From Raillietiella orientalis (Eukaryota), in assembly GCA_036172245.1 (NCBI GenBank), contig JAYWIR010000018.1, forward strand, positions 868,001 through 932,000: a stretch of 64,000 bases of DNA, read 5' to 3'. This document shows, piece by piece, positions 1-64,000 of this stretch. Positions within the stretch are counted from its first letter, which is position 1; every line of letters begins with the position of its first letter. The notes under the pieces were generated by a model. It saw only the letters and a list, made by a program, of their open reading frames with translations. It was not told where the DNA came from and made no database searches. The position numbers and the translations under genes are program-made.

Positions 1-149
1 TCCTGTGTGTCCTGGAAAGGAAGGGGGGGGGGAAGAGTCAGTCCCGCCGTAGGTGCCAGAAATGGGAAGGGACGCCGCCATACATCTGAAATCATTGCGT
101 GTGGTACTTGCATCCCCGTTCCAGGTGCCACGACGCATTAGTAAGCATG

Positions 150-1560
150 AAATCAAGAGTTGCCCGGCACGCAGCCACCGTCGCAGGAGCTGACCTCGTC
201 CTGAGAAAAGGAAATTGCGTCATCACAGTGGACGCTTGATGCGTATTCGAAAGTTCGAGAAGCCTCACGGAAGAAAAAAAGGGAAAGCGTTGGAACCGCG
301 GATGCTTCCTTTCACTCGCAGCAGGAGCCCGAGTGCCGACTCGCTCGATCGTCGCTGGGTCATCGGTCGGTCATTAGGATTCCAAGACGACTCCTTGGAA
401 GAGCTGGAAGTTTCAGAACGGTCCATGAGGACCGGCTCTTTTTGCCGAGGGATCGCGTGGAACGAAGGGGTCCGAGATCGTCACAATCTTCACCGTCTTC
501 GTATCGCATTCTCATGAAGTCGCCGTTTCATTTCCAAGAATCCTCCGTCCACGTTCGCATCAGCTGACATCACTTCGGGGACTCTAGTGGTTCTGACGAT
601 TCCTTCCTCAAAGGAGGTTCCAATCTATAAATCCAATATATATCGCATACTGGATACTCGTGACAAGCCATAAGACGCCCGGTTTTTGTCAAGGAGTAGC
701 CGAGAGATCGTTAGTTCCATCATCGCTTCTTCATGCTGGGGAACACAATAGCCTAAAGAGCCCACTATTAGGGTGCTGAAGGTCACTTGAGAATCCATAA
801 TCGACACATGATCCTGAAACCGTCTCGTCTTTCTTGGTCCATCTGGAAGAGCCGGCAACTCCGCAGTGCAGACGGTCGCTACAGGCTGAACACCTACCGA
901 CTGGAGAATACCCGTCCCACCGCATCTCCGAAACTCCTCCTCTTCTCGAGACCGGCGTCGAGGAGCTTCTACCTTCTGCGGCAAGGGCGGGGCTGCGGTC
1001 GCCACCGACAGGAGGGGCAAATTCGCTCTCGGAGCTGCTGAGGCAAGTCCAGCCGGATGAGCAGCGACGTCGAGCGCACGTGGACCCCGGACAGGCGGCT
1101 TCCGGTCGCACAGAGGACATTCGTCGACATTCCAGCAGGCAGAGAGCTGAATCGCCGCGAGAGGCGCTACGTGGGACCAGGATGGGAGGAGGGAATCATC
1201 TCCAGCCTGCGTGTATCCAGCCTCCGATGCCAGGAGACGTGTCTCTCTCTTGTAGCGGGACTCCCTGACTGAAGTCGCGCCACGTTCTGTACTAGGCGTC
1301 ACCGTTCTCCGGGACGTTCCCCACTCATTGCCTGCGGAGCATCCTCCACGTACCTGCGCAGCGGGGATACATCGTGTGAGGTTTCTTGAGAGCTGCACCC
1401 CCCCTCCAGCAGTGACGCGGACAGGACCTGTAAGAGGAACGCGGTGCAAGAGTCCCTCGACCACATCTCCAGCACCTCTCTCAAGCAACACAAACCGGCA
1501 GACACCGGCCAGAGAGCCGGCATCCAGGATCCAGGAAGACGCCCGAGAACACTGGAGTTG
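150..1560 (+). mobile_element. Decayed L1/Tx1-like non-LTR retrotransposon ORF2 (RT to zinc finger)
   Basis: Degenerate motifs in the expected order across shifting frames: RSLGF (~370), NEGVRDRH (GVRQG-like, ~465), FASADIT (YADD-like, ~555), IRVLKV (YLG-like, ~770), LRSADGRYRLNTY (LS..GR..L.N, ~860), QESLDHI (zinc-finger E..H, ~1450). Confidence 0.5.
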
Positions 1561-2779
1561 ATGTTTCCAAACCAGCCCGTTCGTGAAGGGGTGAGGAGGA
1601 CTCCGAGCTTTCGTGTCCCTTTCCCTTCCTCGCCACCCTGTCAGCTTCCTTCAGAAGAGTCCAGACGGAAAAAGGAAGGCAGGACAGAGGTAGGGGAGAA
1701 TGGGTCTCTTCCTCGGCTCCCCTCCAGAGAAAGGAGCACGCTTGCATCGGTGCGGGCGATCGTTGTCGGGGACTCGCCGAGATCGTGTGGCTGGCTGAGA
1801 CGCCGACGCAACGCAGAAACTGGAAGGGGAGGGGATCGCTGGCAGGCGGAAGCAACGAGTGCGTAGGGAGAGGGAACTGGGGTGCTGACTCACTTTCGCG
1901 ATGCGTGCTGGAGGCATCCCTTGAATCACCGGCAGCAACGAAGCAGCCGTCGGGAGAAGCGCAGGACGGGACGGTCAGAAATCAATTGAGGAAGAGGAGT
2001 TGCTTCCCTCCCCCCCCCATCCGTCGCATCCCCCTCCCCGTGTCCTCCTCTGATGCGGAGGTGAGTGGGAATCTGCAGCTACGGAGAACCGCACGGCGTG
2101 GAGAATCCGTCGAGTGCAGGGAGGATGGCGGCACCGCGAGGCGTGGAAGAATCCGTCGGACATCTCTTCCCTCTCCTCCGGACCACGCGGACCTTCCCCA
2201 GAATTCGGAGTCTGGGGAATCTCGGGAGCCTCGTTGTCACTTAAATCCACTACGCAGCAGCCATCTTCTTCGCAACGACAGGCGGTCGCAGGTAGGACGC
2301 TTCCCGAGGGTCAACCCTCGGGAAGCGTCGCGTTTCGGTTGCCAGGAAAGCAGGGAAGTTCGGAGAGGAAGAGCCCGCCCTGTCAAGCCTCTCGCAGGGA
2401 CCGAAGGCGACGGAAAAAAATGCTGCCAGGCAACAGCATGACGTCGTTAATCCAGCTCCTGAGATGCTTCTCCAGCCCCTTCTCGTTTCTCGCTGCCGTT
2501 CCCGCCTCCGCAGCGGCGCCCATTGCCAGGTCTTCCGGGAAACTCGGCACGTTTCGCAGCAACCGAGAAAGGGCGCGCGGGAACGACTGACTTCCCCGCG
2601 CCGAGACAGGGTCACCGGGGTCTTCCCTCCCTCCCTCCCCATTCGATCCAGGGCGAGGATTGACTTCGGTCGCTCTCTGACGTGAAAGGAGTTTCATCCT
2701 CAGCTTCCGGCGTCCACATTAAGGGATGGGAGAGAAGAATGGAGAGGAGCAGGAGGGAGGCGCATAAGTCTCTTCCGTG

Positions 2780-5700
2780 TATTTCGGGATCGTCCGGGAA
2801 ATTTCCGGGGTGCAAGGGCGGGCTCGCTGCCTATTTCGTTTGCAGCCTTGACCTCCCTCCTCCCTACTGGGCGCGGTTCCAAGAGAAGAAGCGTCTTCTC
2901 CTCCCAATCCGAACCAACGAATCTCACCCGTCTCGGTCGACGATGGCGAGAGCCAGGGTGCTCCGGGGATCGTGGCCAAAGCTTCCCCTCCGGGTGGACC
3001 TGATGGTCTTGCATACCCACGGGGCGCTTCAGCTGTATGGGTCCAGATGTCTCCACGGAACAGGGGAGAAGGAGCTTAAGGTGCAGCCTGCCTGACCACC
3101 TTCCTTACCATGGGAAGGATGGCTTCTCGCCAAAGGGGTGATGGCTCTTCCAGGAGCGGTCCTCCTCAAAAAGAGCGCCTGCCCGCGAGCGAAACGCTCC
3201 CGGTGTTTTTCCGCGGCAGAGTTCCGCTTTCCAGCTGTTTCCTTGGAAACCTCAAACAACCTGCGGTCTTCATTGTCCTCTCCGCGAAGTTCCGGATTCT
3301 CACGGGTCCAGAAGAACCCCGGAAGTCCTTTCCCCTTTCGTGGGCATCTATCCCTCTGAATCTGAACGGGGAAAAGGCTCCATTGGGAGGTGAAGACTTC
3401 GGTGTAAGGAAAGTAGAAGGTTCTTTATGGGGTCGAGGAGGAGAGAGAGGAAACTGGGATTTGCAACGAACTGGCAAAAAGGGGGAAGGGGGGAGAAAAC
3501 GAGGGAGGAGACCTAGAGGATGGAGGAGATGCATTTCCGGCGCTTCCCGGATCAGTCTCAGCCGCTCCTGTGTTTAACAGAAGAGAGGGCGCGCTTCCCT
3601 TTGAGGGCGCTCCTGGAGCCCTAAGGTTCTGGAAAGGGGAGGCGGATGAGGAATCCCTGGGGAAGGAAAAGTTGTTGAGATTCCATGGAAACCTGAAATT
3701 CGAGGAAAATCCAATCGGGAGGGCTGCAGGAAATAGGAAATCTTTCTCAGAAAAAGAGAAAAAAACACGGGAGGAGGGGAGGTGCATCCGGCAGGGGTCA
3801 GAACGCTTCCCGGCGAAAGCGGAGGAGCTCCGGAGAGGAGGAGGAGCTCCATTCCACCCATTTTCGTGAGATTCGACGCCTATGCTTGAGGATAGCTCCT
3901 GGGAGGCTAGGCGGAGATGAACACGCCGAGATTCCTGGAGTCCTTTTTAGGGATGGGAAAGAAACGCAGCGCGTTACAGGGGACCAAGGCGCCTTTCGCA
4001 ATTCCGTCGTCCGCATCCCCTGCAGCTTGCAGCTGCTTCACTGAAGAGGGCAGCAATGAGGAAGAAGAAGGAAACCAAGAAATGATTTGGTCCTCCGTTG
4101 CTACGTCCGGGAACTCTAGCTGGCAAGTGCCCAGCAGAACGGGGGTCACATTGAAGCAGGCATCTCGAAGAAGCCGAGGAATGTTCCCCTGATGGGCTGG
4201 CCATTCAGAGGACCCGACGTCCCGGGAAGAGAACCCGGGGAAACTTCGCATCGGGGAGGGAGGGCAGCCGAAGGGTTGTTCGGTTCGCAGCGGCGGCACC
4301 AAGAGCGTTGGTGGGCAGGCGAGTCCCCGGAACGGTGAAGGCAACCCGGAGGCTGTCTCAGAGAGCTCAGCCCTGCAGCTCGTGGGGACGGAAGCTCCAT
4401 GGCGCTGGCGCCGATGGGGAAAGTCGCCTCCTGTCTGCGGTTAGCTTCAGAAAGTTATGGGCCCGGAGCCCGCCCCCAACCAAGGGAGCTCCACGCCATG
4501 CATCCGGAGGCATCCTAGGTCAGGGAACTTCCCCTATGGCGAAGGGCAGGTTATCCACGTGGAGTGGCTTGGCGCACCACACATACGAGCCGTGACCACC
4601 AGGAACGTCTCTGAAGCGCGCATCCGTCTGCAGTGCGTCTGCCTGCACGCATCCTCGACCGTAGCCATCAGTAGCCAAGATCTCCTTCCGGTCAGGCACG
4701 GTGAAATGGCAGCAAGGATCGAGAAAGCTCTTCGGAAATGATGAAATCTGGTGACCTGGAGCCAGCCGAGACACGGAGTGGTCTCTTTGCTTTGATCGGA
4801 ATTGGTGCTTCAGGGCAAGGGACGAGTCATCGTCATCATCGAGTCACCATCGTCATCGAAGCCTTCTGGGAGCTTTTGCAAAGGTGCTCCCAGAAGACTT
4901 CAGAGGAACCGTGGCAGAGAAGAGAAAGCAGAGACTTCTCGCCAAGGAAGTCCCAATGTCGGTTCGGGCAGGTACTGAATACTGTCTGAACTGGAAACTG
5001 AGAACAGCAGAGAGTCAGGTGGAATCCTTGGGGTAGGAGTTAAAGATAAATATGACGCTGATGATTATTTAAATTTTTGTTGAGTTTAAGTATGAAATTA
5101 TTAGTAAAAAAAATTTATTTTATAGTGATGCTCTTCGGGTAAGAAGCCCTCCGGTTTTCCATCGTCCTCGGAGACCCCGTTAGCTCACGGTGTTGCACGA
5201 CGTCCAGCCACCCGGTGACCGCGGCATATCAGGCAGAAATGACTTGGATGCTACCTCCTCCGCGTGGTCCCCAATTCCTTCATTCCTTGGTGTTTCTGTT
5301 GGTGGACTTGTGTATAGCAAAAGCCTGGTCCAGCCGTCTCCAAAAAGTGGAAATGGCTCTCGGTCCATTCCGGGACGGCAAGTTCTACTTGCCGGAACGG
5401 GCCGCGACGTGGAACGCGTTTGCAGCTTCCCTCCTCTGCCCCCTGCTTTTGGTTTGCCCCGCCCCTGCGGCTATTCAGAAGAGGATAGAGGACCTTCTCA
5501 GAAAAGCCCTGTGAGCACAGGGAGGTCCAGAGTCCGGTTAAAGGACCTTTGCGCTCCACGCAAGGATGGTGGACTGGGTTCCCTTACGCTGGAGAAGATG
5601 GAGCGTCAGCTCCCATTCCGAAAACTCGTACTGGCCTTCCAAGCTTTGGACTACGCCTTGGTGCGTTTCGGCCAGAATTCCCGCCAGCCGAGCAACCAGC

Positions 5701-6890
5701 TGCGAAGGACTGGCTTCGGTCGTCGTGGCCAACGAGAGAAATTTGAGTCATCTTGGCCCTCAACTGCGCCAACTGGTTGCATTGGTACAACGAAACCCCT
5801 GGATTTCCCTCCTCCCTACGATCTGGGCTACTTAGTTGCAACAGTCCGTTTTCGCATGGGGTAAAATCGAAGGCACGAGCGAGGGGGCAGAGTGCACCTG
5901 CCTACGAAACAGTGATACATTCATCAGTCGTTGAGGGAGATCCTGGTAACACCAGGAATCTGCTTTGGGCGTCGTTACCCCCCCAGCCCCGGTGCCGCCC
6001 TCCCTACGGGAAGCAAGGGACAGCAATCTTCCGGAAAGGAGGAAAGTGACGTACACTATGGAAAATAGAAGAAAAGATCTAAATGCGTGAACAACTCGGG
6101 AGCTGACAGATGCTGCCAACCGCAGTTTCCCTCTGAAGGGACTACTACTCTGGGGGAGCTACTACGAATTCCTCCGGAGGAGGTACAGTGGTCCCCAGCG
6201 TGTTGGGACAGTGCTATCTTCCTTTTGAAATGGTAGGAGTCGGCGACCCACTGTTGCATAGAGGCCTCCCGTGTAACACCCGCCGGAACCATTGGACCGG
6301 GGGAGTGTAAGTCCGAACTGCGGCAGGTGAGCAGAGAGTCCCTCCCGCACCTGCTCATGGAATGTGTTGCCCTCCGTCCCATGTGGGAACGCTTCACCGC
6401 GTCCATGAGCATCCCTGAGGACAACCCCAGAGACGTTTTAAAGCGCCTATTCTCGCGCGACGCCCTCACGCCGGCCGCATCCCTAGCAGCACTTTGCTGC
6501 CTACGCGGGATCGTGGCTGCATGGAGCAGCAACGTCAGAGGAGATAGGACCAGGACGACAAGGGTGCTGCCCTCTTCATGAGGACATCGTCAAGATGGTC
6601 TCATCTGGGAGCCTTGAAACAGGAACTGGCCGGCATCCTTACAAGGAGGCAGAGGACACTCTTTAGCACACAGTGATCCCTTGCGGAACCCCTCCATTTT
6701 TTGACTGTATGCTTTTTGTTTTTTTCCTCTTCCCCTGTGCTGCCGAGGCGAAACCTGCTGGCTTGCGTGCCAGTTCCCGGCAGGTTCCTTCCATATATCC
6801 GTGTAAGGTGGCAGGACCAAGCGTTCTGCCACTGTATGTTAATTTTTTATATAAATAAACGGCCCGGCTCAACCGGGTGTCAAACCAATT
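2780..6890 (+). mobile_element. Near-complete but decayed L1/Tx1-like non-LTR retrotransposon
   Basis: ORF1-like ALQLYG..RCF (~2950-3250); APE-like ALQGTK (~3970) and SDH-like (~4590); RT-entry ASGQG..AFWELL (~4810-4880); FLGVSVG..WSSRLQKV..RAATWN..RVRLKDLCAPRKDGGLG (5283-5580); zinc finger PNCGR..ESLPHLLMEC (6310-6365); T-rich structured 3' UTR ending AATAAA-CCCGG-N5-CCGGGTG (6854-6880). Frameshifts and internal deletions throughout. Confidence 0.7.
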
Positions 6891-8479
6891 TCTTGATGAC
6901 TCCCCCGTTGGCCGTCTCCCACGCCCCGAGGGGTCCCTTCGCTAGAGTACACGCCAAGGCGAGAAGTTCACGGTCAGACCCCAATGGCTTCCCTCGTCTC
7001 TCTTGCACGATCTTCAAGAACGAAGGAGGGTGTGGAGTCTCAGTTCCTCGTCCGTACCAAAGGAGACAGAGGGAGCTGGACCTAGATCCCAGCCTCGCTC
7101 AAAGGGAGCCAGAACGCTGCTGCTAGTCCAGGGCGGAGTCTGAAGCGAGAAGACCAGAGCGTGCTGTTCAGGCGCAGGGAAGAGGGGAAGGAACCCTTTC
7201 TTCCTCCAATACAGGTGTACCTTTGAACAATAGTGCAGGTGGGCCGGGGCGTTGCAAAGGTGAGGGGTCCCTTCGGGGAGTTAGGAACAGACAGAGAACT
7301 TCAGGGATTCCAAAGCGGACTCTCTGGAATGCGAAGAGGCTGGAAGTCGCTGCCAGGAAAGGAAGGGGAAGTGCTCCGGGTGGACCGGAAGTGGCCGGTA
7401 CGCTCCAACCAGGCCACAGGGAAGAAAGTTCCAAAGCCCTGAGCTCTTTGGCAGACGCGGGAAGAGGGAGGGGGCGTAGGGGTCCAGAAAACACACGACT
7501 GCTCGTGATTACCCCATTCGCCCTCCATCGACGGAGTGCTCTCCGCGTCGCGAATCAAGGATGCTCCTGTCGCTCGCATGCAGATGGTGCAGATGCATCT
7601 CTCGAAGGGTGGCATTTGAAAATCCGACCATCCTGGGCCGTCATAAGCCGAAAATGCGAAGACAGGAGCAAAAATAAATAAATAAGTGGGGGAAACGGAA
7701 GACCATATGAAACGAAATCAGATGTTCCACAAGTCGAGAGAGAGACATGATTCATTATGTAGATTACATGCTCGGTTGAGATCGCTATCTCGCCCAAGCG
7801 ACGCGGAGACGTTGCTGAACCGCCGCGGATCGCGCGCGGTCCCGTTATTCTGAGCCCACAGTTCAAGGGGCTCGTCTTCGACGTAACATCCGTACCTCCC
7901 CCCCCCCCCGTACCCTCTCCCTCGGCGACAGGGATGTGTGGGTACAGATCCCCGCATTCGAAAAACGCGGAACGCTCTCAGCACCTCTTGCGGCGCAGTT
8001 CCTCCTTAAGTCCCCGGATCCGAAGGTCTCCTAGGGACACACCAGCAGGCCACGAGGCTGCCGTGCAAAACGCAGGCAGAAACGTAACGTATGCTATCTT
8101 CCAATTGCGCTCGCTGCTCGCTGCTCGCTGAAGATGGACTGCCCGAGGAGAAACCCGTGGGCTCAGCAAACCCCCCGTGCTGCCATTCTGTCGCCCCTGC
8201 GGGATGGCCAGGAAAGCCACCAACCCTCAAGATGGGAAATAAGCTACGAGATCACAGGAATAAAAGAAGCAATGGGGATGCTGGACGACGCGTCAACTGG
8301 TTGATGCTCCCACCCAGCGATCACCCTCCCCAAAGGACTTCTCTGCTGGGCGGACCTCCTTGGAATTCCGCTGGAAGAAGCCCAGATCCCCCCCGCAGCG
8401 TTCTTTGGCAGCTCATGCCCCTGAATGGGCAGGACTCGGCTCCGCGACTGCTGAACGGGACCCTCCCATGCAGCTCGCG

Positions 8480-9140
8480 CCTCCACCGCTGGACCAGCTG
8501 AAGTGCCACCCCCTATTGTGCCAGGTGCGAGGAAAGGAAAACCCTGCCGCACCTGCTTCCGGAGTGCGTTGCTCTTTGGCTTTTCTGGACACGTTTGACC
8601 GCGTCCCTGAACTTCCTAGAAGGCCACCCGAGGACCTCGCTCAGACGCCCCTTCACGCGTGGCGGGAAGTCGCCTGCCGCGACGATTGCAGTTTTTGCGC
8701 TGCGCCTGAGGGAGTTCGGCGGCTGAACCACGCTGCGGTGACAACGTAGACTGGAGCAACAGAAAAGCCACTACCTCCTTCGTCTTCCCGTTCATAAGAA
8801 TCTCGGCGAGATAGTCTCATCTGAGGCACAACCAGAAGGAACTTTCCGTCATCCTTGAGAGGCTGCAGAGGCCACCAGGGAGCGACCTGTGATCCCTTCC
8901 TCCCTTACTCTTCCCCCTCCCTTAAACACTTTAGAATTCTTTTGTTTGATTTTTATTTATTTTTTGTTTCTTTCCCTTCTCCCTAATTTTCTTGCGCGGA
9001 CCACTTCCGGCGACTGCTCCGAGCACAGCACTCCTCCTGAACACGCGCAAGTGGTGGCCTTTTCGAAGATGTCGACCCATTGTTGAAACTAGTGTCCTTT
9101 CACAGGACACGTCCCGGCGTGACCGGGTGTGAAAACAAGA
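8480..9140 (+). mobile_element. 3' end of the same L1/Tx1-like family
   Basis: Zinc-finger region homologous to 6310-6680 and 13000-13300; C-terminal FIRISAR*SHL..ELSVILER; T-rich UTR; terminal CCCGG-cgtga-CCGGGTGTGAAAAC at 9113-9136. Confidence 0.65.
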
Positions 9141-9499
9141 CACAACGGCTCAGCAGAAGGGTCATGGGGGGATGCGCAGCAGGAGGGTTCTGGGCGCGAG
9201 CTCTCCTGGAGACGCCGTGGTTGCGGGTCATTGGTGGTGATAGCAGACACTCCAGAGAGGTCCTCGAGGAGAGTGTAAAAGAGGGTCGCGTGCAAGCAGC
9301 CTTCGAGCACGGCCCTGCCGATCCCAAGTCCTCGGAAAGACAGAAATGTCCAGGAGCCGTTCATGACGATCTAAGTGGTGTGCCTTTTTGACACGGCGAG
9401 TAGAGGGATGGTGTTGGCGCCTCAGGCAGTGTCGGCTGTGCCGCGCTCTGTCTGACTCCGCGTCCCGAAGCATCCACAGTGAGGTAGGGAGGGAATAGG

Positions 9500-10262
9500 T
9501 GGCCCGCCTCGTGTTTTCTCCTCCCTATGGTGAATCGGAGTGGAGCAGCCCGAGCAGGAGCGACGAATGTCCTGGACGGTCGGCCGAAAGGGCAACAGGG
9601 CAACCACGCCACCTTCCCTCCAAAGAACTCTTCCAAGGAGAGGAGCTGCTGAAATGTGGACGCCTACGGGCTTGGAGTTTCTCGGAGCGCGGGACCGGCC
9701 ACACGTTTGGACCACTCGGGCGCTTTGCCTCGAGAAGCGTCTCACGGCGCTGCTCTTCGTGCGTTTTCGTAGAGCACTTCTCGGTCGACGAGCGCCGGAA
9801 CGGATGACTCCGGGGCTCCCCGAGGCGGGATGCGGTCTCCAAAACGTCGAGTCGTGTTCGCTTGTGGACTGCATCCGGCAGTCTCTTTCGCCCCGAAGGG
9901 CACCCCCAGGGAGCTGTTTCGCTGGTCACCGAACTTGGCCACCTGTCTCCGAAACAGCAATGCCAAAGGAAGGAGGGGCGGGCAAGGTGGCTCCCTCTGC
10001 AGCGAGGAGAGGCGATAAGAACGCCGCTGCGGAAGATGCGACGTGACCACGGCTCATGATCTCATCTTTCTCTGTTCCTGACTTCTTTCCCAACCCCATT
10101 CTTGCCTGTAGTCCGCCTGAACGGGACACGGTAAAACCTCTCTTCCCGAGTTCTTATTTTTGCCTAGCATTTTCCTACTCTGAAGTTTCTTTGTTTGTTC
10201 ATAAATAAGAGCCATGGAGTCCATTTATAGAAAATAAATGGACATATCCCAGCTCACTGGAC
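9500..10262 (+). mobile_element. Diverged non-LTR 3' end remnant
   Basis: KCG../..HVW zinc-finger-like remnant ~9650-9710, pyrimidine-rich UTR, AATAAA then CCAG-ctca-CTGG variant of the terminal hairpin (10233-10260). Confidence 0.4.
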
Positions 10263-10879
10263 AGGATGTGCACTACACTGCAGCCGCCGTGTCACACGCT
10301 ACCGCGAAGCGGCTCCGAAGGCCGCACTGGAGCCCCGGGCGGAAGGGGCGGTTGGCTGCTCCCGGCCGAGGATGTCGAGTTCGCCAAGTGGCGCTGCTTC
10401 CTCCACCATGGGTCGCCCGCTCACTCTCGGAGCTCAGGACATGCGCCGAACCTCCAGCTCCAGCAGAGAGCTCCACCTGGCCGCGACTTTGAAGGTGGAT
10501 CGGGAGTCTACGTGGACTTCACGTCCCTCTCTCGCTCGGGCGCGCGAGACTAGGGAAGTCGCGCTCGGACACCCAAGCAGCGCACGGTGACGAGGATCTC
10601 CGTCCCTCACTATCTGTCAGGATAATCTGATTCCCAGGAAAGAGATGAGGCAAATACTGGGAATGCTCTCATGCATGCTTCCACGTCCGAGGACGTGAGG
10701 CAGGGGGATCATCGGAATGCTTTTCCCTCACCCACATAGTCGGAATGCGCATAACAGAGGATCCTCCTCCTGCTGGAGACGGGGCACGTTGAGGCCAGCC
10801 ACCGTCTGTTCCTGCAGACCACTCGGATCCTGGTGCCGCCCACCAGTCGCTGCCAGCTGTCAAAGATGCCGATTCCGTG

Positions 10880-12153
10880 AAACTCCATCTTTACTTCTTT
10901 TTTTTACTTTCTGCCGGAGTGTTTGCCACCGTCTCCATCGAGATTTGCTCCGAGGATGCCTGCGGGCAAGCCCTTGGGCGCGTATGCCAGAACCCCCTTG
11001 CCACCCCCGCTTGCCGGAACCTGCTGCCGTCCCCTACGGAGGCGCAGCGACGGAAGGCAGCGACGGCCCTGTCGTGTTCCAACGGCACCCAGAGAGCGTA
11101 TGCGCGCGATCTCCAGGATCTCCAGGAACCATCTCTCCGGCAAGTGGGTCCTTGAGCCTAACGTCTCGCGGACCTTGGAGAGGACTCTGCTGTCCGTGGC
11201 AACCGCCAAGCACCTTGCGCGGTATCTGACGAGCGCTGCACTGGGCGCGTGGGCCACCCAACGCTTTAGGTTCTGCCCTTCACAATCGCCCTCTCGGGTG
11301 GTTCTGGTGAACCGCCCCGGTTTTAGCGTTGAGCAAGCCATAGCTCCTTACCCAGTTGGAGTAGGTCGAGCTCATGTCTGCTCGGAGGCCTCCAGTGATG
11401 GGCTTCACATGATGAGAACTATGACCTCCCGCCTCTTCCCGGACGAAACCAAGGGACTTCTAGAAGCACTCTGGCGCTTCGTTCCAGGGAAAAGCACACG
11501 AAGTCAGAGGAGCGAAGGGAACGTTCTCCGGAAGGATCTCCTCTGCATCGCCCACCCGTGTGGGATGAGCGATCAGTTATCTTCATCAGGAAGATGCTTT
11601 CCTCGCGGAAATCAGCGAAGTCTCGCTCTGTTGCGGTAGCATGGAGCGCTCCTTCCTGGGGGATACCCGTTCTCCCCGTCAGTAGCCCCGGCATGTTACC
11701 TTGAGCATCACCCGGATGTCTCTGCAGGGTGGCATCCTCCTGAGGCGCAGTTTCCACCCCTAGGGACGACGTTGACATCTCGGTTGACCATCCCAGATAA
11801 TGACCATCTCCTCCGATTTTAGGACAACTTCGGAGAATCTGCACCTGACTCAGAACAAACTGACGCAGGCGCACCGAGTCTTCGGTGGAAAGCTCTTCAG
11901 TGGCCTCGAGCAGAGACCAGCAAGTCCCAGTATCCTTTGCCTTTAGAGTGCCATCGACAAAAACGCGAGAAGTCACTTTCGTTGCTGGTATGCGGCGATT
12001 CCTTCTGACAGGGTTACCATGACAGTTGTGGACGAGCTTTTCGCTTGTAATCCCTATTTCCACAATTCCGACTGTCCCAATCTTTGGCACCTCGCGACTG
12101 AAGACAAGCGAACGAGCAAATGGTCCTCTTGGTGTCGCTGCGACCACTTTCAA
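10880..12153 (-). mobile_element. L1/Tx1-like ORF2 remnant (APE endonuclease plus internally deleted RT)
   Basis: ORF 11419-12153 starts MKVVAATPRG (APE N-terminal T.N.RG-like) and has LRQFVLSQ..IGGDG (GDFN-like); ORF 10904-11341 has REGD..NLKRW, GTRQGRRCL and VLAYA in RT order. Confidence 0.55.
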
Positions 12154-12269
12154 TCAAGTTGGCCGATCAGATAACACCTCGAGACCCTGGAGGCCCAGAG
12201 TCGGTGCACCTGTGGCACCCCCGAAAAAGACTCCTTGTGACCTGGCGGCCGTGTGGCTGCGGCCTCCGT

Positions 12270-13560
12270 GAGCGGCACCAAGCGTTTCGAATCCCCAAGC
12301 TGAGGATTGATGCCAGAGAAATGGGGGGCATCGTGGGTTCGAGTCACCCGCACAGGATAGCGCTGGTTGACCTGTAGGCTTCGGGTACGGCACTAGTGGA
12401 AGCCGGGTGGCTTTCCCGCTGATCGGCCGGGACTGGAAGTTGACCTTCCAGGGTCTTTACAGGAATCAAGGAGCCCTTCGAGTTGCGAAGAGGGGCTGTG
12501 GAGCTGGAGGACTGATACCTCTCCAGAGTGTGAAGAGGTGCGCTGCTCCCTTCGGGGAGCGATCCTCCAGAGGAAATTGGGAAGCGTCCCTTCGGGGTTC
12601 TCTTCGGAAGAGGGAGCAGAGATCGGTTCCCTTGCAGGTTCACTCCGGAGAATAAGTGAGAAACTGTCCCCACAAACCAGGGGATCTCTCCGGAGAGAAT
12701 AAGGAAGAGGTGATTCCCTTCGGGACTTATTCGCAAGCGTAAGAGAAACGAATGGACTCCTTCCTCCGGAGCCCTTCCTGGATCCATAGGGTGGTCTCTA
12801 TTCTGAACAGTTAGCACGCACCCGCAGGTGGCATGGACAGCACTGAAGAGCTTCGCGCCCCCCTTTCCCCCTCCAAGGAGATGGATGGCTCTTCAGCACT
12901 TGGCGAGCCAAGGAAAAGAAAATCCTAGGATACAAAAGCTGGAAGGGAGGCAGCGGAACAGAAAGGAACCCAAAAGGATTTCCGTCGTACTAGGCCAAGT
13001 GCTACAGGTGCGGGAAGGAGAAGAGCTCCTGCCACACCTGCTGTTGGACTGTGCTGCCCTCCAATCACTTTGGAATCGCCTGGCGACGAACCCTAGGAAC
13101 CCCGGTGGGCGACCCCAGGAACTTTTTGAAACGCCTCTTCACGCGTGGTGCCGCACCGCCTCCAGCCGCGTCTCCCGCAGCTTACGGCACGCTGTCCTGC
13201 GTCCTCTGCATCCTGTTCAGGATGCTGGCGCGTTCCGTCCGTGTAGCGCCCGGGTGGAGCCATCTCGAGGCGGTCTCCAGGAAGATCCGAGCGCAGTGGA
13301 TGGCGTCCCTGCTATTTCGGCCTCTTTTCCTGGCGTTTCAGGCTGCCGCGATCCCACGAAGGCGGAGGAAAGCTTCCCTTCCTCGGTTCCCCTCCCCCCT
13401 CCTTCCCGTGTATAATTCCACCTCCCCTGTTTTGTTGGTTTATTTTCTTCGTCTTCGTTTTCTCCTCCTTCGAGCTGCCGAAGCGGACCTCACCGGCCTG
13501 CGCACCGCTCTTCGGCAGGTTCATTGCGCGTGGTAGAACCGACGGTTCGACCACACCAAT
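12270..13560 (+). mobile_element. L1/Tx1-like 3' half
   Basis: 12270-12850 is a diverged direct copy of 55680-56290; EELLPHLLLDCAAL zinc finger ~13020; structured 3' UTR 13475-13555. Confidence 0.65.
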
Positions 13561-13949
13561 GTATTCTCATTACGTTATGTAATAAATGCATCAGCATAAC
13601 TACGTGATAATGATCATAGGCCAACGGTAACGATCTCCCCATGAGGAGGCCACTGACCTTTAAAAAAAAAGGAAAAGACTTCTTCGCGGAAGGTCAAGAA
13701 GCTGCGGAAATCTTCTGCCGGCGCCGGACTTCTGCTTCTGCCTGGCAGTTTGGTTGATTCCTGCTCTGGAGCACGAGCTCTTCCGTCCCCGGAGGGAAGG
13801 AAGAAAAGGAAATTGGAGTGGAACTGTTGCTTGACCAGCACTGTTCGCGTCGTCTGATTTCTGCTGGGGCGATACCTCGGCTTGCAGTGGGCAGTCGTGT
13901 CACGAGCATCGAGACGCGGAAAGGTAGGTGGTGCTCAGCTGGTTTTCTT

Positions 13950-14470
13950 CACGTTTACGGATGATTCGGTTGTTATCAGGCAACTCCTCCCCATTCAGAA
14001 AAACACACACACACAAGAGAGAGAGATGCGAAAGAAGAGGCGTTGCTATGGGAGCGCGCCCTTCTCCAGCTGCAGATCACATCTCGTTGCCTAGGCGGAT
14101 CTGCGTTCGGAATGGCTGGAACCCTTGGCTGCAGAGTGCGGATCAGCACGCGGAAGGCTTGGGAGCCCTGCTGACCTCAATCGAACGCACGCGCGGACCC
14201 CCGTTACTCCTTTGGCGTGCGCGCTGATCCGAGGCGGAGAGGAAAGGGGCACAGAGGTGTTGGCGAGGCATTCGTCTCCGCCGACCGACCTTCCCCAGCG
14301 GAGGCGGCGGACACGACCTCGCCTGGGACGGGCGCCGCATCGGCACTCCCGCGCGTCAAGTGGCAACCGCGTTCCGCACAATCGCACCGCGTCGGCCAGA
14401 TGCAGAGATGAGATGATCTCTTTGTTACATCCGCCGAACCACATCCACTCGTTACGCAACCTTTCGCCGT
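13950..14470 (-). mobile_element. R2/NeSL-like C-terminal (CCHC/REL) remnant
   Basis: NEWM..AVRL..RLP..CRCG..ECLAN..RISAH..V..LRSAG follows the R2-type W..A..LR..LP..C..ETL.H..RH..L..G layout. Confidence 0.45.
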
Positions 14471-15687
14471 CGAGACGTGTGCAGATCAGCGGAGACGAAG
14501 GGAAGCTCCTTGTCCGCTCCCCTCACTGCCGCCTTGAATGGAGTGCGCTCCGTCCCGATGCGCTCGCAGAGCGCGCGATATCCCGGTAAGCCATTCATTT
14601 GACGGATATCACCACCGAAATGCAGTCCTCGCAGGATTAATTTGGGACATTTATCCGTTTCGGGGGAACCGGGAAGACGTCCCCCATTTCGCTCCACTCG
14701 AGGCAATTAGAACTCACCGTTCTTGCGAAAACTTGCCGCTATGTTAATAAACACAGAGTAAACAGAGTTACGCCACGGTGGCACGCAAGAGGCTGGGGTG
14801 GGGACCGCACGCATTTATGAGGGTTTTCATGTAACGTGCGCGACAAATATCACGTACTCCGCGTCACACATAAGTTATTCAGTGGGTATCATTCCATTCC
14901 GTACGAGGAAGGGTCGCATTGAAAGGTGGGATGCTCCCATTGCCATCCACATCTATCTGCCCACACACACACACGTGCCTATCAGAAACGCGCATACATT
15001 TGTGCTCATGTATTCATATGTAACGCTCATGCCGATAAATAAAAGCAGCTTCCGCTAAGAAACTGCTTCCAGCATTCACCAAGGGCAAGGAGGCTGTTCT
15101 GATCCGGTGGTTCTTTCGAAGGTCTCTTCCTGGAGAGTTGTATCTGCGGAGTGTCGCTCGGGCCTCGCGTGTGTGCCATCCGAGGGTTCACCTTTGGTGA
15201 ACACGTGAGGCAGACACAGCTCCAAGGGGATGAGGGCATTGCCTCTCGCAGAATCAGGGAGAAGCCGTGTCCTGCGTCGGACAGGCATCGCGCGTCCAGC
15301 TGCTGTACGGGGTCACCTAAGGTTCTTCTTTGAACGCCGCTTCACGCACTCGGCTCTATTCCGTTCCGCCGTCCTTGCGAGCGGCGCATGCAAGAACGCT
15401 GACCCATGCGTAAGGAGGCACGAGGAGAAACTGACCAGCATCTTTGCGCTGATTCAGAGGACCTTGGGAACCCAAACGTGGACCCTTCCTTTGCCCCCTT
15501 CTCTCACAATTTGAGAAGCAATCATTCTGGGAGGAAGGTTTTTTTTTTTTTTTTACTTCCCACCCGTCTTTCCCTGCGTTGACCTCTCTGGAAAGCCTGC
15601 TTGCGAGTAGGGATCCCTCCTGCAATCGGACGGTCGCTGCGAGCAAAGGACTCTTGTCCTTTTCTTTTTTGAAGATAGCTTTCATAA

Positions 15688-15900
15688 GAAACACCCGGGT
15701 AATTTATTTAAAATAAATGAGAAAACCAAAACACACAGCTGAAGATGGACACGCGTCGGTCCGTACCCAACGGGACTACCAGCACTGGGGACAGAGCTAG
15801 GGAAGAGGGAAGGGAGGAACAATGAATAAATAAGAGATGGAACGCACTGGCTCCGCGGTACTCACCCGAGGTGAACATGCGTAAACAAGAAGCCATGAAG
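15688..15900 (-). mobile_element. Isolated retroelement 3' UTR remnant
   Basis: Minus strand is pyrimidine-rich and ends TTTTAAATAAATTACCCGGGTGT (collapsed terminal motif); shares CACTGGGGA/CGCTGGGGA with 17772 and ~31955. Confidence 0.4.
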
Positions 15901-16149
15901 TGGCGCCTGGTTGAGGCTCTGAGTATAGGGACGGACCCAGACTCACGCTCTTAACCGTGGCATGCGAAATTCGGTCTTCGTTGCTAAGAAAAGCGACTAT
16001 CTGTTGAACCTCGCCAAAGGAACAATGAGGGGGGGGAGGGGGATGGTGGCTTCAGACCCAGCCAATCCACGGAGGCGGCGATTTAAAACTCCGACCGAAT
16101 CCTGTTGCCCCAGGACGAAAGGTGAGTCATCATATCCGGCGTTACCTTC

Positions 16150-16600
16150 CCATACGAGAACGTCAGAGATGGCTATTCGTCATTCCTCCCTTTGTGCTGA
16201 ACCATCACAAATCTTTGCGGGTGTGCATTTCCGGATCTCTGGAGTCGGCTGCTCCCTGCCGTAGCGGCATGCTCCCGAGGTTGAATCCATCCTCTCCAGG
16301 CTTGCGTACAAGCGACGTTTTCCTACGGCCGCCATCGAAGCAGCCATGGCGCGAGTGGAACCTGCTGTAACAACATGCTCGGTTTCTCGTCGCCGTGCAG
16401 TTGGTGCACTTGTGGCGCGAGCGCTACGACAGCCAGGACACCTCGAAACACCAGAGCGTGGCGCATCTTGATGGACTTTATATGGCCTCTAGAGGCGTCT
16501 GGCATCGGCGTGAGCCGCCCGCGAGATGCATCCCTTGCCATGGCGACCGCCGGCACCTCACACACGGAGAGGGCTCGCTGAGTCGCCGCCTCGTCACCTG
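16150..16600 (-). mobile_element. R2-like C-terminal zinc-finger remnant
   Basis: HIKSIKMRHAL, then KCTNC, EKPSMLLQQ and SRHG across adjacent frames. Confidence 0.45.
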
Positions 16601-17740
16601 CGCCCGTCGTCTCTGCTGCTCTGGAAGATTAAGGCATGATGCAATGGCAGTGCAGCTCCAGGAACCTGTCTTCCGAACTCTTGGGTGAAAGTACCGGCGG
16701 CTGGACAATCCGAAGATTCGAGCTGCTTGCCACGGAGGGGAGACCGCGATGCGAGACCAAGCGAGCAGCGCCCGAGTAGAAGACAGAACTTCCCTACGGG
16801 CCAGCTTTCTGCGACACCGGCGAAGAGCGGGAAGGAATAGAAACATCCCTCTCTCCCTCTGGAACAGAACCTCAGTGGGAGCTGAACGTCCGGACAGGAC
16901 GAGACCCGGCTGTCCTCTTGGATCCGCGAGCCCAGGAACGAAGTACGACCGGTACCCGATCCGCACTCAGACACTTCTCCTCTCTCGAAGGTTTCGAGCT
17001 GGGAACACCGCAGACGACAGAGATTCACTCGCGTTCCCGTGAGAAGCGGAGGCAGACCACGATGCGGACGGTCGCTCCCCGCATTCTCTGTGACCTCTTC
17101 CGCGGACACAAGCAGGAACGTCTTTATCCGGGAGAGGCGGACTCCGATGCCGGAAACATCCTGTCGAGTCTTGCTGCAGGGTCGTCCGGCTCCCAAGAAA
17201 AAAAAAACAGGAGTGACCACGCAGGCTCCACACCGCTAAAAAAAGGAACCGCCTTTCCATACCACTTTTCCTACGCGAGCGTGCCTCGAAAGGACGCTCC
17301 CGAAGAGCGAAAACTGATGTCTCCTCACCGTTCCCCAGTTCTTCGAAAGATCTCTTCTTCAACTCTTATCCCTCCAGAACAAAAGCCGATTCTGACTCCG
17401 GGGAGAGCAGGCCTCCATCCGCCCACCCGTTCTACCCACGACTTCCTCCTTATCTCTGGACCGCTTCTCTGTAGAGCAACGATTCCGGATCGCTGTATGC
17501 TAGTGAATGCAGAGTGGAGTTGGGCAGGGAGGAGAAAACTCCTGTGGAGTCAACATCCTTCACGACGGCTCATTGGTGAAGTTCATTCTTGATCTGGAAA
17601 CAACGGGATCCAGAGAGACAGGATGAGAAGACAGAAATGCAAGCGATGCTTGAAAGCATGGACTCCTGCCGAGACCACGGAAAGCGTGGGAATTTTCACG
17701 GTGCAGCGATCGGAGCGGGAGATGATGCTTCAGGGAACCG

Positions 17741-18266
17741 AGACCCAAAGAGCCACGCTCACTGAATACAGCACTGGGGAGGAATCGAGGAACAGCAGCG
17801 ACGGTCGAAGGATAGAGAAATGGGCGTTGGGACGGATCAGTGCCCCACGACCGTGAACGGTCGTTCCCGAGGGACCCACGTCGGGCAGGGGAGGGATGAG
17901 AGGAAGGACCGTGCGTGCGTTCACCGCTTCCCGGTTACACCACCCGCGGGCTCTGCCCTTCGTGGCCCACGTCCCGGATCGGACCACTGAGTCGGCTTCC
18001 GCGCGAGGGCGAAGGCGACCGCGAACGGCTACCCGGCAGGTGACGACGGCTGCATCCTTCCTCCATGGGGTCCATCGCCGTTGGCTCGCACGTGGCAGAA
18101 AACGTGCCGGCGAGGAAGCGACCGGCAGGCGTCTGGACAAGTGAGGGGCATCGGAGGCCTGGTCTATCTGGGAAGCAGGCGTGCCCCTGCGACGGCTCGC
18201 GCATCCGTACCCTCCGCAGTCTTCCGCATCCGAGGAACGTGTGCGGTAGGGTTCCCATTGTCCTGC
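17741..18266 (+). repeat. Left arm of long inverted repeat (partner 31464-31980)
   Basis: 17792-18239 is the reverse complement of 31491-31938 with 2 mismatches by manual comparison; diverged homology continues on both sides. Confidence 0.95.
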
Positions 18267-18539
18267 AGTGAACGCACTGCTCCCCGCAAAGTCCTGGCGG
18301 CGTTCCTTGTTACGGGGGGTGATGAGGTGTTCCTAGTTGAGTCGATGAGATGGCGGTCTGCCGGCAGAGTAGAGGGAGGGCAAGTCGTCGTTCGGGAATC
18401 TCAGGACCTCGAAGTTTTCTCGATCCATCTTTGCGAGACCTGAAAGAGGTCTTCGGGAGTGGCTTAGTTCGCAGAAGAGACGTCCCCCATTGAGCGGAGG
18501 TTTCGGTGACCTTACAATTAGGCAGGTCACTTTTCACTA

Positions 18540-19400
18540 CTCTGAGAGAGTGTGTGCTTCTTTCCAAAGATTCAGTAGAGTATGCATGGCTCCCTGAGTG
18601 GCTTCTCTCCGAAAAGCAGGCCGGCATCGTATCTTGGTCTCTTGACTAAGATCAGAGTGCATCAGCGTCGAGGGTGACCACGTGACTAAGTGGAGACATG
18701 GTCTTCTCCTCAGTTCATCCTCGGTGTCTGCAAGGGTGACTATGCCATCGGCATAATCCAGAGGGACGCCATAACTTTCCCTTGTCACCCGTAGGATCGG
18801 TTTGTATGTCTCCGAGAAGTTTTTCCCAAGAAGTCGATGGCATTCTTGTGGGAAAGTGTTGAGCCCTCTAGAAGCCTCAAGGTTCCCAGTGAGAGGGAAG
18901 CGTTCCCGGCTGATGTCATGCTTTGACAGTGATTGGTTTGAGCAGTGGTGACCATCCATTACCCAGAAGTCCTTGGGTAGGGTTTTGGACTGCTGTCTGC
19001 TTGTAGGGAACGCAAGGGACTCCGAAAAGGTTGTTCCTGTGTTTTTTCAAGCCAAATGTGCACTGGGTGATGATGCTCGGTACGTCTCCGCAGGGAAGAC
19101 GGATCGGGCTTTCTTTAAAATGGGTACCTCGAACGTGGGATGGAGCCGAAATCTTACACGGAACCCGTAAGATTCGATCCAGGAGTGAACGAGAGCATTC
19201 ACCATGGATCGCCATCCATCGGAAGATATGAGGCGGGATCTCTCTTTCCGGACGAGGAGAAATCAAAATGAACTTCCCACAGGAGACGTCACCCCCAGCC
19301 GAGGTCCTTCCGGCTGAATCATTCCTCCCTGCCCACTGTCACCCCAGAGCGTCCCGCAACATTCGATCTGCAGCTGCTTCCTCCGAAATCCCCTTGAAAT
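18540..19400 (-). mobile_element. Non-LTR reverse transcriptase remnant
   Basis: PLDYADGIVTLADTEDELRR (YADD box and following helix) at ~18710-18770; upstream LLDRILR and Q.GFR-like remnants. Confidence 0.6.
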
Positions 19401-20520
19401 TCCTTTAAAGGACCAATGGAAGCTGCATGGAATGATCCTGTATGCTACATCACCCTTCGACGCATTTACACGCGCAATGCACGCCCTACGAATCGACCCG
19501 AAGTGCCTCATCTCCTACGGGGCGCGAAACTCCTCCTCCGCCGTCATCATGGCAGACAACCCAGCACCAGGCTCCTTGTACGTTGACAGGAGTTCGGCTC
19601 GTCCTTTCCTCTTCCCTCGATCGTCGTCTCGGGGCCAAAGGGTGAACGGCTGCGGGACGCTCTTACAAAAAGAACGGGTGAGATGAGGGGAGGAGAGCAA
19701 GGGTGCGTTCCCCATCCTCCTGCAACGGAGGGCTCTTGCAATCTCGGATTGGCCGTCAGGAGCGAAGATCGGGTGATGCAAAGAAGCAGATGCAGGAACG
19801 GTGATCCGAGGAGGAGCTGCATGAAGCCGGCGCCTCTGAGGGTGCGTGCTGTCGGGAATGCCACTGGATCGCTGCGGCCGGAGCTCTTCCTCGCTGGTTC
19901 CTCAGGTTAGTCGAAACAGGAGAATCATCGGGAAGAATCACACAGCATCGCAGTCTACTCAGGGACAGCAACCAAAGGATCAAAGGGTGGGCGGAGCTCA
20001 TTCGCTCCCGTGGCTATGCAAGCCGTTGAGGTCGCCTGAAAGAGACCGCTGGAAGGAACGTTCAAGTGACCTGCGGGTGATTCTGCGCAGGAAGATCAGG
20101 AAAGTGAAGGGAGGGGGGAGGATTAGAGGCGAAGGCGGAGGTGGAGCAACCTGCAATCCGATCGCGCCAAACAGTTTCCGATCCTGGTTCTTGGAAAAAA
20201 AAAAACGAAGTTGACACCACTCCGATAACTGCTTCCAGGAAGAAGAAGGCGCGGGTGAGTGCCCAGGATGGGCGCTTTTGATCCTTGCTGAATCGCAGGT
20301 GTCGGAACATCCGCAGCTCGGCCCCGTCCCAAGGGGGACAGACACAGAGAAGGTGAGAGGTCGAGGGGCAGATTTTCGGGGAAAAACTGAGAACACGACT
20401 CTGAGCAACTGAGGAGGGGCAGAGAGGGAAAAAAATGCTTGCCCACCCGGCGTGCTCCTTGGAAGGCGCTCTCGCAACAGCGAAATCAGACGGATCTCAT
20501 ATCCAGAGGCTTTGGCTATT

Positions 20521-21000
20521 TCTTGTTGTTTCCCACCCGGGTGCGCCGGGGTGTTTATTACTAAACTATCCGGGAACAGGGTTCCTGGACAAAGGACACA
20601 GAAAAACGAATGGAGGGATCCCCGACACACAGGTCGGTAAACCGAAAGTCCGGAACGGGAGTGAGAAGACCACAAATACACGTATAAAAAATAGAAATAA
20701 AGATATGAGGTTTTGGCTATGGTGGCCTTCCGGTGCGCGCGAAAAACACAGCCACTCTTGCAGGAACCTGGAAGAGACAGTTTCAGGAAAAGCTGATTGG
20801 AGGATTTATCCAGGTAGGCATTTTCGGGTTTTTGCAGATGGAAGGCAGCTGATGGAGTCAAGTGGAGGCGAAGCTGGGAAGCCAAGGGAGTTGGTCAGCC
20901 ACGTCAAAATTCCGTTCGCACAGAGTGACCCACTTGGGAACCGACCCGCCTCAAGCATGGCACTGCGTGCCTCAACGGGCGGGGCTCAGCGGCCCCAAAT
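20521..21000 (-). mobile_element. Retroelement 3' end
   Basis: T-rich UTR with AATAAA-cac-CCCGG-cgcac-CCGGGTGGGAAACAACAAGA on the minus strand (20521-20560). Confidence 0.45.
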
Positions 21001-21290
21001 GGAGTACCACGCCCTTTGTGGGCAGCTGGCGGAGGAGTTGACCGCCATCTGAGCAGCCCGGCTTCTTGGCGCTGCTATAATGGATCCAATAAAAAAAAGG
21101 GACGGGCTGAACGCTGAACAGGGGCCGACCCACCTCTGCTTGTACAGATTGCGCCACTGGAAACCGACCCGGCTCAAGTGCGGCAAAATGCAACGAGGTT
21201 CAGATGGTGAATGACTCCGTTTTGAGTGGCTCATCCTGCACCGGGAGCGCAGGACGCAGGCTCAGCATAGACCTGGGGTGCTTAGGAACC

Positions 21291-24150
21291 TTGTCGTTGC
21301 CACCCGGATATGCCGGTACGTTTATTCAAATTCATTACACAGTCATTACAAAACGTGGTACAAGGCCCCACTAACTTCCAACACAACGCTGGGCCTGCCG
21401 GGACGCCGACCAGACCAGAGTGACTCTCCTCGGGAGTGGAAGGAGATGGGGAAAAAACAAAAACAAAAATAAAACAATAAGAAAAAAAAGGATAGAATTT
21501 GGAGGGTCGGGAAGTGATAGGAACCTTGTCGAGGGAGCATCAAGTGGTCCTTATGCGGACCGAAGACATCGACGCAGATTTTTGCTACCGATCTTAATCT
21601 GAATGCAGTAGATGTAGACGTTCATCCGGCTCACATACAGGTGCTGCAAGATGGATTTGCGTAGAGCAGATACAAGAACTCCTGAGGATCATCCCACAGG
21701 CGCCATTAGCTCCGTAGACCCGCTCCCGGATCGAAACAGAGCCTATAGGTCATCCCCAGTCTTCCTGTTAGTCCGCAGGCAATGGAATTGCTTTTTGGAA
21801 TAACGGAAGATCTTATGGGCCAAGAATTCCAGCCTCCAGCTTCCCACGTTTCTCTTCTGTCTCTGAGGAATGATACTCGAAATGGAGCGGGTGGAACGAG
21901 GAATTCCTGGGTCGGCGCACGAAGCTGGTGGAGGAGCGCGCCCAAAATAGATGTCCCGAGAGTTCCCAACTGCGTTGGCGGAAGGATCAAATGGAGGCAT
22001 CTTAACATGGGACTATTTGGGCTGACCCCACTCGATGGGAGGGTGAGGAAGGAGATGCCTCTCAGGGCCCTACAGGGACTGAGAAGTCTGGTGCCTCTGG
22101 CGAAAATGCAGAGCTCTCATATTGGAGGATAGGATGCTTCGTCCCAGAACATACCCAGGAGGCTCAGCAGCACGCGGAGATGGTCGAGATCAGCGGAACA
22201 CTTGTGGGACGCTCTCTCCTGCGTGCAGGGGTGGCATTAGGGTAGGTTGGGATAGGTTTCTCCAGTCCGCATCGGCCCCGTGCCAGCACCGTTTCCATGC
22301 CTGCGAAGGTGCTCGGCGTGAAAGCATACCGTCAGGCGCGGGCAGAAGCAACAGTTTCAGGTGGCAGGCGATCGATGCAAAGCCAGAATGGGACATCTGC
22401 TCGGCGCCACGGGAGCGAAGCAGGAAATTGATGCGAGAGACGATCCAGTAGGGAGCGAAAGCTACTTCCGCCGCATAGATGTGGCGACTGCGAGTCCGGA
22501 ACGGAGGGGGAAAGGCAAACATCGCAACTCTTTCACCGCTGTTTCGCACCCCCGCGGGTGCAGAATTTTCCCTCGAGGACGAAAAGCCCTTCTCCAAGAG
22601 CAGTAGGGAAGGCGCCGGGATTCTTACCAGCGCCTTCCCTACCGCTCTCTCCAGAGACGATGCGAGAAGGTTGCCTAAATCGGGATGACATTCCTGGTTC
22701 TCTTGAACGGAATCCAGCCAGAGCGGTGTGATTTGCAAAGGAAGAGGAGGACGCGAAGATCCCCCCGGTAGAATTTGAAAGCGAGGATAGGAGGGAAGCT
22801 TTAGGTACGGGAACACTTCGTGGTGGATGGTTTCTAGGGATTCACTAGATCGTTCTGAAGATGGAAAAGGCAGCGCGTATGGGAAGGGGCGCGTAGTCCC
22901 AGTGCTGTCCATCCGAAAGCACACAGCCATTCCTGGAGTGTCCCTGCCTGCGTTTCTCGCTTGCCCCAAAGTACGACCGATGACCAGAGCATTCTCCATC
23001 ATCTTCGCTGACTGGCTGTTTCCTCCATTCGGTCTCTCACTCTAGACTGTGTTCTTCCGGCTGGCTCCTCCATTGGGCTCCGTGGAGCTTACTAGGGGTG
23101 CATGTTGGACCGCGTGTGTGTTGCATCACACTATTCCCTCTTTATGCTCTCCGTGCGTTTTCTGAAGATCCCTAGTGGGCTGACTTCGTCGTTCTCCAGA
23201 TTCGTGATTCCGAAAGGTCCTGCGACCATCTTTCTGACGGACGCTGGTGCTCCCTTCCCGGCGAAGAGGAGAGCCCGTTTTCTGCGATCCCTTCCTTCTC
23301 CATGTTTCCTCTGGCGCCTTGGAGGAGAACCCATACGGACTGGCAACTTTCACTCTAATTCCCTCCTCGCCATCCCGGAGCTGCCACCATCTTCATATTC
23401 CTGCAGTTTTTAATTTTTTATATTTTATTTTATTTTTGTTGGGGAGGGGGGAGAAGAGGAGGTTTCCTGAGGTTCTCGGCTGCCATTTTTCTCGCTTGGC
23501 CTTCTTCATCCGGGATACCAGCTCGTCCTGCTTCTCGATGACCGTGCTTTCGTTCCCGATGCAGTCGTGTCTCCCGGAACACGGTTGGGGATCTCCCACG
23601 CCTCGCGCAGTTCCTGCACGCACGGTCAATGTCATCCCTCGTGGGCCTTTCCCGTGAAGGTGACAAACCGAGTCGCTCCGCGCGAATCAACCCGCAGTGG
23701 GGAAAACCCTTGGTAGGATCTTGCTCACTTATCCTTTCGTTCGCAGTAAGTCCGCGAGGTCGTCACTTCTGGTGGGGACCCTGGGATGTCTTTCTGAAAG
23801 AGCTGAGCATCCAGAGAATGCAGGCAGGAATCGCCCGGAAGGAAAAGCAGTTTGATTCTTTGCGCTCCTCACCATCTGCTTCCTCCTCACCTGCATGTTT
23901 AGTCAGTCCTTTTGTCCCACGCGTGTCACCTCATGAGACTGAAACATAAAAAAAAAAACCTTTAAAGAAACCTCCATTTGCATCTGCATCGATCAACACC
24001 AGTTGGTCGATGTTCCCCAGCAGGAGATTGGATCCACCCATGGGTCCGACAGAGATTGCAGCCATATTGGATGCTCGGAGCAACCCATGAGGCCCCTCAT
24101 TTCTCAAGGTATGGTCACGGGATCCCACATTTTCCATTATTTTTTTCACT
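21291..24150 (-). mobile_element. Decayed L1/Tx1-like ORF2 with 3' end
   Basis: ORF 22190-23002 has DLGNLLASSL..VGKAL.RI..EKGFSSSRENS and AEVAF..INFLL (RT domains 1-3); DIYFG (YLG-like) ~21945; structured UTR 21340-21440; terminal motif 21291-21330. Confidence 0.55.
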
Positions 24151-24379
24151 TTGTGGATCTCACGATCCCGAAGAGCCTTCTGGCAAGGCGCGGACGGTCA
24201 CCTGAACATCCCTAGCTGACACGGAGACGGTGAGGTCTTTGCACTTGGTCTCCTTCTTCCTCTGCGTGGTCCCTCCAAACTCTTCGGATGAGCCCTCGAA
24301 GTGGCAGGTGTGACCCGAAAATTCCCCTTCCCCTCCCCGTGTAAAGAAACGTGAGAGCCCACTTCATCTTGTTGCGCGA

Positions 24380-24800
24380 GATCATTTCTCAGCTTCCTTC
24401 ACTTGCCGTCTTCACTGCGCATCAAAACCATCTCACCGACGAGTGTGCTGGGAAGAGTGCGATTTGGCACACAAGGCAGCGCCCCATCCCATGCTTGGCA
24501 GCTTCCGCAGCTACGATCCTATGCGCAACCGCTCCGGCCGGGCGGCGAACGCGGAGACCAAATGAACTCGGCGAAGACGATGGTGTGGTCCAGTGTGCGG
24601 CACAGCCGAGGCCCACCGGATGCAGCACCTCCCCCCCCTTCCTATCCGCGATTGAGAGAAGATCGGTGCAGTAGGAGAACCGGTGGCGTCTCTGTTCTCC
24701 TCTCCCTCGCCACCTCCATCTGGAGCAGTGCCGAAACGCTCGACCGGAGAAAGGCTGGATGCAGCCGCCGGGATTGAACTCCCAGAGAGGAACTGCGAGA
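24380..24800 (+). mobile_element. Jockey/I-group-like RT remnant
   Basis: TISPTSVLGRV (RPISLTSVLGK-like), YAQPLRPG (Q.GFRPG-like), AKTMVW (AFD.VW-like). Confidence 0.45.
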
Positions 24801-25749
24801 CTGTGGGGGTCCAGCAGCAGTGGAGGATGAACTCGTAGCACGAAGTCTTCCCCCTCCTCTCCACGGAAGCGCCACCACCCTCGAAGACCACATGGGCCTC
24901 TCTCCCCTCAGCGATGAGGTGGAGCTGCAGAAGTCGAGGGAACCCAGAGACAGGGTAGGCGCTTCGCCACCCGGCAGAGCAGCCAGGGCGGAGCACGCGA
25001 GTGCCCAGCTGGATTCTACGCATACGCGCACGAACCAAGATGAGTTTGCGTTTTTCTTTCGCTGCTTCCCATTCTGAACGGGGGAGCCGCCTGCTTTCCC
25101 GGTTGTCCGGGAAAGCGAGCAACCGCAGTGGGTGTCGGCGGGCAAGGATGCAGAGCTCGCGGAACGAAGTGCTGAGTTCTTATCCCTGGGGCCTGCGGTC
25201 GGTTCGCGATTGAGAAAAAGCCCGCATCCTGAAGGAAAATTCCTCATCCAGAGCGGATGCTCTGCTTGCTTTGTTCCCTGCTTCCCTCTCGGGCGAGGAA
25301 ACGAGCCGGGGACCTGCAATAGGATTTCGGCGTCACCCGAGCGTTTGATGAGCGAGGCGACCAGGAGACGAAGCGGGAACGTAAAGGGAGTCCCATTCAC
25401 CTGCCTCGGAGAGGAAGACGCCTCGCGGAACACAAGGACGCGTCTATGACCTCCGGCTTCTGGGAGGCTCGTTGAATGCTATCTCCCAGCGAGGATGGAG
25501 AAACCGGGCTTCCTTCCGGCAGGAAAGGGAAAGTGGCGCAGGTGTTCCGCAGCAGACGAGCGAATTCAGATCTCGCCGAACTCAAGGGTCCTCCGCGTTG
25601 CTACCACGACGAAACCAGGGAGGCGACAGACGAACCTTGGCAAGGAACCCCGGAACTGAAACGAAGGAGGAGGCTGCTCCGCTCACTGGGCCATCCGCTT
25701 GCTCTCAGGGCAAGCAGCTAAAAGGGGTGGGTGCCCCTAGAAGATCAGA

Positions 25750-26270
25750 ACTCTTCTGGAAGGATGCGTCAGCTGGCCGTCGTGCTAGGATTTCCGCAGA
25801 GTCTACTGAGGGCCGCAGGGCGTGGCCCTCGAAAAGTGTCCGGAAGGTGCTTTCAGGAGGACGGAAGGCATGCACAAAAAGGAAACAGCGGTTGCATCAG
25901 CTCCTTGGAAGGACGCTGGAAACTCGGCTGGAAAGAACGTCTCTTCGGTTCCCTCCCCTTCCATACCACCTCTGTCTCTGTTGAAAACCAAGCGCGAGTG
26001 GACTTCGAGAGCACTCAGGAGCAATTATCACTCTTGCAAGGGAGTCCATATCAGGAAGGAGAGGGTCCCTGCCCGGACAAGCAGGATGCTTCTATCCGGT
26101 TAGGACCAAGATGCGGCTCTGGGATCGAGGCATTGCCACAGGAGTTGCGTTTCCTCCTGCGGCTCCGCGTGTCTCCCGAAACCGCATCCCTAATCTTGCG
26201 GAACAAAGTGGGCACGAACTCCGGAGACGAGCGGAGGACGCCTCGTGCGCCTGTGATCAGCTGAGCTGGG
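25750..26270 (+). mobile_element. R2/NeSL-like C-terminal remnant
   Basis: REWTSRALRSN followed by PRCGSGIEALPQ (W.F..RAR.N..RCG...ETLPH-like). Confidence 0.4.
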
Positions 26271-26299
26271 ATCAATGCTGCTTCTAGAGAGCACTCCGA

Positions 26300-27200
26300 C
26301 CGAGCAAGTGGTTCTTGCGCTAGCGAGCTCTTCCGATGCGGGGTTCGGCACCAGTAGCGCCATGATGATCTCAGCGAGGATGTATGACACCACGTGACAC
26401 TCGTTTCTCTCTCTCTCTTGTTAGTGTCGGTTGTCAAGCTGGATGAACTCTTCGGCGTGGGCGCAGAGCCAACATTCCGAAAGATGCAGCCGCGGTGTTC
26501 CTTCATCCCGTTGGCCTCGCCACAGTCTGCGACGTCGAGAGGCTGGTCTTGATTGATGCTCGGATGCTTTTCATAAACAAACGTTCCCCATTCCAGAATA
26601 GCGCAGACGCGGAAAGCACATTCGGGATTCGAAAAAAACTTCCCTTCCGCGCCACTTTCCGGACGCCGGGTTTCGAGATGCTCACATCGCGAGATCGAGA
26701 AGCCTTGGCACAGTCTGCTCAAAGATTCCACATGTTCCTCCGATTGGAAGTCAGTAGCGAAGAGGGAAGCGACCACCGGACATCTGTAATGACGTACCAC
26801 AGGGTCTGCGGGGGGTGACGCAGCAATAGCCAGGCGTCTTCTGAGTCAGAGGATGAAGAACGTCTAAGGAGCACCTGCTGCTGAGCACCAGGCAGCATCC
26901 GGAGCCCGACCCGACTGTGGTCAGTTGTGGCAGTCATGGTGATCCATCACCACCGCCATTGGATTGCATATCCTCTTTCTGCGAAGGTATTCGGTAATCG
27001 CCTCTTCTTCCACCGCTGTCTTAACGGTCCAAAGGCCACGCACCTAAGTACGAGATTTTCAGGCATATACCATTATAGGATGTGCCGCACCTCCGTATCC
27101 AGGAAATGCGCGTGCGTTGTCGCGGTCTTGGAAAGTCGCTTAGAGTTGCTTAGTTGTTTCGAAACCACAACGTGGTCAGATGGGTCCAACGGCGTTCCAT
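26300..27200 (-). mobile_element. R2-like CCHC/REL remnant, probable 3' part of the 28.6-30.1 kb RT
   Basis: RLPNT..DCHN..MLPGAQQQVLLRR, then PQTLWYVITDV (PD..IDV-like); same strand as and downstream of the RT below. Confidence 0.4.
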
Positions 27201-27849
27201 TCCTTTTTTTCGTTTGCTTTCAAACGACAACAAGCACCTTTCAAAGAGAAGAATCGAAAATATGGCCCCCCTTCGAACGCGTGCGTGGCGCTGCCGCAAC
27301 CATCGCAAGGATCCCATCCTCTCGATTACGGGGCCGTTCGGTCTCCGCGTCCCAAAACTGCGCTAAGGACGGGTCGAGAACACCTTGGAGATCCCTCTGG
27401 AGAATAGGAAACGTCACTTTCACCAGGAACGCCTTGGTTTCAGGCAGTCAACCTTCTCACCCCGGGATGCCGGCCCATTTGCCCGAAATAAATTAATAAT
27501 CATCGCCGAGAAAGTCCGAGAAAACGCTCGATGAGGAGGAGGAGGAGAAAGCGGCTTACTTCACCATTTCCACACCCCACCGCCTGAGGGGTGCTGCCCT
27601 CAGCTGGCAACTCTGCGTCTAAGCTGTCGAAGATCGGTCCCCTGCTTCTTTCCCATCCGCTTCCCCACGTCGCGGGAGCAGGAGGGTCCGTCCCATTTTG
27701 GGTGTTCGGTTCCCGGTGACGAAACCTCGACGCCGACTCTCTGCCTCCGGCGCCGAGGTGTATGCGGCGTCTCCGAACCCGCGCCTCCGTGTCCTTTCCG
27801 TCCAAGGTCGTTGGTAGGACCACGTTGCCAGAAGCCTCTACGCCTGTCG

Positions 27850-28560
27850 AACGGATCGCCTCTTCTTGCGAATGAATCTTCCAGCTCGTCTGCGGGTCGT
27901 GCGGAGCAAAAAGTGACAAAGTGCAAAAAGTTGACACTGTTGTCGCACGGTCTTGGCGATGCCACGAGGAATTCGCTCGCTGGGCATGCGGATAGCGCCA
28001 TCGCGGTGTTTGCTCTTCTTCTCATGCTCCCGAGCCGGCCTGAATGCTTGCGGGGTGTTCGCGGCTCAGGACGATGGCCCGGTCTCTTGTTCGCGACAGG
28101 ATGTCCGGGCGCAGCTGCCAGTCGACGCGTTGCTCCTGTTTCTCGTTCTTCGAGAGACCGTCCCCCGCACTCCTCCCCCCATCTTCCGTGAGCTGCCTTC
28201 GCCGTTAGCTTGACAGCCGCGTCGCGCCGTTGCATGGAGACGCGCGAAGGCCACCGGCGGAGGTTTTTCGCACGTGCGGCAGCCTCTCGTCTCGTGCCAC
28301 GCGTGCGCGGCGTGTTCGATCTTCGTCTGGTCTTCCGGCGCCCCCTCTCGCGGCCGGCAGGTTCAGCCGCATGCATAAATCTGCAGCCCGACAATCGTAG
28401 GTAGGTTCCGGAAAATGGGCAGTGAAACGATGAGCCATGTAATGCCACGCATGGCATCGCTTTCCCTCGATCCGGATACCCTTCGAGTGGAGGTTTCCCA
28501 TGCCTCGTTGCTAAGGAACGCACACATACATCGGATTCAATCTTCCCCCTCACGCTCCTC
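27850..28560 (+). mobile_element. R1/Loa-like 3' remnant inserted into the R2-like element
   Basis: LTLLSHG (LTQ.LSGHG-like) and LLFATGCP; GTAATGCC..GGCAT hairpin in the putative UTR (~28439-28457). Confidence 0.3.
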
Positions 28561-30100
28561 TTCAGAGTAGCATCCCCGACTGTCCGTCCGTGAAGGACCG
28601 GAGAATCTTCATTTGGCTGGATGTCCGTCTTACGACTTGCTCTTCGCGTGCCCGCTCAACGGTGCGAACTTTCTCGGTATCCTCCCGGACGTGCAGTCGC
28701 CCTTGTCCTGGTCTCAGGAAGCAGCTGGGACTTGTTCCTCGATCTCCTCCTGGGGAGGGGTGAGCAGATCGGGAGGCGGTGTGAGCTGCTTGAGGGATGC
28801 TGAGGTGAGAGAAGGTGCCGTCATTCTCGTTCGGCTTACCAGTGAGTGCCAGGAATCCCTCGGCACGCTCCTCATGCAAGACCACGTACTTCTGAAGCCC
28901 GCTCAACCTTCCAGCTTTTCCGTCAGCGAATGCCCAATCTCCTTGAGGTAAAACGCGAAGCTATGCGGAATGTGCTGGTCTGGACGAAAGAAAGCTTTCA
29001 GTGAAAGCAGATTGAGCTGCCTGAGGTCCACGAATCGCTCTTCGGAGTGCTCTCCAGGAATATCGATCCTGAACGGCTTGCCTGCCTAGCGTTTGCCTTC
29101 CTGGGATTCTTCGAATGCAGAAGTTTCTGTTTGGCTCATTTGGAACGTCTTTGGCCTCTCCCCACTTCCTTGGGTTCACAGATGAGCAGGGATCTTCCTG
29201 CACAGCTCCTCCTCGGACGACCTGAGCTGCCCTTGCGGTTCCTCTGGTAACCTGGTAATCCTAGCGAGGTCGCCTCCGTATGCGACAGATCGGATCCTGT
29301 GTCCGAAACGGTGGTTTCATTGCCCGTAGGGAGTGGTTCCAACTCCACGCCGCGAGCTCTGAGGGCGCCCTCGACGGCTCCTCATGGCTTTCACGGAAGA
29401 AGCGTCCTATCTTATGGGATTCGCCACTGCTGTTCCAATGCGATCTTCGATTTCTCAGGGTCTCTTGCATCTCCTGAAGGGAGACCACGCCGAAAACATC
29501 GTCTGGATCTACAGAGACTGTACAAGCCTACTCCGCATAGATATGGATCTTCGAGTCTCCCTCTATTTCCATGCAGAGCCACTTGCAGGACGAAGATCTA
29601 TTACAGCAGCTCGCTGAATCGGTAAAATCTCTTTTGCTCTAGGCAGATCATGCTGCTTTCCATTATGCGTTCCGGTAGCTCACGCGACAGGCTCTTCTCG
29701 TACAACTGCAAAGTGCCTGTCGATGCAAGCACAGTCTCCTATGGATCAATATCCATGGGGGATTGCCTCCAGCCGTCTACTCCACCCCGATCCAGTTCAT
29801 GTGAGGGGGTGGAAACAAGAGTTGAGTCTTCCTACCAGGATGGGGTCTTTAATGCCTTCCGACGAATATTAAAAACCCCGTGGATAGTAGCCCCGCTTCC
29901 TCTGATCATCATCCTTCATCTGGCATAAGAGATGCCATTGATTTCTGGTAAGGAATCTTCTGCATCCCGGAGGATCATTTTCACCTTCTCGTTTCCCTTT
30001 CTGAGATCCAGTGCAGATAGTAGTTCTTCCTCACTCTTGATAAGTCCGTTTCAGAGATGATCCGGCTTCGAGCACCTCGGCAAAGTGCCGTCCCGCTTCA
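28560..30100 (-). mobile_element. R2/NeSL-like reverse transcriptase remnant
   Basis: GISYAR..IHGVFNI..PSW*EDSTLV..DGWRQ, LYEKSLSREL, EQKRF, DDVFGVVS, VAYGGDLARI..PQGQL and SVNPRKW occur in the canonical R2 RT order. Confidence 0.65.
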
Positions 30101-30799
30101 TCTTCCGGATGCTTCAGTGCACCTCTGTAGCACTCACGAAAATTTTGCCGCCACTTTTGCTCATTCCCCACGACCACTGTGCTTGTAGTTTCTTCCCAGC
30201 GTCAGTTTTCTGATTCATGGCCTACACACCCCAATTCTTTCATCAGGGTCTCTCCCCCCCCCCCCTAAGTTTCCGGCGGACCGCCATCTCGCCGGTCCAC
30301 TGGGGAAACCCCTCGAAGCGAGGAACTGCGTCATCACTCCTCGGCCGGTCATGGTGTCTTGGGGATGGCTGATCCACTGTCACGTGGTCGCTCTGGAATG
30401 TGTGTTGATTCAGAAATGAACGTACAAATCCAGGGAGGGAAAGGTTGTAAGTCGTATGATGCAAAACCAAGGTCTCCTAAAAACAGAAATCAGTAAATGA
30501 GTGAACAAAGGAATTCAGGGGATAGGGAGGGGAGGGTGACTTACCAACAGGATCCGTTTCTTTGCGCCCCGATTCGTCGTTCTATGCGAGCTGCGTGTTT
30601 TCTTGTCGCGCAAGTCCAAGCGCAACCGTCCTGCCACTTTCTGTAGAAGAGTGACGACCGTGAGGACGTCCTACCGCTGCTCTCTGGTTCCAATGGGTTC
30701 CCGCGCCGCCTCAGACGAAACACGAGCTGGTGATGACGGCGGAGATGGTGGGTGGGTGATCCTCTGCCGGAAAAAAAAAAAAAAAAACAACTTCCTTGA

Positions 30800-31320
30800 T
30801 TCCGCGATCAGCGTGAGGCAGCCAGGGTTTTGGCTACGGCATCGCCCCACCGGATGGACGACCACGCAATACGCCAACGGGCGAGAGTGATCCTCCTGAC
30901 CCGCCGTCGCACCGCTTGCCGTTCTCAGGCACCACCTGGCACCACAATCTTAGACACGAGATATGCTATCCACTTCGTCGCCCGATTCACGAGGATGGCA
31001 ACGAGGTGGCCCTACCTGAAGGACAATATGCAGCACGAGCTTGCCGGCATCCTCGACAGGATGCCGAGGACCGCCTCCAGCAGGATGCGATTCCATCCTG
31101 CACCCCACTCCCCCAAAGTTTATTTATTTATTCTTATTCTTGTTTCCTTTCCTTTTTCGTTTGCCCCCTCCCCTCTGCTGTGGAGGACCTCACCGGTCGG
31201 CGAACTGGTAACTCGGCAGGCTCCCGGTAAAACGCGCGTGGTTGGACACCAGTCCGACACAAATTTTTGTAGATGTTTATTTTTATTTAAATAAATGTCC
31301 CAGCTACCCTGGTGAGAACG
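30800..31320 (+). mobile_element. L1/Tx1-like 3' end
   Basis: FTRMATRWPYL..QHELAGILDR matches the C-terminus at ~6575-6660; structured UTR 31175-31260; AATAAA-tgt-CCCAG-ctacc-CTGGTGAGAAC. Confidence 0.65.
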
Positions 31321-31463
31321 CAGACACGAGATGTCGCGCCTTCAGTGCCCAGGAAACCTCAGCGAATCGGATCACCTTTTGCTCTTTGAGGAAAAGCGCT
31401 GATCTGTCAGCTCACGTTCGGGAATCACCCACCTCTCGCCTTGGCAGGGTAAGCTAATCTCAG

Positions 31464-31980
31464 GCGGGATAGTAGGAACCCTGCCACACGCGTTCCTCGG
31501 ATGCGGAAGACTGCGGAGGGTACGGATGCGCGAGCCGTCGCAGGGGCACGCCTGCTTCCCAGATAGACCAGGCCTCCGATGCCCCTCACTTGTCCAGACG
31601 CCTGCCGGTCGCTTCCTCGCCGGCACGTTTTCTGCCACGTGCGAGCCAACGGCGATGGACCCCATGGAGGAAGGATGCAGCCGTCGTCACCTGCCGGGTA
31701 GCCGTTCGCGGTCGCCTTCGCCCTCGCGCGGAAGCCGACTCAGTGGTCCGATCCGGGACGTGGGCCACGAAGGGCAGAGCCCGCGGGTGGTGTAACCGGG
31801 AAGCGGTGAACGCACGCACGGTCCTTCCCCTCATCCCTCCCCTGCCCGACGTGGGTCCCTCGGGAACGACCGTTCACGGTCGTGGGGCACTGATCCGTCC
31901 CAACGCCCATTTCTCTATCCGTCGACCGTCGCTGCTGTGAGCGTGGGCCATGTCCCCAGCGAGCGTGACCCTTTTGGTCT
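31464..31980 (-). repeat. Right arm of long inverted repeat (partner 17741-18266)
   Basis: Reverse complement of the left arm; matching ORF translations in the track (17896-18144 and 31586-31834). Confidence 0.95.
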
Positions 31981-32480
31981 TCCGGGCCGGTCCATGTCGG
32001 TCCTTCTCTAACTATATGAACTTTCATTCAATTATTTTAAATAAATAGTCTGGAAATCCGGGACGAGAAGGGAAAATGCAAACGATGCCTTCATCTTTAA
32101 TGCTTCCGCTAAAGTCTTCGAAAACTTGGTAAGACTGCTCATCGAAGCTACCCCGTAAGAAAGCTGCGGGACCCAGTAACATTTATGGGAGTTTCATTCC
32201 TCCCCTTCCATGATCGCCTCCTGCTGCAGCGGGTCGAGTGCATCCTAGACCGTGGGGTCGGCTCTTCTTCGCTGCGTCTTTCGGCGTCCTCGAAAGATGC
32301 GGTTCTATGGTGAGCCCCTAGGTCGAAGGAAGGCAGGTTTGGCGCCCGTGGCTATTTCGAGAAAAAAAGAAAAAAAAACATCCAACGGTCGGTATAGCGA
32401 GTGGTGGCATTGGAGGCAAAAGGATTCTGCAGAACTTTCTGCCACCGTATCCTTCCGTGAGGGGGATTTGCTCGAGCTCG

Positions 32481-33000
32481 TTGGGTTGACACCCGGTAGC
32501 TCTGGGGCCTTTATCTATATAAAAAATAAACGTACAGGTCAGTGGCCGGACGCTCCTACCACGTTATAAATATAATAAAAGGAACCTGCCGTGTGCCGGC
32601 GTGCAGGCCGGCGAGATTCGCCTCGGCAGTAGAGGGGGAGGGGAGGGGGACTAACAAAAAAAGAAAATAAAACAAGAAATATGTACAAAAGAAATTGGGA
32701 GAGTTCGGGAAGGGATCACCGGGTGCTGGAGGGTGCCTTCTGCATCCTTGTAAGGATGACGGGAAGTTCCTGTTTCAAGACTCCAGATGGAGCCGTCTTG
32801 ATGCTGTCCTCATGAAGAGGACAGTAAAATACATGGTGCCCCTGTCGTCCTGACCTCCTCTGACGTTACTCCATGCAGCCACGATCCCGCCGCGTGGGAG
32901 GCAAAGTGCTGCTAGGGATGCGGCCGGCTTGATGGCATCGCGCTGGCAGTGGCGCTTCAGGAGGTCTCTGGGGTTGCCCTCGGGGATCCGCTGGGACGCT
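32481..33000 (-). mobile_element. L1/Tx1-like 3' end, close relative of 6410-6890
   Basis: Clear reverse-complement nucleotide homology to 6410-6890 (e.g. CGGCCGCATCCCTAGCAGCACTTTGC), including all three UTR modules. Confidence 0.75.
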
Positions 33001-33099
33001 GCAAAGGGTTGGCGCTCATGAAACCACTCGTCCGAGCTCCTCCCCTCTCCAGACCGAGCCCGGCCACACTCCTGGTTTCGTCCAAGAAGCCACGTGTGG

Positions 33100-34470
33100 G
33101 TTTCTTCGTTGCTGGCGAGCGTCGCGGCTTCCCCTCAGAGCCCGGAACCTCACCCGTCGGAGCAACCGAGGAGCGAGTCGAGTTCCCTCGAAACGACTAG
33201 AAGAAAGGACTTGAAGAGAAAGGATCGGAACCTCGCCTCACCTGGGATGGAAATCGGAGAGGGAACAGAGAGAGTAACGGGAGAGCTGACAAGTGGGATG
33301 AAGAAGCGGCAGGGAACACGATTCCCAGGAGAAGGGACCGAATGGGAGGGAAGCGGGGCGCTGCTGTCTCCGGTCCCGTGAGGGCGAGCTCGAGGGCGCG
33401 TCTTCGCAGAGCTTCGTGGAGGCCGTTTAGACGCCTGCCAGACGCCAGCGCCATCCACGGGACTCGTTCCGAACCGTGACGGTGATGAGCCGCTTCCCTC
33501 TTTTGCTTCCTGATTGGTCCACAGGGAGGCTGGATGTGGCCTGTATGACCACGCGTCGTCAAAGCACCACTCGTGCCTTACACAAATGCGGCGAGTACAG
33601 CATTGATTACCTCGCCTGCAATGATCAGCTGATCCCGAGGAGCGCTGGAGCGCGAGCGCCGGGAATGCATGCGAGCCTCCCCTGGAATCACCAGTCCCGA
33701 AAAACGGGAGACAGGCAGACATGCCGATCGTCCTCGACGGCGTTGGCTGGGGGAAGCTCCCCCTTTTTGCGTCGTTCCGAGCCAGGCAGGAGGAGGAGGA
33801 GCAGCAGCAGCATCGCGACTTTTTATCAGCGTGTCGATGAAGAGTCCCGTAAAAACGTCACCGCCGCCCCTGCCGCCGCGACTTCCCGAAATAGCATCGC
33901 GACGCGGAGCGCTCCTGCGTGGGAGCATCCGGTCCTTTTGCGCAGGAGGCCGGAGCTGCTCCCCCCCCCCACGCGAGGTGGATCCCCGCTTTTACGACGA
34001 CTGCCCCAGACGGATGGATCCTTCGGCGCGCCACATTCCCCGTCCTTCGCCTCGGAGGAGCTCCTTCGGCCAAGCGACCGCCTGGATGCCGCCGCACCCG
34101 TGGAGGATGCGACCTGGCGACTCCTGCCCGCCTCCCTCACCTCCTTCCCAGCGGAGTCTACGGCAGGCTCCGCCCGCGCGCAGGGACACAACAGGAAACG
34201 GGAGCACAAGAAACACAGTGTGGTTCGCGCGCGGGGATTCTCCGGGCAACACCCGCGGGCTGTGAGATTCGTCCATCGAATGAGGGGTGCTCGCCGCTCC
34301 CCGGAAGTCAACTGGGCAAATTGGCCGGCTCCAAATTCCCCGGCGTCCGCGCGACTCGCCCCCCGTGAGCACCGACGCCGCGCTAGGAGCGTCGTGGGTT
34401 TCGTGGACTCTGCGAAAGCGCGCTCCCTCGGGATCGGGGAGCCATCCCCTTCGGAGTCCCCGTACCCCAG
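33100..34470 (-). mobile_element. Non-LTR RT remnant, homologous to 45600-47270
   Basis: 34090-34430 aligns by eye with 46840-47265 (GCGCGCGGGGATTCTCC; GTGAGCA.CGACGCCGC); GLFIDTL..AW..QKGG and GEVINAVL RT-like motifs. Confidence 0.4.
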
Positions 34471-34480
34471 TTCGTGCCCA

Positions 34481-34539
34481 AATCCGCAAACTGCCATTCC
34501 CGCGCGCCCGGGGTGTGCGGGAATGGCAGTTTGCGGATT
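34481..34539. repeat. 59-bp palindrome/hairpin
   Basis: Perfect 23-bp arms AATCCGCAAACTGCCATTCCCGC / GCGGGAATGGCAGTTTGCGGATT around a 13-nt spacer that also pairs via G-T. Confidence 0.95.
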
Positions 34540-34586
34540 GCGCGCGAAACAGTTCAAGGAGAAGATAGCTTTGTTCCACGCCCGTT

Positions 34587-37500
34587 CCAAGTTCCTGTTC
34601 TAAGATTTCCGGATGGAGCCATCTTGACACTGTCCTCACGAAGAAGACAGCAAAATTGATGGCGTCCCTGTCGTCCTGGTCTCCTCTGGCGTTGCCGCTG
34701 GGTGTTCCAAGGGTCGCGGCAAAGCGTCCCCAAAGGAGTCAGAGGGCAGCACAGTCCACTAGAAGGTGAGGGAAGGATTCCCGCTCCCCGCACCTTGCAG
34801 TATGGATCCACACCTCCCCTTGTCCAACGATGTGCGGGCGTTGCACGGTAGTCCCCCAGTGTAGCAGCAGCAGCTCCAACTCCAACTTTGAGGGGAGGTT
34901 GCGGGTGTTCATGAGCACCAGGGGCCACTGCAGGTCTTCCTCTGGGATACCCAGTAGCACGCAAAAGTCCACGAGGTCGAGCAATCGGAGTCGCAGCGTC
35001 GCTGAGCTGGCCTGTTGTCCTCTCTCCCGTCCAGTCCTTTTCTCCTTCCGGAGATTTCCACAGTAGCCTCCCATCTAGATCTCACTGGTGCAGAGTTCAC
35101 GGCCGTGGGCTTGAATCCCGACGGCGAACCCGCTCGCGACGGAGTCCCTTGTCTTTGGCGCGCGATGCCGGACCCTTTGGGTTCTCGTCCCGGGCAAGCG
35201 GGGAGGGGTTGCGCACCTCCCGTAGCCGGGCGCTGCGGCGGCGCCATGATTTTCTCTTTCCGTGGTCGCCTACCCCACCATGATTTCGATCCTGTAGGAC
35301 ATGTCCTCAGAACGAATCCCTCCCCTGGGACGAGGAAGCGTGGCTGACGCAAATCCAAATTTCTAAAGCATGTCCAGATCAAAAATTTCGCAGGGATGTT
35401 TTTGGGGGAGGAGCCGTTCCGCCTCCCCCAGGAGTCCCGTGCAGCGGATGGAGGAAGAGGTCTCGAATGGGGATGGGGTGAAAGGTGAGAAGTTTCCTTC
35501 CATCCCAGAATATTACTTCATGGAAACGCAGAGCCTAGTTTCCCTGGAACACGCCTGCTTCTGAATCTGGCGCACCACCTGCTTGGCGCCCGAGGTGCCT
35601 GAACGCTTCCTGGAGAGAAGGCGTCCCGTTGCAGGGGGAGACCTTCTCGCTATCCCGGGTTCGCAGCGAGAGAAGAGAGGGAAAAAAGGGAGGAGTTCCT
35701 GCTGCGCGCGCCGTGCAACCCATCTGGAACGGGTAGGAACAAAGCGGAGGTCACCGGAATTTCTCGCAGTAGCCACGCGCGGCCTGAGCACCGACGGGAA
35801 GGGTCAGTCCACCTCCCCACCCCTTTCCTCTACCCATTCCTGCTGCTGCGAACGAACAGCATCTACCCTCGCCTCTTCTCGAGCTGCAAGGACCGGGGGG
35901 AAGAGAGGGAGGTGGAGGAGTCGACGAGGCATTCCCGAAGCAGGGCTGCTCCCCCCCTTCTTCTCCTGCCTTTTGCAGCTCCGAGAATCTCTTGGACAGG
36001 AGATTCCCGGAGGTCCATCATCTTCCGCCGAAACGGACCGGAGAAGCGAGACCCCCTCCACCCTCACGCCGCCGCTTGCCTTGAAGAGCCCGCGACATTC
36101 TGAAGGTGGCGCCGCGCACTCTGTGCAACTCCGACTCCGGGGAACGACCCTTCCCAAGGGAGTCAAGTCGACCCTGGAGTGGGACGGCTGCGGACACAGA
36201 GGGGAGAGCGCTCGCATCCCTCGTCCGCCCTTGGAGGAATGGGGGAGGAGGAGAAAGGAGGAGCTAATAGAAGGAAGAACCCTATCAAGCTGTGTGATCC
36301 CGAATAAGAGGGTCCCTCCCTGATTCTCCTCTCACCTCGCTCCCTTCCCTCTTGGAGGAGGAGTCGCTGAGCTCGTACGAAACCGCGTGCGGGTCGCTCG
36401 GTTTCAACCACGGGGCGTCTCCAAGTCACGGTCTCTTCTATCGTCCCCTGGATAGACCCCAGTTCTCTCTCCGGATGGATGGTGGTGCAGAGAAGGCTGC
36501 ACAAGAGTCTCTTGTCCCTCCTCCTGAAGGGATTCCTCCGAAAGGCAGCTCTACGAGTCGAGGGCGAGCGTTCGAAGCCGAAGGCGAGCCGCGGTCACCC
36601 GCCCATTCCGCCATAGACAACGGAGGAATGTCGCTGGACGCAATCACGGCCTGGCGGGTGGCTTTCCCGGCCCCTAGCCGCGAGGGTTGAGACGGACGAG
36701 GCCTACTCCATCCAGGGAGCCCCACCTGACCACTGCATCTCGCAACACTCCTCACCAGCAGCAGAAGAGCCGCCAGATGCCGTCCGGCGCGTGCACTCAC
36801 TGGCGAACTTCACATCCGAGAGGACTGCGATGTGAGCGCAGCCCGCGGTGACACGGGGGAGCTCCCTTTTTGTGCGTATACACAATGTACACGCACAAAG
36901 TAGTACAGTACCTGCAAAGCGGAAGTCTCCAGCTTCCAGTCTTTCCTTCCCCTATGGACTCCTTTCCTCCCATCCCAGCTTCCCGCTAGTCGATAACTCG
37001 CGTCCCTCCTTCCAAAATGGCCATTGGGTTCCCTTCCCAAACCACCCCAGGAACTGATCGAGACCAACACACGCATCAGCAGAAGGGCGTCCCTTTCCAG
37101 AACCAGCACGTGTCCTGGCAGCAGGGAGAGCTCGTCACTCCCCCCGAAAGGCACCATCCGAGCCGCGCACGCAGTTCCGCTACCCATGGACGGCCTTGAC
37201 CTCCTTCGGGCACGCGCGCACCTATCCTTGTGTGCCCAGCAGGGACGCAGCACACGCAGCAGGGACGCTGGAAGCTGTCATTCTTCGCCATCGTTCCTCT
37301 CACCACGCTCATCCCCGCGCGGCGAGAAGGCACTAGGATGTTTCGCTGAAGTGCGCGGGCACCCGGAGGCGCGCCCACGCTCCGCCTCCATTGGAAAGAG
37401 ATCACCCACTCCAGACACCGGCGACCACCTAATGTCCAAAACCGACAGAGGTGCATCTTTCATCCCCTCTCCTCCCCTCCCCACCTTCCGCCTTCCACCC

Positions 37501-39200
37501 CTCTCCGGGACGAAGAGTCTTCCTCCTCACCCACCCCACACAGCCTGCGGCGGAGCGACCCGTATGCGCCATCGTCTGTCTCCAGGCGGCGCTCTCGGAG
37601 GCGCCCCGGAACGGGCTGGAGAGCCGACAACACGGAACAGCGGAGAGAGTGGTTGGTGTACCCCACCCACGCTGCTTTTCTGGACGTGGCCATCATCTTC
37701 GGCTCCCTTTCGTGTCCTCGCAACAAGCGGCCCCAGAAATCGCCTTAGGAGAAGCGCCGACCCGCAAGGAAGGGCGTTAAAGAGGAAGCTGCGAGCCCCG
37801 TTGTGCTTGGGTCGCGTTGCTCTTGCAGATGCGAAGATGTCAGGTCGGACGGATCTGACCCGCGGAGGTGGGGAAAGGAAGAGAGAGGGAGCGAAACGCA
37901 CGCACCGTGAGAGACGCACCGCTTTACCACCGGAAATGCTCTGGAAGACGCCGAAGACGATCTCAGCACCACACCTCCTTCCACTCCCTCCCACATGGCG
38001 GTCACGCGTGTGGGAGGGAGCGTGGCCGCCGTGGGAGCTCGGGGATCCGACTCTTTGGAAACGTGGTCGGGTGGTCTGGGTATCTTCCTGCACAGACGAC
38101 CACGGCGCGCGTGTCTGGAAATGCCGTCGAACCTCCGGTCTCTCCGTGAGGGGGTCACAGCCACACACTTCCCTACTCGCTTCCGCTTCCACGTGGTCCG
38201 GCAGGGGTGTTCCTAAGAGGGGACTTCGGGAGGAGATTCTCACGGGACCCACGATCCTGGTAGAGGAGGAGCACGGAGGACCGCAACTTCTCGCACGACC
38301 TCGCGATCTCCGCAGGCTCCGAATGAATACGTCCAGGTTCACTCTAGTAGAAGGTAGGAGGGGGGAGAGAAAGAGGATGGGAGAGATCTCACTCAATCAG
38401 AAGTGCAGATTCTCGGGTTGCCGTGGGGTGATTTCCCAGTCACGAGCCGGCCCTTACGCACTCTCTCTCCCGTGGACCTCGAACCCACCCGAAAGGAGGC
38501 GGATAGGTCCAAAATCCGGTAAACAGATCGAAGGGCTTTCCAAAGCCACCTTTCCATGCGCCCTCGGGAGTGGCGCCCGCGCGGAAGGCGAGCTCACTGG
38601 GACAGGTCAGAGATCAGACCGCGAGAAGGACCAAGCAGGGCGTGCTTCGGAGACATGCCCCGCTTTAGGGTACGAACCCAGCGCCGGAGGCAGTATCGGG
38701 AGCACGCCCCACACACCAGAAATGTCCTCAAAGCCATGCGACCGCAGGGTGGTGTTGCGGGGGTGAGCACTCCGCGATGTAGAAGGTCGTCCACGTGAAG
38801 CATAGTTGACCATCCTTTGCGGAGACCAGATTGTGGTCAGAAACGCCGGGTCGAATCTCGCACTTTGCAAGGCTTTTCTGGTGCTACAAAAAAAAAAAAA
38901 AAACTTCCGGTGCATTTGTGGGAGAAGGGTGGGAAGGGCCTGATGAAGACCGAAGAGACGGGAGAGGCACGACAGGCAGGAGTCCGTCTCCCTGGAGACC
39001 CGGTTCCGCCAGGTAACCGGCGGGCAGAAAAGAAGAACCGACGGGGCGTTTAGTAAGAAGGCGGAACAGGGTCACAAGACCAAAGGCAGGTCCGGCTGCG
39101 GGTAGGGGTTAAGGAGGCTCCCCTTCAGTGGCGAAGTGCAGCCAAGGGGCAAGTGCCAGGGGTCACCACGGAGAAAGGGATGGAAATTCCGCTCGACCAG
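34587..39200 (-). mobile_element. Fragmented L1/Tx1-like element, with nested unrelated pieces
   Basis: Knuckle-like FLRGDPWHL..C ~39160; SDHNLV (APE end) ~38835; VVWEG..LEGG ~37030; ARCGERESFPHLLVDCAAL ~34770; 34587-34700 matches 32766-32870. Confidence 0.5.
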
Positions 39201-41299
39201 CCACCGACTAAGGACGTGAGCAAAGGAGAAAGAAGGAGACCTCCCTCGAGAAGGAGCGCCTCAACCGAAGAAGGAGACGTAGGAGAGCGAATGCGCCTGG
39301 AACCAGTAGGCACCAAAAGCGTCTCCCTGGCTCACGCCGTTGACGGCGGAAATAGGACAAGATGCAATCCGTTGCCGCGGCAGAGCAGGGGTGGTTCGCC
39401 GCTGGAGGGCACTACCGCACTCGCCACACCGTGGAGAGCAACGCGGTCGCGCGCTCAACGACCTGGCTCAGGGCTCGCCATGGAACATCGGTTCCTCTGC
39501 AGTTCCCCGAAGGAATTCCAAGGTCGAGGTTCTCCCGATGGGCCCCTCCTTCCTCTTCCTTGGTCATCTCGCAAGTCGCTCGCGAAGCGACCCGACCTAC
39601 GCCGAGACGAACAATGCCAGCGCGCCCCACCAGGCAGCAACCCCGAGCAACGTGTCCGTCGCTCTGCTATGGCAAACCTTTCGCACGCTCTTAGGAAGTG
39701 TTCCAGATCTCGCAGCGGGGCTGCAAGAGAGCATGGAGGCACCCTGCAGCGATGCCCCCAGGGAGAGCCAGTCTCCTCCTTCACACCGGCCACAACGTCC
39801 ACGTGCGGACAGCGTCGAAAGCGTCCAAGAAGGGCGGGTCCGCCGTCTTCCGAGGGTGGTGTTCCCGCCTCTGCCCCAGACGTAAGTTCCAAACCCAAAG
39901 GCGAGGAAAGAGGAGACCTCTGGACCGCTCACGAAAGACTGGCAAGCAAATCTGCGACCTCATCCCCCTTCCCTACGTGCCTTTCCGCTCCCTTCGGAGG
40001 GTGCATGCCCTGGAGCACGCGCGCTACCCCCACCACCAAACCGCCCTACTTATTTCCGTCTTCACTCATTATCCTCGGCGCCCCTGCCTCGAGTTGACTC
40101 TCCCCAGTGCGTTCCCAACCCCTCCCTTTCGGGTGCGGGCGTCTGACTCGTCCGCGTTGCTGCCACTCCCATTTTGCTTCCTTCTTGCTTTCCTTTAGCA
40201 GGGCGGCCCAGGGCGCAGACAAGAGGGGGTTCATTTCTTATTCGCGGGAAACGGCTGGTCAAGCGGGAGCCACGTGCCTTCCGAGAGTAAAAACGACGTC
40301 ATCGGCGGCCCGGAGCTCCGGCCCCGGGTGGGTGGGAAGACCGCACAGCTCCACACGGCTTCCGCCTCGGACTTTCCCTCCTGGGAGCGCACGGCCATCC
40401 AAGCCCGCTGGTGGGCAGCGGACACTCCCCACCATCAGAAGGCACGCCGCAGCCTCAGGATCGCACTCCGATCGAACTCTTCGCCTCTCCGCTCGAGGGA
40501 CGGAAGACTTCCGAGTTGGCGGTGGAAGGCAGCAGATGCTTCGGGACGCGCGCCTGCGGCCTGGAGAAAGCGAGCGGAACGGGAAGGAAGCAAGAGGAAG
40601 CGGAAGCAGCGTCTCCTGGGTAAAGAAAGGTAAGAAGAAGACGTCGCGGCTGCGGAAGAAGGGAACCGCCGCTGACTCTCGCGCACGAACAATCGACGCT
40701 GCTCCTTCGGGAAGCTTCCACCCCCTCACCCATGCCTTTACCCGTTTCCCGCTACCTCCGTTGGCCCCACAAAAAACGGCTTCGCAACCATGGTATCGCG
40801 TTAGCTGACGCAAAACGGTTCTTGGCTCGACGGCAGCCTCTCCCAGACGCCTTCCAGGCAGGCGCAACGATGCGGCCTCCGCCGTGACCTGCTGACCCCG
40901 CCGTTCTCAAGACCTGCTCCTCCGAGAGCGTGGTCGCAGTTTCGTTCGGGGTCGGTGCCATGGAAAAGATGCCTCCGGTTTCTCTTCCCGCCCACTTAGC
41001 GGTCCTAGGTCGGAGCTCTCCGCCGCGGGCTCAGGAATCCTTCCTCGGTTAGAGGTGGGGTTCGAACCCGCGTGCTCGATACACGGAAGGTGCAACGCGG
41101 GGCGCACCTCATCTCGTGGGCCGGCACCCGCGCGCTCTGCTCGACGACGGCCGCTGCTGGGATGCCTCTCTGCCCCTCCCCCGATCTGCTTCTTGCACTC
41201 GGGGCGCACAGCGGGCGTACCGCGCCGCGCTTCCCCGCCTCGCTCGCCATCCGCTCTGGCCCCGCCCGAGGGAGCCACAGCGCACCTCTCGGACGCGCC

Positions 41300-41600
41300 C
41301 CGAGTCCCAGGGCACTTCGCTGCGATGCGATCGGGAAGTCGGGAGCCACGGTCCCTCTGGGCATACGACCGACCCGCAGGCGGTCCTACGTTCCACGAGC
41401 GGCTGGACTCGCGCCCTCGACTCCAGGCAGCCCTGCGGAGAATCAACATCGCCCCGGGAACCGGTCGGCGCTCTCCTCGCGACGTCGCGATTTTCTCTCT
41501 CCATCGACCGGCATCCCTCCAGGCCAGGAGTGCCCTTTCCAATCTCGGGGGAAGGGGGCCGAGAGCATCGGCAGCTTCCCATCTTCCCGAGCAGCTTCGA
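41300..41600 (+). mobile_element. R2-like thumb remnant
   Basis: LQAALRRINIAP..RDVAIF..RP (L..L.RI..APL.P.Q+..IL-like). Confidence 0.35.
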
Positions 41601-42299
41601 GCGCCTTCCCTCGTGAGCTCCCGCGGAAACCGCTCGAACTGCTCCTCCTTCCTTCCCTCGCGGGAATCCGGGTCTCCCCTTCCCCTCAGCCACGCCTTCC
41701 CCCTTTTCCGCAAAGCGCGACTCCTCTACGAGCCGCGGGTGGTCAGGGAGAGGCGCAGACAGCCTTCACGGTGGCTCTGCCACGCCACACCACGCCACCC
41801 CCTCCTCCGCCACTCCTCGCCTCGACCCGCCTTCCCGCTGCATCATCAGCTCGTCGGGTTCACCCGCCGCGCCCTCTCTCCCTTCCTCGCGCACCGGCGG
41901 CAGATGCCGGCAGCCGCCGGCAGCCCTAAGGCGCCAACGCGGCGCGGAGAGCGGCACGGGACCGGGAGAGGGCCGTCGCCCCTCCTCGTGAGCGTGTCGG
42001 CGGAAGCGAATCGATTTCGGGAACAATCGGGAGGGCTTGCAGCAGCTGCGCGGGACGAGGGCGCTTGTCCCCCCTCCTCTCCTTTTTCCCGCCCGATCGG
42101 AGCAGCCCCGCGCGGGGAGCGCAGGAAACGCCGCGCTGCCAGCATCGCGGGTCTTCCCTTTTCATTTTCCCTCCTATTCTCTCTTTTCCCCCTTTGCCCG
42201 CCCATGCCCTCTCGAAGACCTCTCCCCCTCCGGAAAGGCAGACGACTACTGAAGATGGGATGGAAGGGGGTGGGGGGTGGAAGGAGGCTCCCGGCCTTC

Positions 42300-42660
42300 G
42301 CCTGCTGCTGCTGAAGGCCTCCTCCGTTTGCTCCGCTCGGCGGAAGTCCACCGCATTGCTGAGCTTGCGGTTGCTGCGCACCTGCGTGGTCGGCAGGGTG
42401 CAGACGACCCGCTCCTCCCATCGCGGACCCGACGGCGCCCGCCCGCTCGCGCCTGCAGCTGTGTCCCGGTTAACGCGTTCGGCATCTCGTCGCCCGCGGT
42501 TGCTTGCTCGACCGCGTACTTGGGCGCATCGAGGGAGCCATCGTCGAGTCGGGGTCATCCTCGTCCACCTTCTTCGCAACCGGTGCTGTCGGCGTTCTTT
42601 CCGCAGCAGCACCTCCGTGTGGGTCGATCGAAGGGTTTCGCCTGGGCGCGTTTTGCCTCC
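42300..42660 (-). mobile_element. R2-like REL endonuclease remnant
   Basis: ERVVCTLPTTQVRSNRKLSNA resembles R2 ..D.QVVS..L..A; upstream PSTR..RAT is CP.T..RH-like. Confidence 0.35.
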
Positions 42661-42949
42661 ACCCAACGGTATCCCGGCTTTGCTCTTCCTTCATTGCTCT
42701 TTTCCGGCGTCCCCGTCGCCGCGCGCGCCCTCGCGGGTTCTTCCGCAGAGGGATGGTGGATGGCGAGCACCGCGTTCCTCGTCGCTAAGCAAGCCGGGCG
42801 AAGGAACCGCTTCCATTCCGAGGCCGCCGCGTCTTCGTAAAGGTTTCCGAATCCCCGTCCCCGTCAGTTCGTTCCTTCCCTTTCCAGGAGACTTCCTCCA
42901 CCCACAGCCTTCGTCCCCTGTGCCAGCCGCTGGCTCATCGCTTTGAAGT

Positions 42950-43400
42950 TCGCCTTCATCCTGTGTTCGAAACGGGATGTTTTCTCGGATGCTTCCCTGC
43001 TGATGCCTCGGACAGAAGCGGCTCCATCTTTGTACCTCCCGTGGGCGACTGGGGCGCGCTTCCGAGCACACGGCGTCGTCTCCAAATTCCCTCTCCCGCC
43101 CGGGAAGGTCGACCTCGGGCAGTCTTCTTCAGAGCTACCATCCTTCGGGTGACCTGCGCGCTTTTCCATCAGGCACTTGTGCCGTCACGGCCGGCAGCTC
43201 CCACCTCCGTTCCCCGGGGCGATTGCTACCCGTCGCCTGCTCCGTGGAGAGCTTCGCGGCAGCGTAGGAAGCAGCAAGAAGCTTCCCTCCGGGACCCGAA
43301 GCTGCTGGTGGAGGCTGCGGGTCAAGCAGCTACGACTGCTGGCGGAACCTGCCGTCGTTCCCTGACACAGCCTTTGCTGTTCCCGTCACGCCAGCCGGAT
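42950..43400 (+). mobile_element. R2-like thumb remnant
   Basis: LYLPW, SKFPLPPGKV and LRGSVGSSKKLPSGT in the R2 order YLG / APL.P.Q / IR..V+.WL.LP. Confidence 0.35.
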
Positions 43401-44399
43401 CTTCGCTGGCTCGTGGGTTCGTTCGGTTGCAACGGGAGTGAACCGATTGAACTTCGGGTTGCCCGTTGACCTGGGACGGGAAGGTCGCACGTCCGGGACT
43501 GGCAGCCCCCCCCTCTCCCCGGCGCCATTCGCTTGCGGACAACATTCGCCCGCGTCGCTTCTTCCGGAGCTTTCTTGATTCAGGAAGGGGGGAGGGGAAG
43601 ACCCTCAGTGTGCCAGGTGCAGACGAGCCGGCTCTCTCCCGCACCCACTCGCGAACTGTGCTCCTCTTTGGTCCCTCTGCACCCGGGGAACCGTCCCTGT
43701 GGCGTCAACAAGCGCCCCTTCTTGCGGGATGCCCGCCTGCTGCCGCGTTGGCAGCCGCTGTTGGGGCTTCGACCGGCCCTAGAAAACGGGCAGGACCACT
43801 GGCACGCCTACCTCTCCGCCATCGTCGCGGAGACGATGGACACCCAAGGGGAAAATGGCGTCACCCTTCCCAGGGATGCGGAGCGGTGGAGGAGAGGGAC
43901 AGAGGGAGATGCCTTCCTCGCGAGCTCCTTTCGTCTTCACTCTCAAATCTCTGATGATTCCGATTCCTCCGCGAAATTCTTTCCCTCTGCTTCCCTTCGT
44001 TCCCCAGGAGTTCCTGCCTGCGGACGCGTTCCCCCTGCACACAGGACGAGGAAGAACCTGCCGCTGTTCTCTGCCCGCTGCATTCCTATCGCCGCAGGGC
44101 GACAGGAAGAAAGCCCTGGATTTTCGGATCGGCCGCCATGCCGCAGGCGAGCGCTGGTGCTGCGCCCTCAAACCGGCTTGCCTTCTCGCGGATGGCGCTG
44201 TGATTCGCGATCACGCAAGTCGAGCGGCCTCGGGTGCTGCGCAGCCGCGGGGGGCCACCACGGCGGTGGAGGCGACTCGCCACGAAGCACGCGAACTGGA
44301 GAACCCCCTGAATGCCCGAGGCGCCGCACGCTTCCCACGAGCGCGGAGGCTGCAGCCGATGCTGTCCGGGACGCAACCGCAGCTCGGAGACCACGGAGA

Positions 44400-44700
44400 A
44401 TCGCCGCGGTGGGAGGCGAGTCCTGGCGTACAGGGGACTCCTCGAGGGGACTCGCGGCGTTTGTTTCCTCGCGTCTCCGCCGCACCCCCATCGATCAACG
44501 ATGCTCTCCGAGTGTCGTAGCTCTCTTTGCAGGCGGCGGTTGCCAGGAGGAGGTGCACCGGGCGTCCCTGGGTGGTGCAAGCGGGCATCCTCTGTTGGGC
44601 CGCAGCAGCAGACTGCAAGCCGCGTCTCCCGTCCTCTGAGACCTCCGTCGCGGGGTGCGCATCGCGCGCTGCGCACGGCACCGAAAGGCGAGCGAGAGGG
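44400..44700 (+). mobile_element. R2-like RT domain 2-3 remnant
   Basis: AAFVSSRLRRTPIDQR..FAGGGCQE (..RL..Q.GF..GC.E-like). Confidence 0.35.
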
Positions 44701-45599
44701 GCGCATCGGTCCATCTTTCGACGGTTCTCCCCACCGTGGGCCCACGGCACCTGCGAGTCGCGGAGACCTCCTGCGGCGCGCACTTTCCTGCGGGCAGAGG
44801 GCAGCAGCGACGCGGAGGTGCGAACGGGTGGCGAGTCCCGGCGCCCACTCCATGGCGACGGGCGGTCCCTCGCTCTTCTTTCGTGGGTCGCATGGCTTCC
44901 CGCGGAAAGGGGGTGCCAAATGAAGGCTTGAAAGTGAAGGCTCCCGAGACGCGATCGTGGAGAGTCCTTTCTTTCCCCCCTCTTCTGCTGCCCGTTGGCG
45001 CGGGCTGCGTAGTTTGCCGACGTCAGGCATCGCTCGCCCGTCGGCGCCCGTCTCGCTCGGGGAGTCATGGAAATGCGCCTTCCCTCCCGTGCGGGATGCG
45101 AGCTTCCTCCTGCGCACGAGCGTGCGTTCGCAGGGAGGCAGGGTGCGAGGTCTCGCTGCGCGCTCGCGAGAGGTAAGCGGCAGCGTGCACGGACAGCGCC
45201 AAGCAAACAGGCAGCGTGGCAATGGGGGGAGGGAAGAAAGGAACCGGAAGAGAGGGAGATGGAGGAGAAGGAGGAGGAGGAAGCGCTTGGCTCCCCGCGC
45301 GCCGAGGAGAAGACGTCGAAGGACTCTGCAGGCGACAAAAGCCCTTCTCGCGCCCTCCGCGGGGTGGCCTCTTTCCAGAGGGAGCGGCGCACAATGGGCA
45401 ATGGGCGGCCCGTGAAGGAGCGCTTCCTCCCCCCGTCACTTCCTTTCTTCTCCCCGCCGCGGCCGTTCCTCCCTTCCCAGCGATGTCAATGGCGACGGAG
45501 GTGCAGCCCGAGCTCGCGGCAGGATAGGGCCACGAAGGGTGGGCAGGGTAGGAATGAATCACCGCGTTGAAAGCGCGCCAACAGGACATGGAGGCGGGG

Positions 45600-47270
45600 G
45601 GAAGCCTCATCTCGAGTGGGATTGGGGACAGGGCGGATGTGTGCGCGTGGGAAAATGAAAGCGCTCAGAAGAGAGTTGGTGGCGCGGCTGCTGCACGTCG
45701 TGCGCCCCGGGCCGTTCCATCGATGCGATGGCAGACGAGGCGCCACGCCAGCACGGGGTTGCTGCCTTCGGGTGTCCCTCGGTCGCGACCGTCGGCAGGG
45801 GGGGAGGGGATGGTTGCCACTTTGTTGCTCCTGCGTCGCTGCGGACGCGTTCTGGGGACCAGGGGCAGACATGCGGAGGCGGGTCAGGGAACGGCCTACG
45901 TGCCGAGGTAAGGCGGGATTCGAAGGCCAGGCTTTCCGCAGCGTTTCCAGACGAGGGTGTGCCTCCTTTGTTCGAAGAGTCGAGGAGAGGGTTCGTTGGG
46001 GCGCGCGAAACCGCGCCATGGACGGACGACCGCGCCCCGCCAAGTGCGACCGCACGTTCGCACCTGCCGGTTCTGCGAAGGCTCCGGAAGCGAGTGCCAG
46101 GCGGGTCCGTTCCACGCGACCCGCGATGCAGCTCCCTTGCGAACGGGAGTTCCGTCGGGAAACGGAGGAAAATTCCCGGCATATTCCTGCCTCTTTCTCC
46201 CCGTGAACTTCCGCCGCCGAGGCCTTCAAGATGCGTTTGCACTGTCGTCGGCTTTTCCGCTGAAGAACGCGGACAAAGGTGCCCTGATGAGGGACAGCAG
46301 CCGGACGCGGGTCGAGCGGAGATCCTTCCGTTCTTCTGCAGTCCCTCTTTTTCCACTCTTCCTGCGATTGGTTTAGAAGGCCTCCTCTCCCGGTCGGCGA
46401 CCCTTGCGAACTCACATCCCGGGGGTTTCGTTTCCGGTGTCCTCCGTTCGGTTCTATCAATTCGGCTCTTCCCTCACCGACTCTTCGCCGCCTCCCGGGT
46501 CAGCAGGCATCTTCCCAGGGATCCGACTGCTGCTGTACCTTCCTGGAGGTCTCTGCTCGGCATGCGCGGGTCGCTAGGAGCGAACTGGAGTCCAGGACCT
46601 CGTTGCCAGTTTCTTCTCGCATCCTCCGACCTGCCACCTTCCTGCACTGGAGGTGTGCGCTCGCCAGAGTGGAAGACGTCCACCACGACCGTCGTCCCGG
46701 TCGTCCCCTCGAGCTGCTCGCCCGGTTCGGCTGGTGCGATGAGTTCCAGGAATGCCCTGGTGGGCGGTGCGGCGGTTTCTGGTGTTCCTTCTCTATCGGA
46801 GTCACCCCGCAACCGCGATCATCGTCTGGCTGTTGACGAACCCGTGGGGGATGCAGCCTGGCGTCACCTGTGCGCCTCCCGCACCTTCTTCCCAGGCCGC
46901 CAGCAGCGTCTCCGGCGGGCACCGCCCGAGCGCAGGAGTAGGACCTGAAACGTGCGCGTAGGAACGCACCGCGGTTTGCGCGCGGGGATTCTCCAGGCAC
47001 CACCCGCGAGCCAGGGGAGTCCCCTGTCGGATTCGGAGTGCTTGCCGATCCCCAAGAGTCCGCCGGTCGTAGAAAAGGAGAGAAGGTTAGCACTCCCCTT
47101 GACAAGGGTAGAAAAGTAGAAAAAGAGTCCGCTGGGAGATCGTCCAACCCGAAATTCCCTGCGTCGGCAGCCAGGGCGCCCTCCCGCAGGCTCGACTCAC
47201 CCTGTGAGCATCGACGCCGCTCTGGACGCGTGCTGGGTTTGGTGAGCTCCGCGATAGGGCGCTGGGAGGA
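45600..47270 (-). mobile_element. Non-LTR RT remnant, homologous to 33100-34470
   Basis: Nucleotide homology as above; VQEGGRSEDARRNWQR (K.G..D..N.RP-like) and VPHQG. Confidence 0.4.
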
Positions 47271-47599
47271 CTGCGGGCTTCGGACGTGGGGCACCCTCAC
47301 GTCCGGACGGGCTGCTGACTTGGACAGTCAGGAATCAGGGGGGATTCTCTTGGGTGTGCTCGCTTTCCTCGCTTCAGCAACGCATCGGCAGCGTTGCAGT
47401 GGGGAAAAAAAGCCTTTCCAGCCTCCTGTGACGGCGCTGTTGGGTGTCCCTCCGTGGGATAGAAGGGCGCATCTGGAGTTCCTGGCAGTCCAAACAAACA
47501 AAACCGAAAACAAAGAAAAACATGAAAGGACACCCAATGGACTCGTAAGGTAGCCAAAGGGAGTCAGCACTCCATCATCGCTACGCCAGCAGTGACGAC

Positions 47600-48260
47600 G
47601 TCTCCTTGCGAGGTCGCTAGCATCAATAAAACGAACAAACTTCGACTTCTTTACCGTCGTCGAGTAGTGCTTTAGGAACGCCTTCCCTACAGATGGATCC
47701 CCATCCCTTGCTAGAGAGATCGTTTAGAAGCTGTAGCATGAAAACTACAGCGACTCGAGAAATTCCGGACGCCGTTCACTGTCTGGAACTTCAGGTAGGT
47801 CGAACGACTTTGCTGTGTCCACGGAAATGCCGACTGCCTTGCCCAGGGCTCTTCGTGGAACCCTGTGAAACGGCTGGATGGAGCTGCGGATGACAAGGAA
47901 AGGAAATGGATTGCAGAGCTGGAAACCAGAGGAAATCGTACAGTGGCCCGGTGATCAAACGGAAGCATCGCGCTCGAGTGAATGAGGCAGAAGCAACGAA
48001 CGGTCTGGAACAAAAGAGCAAGAAGAGCACCATCGGCCTCCCCGAGCGTTACGCCTGGACTGCACCACGACGGACGCATCCACTGCAGCCAAGTGCCGTC
48101 CACACGGAAATCCAGCTGAACCACCTTCGTCCGGGGCATTTTCGTTGCCAGACGACGACGCGGGTTAACCACCGAGTCGGTTTCACGGCAACCGCGTTTC
48201 GGCAGCTGCGAGGTACATTCTGACCTGACCGGAGGACAGCTTTCTGGGATCAGGACGCCG
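47600..48260 (+). mobile_element. RNase H-containing non-LTR (I/Loa/Tad-like) 3' remnant
   Basis: FFT..SAL (IFTDS.SAL-like) ~47650, CPGL..ETAG (PGH..NE.AD-like) ~47840, TEIQLNHLRPGH..HRVG (L.RLRTGH..R.G). Confidence 0.5.
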
Positions 48261-48499
48261 CTCACTCACTCTCGCACCAAGCGACCAAAGAGAACCAACC
48301 ATCAGTGGCTGCAGACGACGAGGGTGGCGAGACTCCGCTTCGGATCGGGAAGAAACGCGAGGAAGAGCAACAGAGCAACCCGAGGATGCATGCATGCCGT
48401 TCATCCCGAACTGCAGAAGCGGAACCGCCCCCGAAGACGACGGCCAGACCCCACTTCAAGTAGATCCGCCCGCTACTTTTCCGGGCAGGAGGTCGCATA

Positions 48500-50100
48500 C
48501 GAGAGGCAACCGGCAGGTGGACAGGAGTCTCCCCGTTACTGCGGTCGAGATGAGCGATCCCGTTCCTCGGCACGAACGCGGTCGGCGCAGCTGAAGGCGT
48601 CGCTGCCGAGACTAACCAGAGGTCGCATCGCGCAGGAAAGACGCTGCCTCCGAGCTTGAAACGGTGGGCTCCTCGAGGCTCCAGCTGCCAGCAGCCGGCC
48701 GCTTGCCGGTGCTCCGGAATGCGCGAATCTCCCCTGCAGCGCAACGATCTTGCCGTTCCAGGCGCTCGTCTCCGCCCAGCGCGCTCGCAGCGGTCCGACT
48801 GCTTCCCGGCGGCGAAGACACGGATCCGCTCAGGGTCCCCTAGCAAAGTACGGAAGAGGGCGTTCCGCGTACAGATGATGGCCTCGAAACGGCTGGTCCT
48901 TCGACGCTGCTGGAAGCTGCATTGGAGAAAAAAAGTCCGCTCCGTCGTCGACTTGGCCTGCGGCGTGCAGTGCAGGTGAAGAGGAGCATCCGACGTGACC
49001 CCGCTTCGCGCGGCAATCCCGCACCAGCAGCTGAAGAGACATCTGCCCGCATCCACGATCACGCGGAAGCTCATCGGCAGATGCAGAAGAGCAGAACCTC
49101 CGCCGGAGCGATGAGCGACCCGTCGCAAAACAGCAACTTGCCGGACGAGGGAACGAGTTGCCGGCACCTTGGAGACGCCACGTGCGATGCTTCGCCGTCG
49201 GTGCCTCAGTTCCGCCTCGGCAAAGAAAGCACCCAAGGCGCTCCTCTATGCCGCATGCCATGCAGCACCCATCGCGACACCCAGGGACAAAGCATCGGGT
49301 CTTCTCGCGAAGCTCTCCAGCGCCAACGCTTCCGTGGATTGGCGGTGGAGGGCGAGTCCTTCCGAGCCGGAAACAGAGGCGGACGCCAGCCGCTTCCAGC
49401 TGGTGGAGACGAGCACGAGAAGGGAGGGTCCGTCCGTCCGGGAGGAATTCCTCCCTCTCCAGCCCGGCAAAAAGGGACGCCACGAGGAGCAGCAGACCTC
49501 GTCCACCCCGTTCGCCACTTGGCGCGGTCGATCCGGGGGGAGGTGGTTCTTCCCGTCTTGCGATCCTCAGACGTAGCAAGGCTAGCCACCGACGCCGTCC
49601 TCGCCCCGTCGACGGTTCCGTTCCCCCCCCCCCCTCCCCCACGCATCCGGACCTGGACCTACCTCCAGGCCGCATGGGTTGGGTCCGCCGCGACCGCCTA
49701 ACATCTCCCGCTCAGGTCCAGAACTGCGAGTGACGGAGCGTGCCGGAAGGTTTCCGTGGCGGTCGCGCCTTAGCAACCCGCTTCCATGCTCCTGGAGAGC
49801 AGCCTCCAACGGACGGGCACCCTCCCACACAGGCTGGAAGCTTCTCGTTGGCACTGACGGTGATCCGGAGCAGCCCTGGGGCTCCCGTCGATTCGTTGGA
49901 CCCGTTGGCGCTGCAGCCAGCTCTCGGAACACCCGAATTGCCGCAGGCGGGGATTTGGGATCTCCCGCGACTGGACGCGCCGAGGACTGCTCACGCCGTG
50001 CCCACGCGGAGGCAGTGCTCCCGCGCACGCTCGGCTCCCGGCCATCCGCCGTCGTCGTCTTCGTCGTCCCGGTGCTGGGATCTGCGGATTTGCGGAACGC
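48500..50100 (+). mobile_element. R2-like element remnant (RT, thumb, CCHC)
   Basis: LQRNDLAV (ADDL-like) ~48740, PRAMLRRR..KAPKALLYAA (thumb) ~49180-49260, WGSRRFVG..NTR..HAEAVLPRTLGSR (HILQ.CPRTHG.R-like) ~49880-50040. Confidence 0.6.
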
Positions 50101-51549
50101 GTGACTCTAGCGGCCGAGCGTCCCGCACCCTGGCCGCGCGTCCTTCCGTCGGCGGCAGGGCCGGCCTTCCTCCTCCCGGGTGCGGGGCCGTTCCCGTCTC
50201 GCCGACTTCGCTCCAGTCGGCGGACAGGCGCCCGCGGAATCGCGCGGAAGGCGCGCGGGTTCCGCCCGCTTGCGGTCGGGCCGAACCTCGGGCGTCGACG
50301 GATGCCGTGACCCACTTGAGCGCGCCGGATGCGTGGCGACCGAGTTCCTCGTGGGCCCGTCGGGGAGCGAAGGGAACCGACGGGTGCCGACCGACGGACT
50401 CCGGCGGCGCCGCGTCTGCGTGCGCCCAGAAGCGAAGCGCCGCTCCCACAGACGGCTCTGCCGACGCGGAGAGGAACGCTCGAGGCGTGCCCACGCGGGG
50501 CGGGAGCGCGGGGAGCATTGCGTGCGGGCAATCGATCGGGACGCGTTCACGAAGGATCGATCCGGAGTCTCGCGGAGGAGACGGAGTCCCGGATCGCAAG
50601 CTCCCGTGGATCGGAAGGCACGGCGGGGACCCCCCACGAGCGCAGGGGTATCCGCTGTGCACGAGGAGCAAGCGGACGCGCATCCCTCCATCCGTCCCGC
50701 CCACGGGACGTGGCGAATTTCGGGGACTTTACGCGTGCTGCTTGGATCGTCCTCCCTCTGATTGCAGGAGGGCGCAGGTTGTTCGGCCGGGTCCGGCGCG
50801 GGGCGACAGGGGATGCCCGCACGCTCGTCCGCTTAGTAACCGCGGACGCTCCTTCCGTTCCGCAGGGGGAACCGCGCCGTGGAAGCGGATGCGACACTTC
50901 CCACCGGGAGTGGCAGGGCAGCTCACTGGAGACGCCCACTTTCCCCCGAAGGGGGGGGACCCCCTTCCCTTGACAAGTATTCCCCTCCCTGCCTTCGCGA
51001 CCGCACCGCACGGGAACGGCAGCGCCCATGGCCTCGGGACCTCACCCGCTCGCCAAGGCGCCTCCGTCCTCCCTTGGCCTTCCCTGGTCGCTCCGCAGGG
51101 GAATCCCCGTGTCTCTGCAGGCAGCTGCTCGGGAGAATGCCTCGTGGTTGCGCTCCTTCCCGAGACAACGCGTCTCCTCGAGCGCCCAGCAAGCTCCAAG
51201 GGAGGACGCCTCCGCAGGCCGAGTGCTGCATTCAACCGGGCCGGCGCGGATGCAGCGGCGACGGCGGTCCTTTCGTTCGTGGGCTCTTTTCGTCCCTCCG
51301 CCGCTTGCACGGCGAGCGCTTCCCGGGCCTTGAACGGCAGGGTGCGCCTCCGGTAGGGGACTCCCCTCCTTGCATCGGGAGAGCGGGAGCGCCGGCGTCG
51401 TTTCCATGCCGACGACGTGCAGGCACCGTCGCGAGGCGCTTGGGGAAAACTGGCGCCGCTGCTGACGCGCGACGCGTCGACGGCGAACGACGCGTGGCGT
51501 CGCCCGGCTCTGCGCGGTGACGGCAGGGCCCGCAGGGTGCGCGGAGCGG

Positions 51550-52050
51550 ACGGTCATCCGTCGGGACGCCGGGGCGCGGGAGAGAGAAGGGCGCAGCTCC
51601 CAGGGTTGCCAACTGCTTTCCGTCGCAAGGAATGTTCCGAAATGGCCAGGTTGCCTTCGGATCCTTCGAGACGGGCTACCTTCGGGGCGTCCGCCGAGGA
51701 GATGGCGGAGCACCCAATGAGGAGCGACCGGCGCAGCATCCCTGCGGGGAGGCGCCGACCTGGAAAGCAGTGCGGAGAAAGCGGGGCGCGTGGAACTGCC
51801 GCACCCAGCCATGAGAGAAAGAGAGCGCAGGCGCCGCGCCGGCTCCGCGCGGGAAGCGGCGTCGCGTCGCTTCGGACATTGAGCAGCGGCCGGTCCGCCT
51901 CTCGCTGCGGCGCGCCCCGTGGCGTCGTGCAGAACGACACCGCGCCTGTCCTCCCTTCGCTCCCCATCCCGGTACGCGCCGGGTCGCATTCCGCCTTTCC
52001 TGGACGGGAGAGTTGACTGGGTTGGCCGAGTGCGCAGCAGGGCTCGGAGC
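51550..52050 (-). mobile_element. Weak non-LTR RT remnant
   Basis: QSTLPSRKG (Q.GFR.G-like) followed by GASPQGC. Confidence 0.3.
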
Positions 52051-53589
52051 ACCTCGCGCTCTCGCGCCGGACGATGAAGGGGCCGCACCTGCGCGGAGCG
52101 ATGGGATGGCAAAGAACCGGGAGGGGAGAGAAGGGATTGTTGGTGCTGGTTCCGGAAGGAACGCAAGGATTCATCTGAAGGAGGAGGGGACGACGACGAC
52201 CTGCTGGTTTCCGGTCGCTGCTTCGAAATCTCGTTGACGCCCGCAGGCGAGGGCCCGGGCCAAGTTTCCGTGGACCGACCCGTCCTTCCGGTATTCCCCC
52301 TGCTTTCGCGCGAGCTCCGAGAGTCCGCGCGAGAGAGCGCGGGATGGGGGCTGGAGGCGTTCCGCGGACTCGTTGGTGCTTTCGCTTCCCTCCGGGCGAA
52401 GGGGCAGGGCGTGCAGTCCTGAGGGATATTCCTCCTCCGTGGAGGGAGGGGAAAGCAGAAACTCCCGCAAACAGAGGTGCGCGGGTTCTCTCGGGGGCTG
52501 GCCTGAGCTGTGCTTCGCTGGGGAGGAAGAGGTCAGGGACGCCGGCGGCGGTGACCCGCTCTTACCTCTCTCGAGCTGGTCGGGGAGCTGCTTCCGGGAC
52601 GTCTCTGCCCTGGTGATTCCCGGCCGCGATCGGCGGAAAGGTCCGCTGCCCTCCCCGCGCACCGCCGTCCGGATGATGCCGCTGCGCCCGGTTTGAGCTC
52701 GCGGCCGCGCCCCGTCACGGGGAAAGGGTACAGGACGGCGTTTCCATGGAAACATCGTCGCGCAAAAAAGTGAAGCTTCGGAAACTGACGGAGGTCCGGG
52801 GTAACGCAGCTCTGTCGGCGTTTGCTTTTTCCCGCTCTCTCCCAAGGGAGGGAGGAGGAGGAGGAGCGTAAAGAGGGAGGAGGAAAGAGAATGGGAGGAG
52901 AGGACAGGCGGCAAGGGAATGCCATCCAGGGAACCGCGAGCGTTCCAGGAAGATGGGCAACTTTCGGGAGTCCTCCCATGAAGCGGGTTCTTCCGGGACT
53001 CTGAAGTCAGGGGCGGCCTCGCAGGGAGAGTTTGGAAGGAGGAGTCGCCCTGTCTCCCGGCGTCAGCCGTGTTCCGGACCTTCCCTCTTCTGGATTGAAG
53101 GAGGAGCTCGGCAGGTGGCGGCTGCCTTCGTCCAGAGACACCGGGCAGGGTAAACTGTGCAGCGGGAAGAAGGAAGACGTAAGGAAGCAGAGGGAGCTGC
53201 GTGCTCCGGGAAGTCCTCCGTCGTCATGGCGACGCCTCCCAATGAACAGGAGGAGAACCCAGAACTCGCCTCACCCCACCCAACCATCCGTCGGGTTTGA
53301 TGGCATGCGGAACGAGGGCGCAGTCTCTCCGTATCCCCTGGTCGTCATCCCCTTCGCCGCTGTTTCCGCATCCCCGGATGGTCTGTCCCCCAGCTGTCCC
53401 TTACATCTCAGCCGGGAGAGGGGTGACTCTGAAGAGGGGAACCGGGAAGCGACTGCGAAGGCCGTGAGCCGATGGCCCCGTCGGTCATTCAAATGAAGGA
53501 TATGCCTTTCCTTCCGATGCGGTTGGGGCGGGACGACCGACAGGGGGGCGTCGTCGAGGCAGTGTACGATGGAACAGACGGAAGTGCTG

Positions 53590-53900
53590 AGGGAAGGGAG
53601 TAGGAGGGAAAGAAGTTAAGGGGAAGAGGAGAAGGAAGAAGGGAAAGAAGGGTTGTAGTAGGTGTAGAAGGAAGGACAAAGAAGGGAGGGAAAGAGAAGG
53701 AGGAGGAAGTGGAGAAAGTCAAGAAGGGTAGAAGAGAGGAGGAGGAGGACGAATGAAAGAGGAAAAAGAGAAAAGACTGATAGAGGGCGGATAGGAAGTG
53801 GGGAAAGAATATAGGAAGGAGAGGAGAAGGAGAAGGTGGGGACGAGAAGGGAGTGAAAAGGGGAAAGGGTAAGGGGTAATAGGTGGTAAAGGGAAGGTCA
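53590..53900 (+). repeat. Polypurine (G/A-rich) low-complexity tract
   Basis: About 310 nt of irregular GGA/GAA/AGG units with very few C. Confidence 0.9.
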
Positions 53901-54779
53901 GCGAGGCCACTTTGACCTATCGTGGGAAGTCGGCGCGCTTATTCCTGGGAAATCTCCCTGAAATAGTGCAGGGTAATCCGGAATCGAAGCGGAGATCCCA
54001 CAGGGATGAATTCTCTTCTGCGGCTCCTACGAGGGATTGACGAAGAGCCAGCGCTTCCACCAGGAAGGTTCCCTGGTAAGCTTGTTGGTGAAGACTTGCG
54101 GCCATGGAGTCGTGGCGCACCTCCGCCGTATTTTCTTTCAGGTGCTGCGGGAGAGTGGAAGACGCGTCGGGTGGTCTCTGCTTCACTGCAAGGGCAAGCG
54201 TAAGGCAGTTGCGAGTCCACAAGTGACGCAAGGCGGCGTGGTCACCTCTCTGCTGGCCACGCAGCTCGGAGGGACTCCCTGAAGTCGACGATGCTTCCTA
54301 CTCCCTTCCGTTCCGCGTCCTGGACGTTCGCCCCCCCCCCCCGTTCCTTGCTGCCGACCCTCGCACCCCCTGACTGTCCCGGCACGCTCTCGCGCAGGGC
54401 GGGGTCACCACTCTTCCCGCCAGAGGACTCGCTCCGCACTTCTTCCCTCCAGTTTCCTCCTCAGGACGAGGAGCCTCCGTAAACCAACACGCGGTCCATG
54501 GTCGACGTCAAAGAGGAGTCTTCGAAGTTGCTCGCGTCCTCTCGCTGCCCGGACGGGAGAGCGTGCGCCGACCCTCCTTCCGGTGCTCCCGCCGCGGTCC
54601 GTCGGAGCTCACCTGGAGCCCCACTTCGCACGAGCGAGGGCTCACGGAGGCGGCCACCTTCGCTCCTTTCCCGGGCCGGATGGTGGGCGGAGAACCTCAG
54701 TTTGCTCCATTGCGCCCCTTCCTCTCATCAGGATCTTTTCCTCCTTGGTGCTCGGGGTTCCCGTCTGGCTCCGCCTGTC

Positions 54780-56290
54780 GTGGTCGATGAAGAAATTTCC
54801 CGACCCTGGGGCCCCAGACCGCTCCCTTCGTGTCGAGGCCCACCGGGACGACGAACCTGGAGGTCTTCAGGCTGCGCATCTCGGTCCCTTCTGGCCCCTG
54901 TTCAAGGAGTTCTTGCCAACTCCATCGCCGTCATCCCGAGTGCCTTCGTCAGTGGAGAGGAAGGTTCCTTGGAGCCCCATCCTCGTGTTTTTCTTTGGTC
55001 TTCTTCGAGGGGGAATGGAGGAGGGGCAACTCCCACCTGCGCCACCGTTCCTGCTCCCTTCCAGGGACGCGCAGGAGGTTGCGGATGTGCTCCTCCGGCG
55101 TCCCTCAGTTGGCGGAATGGCACTGGGCTGTTCGCCGGGAACGCCTCTTTCTGGAGCGGGCTCGTCCTGCTGCGGCTGCTCTCCTTGTGATCGCCGAGGC
55201 ACCTCCATCGCCGGTGCAGCGCACGAAAACGACGAGGAGCGTTCCGTCCTCAATGGCCGCCCCCTCGCAGAGGCGTCCACTCAGGCCGGAAAAATCCCTC
55301 CTCTTCCCCTTCTGGTTCCATGGGTCCCAGGAAACAATCCTCTCCCCGGTCTGGCTCCTTCTCCGGATCTCTGCGAGAGAAGGAGCTCGTCTAACCCCGC
55401 TCTTGCGACCTCCGAGACGGGGAGACGCCTCCGTGCGCCGGATTCCAGGCCAATCCTTCTTTCCAGGATTCGCCGACGAATCCTGGAAGGAAGGATTCGT
55501 TGACGAATTCTGCCACTTTTCACGCGCCTCCCTCGAGACATGCATGAGCGGGAGACTCAGCCCCATCTGGGAGGGGCAACGTGACCTCTTCACACATTTC
55601 CGTCTCACCGAAAACAGAGAGCTAATCTTCGGGAACAGCTCGCTTCGCCGTCTCAGCATGCCCGCGGCTGCGGTCTCCGAGTGTCAAGGGTTCGAATCCC
55701 AAGCATCGACGCCAGAGAAATGGATGCGTCATGGGTTTCGAGTTCCCCCCGCAAGATCACACAGGTTGACCTGTAGGCTTCGAGTGTGGCATGGGAGGAA
55801 GCCGGATGCCCCCGTTGACTGGCCCGCCAGGAATCAAGGAGTCCTTCGGGGTTCCCCTCCTGTTGCGAAGATAGAGCCTCCATCGAGTACCATGGATCTG
55901 GTGGATTGGTGATGCCTCTCCAAAGTATGAAGGTCTGCTTCCTTAGGGAGCGACCCTCCAGAGAAAATTGGGAAGCGTCTCTTCGGGATTCTCTTCACAG
56001 GAGGAAGCAGGGAGCGGTTCCCTTGCGGACTCCTTTCGGAGAGGAAATTCCAGGAGCACAGATCCTTTCCTGGTTCCCTCGTAATAAGAAGCGAGGTGTG
56101 GTCTCCAAAAGGACTCCTCCGGAGAGAATAAGGAGGTACCCTTTGGTGTTCCCTTCCAGGAGTGAGACGAATGGACTCCTTCCTTCAGAGCCTTCCTGTA
56201 TTCATACGGTGGTCCCTCTAGGGTTACCCCCTCCCCCCTAACTTGAAGAGTCACACGCACCCTCTAGTGGCGTGGACTTGGATGCGCGGT
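54780..56290 (+). mobile_element. L1/Tx1-like RT/thumb remnant
   Basis: GPPG..PFW (PGPDG..FW-like) ~54840-54895, EGFVDEF ~55495; 55680-56290 is a diverged direct copy of 12270-12850. Confidence 0.55.
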
Positions 56291-56799
56291 GCCACTTGCC
56301 ACGTTTTTATTTTTTTTGGTTTTGCAACCTCTTCTACAACTGACACAAAGGGCAACGCGCCACGATGGAGGAACTCTGGAGCAAAACGAAATTCTCGATC
56401 TTCCCGTGACTCCTGGGCACTCCGAGAATCAAAATTCCCGAACTCCCACATTCTCATCGAAAAGACTTTACACTCTCATTCAAAGAATCGCTGCTGCCTT
56501 TTCCTTTCCTTAGCAGCATCGTCGTCACCTAGGTTCGGGGCACCCCTGTTTCCGCCCATCTGCACCATTGCCGTCATCTTGTAGAAGAAGAGAGTTCAGT
56601 TCTGAGAGAAATCGCCGCAAAAATGCAGCTACTCCCACTTTGTGTCGCAGCTGTTCTTTGATTTTTCTTTTTTTTTCGAAAGGAAAGATCAGCTGTCCAG
56701 ACATCGGAATTTCCTTTGAGTGTCGCGGGCAGCTGGAAAGCTGCGGCGTACCACATCCACCTCGAAGGGCGCTTCCCTCGCCTCCGTGGATCATCCACT

Positions 56800-57338
56800 A
56801 GAAGCGCAAGTGAGCTTGCGCTTGGGATTTTCGGCCAACATACGGTCGAAAAGCTCGAAGGCGGTCAGGTTGTTCATCTCTGACGAGGTTGCTGGCATCT
56901 TTCTTGCAGAGCGCAACGTCTCCGTCTGCCTATGGCAGCGATCAAGACGGATTCCAGGCACTAGCAGAAACTCTTCAACAGGTTGTTGCCGACCAGCAAG
57001 ACTCGGCGGACCAGTCCTCTCGTCCACGAGAAAATGGATGCCAGAGGATTGATGGACCTTTCTTTGCCATGCTGATGCAGGCAGTAGTGTCTGGTGACTG
57101 TGCCGTGAGCAGCCTCCGACTCCATTGTCTTCCTGTATCGGTGCATTCTAGGAGGTCATAGTTCGAATCCCTGGGCGGCGCAGTCGGGCTGCTTGCCCTC
57201 ATCGTCGTCCTTGCAGACGCACACGGAACCGCCCTTGGACTTCACCGCCTGGGCGACCATGTCGTCGATCAGCCTGTGCTCGTAAACTAGGCACGCCTCC
57301 TTGATACTGGACCGGTAGCTCCCTCTGTACACGTCCTC
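56800..57338 (-). pseudogene. IDH1: NADP-dependent isocitrate dehydrogenase processed pseudogene (C-terminal part only)
   Basis: YEHRLIDDMVAQAVKSKGG..CK..AQGF, frameshift, [37 protein letters not shown], stop, CLESV, frameshift, LTAFELFDRMLAENPKRKL. These are clear eukaryotic NADP-IDH motifs; the C-terminus resembles animal cytosolic IDH1 (YLNTFEF.DKL.ENL). No introns in the retained part. Confidence 0.9.
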
Positions 57339-57849
57339 TGTCCTTTGATAGACCAACCCTCGGAGAAAATACGACAGAAGGATTCTTGTCCCCATGGTAA
57401 CGCTACTTCCTGCGATGCTCAAAGTGGTTCGTGCAGTTTCCACTCAACCTTCCTAGTTATCAGAATCCACCACTTTACGGGCGTTTCGAAAGCAGAAAAG
57501 GGCTTTTTCAGAATGCTCACTGGCCCTCAAGATTCCCCGCTGCTTTAGATGCTGCCTCCATGGAAACCTTCCAAAAGAACGAGCCTTCGTAATCGAGCTG
57601 CGAGTGGCCAGTCGTTTGCAAAGGGTTCGTGGTTCCAGAGTTTGGGAACTGCGGATCTGGGCACCGGCTTGCTCCGAGCCATCGGTCGACTTCCTGTCAT
57701 CTGGAGATGAAGTCTTGGTGTCTCCGATGGCTGGAGAGGATCGGACAGGCGGGGATGCAGCAGATAAGAGCGAATGGGAACCCACGAGAGAGGCGAAGGA
57801 AAAAGGGTCTGCAAGAAGGCATGATCCCTGCCGAACAGGCGGGTTGCCT

Positions 57850-58740
57850 CCAGAAGGCCAGCCAGCTTTCCGAAATGGCGAAAACGCGGGTTTGAAATGA
57901 ATCCTTTGGCCCTGTTTTATTGGCGAGGCGATCCTCAGACCAGAGTTCTTCATCCACTTCACTTTCCCTTTCGTGCTTGCTAGCTTGCCGAAAGGATCCC
58001 CTCCCTTTAGCCGTGGATCTGAGAAGCTGTCGTTCCTGAGTCTTAGAAGCGTCCGGCACGAACTTGGGAGAATCCCATGATTGGAAAAGGGATCCGAACC
58101 AGCGAAAGAGGAACCCGCGACGCAGGATCCTTGGGAGCGCAGAAACACCAGAGACATCTCTGCAGGCAGAGTGCTGTTTGCAGAGATGACCAGCAAGCTT
58201 CAGCAGCTGCGCAGCAGCCGATCCACCTGCTCAACCAATCGACAGTAACCCTCCTAAGTGAACGGGTAGTGGTGGAGATCATCTCCACGACCCGTTCAAG
58301 ACAGCACGGGTTTCACGAAGAAACAGCTTCTGATCTTCGAACCGCGCCTGTGGCACCAAGAACGCCAACTCGGGGGTTGGATTCAAACCAGGGATCCCCT
58401 TTCCGGGGACCTGAAGTTCTCCACGAGAGCAGATGAAGAGACAAACTCTTCCGCTCCTTCTCCCGAATCGCGTGATTAATGAATGGGCCGACTGTCTCGA
58501 GCAAACACGTGGGGGATTCTCGCTCTCTCGAGTGAGCTACGTCGTGCTCGGATGCATCTCCTTCGAAGGGCTGGCAGCCTCCAAGGCGCAATGTGATTGC
58601 GATCTGATCTGATTTGATTAGGGGACCTACACGATGAGCTACTTGATCGTGGGCAACACGAAAACTGGACGTGTTGGCGCAAGCTAATAACGGACGATCG
58701 CTCGTGATGGACCAGACTTCTTTAACGTAATCCATGTGAA
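57850..58740 (-). mobile_element. R2/NeSL-like RT remnant
   Basis: DRPLLACANTSSFRV..VAHRV..SEH..INHA..KSLSL, then NSGLRI (GL.I.P.K-like). Confidence 0.45.
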
Positions 58741-59279
58741 GTGGACGTCAAGAACGCAGGAGGCACCTCCAGGTTGCAAGTGGATCCTCGTCCTCGCCGG
58801 GAAACACGCCGACCTTATCAGCTCGGAGAGGGGGGTGTTTGAACGATGACGGATTTTCCCTACTTTCGAAACGGCGAAATTTGGGCAGATGGCGGGCACC
58901 CCGCATCGGTGGCGATGCCGGCGGAAACGGCACTGGCTGGCGGCGGGAATCGTGCTTCGATGGGCGCGCGCGTTCTTCCCTTCGTTCCCCCTCGCGCGTG
59001 CTTTCCTCTCCCTCTCTGATCCCACTTTCCTCTCTGATCCAGCGGAGATGCCTCTACGAAATCAAAATCGTGAACACTTTTCCGGGTTGACATCTGCTGT
59101 GCCTGCTGCTCCCTGAAAGATGGAATATGGAAAACGCGATCTTCAAGCTGTTGCGCATCGTGGAATTGAAAAGCGCTTCTGTGTTTTCATGGCTACCACG
59201 AAATATTAGACCTCATTATGGTGATAAAATTCTGCTGTAAAGAGAGAGAAAGAGAGAGACCCTTCGTCCTTTGCTTAAT

Positions 59280-60800
59280 GCAAAAACTCGAAAAATACGG
59301 TGACTGGGAGGGAATTTGGTTTGCATGTCCTCTGAATCAGTTGCTTCTCCTTTGAAGTCCTAGACAATCTGAAGGCTCCAACGTCCGCACGGTCGTACGG
59401 GAGAAATATCTGACACGTCTTTTCCCCTTGGAGGGCTGCTGTGCACAGCTTCAACTCAATTTGCAATCATCTGAAGGGAAGGCTGCTTACCTCTTACGAA
59501 ATGCAGCCACACCAGGGCCCTCAGAAACGTTCCGCATTTCTGCTTTAATGGACGTCGTCGCTGGCTGGCGAATCCCGCCGAGTCAGCAAGAGAATCGGAA
59601 CGAACACCAGCAAACCTTTTTGTCTGCAAGTCGGATTTTCCCCCGGTTCACTCCGCCCCCATCCCGGCATCCACGAGCGAACCAAGATGGCGCCTGCTCC
59701 CCACAGCGACCGGCCAGAACGCACCCCACGGTTTTGGAAGTAGGGATCAGGGAAGTGACTGACGGCGTAGCTTCGCAGAGCTGCGCAGCTACGAGTCCGT
59801 GCTCTTATCCGCTTCGAAGTTGGTTTGAACCTGAATGGGGAGTTGGCTCTTGGGATCTCTCTTGCCACAAGGAACCCGACCTGCTCTCAAGCTTGACTCT
59901 CTCTCAGACGGTTTTCGATCCCACGTCCTCTCAGTGCCTCATCAGTGCATCTCGAGGTCTCTGCGATCAAGTGGACAGGTCACACGCTTCTGCCTAAGCG
60001 AGCATCTCTCCTCAGAGGCAGGTCATAGATTAGAACGTTCCTCGTCGGTGCTGCTCTTCCGACAGAGATGAAACACCCACCCTCCGCAGCGGTGGCCATC
60101 AGGGACAAAAGCAATGGTAGCTGTGTCGCCGTTTATAGGTCCAGGAATTTCCAGCCTCAAAGCGCAGCCCAGATCATCTTGGTCGTTCGAAATTTCCCGG
60201 CAACCGAAGCTCCACTCCTCGCGGTATGAAAGGAGAGGAGTGAGAGAGCTCGAGGAAAGGATTTTAGAAAAATTCCGCGACAGTTGCATCTCGATGTGCT
60301 GGTGACCAGCAAAAATAATTCTGATCTCATCCAGGAATTCCAAGCAGTCTGGAACGCTGGGAAACGCCAATTCTGTTCGCACGTTCTAGCAGTAAGTGCT
60401 GAAGAAGCTGCAGAACAGACACTACTGCACCATGCTATGTCTCAGATCGCAATACAGTGCACAAGAATAAATCAGAATGGCCCCCATAAGAAAACGTGAT
60501 TCCAAGCTCCTTATATGAATCGATGAATCCCATAACACCTGTACCCCAAGTTCCACTGAAGTGCCTGTCCACTCTTCTTACCTTTCCATAAAGAGAATTG
60601 GATGCATTCATTCACGTACACCCTCGATTTTTTTTCCATCTCAGCAACACGCACGACTTTATCACTATCTTCAGAGCCATCTTTCGTTCTCGGCTTGGAA
60701 ACCAATCTACAAGAGATGCTGACATCTCCCTGGTGCCTGAAGGGCATAATTGAAAAAGAGGTATGATAATTGGGGAGAGTGCTCAAGCTGAAGGTAAGTG
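59280..60800 (-). mobile_element. R2/NeSL-like remnant (RT to REL)
   Basis: LSTL..SDKVVRVAE..WNLGY (RT), thumb-like 60000-60400, WGR..PTCRQKG (zinc finger), QIELK..EK (REL-like). Confidence 0.4.
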
Positions 60801-62249
60801 CAAGGCATGCAGAACACAGGGATGTTGTTTTTTCATCTTGACGCAGGGATGCCAGAGCAGGTATTTAGATCGAGTTGCGTCCCTCGATGTGAGGCTTCCT
60901 CCTGCTCGCCTTCGACCGGAGCGCTAGCCAACGATCCGGCATCAGTTTTCGGCTGAATGCTGTTGCTCGTTCCAGCTGGTGAACTGGGATCAGTGCGACA
61001 AGTGTTAATGACTGTGTGAAAAATAAGGCTCGGAGCGATTGCCAGCTATGCGAGCGGCGTGGAACGGCCAATGATGGATGAATGGAAGCGAGGAGAAAGC
61101 CGGGAAGAGGACTCTGGAAGAATTTTGCTTTGCAGAGCGCCTTTTCCAAGGGAAACGCGCGTCCCGCGATGCTACGGGATCGCCTCGGTACTTTCGGAAA
61201 AAGGCCCGCCACCGGATTCGACCGTGTTGCGGTCCGGCTGGGACCGCTGACACCTCATACGCGCAGCGCACGTGGGAGAAGAGCTGCTGCTCCTTGGCTA
61301 ATGGCCGCAGGTTCAGCTCTATGGTGAAAGAAGAAGGAAAAAAAAAAGACATAAAGGAAAGTAAGAAAAGAAAGCTCTTTCCGGATGGCATTCGACGCAC
61401 TGTTCCCTCTCTGGAACTTTCCCCTGCGTTCCTCGCTCTTCCAGCGCGCGTGCTTCCCGGGAAGGCACCCAGCACGAATTTCGGCAAGGATTCTAGGCTC
61501 CCCTGCCTCAGTCGCGAAACTTCGCGCTGCTCCCTGGACGACGTTCCACAAAGTGCATCTTGGAGGGAACGATCTCCACGGAACGCTTCTTCGGTGCCTG
61601 CGAGCAAGAGAGGAACTTCCCGATCGATATCAACAACTCACGAGTTCGCACTCGCGCGGTTCCATCGGGGCCTGCTCCGAGGGAGAGCGGAAGCGCGCCT
61701 CCATGGAAACCGTTTCCTCGACTCCCTCCTCCCTCTGCGTGCGTCGGAGTTTCCCGCTTTCGCGTCCCTTAGCTCACTCTCTTGTGCGCGCGCGTGCATG
61801 ATGTGTGTCCCCCCGGCTTCCTCGTTTCGACGTGCTGGTCACCGTGCCCTTTCTCGCTGCGCAGTTAGGCCAGGCCCAGGGAAGCGAAACGCTTCCGTGG
61901 CGTCCCTGCTTCAGGTCCTCGCGGTAACTCGTAACCCGACGCCAAGGGGGATTTCTCGCGTCGGTCGTCCGAACGCGAAGAATGAGGAGGCGGGTGACAG
62001 TGGCACTTGGCATCCTGAAAACGAAGCGTTCCCACAGAAGGCAGGAAAACTCGGTTCCCCAAGCACACGTGTTCCTTTCTTGCAGCGCTGGTTTGGATTC
62101 GGCGACCACAAAAGAAAAAAAAAAAAAGGGATACAAAACGGGAGCTGAACGATGCGAAGAAGTCGAGCAGCCTGAGGTTCAGGCCTGCCCGAAGGTCCTC
62201 AACCTGAATTCCGGCCACCTCGCAGGACGTAGAAGGGATGCATCCCTCA

Positions 62250-64000
62250 GCTGAAGATGGGCACCTCGAAAGGACGCGGAACACGGCGGCAGAATGTTCC
62301 GCCTAGGGTCCCTTGGAGGGAGGCACTCCACGTCCTTGGATGCGTGCGATGCACAAAGTGCGACGGGACGCGTGCACTCCACGACATCTGAAACGGCGCC
62401 GTAGAGTGCGGAGGAGAGACTAACGTGACCGGCGAATCTACTCTCTTCCTCCAGGTGGGTCTTCTACGGGACGAAGCGTTTGGGGAAGAACAAGACATCC
62501 GCGTTTGTCAAGTGCATCGTTACCCTGCGACGGCATCTGCTTTCTCGTGCAGTCTCCCTGAATCCTGTCGGTCCAGACTTGAGAGATGCGGCGACAACTC
62601 AGCTTCCTTCAACCGGCGATTCCCTGGACTTCCACTGCGGGAGAAGATCCTTCCAGCATCCGTGCTGCTCTCCCCTTTCTCGAAGCCTCTTAGTGAACAT
62701 CTGAAAGCACCGTCTTCCGTCCATCCCCAGAGCCTTCTCTAGCAGCTCATCAGAGGGGGCGCATCTTCCTGCTGTCGGGAAGAAACGGCTGCCGACAGCA
62801 AGTTGCCCGCAAAGCAGAAGAACCGGCGCCACCGCTGAGGGGCCACGTCCTCCCCTCCGCTCCCCTCCTCCCCCTTGGCGCGACGCAGCGACATGCGAGG
62901 AAGGCTGAAGCTTCGGGTGGCGTAGCAGCATGGCGTGGTGGACTCGCGCGGACAGGCCTCAACGCTTTCCAGAATGTTTCAGAGCTCCCCCCTTCGACCC
63001 TTTTCTGCCCCACAGGCAGTCGCGCACGGATGGCTCTGGATGCCCCTTATCGCCTCTCCCCCCCCCCCCCCTTCAACCATCGGCGCGAGATCGCCCTCTT
63101 CACCCTCAAGAGCACTGCGGCCGGTGCTCTTCCCGTTTCAGCTTTCCTGAGCCTCTTCGCCGGCGAGAAGATCTGCGAATCCTTGCGGAAGTCCATCCCG
63201 GCGGCAACCACGATCTTCGACTCCCATTTGAAAATCCGGCTGGTCCACCATACTGAGCGTGCTCGTTCGCCTGCTAGCTCGAGGTGGGTCGCTTCTCCTC
63301 CTCAAAGAACTCCTCGACACCACGGAGCAGGATGGCGGCGACCCTCCTTCCTTCGGTCGTCTACCCGAGGTGTTAGGAAAAACCTACAATGAACCACAAA
63401 GAGGTTTCGCGGGAGACACTCGGAAGTAGGAGTAGAAGCTCCCCTCTTGGCAGGACAAGCATCTTCTGTGAGAACTCCTCCCGTGCTTCTGACAGGACAA
63501 CAAGAAGCCCAAAAAAGCAGATGGAGCTGATTTTCCTATAGTAGGAGAGGAAGGTTCCTTCCTCCCCCGGAGCGCCCGGAGACCTCGGGGCCACCTCCAG
63601 CGGGAGGAATCTCGCGATCCTGAGCTTGGTGTTGCCACCGCACGATGGAGCACCCCATCTCTCCGGTCCCCGGAAAGTGCCTCGGAGGTCGCTGGGAACG
63701 GCGACGGAGTGCCCTCTGGGGTCGGCATATGCGGAAGGCGTGTGGGCATGCTGAGTCTTCTGGCGGGCACACATCTGCCAGAGGTGCCCGCTCAGCGTGG
63801 CCGTCGGCTCCCCTGAGCTCCTCGTCAAGCCGATGAGGGAGGGGGGGGTGAGCACCGACATGGCGTCACTTCACCTCAGCAAAGAGGCTGCCTCGACCCA
63901 GTCCAGCCTCAGAGAGAGTTTCCGGAAGCTCTCCGCACGGGGCTGAAGCGCATCGCTTCCTTGGAGACCAAGCACCAGTACCAGACGCTGGCTCTCGGTG
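62250..64000 (-). mobile_element. R2-like remnant running off the window end
   Basis: SAYADP (AYADD-like) ~63730, CFFGLL (YLG-like) ~63510, FTKRLRERG..TNADV (REL region) ~62500-62700. Confidence 0.45.

Follow-up and report, generated by a model that had tools for sequence, protein, structure and literature searches.

A probable structured 3′ tail shared by the retroposed copies of a LINE-like element family

Analysis of a 64-kb stretch of DNA (here, the window) identified an element family with at least eight decayed copies that carry a common 3′ tail. Taking the insertion ends and the folding of the copies together, we think it probable that the tail is the structured 3′ end of a LINE-like non-LTR retrotransposon family that copies from a specific 3′ end and not from a long poly(A). 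The original prediction placed five copies in the window, all of which were found (alignment A1, mean column identity of 64%), and additional 3′ ends were detected at 8501-9137 (+), 20520-20706 (−), and approximately 27454-27545 (−). The family is more than a chance resemblance, as a covariance model built from four copies matched seven window copies at E ≤ 0.1 and nhmmer found the shared 3′ regions at E values from 2e-34 to 8e-13. A borderline covariance-model match at 28796-28955 (E = 0.95) had neither T-rich tract, AATAAA, nor terminal hairpin and was rejected. Also rejected were a tRNA-like explanation, as no tRNA was found, and a tandem-repeat explanation, as just two short arrays were present, one within the T-rich tract of copy 21340 and the other in a different place. 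Copies other than the type copy (copy 6740), and one fragment of the coding region, are as follows.

8501 to 9137, plus strand: copy 8501, a diverged lineage with a GC-rich M3 and an intact terminal hairpin, lacking AATAAA
13011 to 13610, plus strand: copy 13475, ORF tail and UTR, with helix A lengthened to 9 bp and a degraded terminal hairpin
20520 to 20706, minus strand: copy 20530, an insertion of 187 nt, all UTR, from a diverged subfamily (covariance model E = 1.3e-3)
21297 to 21517, minus strand: copy 21340, an insertion of 221 nt comprising UTR alone; duplicated target site CGACAAGGTTCCTA at 21518-21531 and 21283-21296 (2 matches against 0 expected)
27454 to 27545, minus strand: short diverged copy ending GGGCCGGCATCCCGGGGTGAGAA, with an approximate 5′ limit, missed by the covariance model
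30963 to 31321, plus strand: copy 31175, a 359-nt 5′-truncated insertion; target-site duplications AGACACGAGAT at 30952-30962 and 31322-31332 (2 matches against 0.01 expected)
32484 to 33010, minus strand: copy 32538, which retains the ORF tail and the complete UTR and matches the type copy at 73% of 539 aligned columns
34588 to 34854, minus strand: ORF-tail-only fragment with no UTR after it (nhmmer)

The conserved tail is approximately 150 nt long and consists of four nested modules, M1 to M4. It was predicted to lie in a 3′ UTR and indeed falls downstream of a stop codon, TGA at 6674-6676 in the type copy, which is common to copies 6740, 32538, and 8501 and is mutated in copy 31175. A pyrimidine tract comparable to that of the type copy precedes module 1 in all eight copies. 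In the type copy, the parts are arranged as follows.

6572 to 6676, plus strand: ORF end of the element, the last 34 codons LFMRTSSRWSHLGALKQELAGILTRRQRTLFSTQ and the stop TGA (6674-6676); copies 32538, 31175, and 8501 and the metagenome protein P0003 have this ORF tail too
6677 to 6739, plus strand: beginning of the 3′ UTR, the stretch 6696-6739 being T/C rich (sequence reading)
6740 to 6787, plus strand: M1 (single folds and pair counts; RNAalifold recovers helix A and hairpin H)
6808 to 6832, plus strand: M2, hairpin GTGGCAGGAC/GTTCTGCCAC of 10 bp with a 5-nt loop (folds, pair counts)
6838 to 6860, plus strand: M3, an AU-rich hairpin in which the AATAAA hexamer (6854-6859) is the 3′ arm (folds, covariance model, pair counts)
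6862 to 6885, plus strand: M4, the terminal hairpin CCCGG N5 CCGGG (6862-6878), followed by UG and a short A-rich end (..GTGTCAAAC) (folds, covariance model, pair counts)

M1 of the type copy is closed by helix A, in which 6740-6748 pairs with A′ at 6775-6783, and encloses an inner hairpin, H, of 6757-6762 with 6769-6774. The 5′ internal loop of M1 is 12 nt long and holds segment B (6752-6756), the complement of which, B′ (6782-6787), overlaps A′ by 2 nt.

The copies are retroposed, having target-site duplications, differing 5′ truncation, and one common 3′ end, which bears out the original reading of a multicopy retroposed element. Exact target-site duplications of 14 bp and 11 bp flank copies 21340 and 31175, respectively (chance expectations of 0 and 0.01 matches), and copy 20530 has a 14-bp duplication with one mismatch (ATAGCCAAA[A/G]CCTC at 20707-20720 and 20506-20519). 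Candidate duplications for copies 8501, 13475, and 32538 (12 nt, one mismatch, far upstream) were at chance level, with approximately 0.4 expected. The 5′ limits vary among copies, corresponding to type-copy positions 6263, 6335, 6340, 6388, and approximately 6590, with others reduced to the UTR. Thus, the hallmarks of non-LTR insertion, namely flanking target-site duplications (in three copies), variable 5′ truncation, and a shared 3′ end, are all present in the family. The three duplication-mapped 3′ ends read ..GGTGGCAA, ..GGTGAGAACGC, and ..GGTGGGAAACAACAAGAA; they lie 4 to 14 nt beyond M4 and carry no long poly(A). A stem-loop next to the 3′ terminus (M4 of at least 4 bp in seven of eight copies) together with a missing long poly(A) is also the hallmark of a stringent-type tail. 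Insertions that end at M4 without a long poly(A) point to a non-LTR retrotransposon that uses a specific tail as the starting point of reverse transcription.

Pairing within the tail was evaluated on alignment A7, a MAFFT alignment of four copies built blind to structure. Of its 141 cells, 81.6% pair, compared to 33 to 45% when the partners were slid. Two-sided change was found in 9 of 36 pairs, compared to 1 to 3 in slid registers and 4.2 ± 1.5 in shuffles, and none of 500 shuffles reached 9. In a model-fitted alignment of seven copies, two-sided change rose to 19 of 36 pairs against 4 to 7 slid, an alignment that leans towards structure, as the diverged copies were placed by the covariance model itself. 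The sample is small, comprising four well-aligned and three to four diverged copies from one 64-kb window. Paired columns were also more conserved than unpaired columns (mean pairwise identity of 0.685 against 0.512, or 0.69 against 0.51 when rounded), with loops and linkers lowest at 0.27 to 0.47. The earlier reading of a structure-conserved cis-acting RNA is therefore still the best one, as compensatory change in the nested helices exceeds the controls.

Individual modules differ in how faithfully they match their predicted form. Helix A, predicted as CTGCCG/CGGCAG, is exact in copies 6740, 13475, and 32538, whereas copy 31175 reads CTGCTG with one G.U pair and copy 21340 reads CTCCCG with one C.C mismatch; the predicted extension of the helix in the copy at 13.5 kb, to CTGCCGAAG/CTTCGGCAG, is present in both sequence and fold. 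The A/A′ helix is supported by covariation in both alignments, with a G.C pair changed to A.U in copy 13475 and to C.G in copy 20530 and a C.C intermediate in copy 21340, and in copy 8501 it is replaced by an unrelated 8-bp helix. As predicted, the inner hairpin keeps pairing through sequence change (CTGGC/GCCAG, GCCGGC/GCCGGC, and ACCGGT/ACTGGT), with two-sided change in three of six pairs in the MAFFT alignment of four copies. When M1 was folded alone, A/A′ and the inner hairpin formed in five of six copies; in copy 21340, the pairing of A and H was lost. Module 2, described beforehand as a GTGG..CCAC hairpin with a varying interior, has that form in copies 6740 (10 bp), 13475 (5+5 bp with an A.G mismatch), and 31175 (6+3 bp) and is weaker in copies 32538 and 21340. 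RNAalifold independently recovered A, H, and M4; on the MAFFT alignment, it did not recover M2 or M3 and its covariation term was near zero (0.06).

The low covariation term is among the observations that would suit an explanation without selected structure, in which the motifs are shared because the decaying copies have one ancestor and the seeming helices and double changes come from a small, GC-rich set of sequences scored against a structure derived from themselves. Per-column identity among the four best copies is 71%, and 12 of the 36 A7 pairs depart by unpaired cells only. Whole-tail folding z-scores were −2.09, −0.51, −3.14, −0.77, +1.19, and −0.10 and thus mostly unremarkable, with two of six below −2. 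G.U cells (seven) equaled A.C cells (seven), such that wobble pairs are uninformative on the folding strand. Moreover, a known caveat of the shuffle test is that related sequences can outdo shuffles even when there is no structure. Even so, the measure of two-sided change was rarely fooled (0 to 1% in trials) and the count of 9 stood above both of its controls; stems are clearly more conserved than loops and linkers; and the diverged copies 8501 and 20530 keep hairpins of other sequence at M2, M3, and M4 (GTGTCCT/AGGACAC, a GC hairpin, at the position of M3 in copy 8501) and a closing helix at M1. We leave the explanation without selected structure a modest chance.

The original prediction further held that B (GGACCT or GAATCT) pairs with B′ (AGGTTC) to form a pseudoknot of the order A-B-hairpin-A′-B′. 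The complementarity is there in part, as 21 of 24 cells pair on A7 and the pairing is absent in copy 21340; the pseudoknot did not hold up. None of the six B/B′ pairs changes on both sides (shuffles on A7 being uninformative), a register slid by +1 still pairs at 75%, and A′ and B′ overlap. With two nucleotides (AG) common to A′ and B′, and three (AAG) in copy 8501, loop 3 would be zero or negative in length, and the linker between A and B is 6 nt, or 1 nt in copy 8501. By general helix geometry, the overlap and the short linker should keep full helices A and B from coexisting. Neither covariation of B/B′ nor loops long enough for both helices, the properties expected of an H-type pseudoknot, were found. 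We conclude that B and B′ form at most an alternative pairing, not a pseudoknot coexisting with helix A.

An alternative pairing could nonetheless matter if M1 were a true pseudoknot or a two-state switch of the order A-B-hairpin-A′-B′ that is recognized by the element's protein and has no ribozyme activity. Besides the 21 of 24 cells that pair in four copies, copy 8501 repeats the order with unrelated sequences, an 8-bp A/A′ (CTTGCGCG/CGCGCAAG) and a 7-bp B/B′ (ACCACTT/AAGTGGT), and nucleotides are again shared. The arrangement A-B..A′-B′ with 2 to 3 shared nt thus occurs in two lineages, as CUGCCG..AACCU..CGGCAGGUU and as CUUGCGCG.ACCACUU..CGCGCAAGUGGU. For copy 8501, a 7+7 arrangement of such order appeared in only 154 of 20,000 dinucleotide shuffles, a figure that becomes approximately 0.06 after allowing for the eight copies examined. 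In the type copy, a nested alternative, AACCUGCUGG/CCGGCAGGUU (10 bp), lies no more than 1.7 kcal/mol from the optimum and is the centroid of the whole-tail fold. Beyond the overlap, the short linker, and the missing two-sided change, each change in B is a single transition that yields G.U by coincidence, the sole B′ change (copy 31175) breaks a pair, copy 20530 is like copy 21340 in having no B/B′, and A′ and B′ of copy 8501 may correspond by alignment to the linker and M2 arm of other copies. M1 as a pseudoknot or switch recognized by the protein is thus doubtful, and we consider it quite unlikely that the A-B..A′-B′ order reflects an unusual pseudoknot or a two-state switch under selection in a LINE 3′ tail. 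If such a switch were real, A/A′ with the inner hairpin would be the conformer recognized by the reverse transcriptase and the B/B′ conformer would serve another step, for example translation, 3′ processing, or template release; no two-state switch in a LINE tail is described in the portions available of the LINE-tail literature consulted.

The order of complementary segments in M1 also recalls that of HDV-like ribozymes, P1-P2-P3-P1′-P2′, and HDV-like ribozymes occur in several non-LTR retrotransposons. In M1, the resemblance noted in the original prediction stops at helix order. There is no segment between A′ and B′ that could serve as P4 or as J4/2 with its catalytic C, no P1.1 is visible, A′ and B′ overlap, and self-cleavage at a position inside the 3′ UTR would sever the tail from the ORF. 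HDV-like ribozyme covariance models gave no match up to E = 10 in 6660-6900 and 8880-9150. With the type copy and copy 8501 as queries, the best Rfam scores were at most 16 bits, against thresholds of 35 to 60, and all belonged to unrelated families. An Rfam scan of the whole window at gathering thresholds returned only a U6atac-like match at 47064-47117, away from the tail. We consider a self-cleaving ribozyme of the HDV-like type extremely improbable. The suggestion that the tail is possibly undescribed holds for Rfam only.

One way in which the preferred reading, a structured 3′ tail used as a copying signal, could operate is by recognition of the tail by the element's own protein. Past the ORF stop and the pyrimidine-rich spacer, the RNA would fold into nested M1 to M4; the protein would bind the tail, chiefly at M4, with M1 and M2 providing additional contacts or a scaffold; and target-primed reverse transcription would then start right at the 3′ end. 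AAUAAA in M3 may set the 3′ end of the transcript just past M4. The AATAAA hexamer is found in five of eight copies, the duplication-mapped ends lie 24, 26, and 34 nt past it in three copies, and CA or AA occurs 21 to 22 nt past it in five copies.

The same positions could also be read as signs of mRNA 3′-end formation or stability and not of template recognition, with M3 presenting AAUAAA, M4 spacing or marking the cleavage site, and the U-rich tract with M1 and M2 stabilizing the message; the short A-rich ends could then be remnants of poly(A). Copy 8501 speaks against this, as it has no AATAAA and yet keeps M4, and M3 as a GC hairpin, and so do insertions that stop right at M4 without a long poly(A), which requires initiation at a defined 3′ end. 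We give mRNA 3′-end formation or stability as the sole role of the modules a small chance. Template recognition and mRNA 3′-end formation are not mutually exclusive.

All copies of the family look truncated or decayed. Pfam reported no reverse transcriptase (RVT) or endonuclease domain in 199 translated ORFs of the window (87 + 64 + 48), and neither a YxDD motif nor a PDB match by phmmer was found. The readable hints are limited to a CxxC..H..C (CCHC-like) motif and a GGLG motif, which may link the element to L1/Tx1. A protein language model gave a weak lead (score of 0.92, with RVT_1 in 21% of cluster members). The LINE label thus rests on the insertion anatomy, the readable CCHC-like motif, and the weak language-model lead. 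The L1/Tx1-like assignment of the original prediction is at most a guess, as the window has no reverse transcriptase or endonuclease by which to place the element.

Searches beyond the window returned a single relative. Protein word-index searches found none, and a HMMER scan of 1.84 billion representatives gave three matches, of which only P0003, an 87-aa C-terminal fragment from a metagenome, was a true relative; matches to a Toxocara protein and a repeat protein were spurious, one having no aligned stretch and the other being of low complexity. A metagenome scan with protein patterns from alignment A5 matched 116 stretches, none of which was confirmed. A degenerate DNA pattern drawn from the ELAGIL..R.Q codons and present in four window copies gave 28 metagenome loci that were all chance by nhmmer, the best E value being 0.006 over the pattern alone. 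Finally, the UTR pattern CTGCCGARGCGRA..CGGCAGGYTC matched 38 loci in prokaryote genomes and one viral locus, all of which were attributed to chance because none had an upstream T-rich tract or a downstream AATAAA.

Structured LINE 3′ tails are an already known kind of copying signal, to which the present family adds another example. In the part available of one source, ORF2 proteins of stringent LINEs bind their own 3′ stem-loop (PMC4176376). The tails of stringent L2-clade LINEs from eel and zebrafish, as that part describes them, resemble the present one in having a stem-loop at the very 3′ end, 5′ truncation, target-site duplications, and no long poly(A), and by analogy the element's protein may likewise recognize its own tail; they differ in that the present tail has four modules in approximately 150 nt instead of one stem-loop, carries AAUAAA, and has no Rfam match (PMC4176376). 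Likewise, target-primed reverse transcription of R2 begins with the binding of its protein to a 3′ UTR element that contains a pseudoknot (PMC12222951). The R2 element is similarly a multihelix 3′ UTR RNA, bound in that case by the reverse transcriptase. R2 inserts at a specific site in rDNA, whereas the present copies are scattered and their target duplications unrelated; nor does the present tail have a supported pseudoknot or a matching Rfam family. L1-clade LINEs with a conserved structured 3′ end are described, in the available portion of the source, from monocots and a green alga (Ohshima 2012, PMC3472496). If the L1/Tx1 guess is right, the present family would be a further L1-type element needing a structured 3′ end instead of poly(A), a likeness by that portion's description and not by 3′ end sequence (PMC3472496). 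No SINE carrying this tail, and hence a possible partner, was evident in the window.

The known working of such elements is left unchanged by the present tail family. If the reading holds, the family would be a well-delimited multimodule example of LINE template choice through a structured 3′ tail, with exactly mapped insertion ends, from a eukaryote of high GC content whose elements are scarcely represented in protein and RNA libraries. Structured tails define which RNAs a reverse transcriptase copies and are thus relevant to SINE/LINE partnerships and to the engineering of RNA-templated insertion.

All five copies of the original prediction, named here by the positions 6740 (the type copy), 13475, 31175, 32538 and 21340, were borne out, with a mean column identity of 64% in the alignment. 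A profile of the two most similar copies detected the 3′ regions held in common (E = 2e-34 to 8e-13) and brought the number of full 3′ ends to six, the new one lying at 8501-9137 (+); it also picked up a tail-less ORF-tail fragment at 34588-34854 (−). A terminal-motif scan contributed two further 3′ ends on the − strand, near 20529 and 27454. When a covariance model, R1, was trained on the four best copies and run unfiltered across the whole window, seven copies were returned at E ≤ 0.1, namely the four seeds, 21340 (8e-4), 20530 (1.3e-3) and 8501 (0.07); a match at 28796-28955 (E = 0.95) was discarded after inspection. Searches for copies outside the window found none, and all tail sequences are therefore from one window.

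Upstream of the structured stretch, the type copy carries a readable ORF tail, LFMRTSSRWSHLGALKQELAGILTRRQRTLFSTQ, followed by a TGA at 6674-6676, which makes the structured region a 3′ UTR of some 210 nt. The ORF tail recurs in copies 32538, 31175 and 8501. Insertions with target-site duplications were as follows.

21517 to 21297, − strand: copy 21340, 221 nt, exact 14-bp duplication (0 expected)
30963 to 31321, + strand: copy 31175, 359 nt, exact 11-bp duplication (0.01 expected)
20706 to 20520, − strand: copy 20530, 187 nt, 14-bp duplication with 1 mismatch

The 3′ ends of these copies (..GGTGGCAA, ..GGTGAGAACGC and ..GGTGGGAAACAACAAGAA, respectively) lack long poly(A), and the 5′ limits, as far as detectable, vary among copies. 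Because of these features and the duplications, we conclude that the insertion anatomy is that of a non-LTR retrotransposon whose reverse transcription starts at a defined 3′ end. Three copies consist of UTR only (20520-20706 [−], 21297-21517 [−] and about 27454-27545 [−]; about 90-221 nt), two of them with clear target-site duplications, and represent either extreme truncation at the 5′ end or a tail-only nonautonomous derivative. Copies 20530 and 27454 have in common CGGACTTTC..CGG, which is absent from the main family.

None of the 87 + 64 + 48 translated ORFs gave a match to a reverse transcriptase or endonuclease domain, a YxDD motif was sought and was absent, and no PDB relative was found. 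CxxC..H..C (6300s; 13000s) and GGLG (about 5580) motifs are readable, both of which we take to be associated with L1/Tx1-type ORF2. Searching with a protein language model yielded only a weak lead (score, 0.92), a cluster with RVT_1 in 21%.

The tail comprises a tract and four modules, M1 to M4, with type-copy coordinates as follows.

6696-6739, + strand: pyrimidine-rich tract preceding the modules
6740-6787, + strand: M1, closing helix A/A′ (CUGCCG/CGGCAG plus a 3-pair extension), 12-nt 5′ internal loop and inner hairpin H
6808-6832, + strand: M2, GUGG..CCAC hairpin
6838-6860, + strand: M3, AU hairpin with AAUAAA as its 3′ arm
6862-6878, + strand: M4, CCCGG-N5-CCGGG, followed by UG and a few A-rich bases

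Pairing was assessed on a structure-blind MAFFT alignment of four copies (A7), in which 81.6% of 141 cells could pair, versus 33-45% when partners were slid by 1-3 columns. Both sides had changed in 9 of 36 pairs, compared to 1-3 when slid and 4.2 ± 1.5 when shuffled, and none of 500 shuffles reached 9. A model-fitted alignment of seven copies, which is biased towards the structure, gave 19 of 36 pairs versus 4-7 when slid. Mean conservation was higher in paired columns (0.685) than in unpaired columns (0.512) and lowest in loops and linkers (0.27-0.47). Individual compensatory changes included G.C to A.U in the helix A extension of copy 13475, U.A versus C.G and C.G versus U.A in hairpin H, and G.C versus A.U, with an A.C intermediate, in M4; position 3 of helix A is G.C in the main family, C.C in 21340 and C.G in 20530. 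In copy 8501, M1 is closed by an unrelated 8-bp helix, and the AU hairpin M3 is replaced by a GC hairpin. Moreover, A/A′ and the inner hairpin formed in five of six copies when M1 was folded in isolation, and RNAalifold independently retrieved A, H and M4. On the MAFFT alignment, the RNAalifold covariation term was near 0 and M2 and M3 were missed; A and H pairing is lost in copy 21340, and whole-tail z-scores were −2.09, −0.51, −3.14, −0.77, +1.19 and −0.10. G.U and A.C cells were equally frequent (7 and 7), and thus wobble pairs do not indicate a folding strand. We conclude that the predicted structured cis-acting tail is supported by compensatory changes above both slid and shuffled controls.

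The pseudoknot order A-B-hairpin-A′-B′ proposed for M1 did not find such support. B sits in the internal loop and B′ directly 3′ of A′, and 21 of 24 cells can pair. No B/B′ pair had changed on both sides, the shuffle control was uninformative, and the +1 register paired at 75%; changes in B were single transitions giving G.U, and the sole change in B′ disrupts a pair. A′ and B′ overlap by 2 nucleotides, and 6 nt link A to B; in copy 8501 the overlap is 3 and the linker 1 nt. On grounds of helix geometry, full A/A′ and full B/B′ helices would not be expected to coexist. B/B′ is absent from copies 21340 and 20530. Two observations speak for a genuine feature. Copy 8501 repeats the A-B..A′-B′ order with unrelated sequences, and a 7+7 arrangement in that order arose in only 154 of 20,000 dinucleotide shuffles (about 0.06 allowing for 8 copies). 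A nested alternative, AACCUGCUGG/CCGGCAGGUU, is also available to the type copy at no more than 1.7 kcal/mol above the optimum. Judged by sequence alignment, however, the 3′ segments of copy 8501 may correspond to the linker and M2 arm of other copies. A pseudoknot or switch in M1 is improbable.

The suggested HDV-like resemblance was likewise unsupported. No Rfam family matched the tail when the window was scanned at the gathering threshold, and when the type copy and copy 8501 were scanned permissively, both gave unrelated families alone, at ≤16 bits; HDV-like ribozymes and any LINE 3′ element curated in Rfam are therefore excluded. Published work describes binding of a 3′ stem-loop by the ORF2 protein in stringent LINEs (PMC4176376), a conserved structured 3′ end in monocot and green-alga L1-clade lineages (PMC3472496), and binding of a pseudoknotted 3′ UTR element by the R2 protein (PMC12222951). 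The LINE/SINE tails in the supplementary tables of PMC3472496 might include a related tail.

The window is eukaryotic in appearance, with a GC content of 59%, and no tRNA genes were found in it. Its sole Rfam match at the gathering threshold was U6atac-like (47064-47117; 44.3 bits), with only 54 bases covering the whole 126-position model, inside a repeat (46823-47263) 72-76% identical to 34079-34424; rather than a gene, it may represent an snRNA fragment carried by the repeat. A dispersed repeat pair, 12255-12799 and 55666-56217 (69-73% identity), is unrelated to the LINE-like tail. An inverted duplicate of 475 bp (17792-18266 and 31464-31938; 98% identity), with one arm directly downstream of copy 31175, is much more recent than the LINE-like copies. 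About 50 bp beyond the break-off of the ORF-tail fragment lies a near-perfect inverted repeat, 34481-34539 (− strand reading; 23-nt arms AATCCGCAAACTGCCATTCCCGC .. GCGGGAATGGCAGTTTGCGGATT), which may mark where a further inserted element terminates. From 40000 to 53000, GC is 64-71% and all six frames contain long open frames, in which no Pfam families were found; the two longest translations appear noise-like and rich in Arg, Pro, Ser and Gly. A 75-amino-acid ORF at 11947-12171 (+) narrowly missed the Pfam family RoxA-like_Cyt-c (26.3 bits versus a cutoff of 26.7; E = 5.6e-6), probably by chance in GC-rich sequence.

The copies are retroposed, 5′ truncated and duplication flanked, they end beside M4, and their nested helices have been maintained through compensatory change. 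In the mechanism we propose, AAUAAA of M3, 24-34 nt ahead of the mapped ends, would set the transcript end just beyond M4. The element's protein would bind the folded tail at M4 and the adjacent GGUG, with M1 and M2 serving as additional contacts or a scaffold, and would prime cDNA synthesis at the final few A-rich bases.
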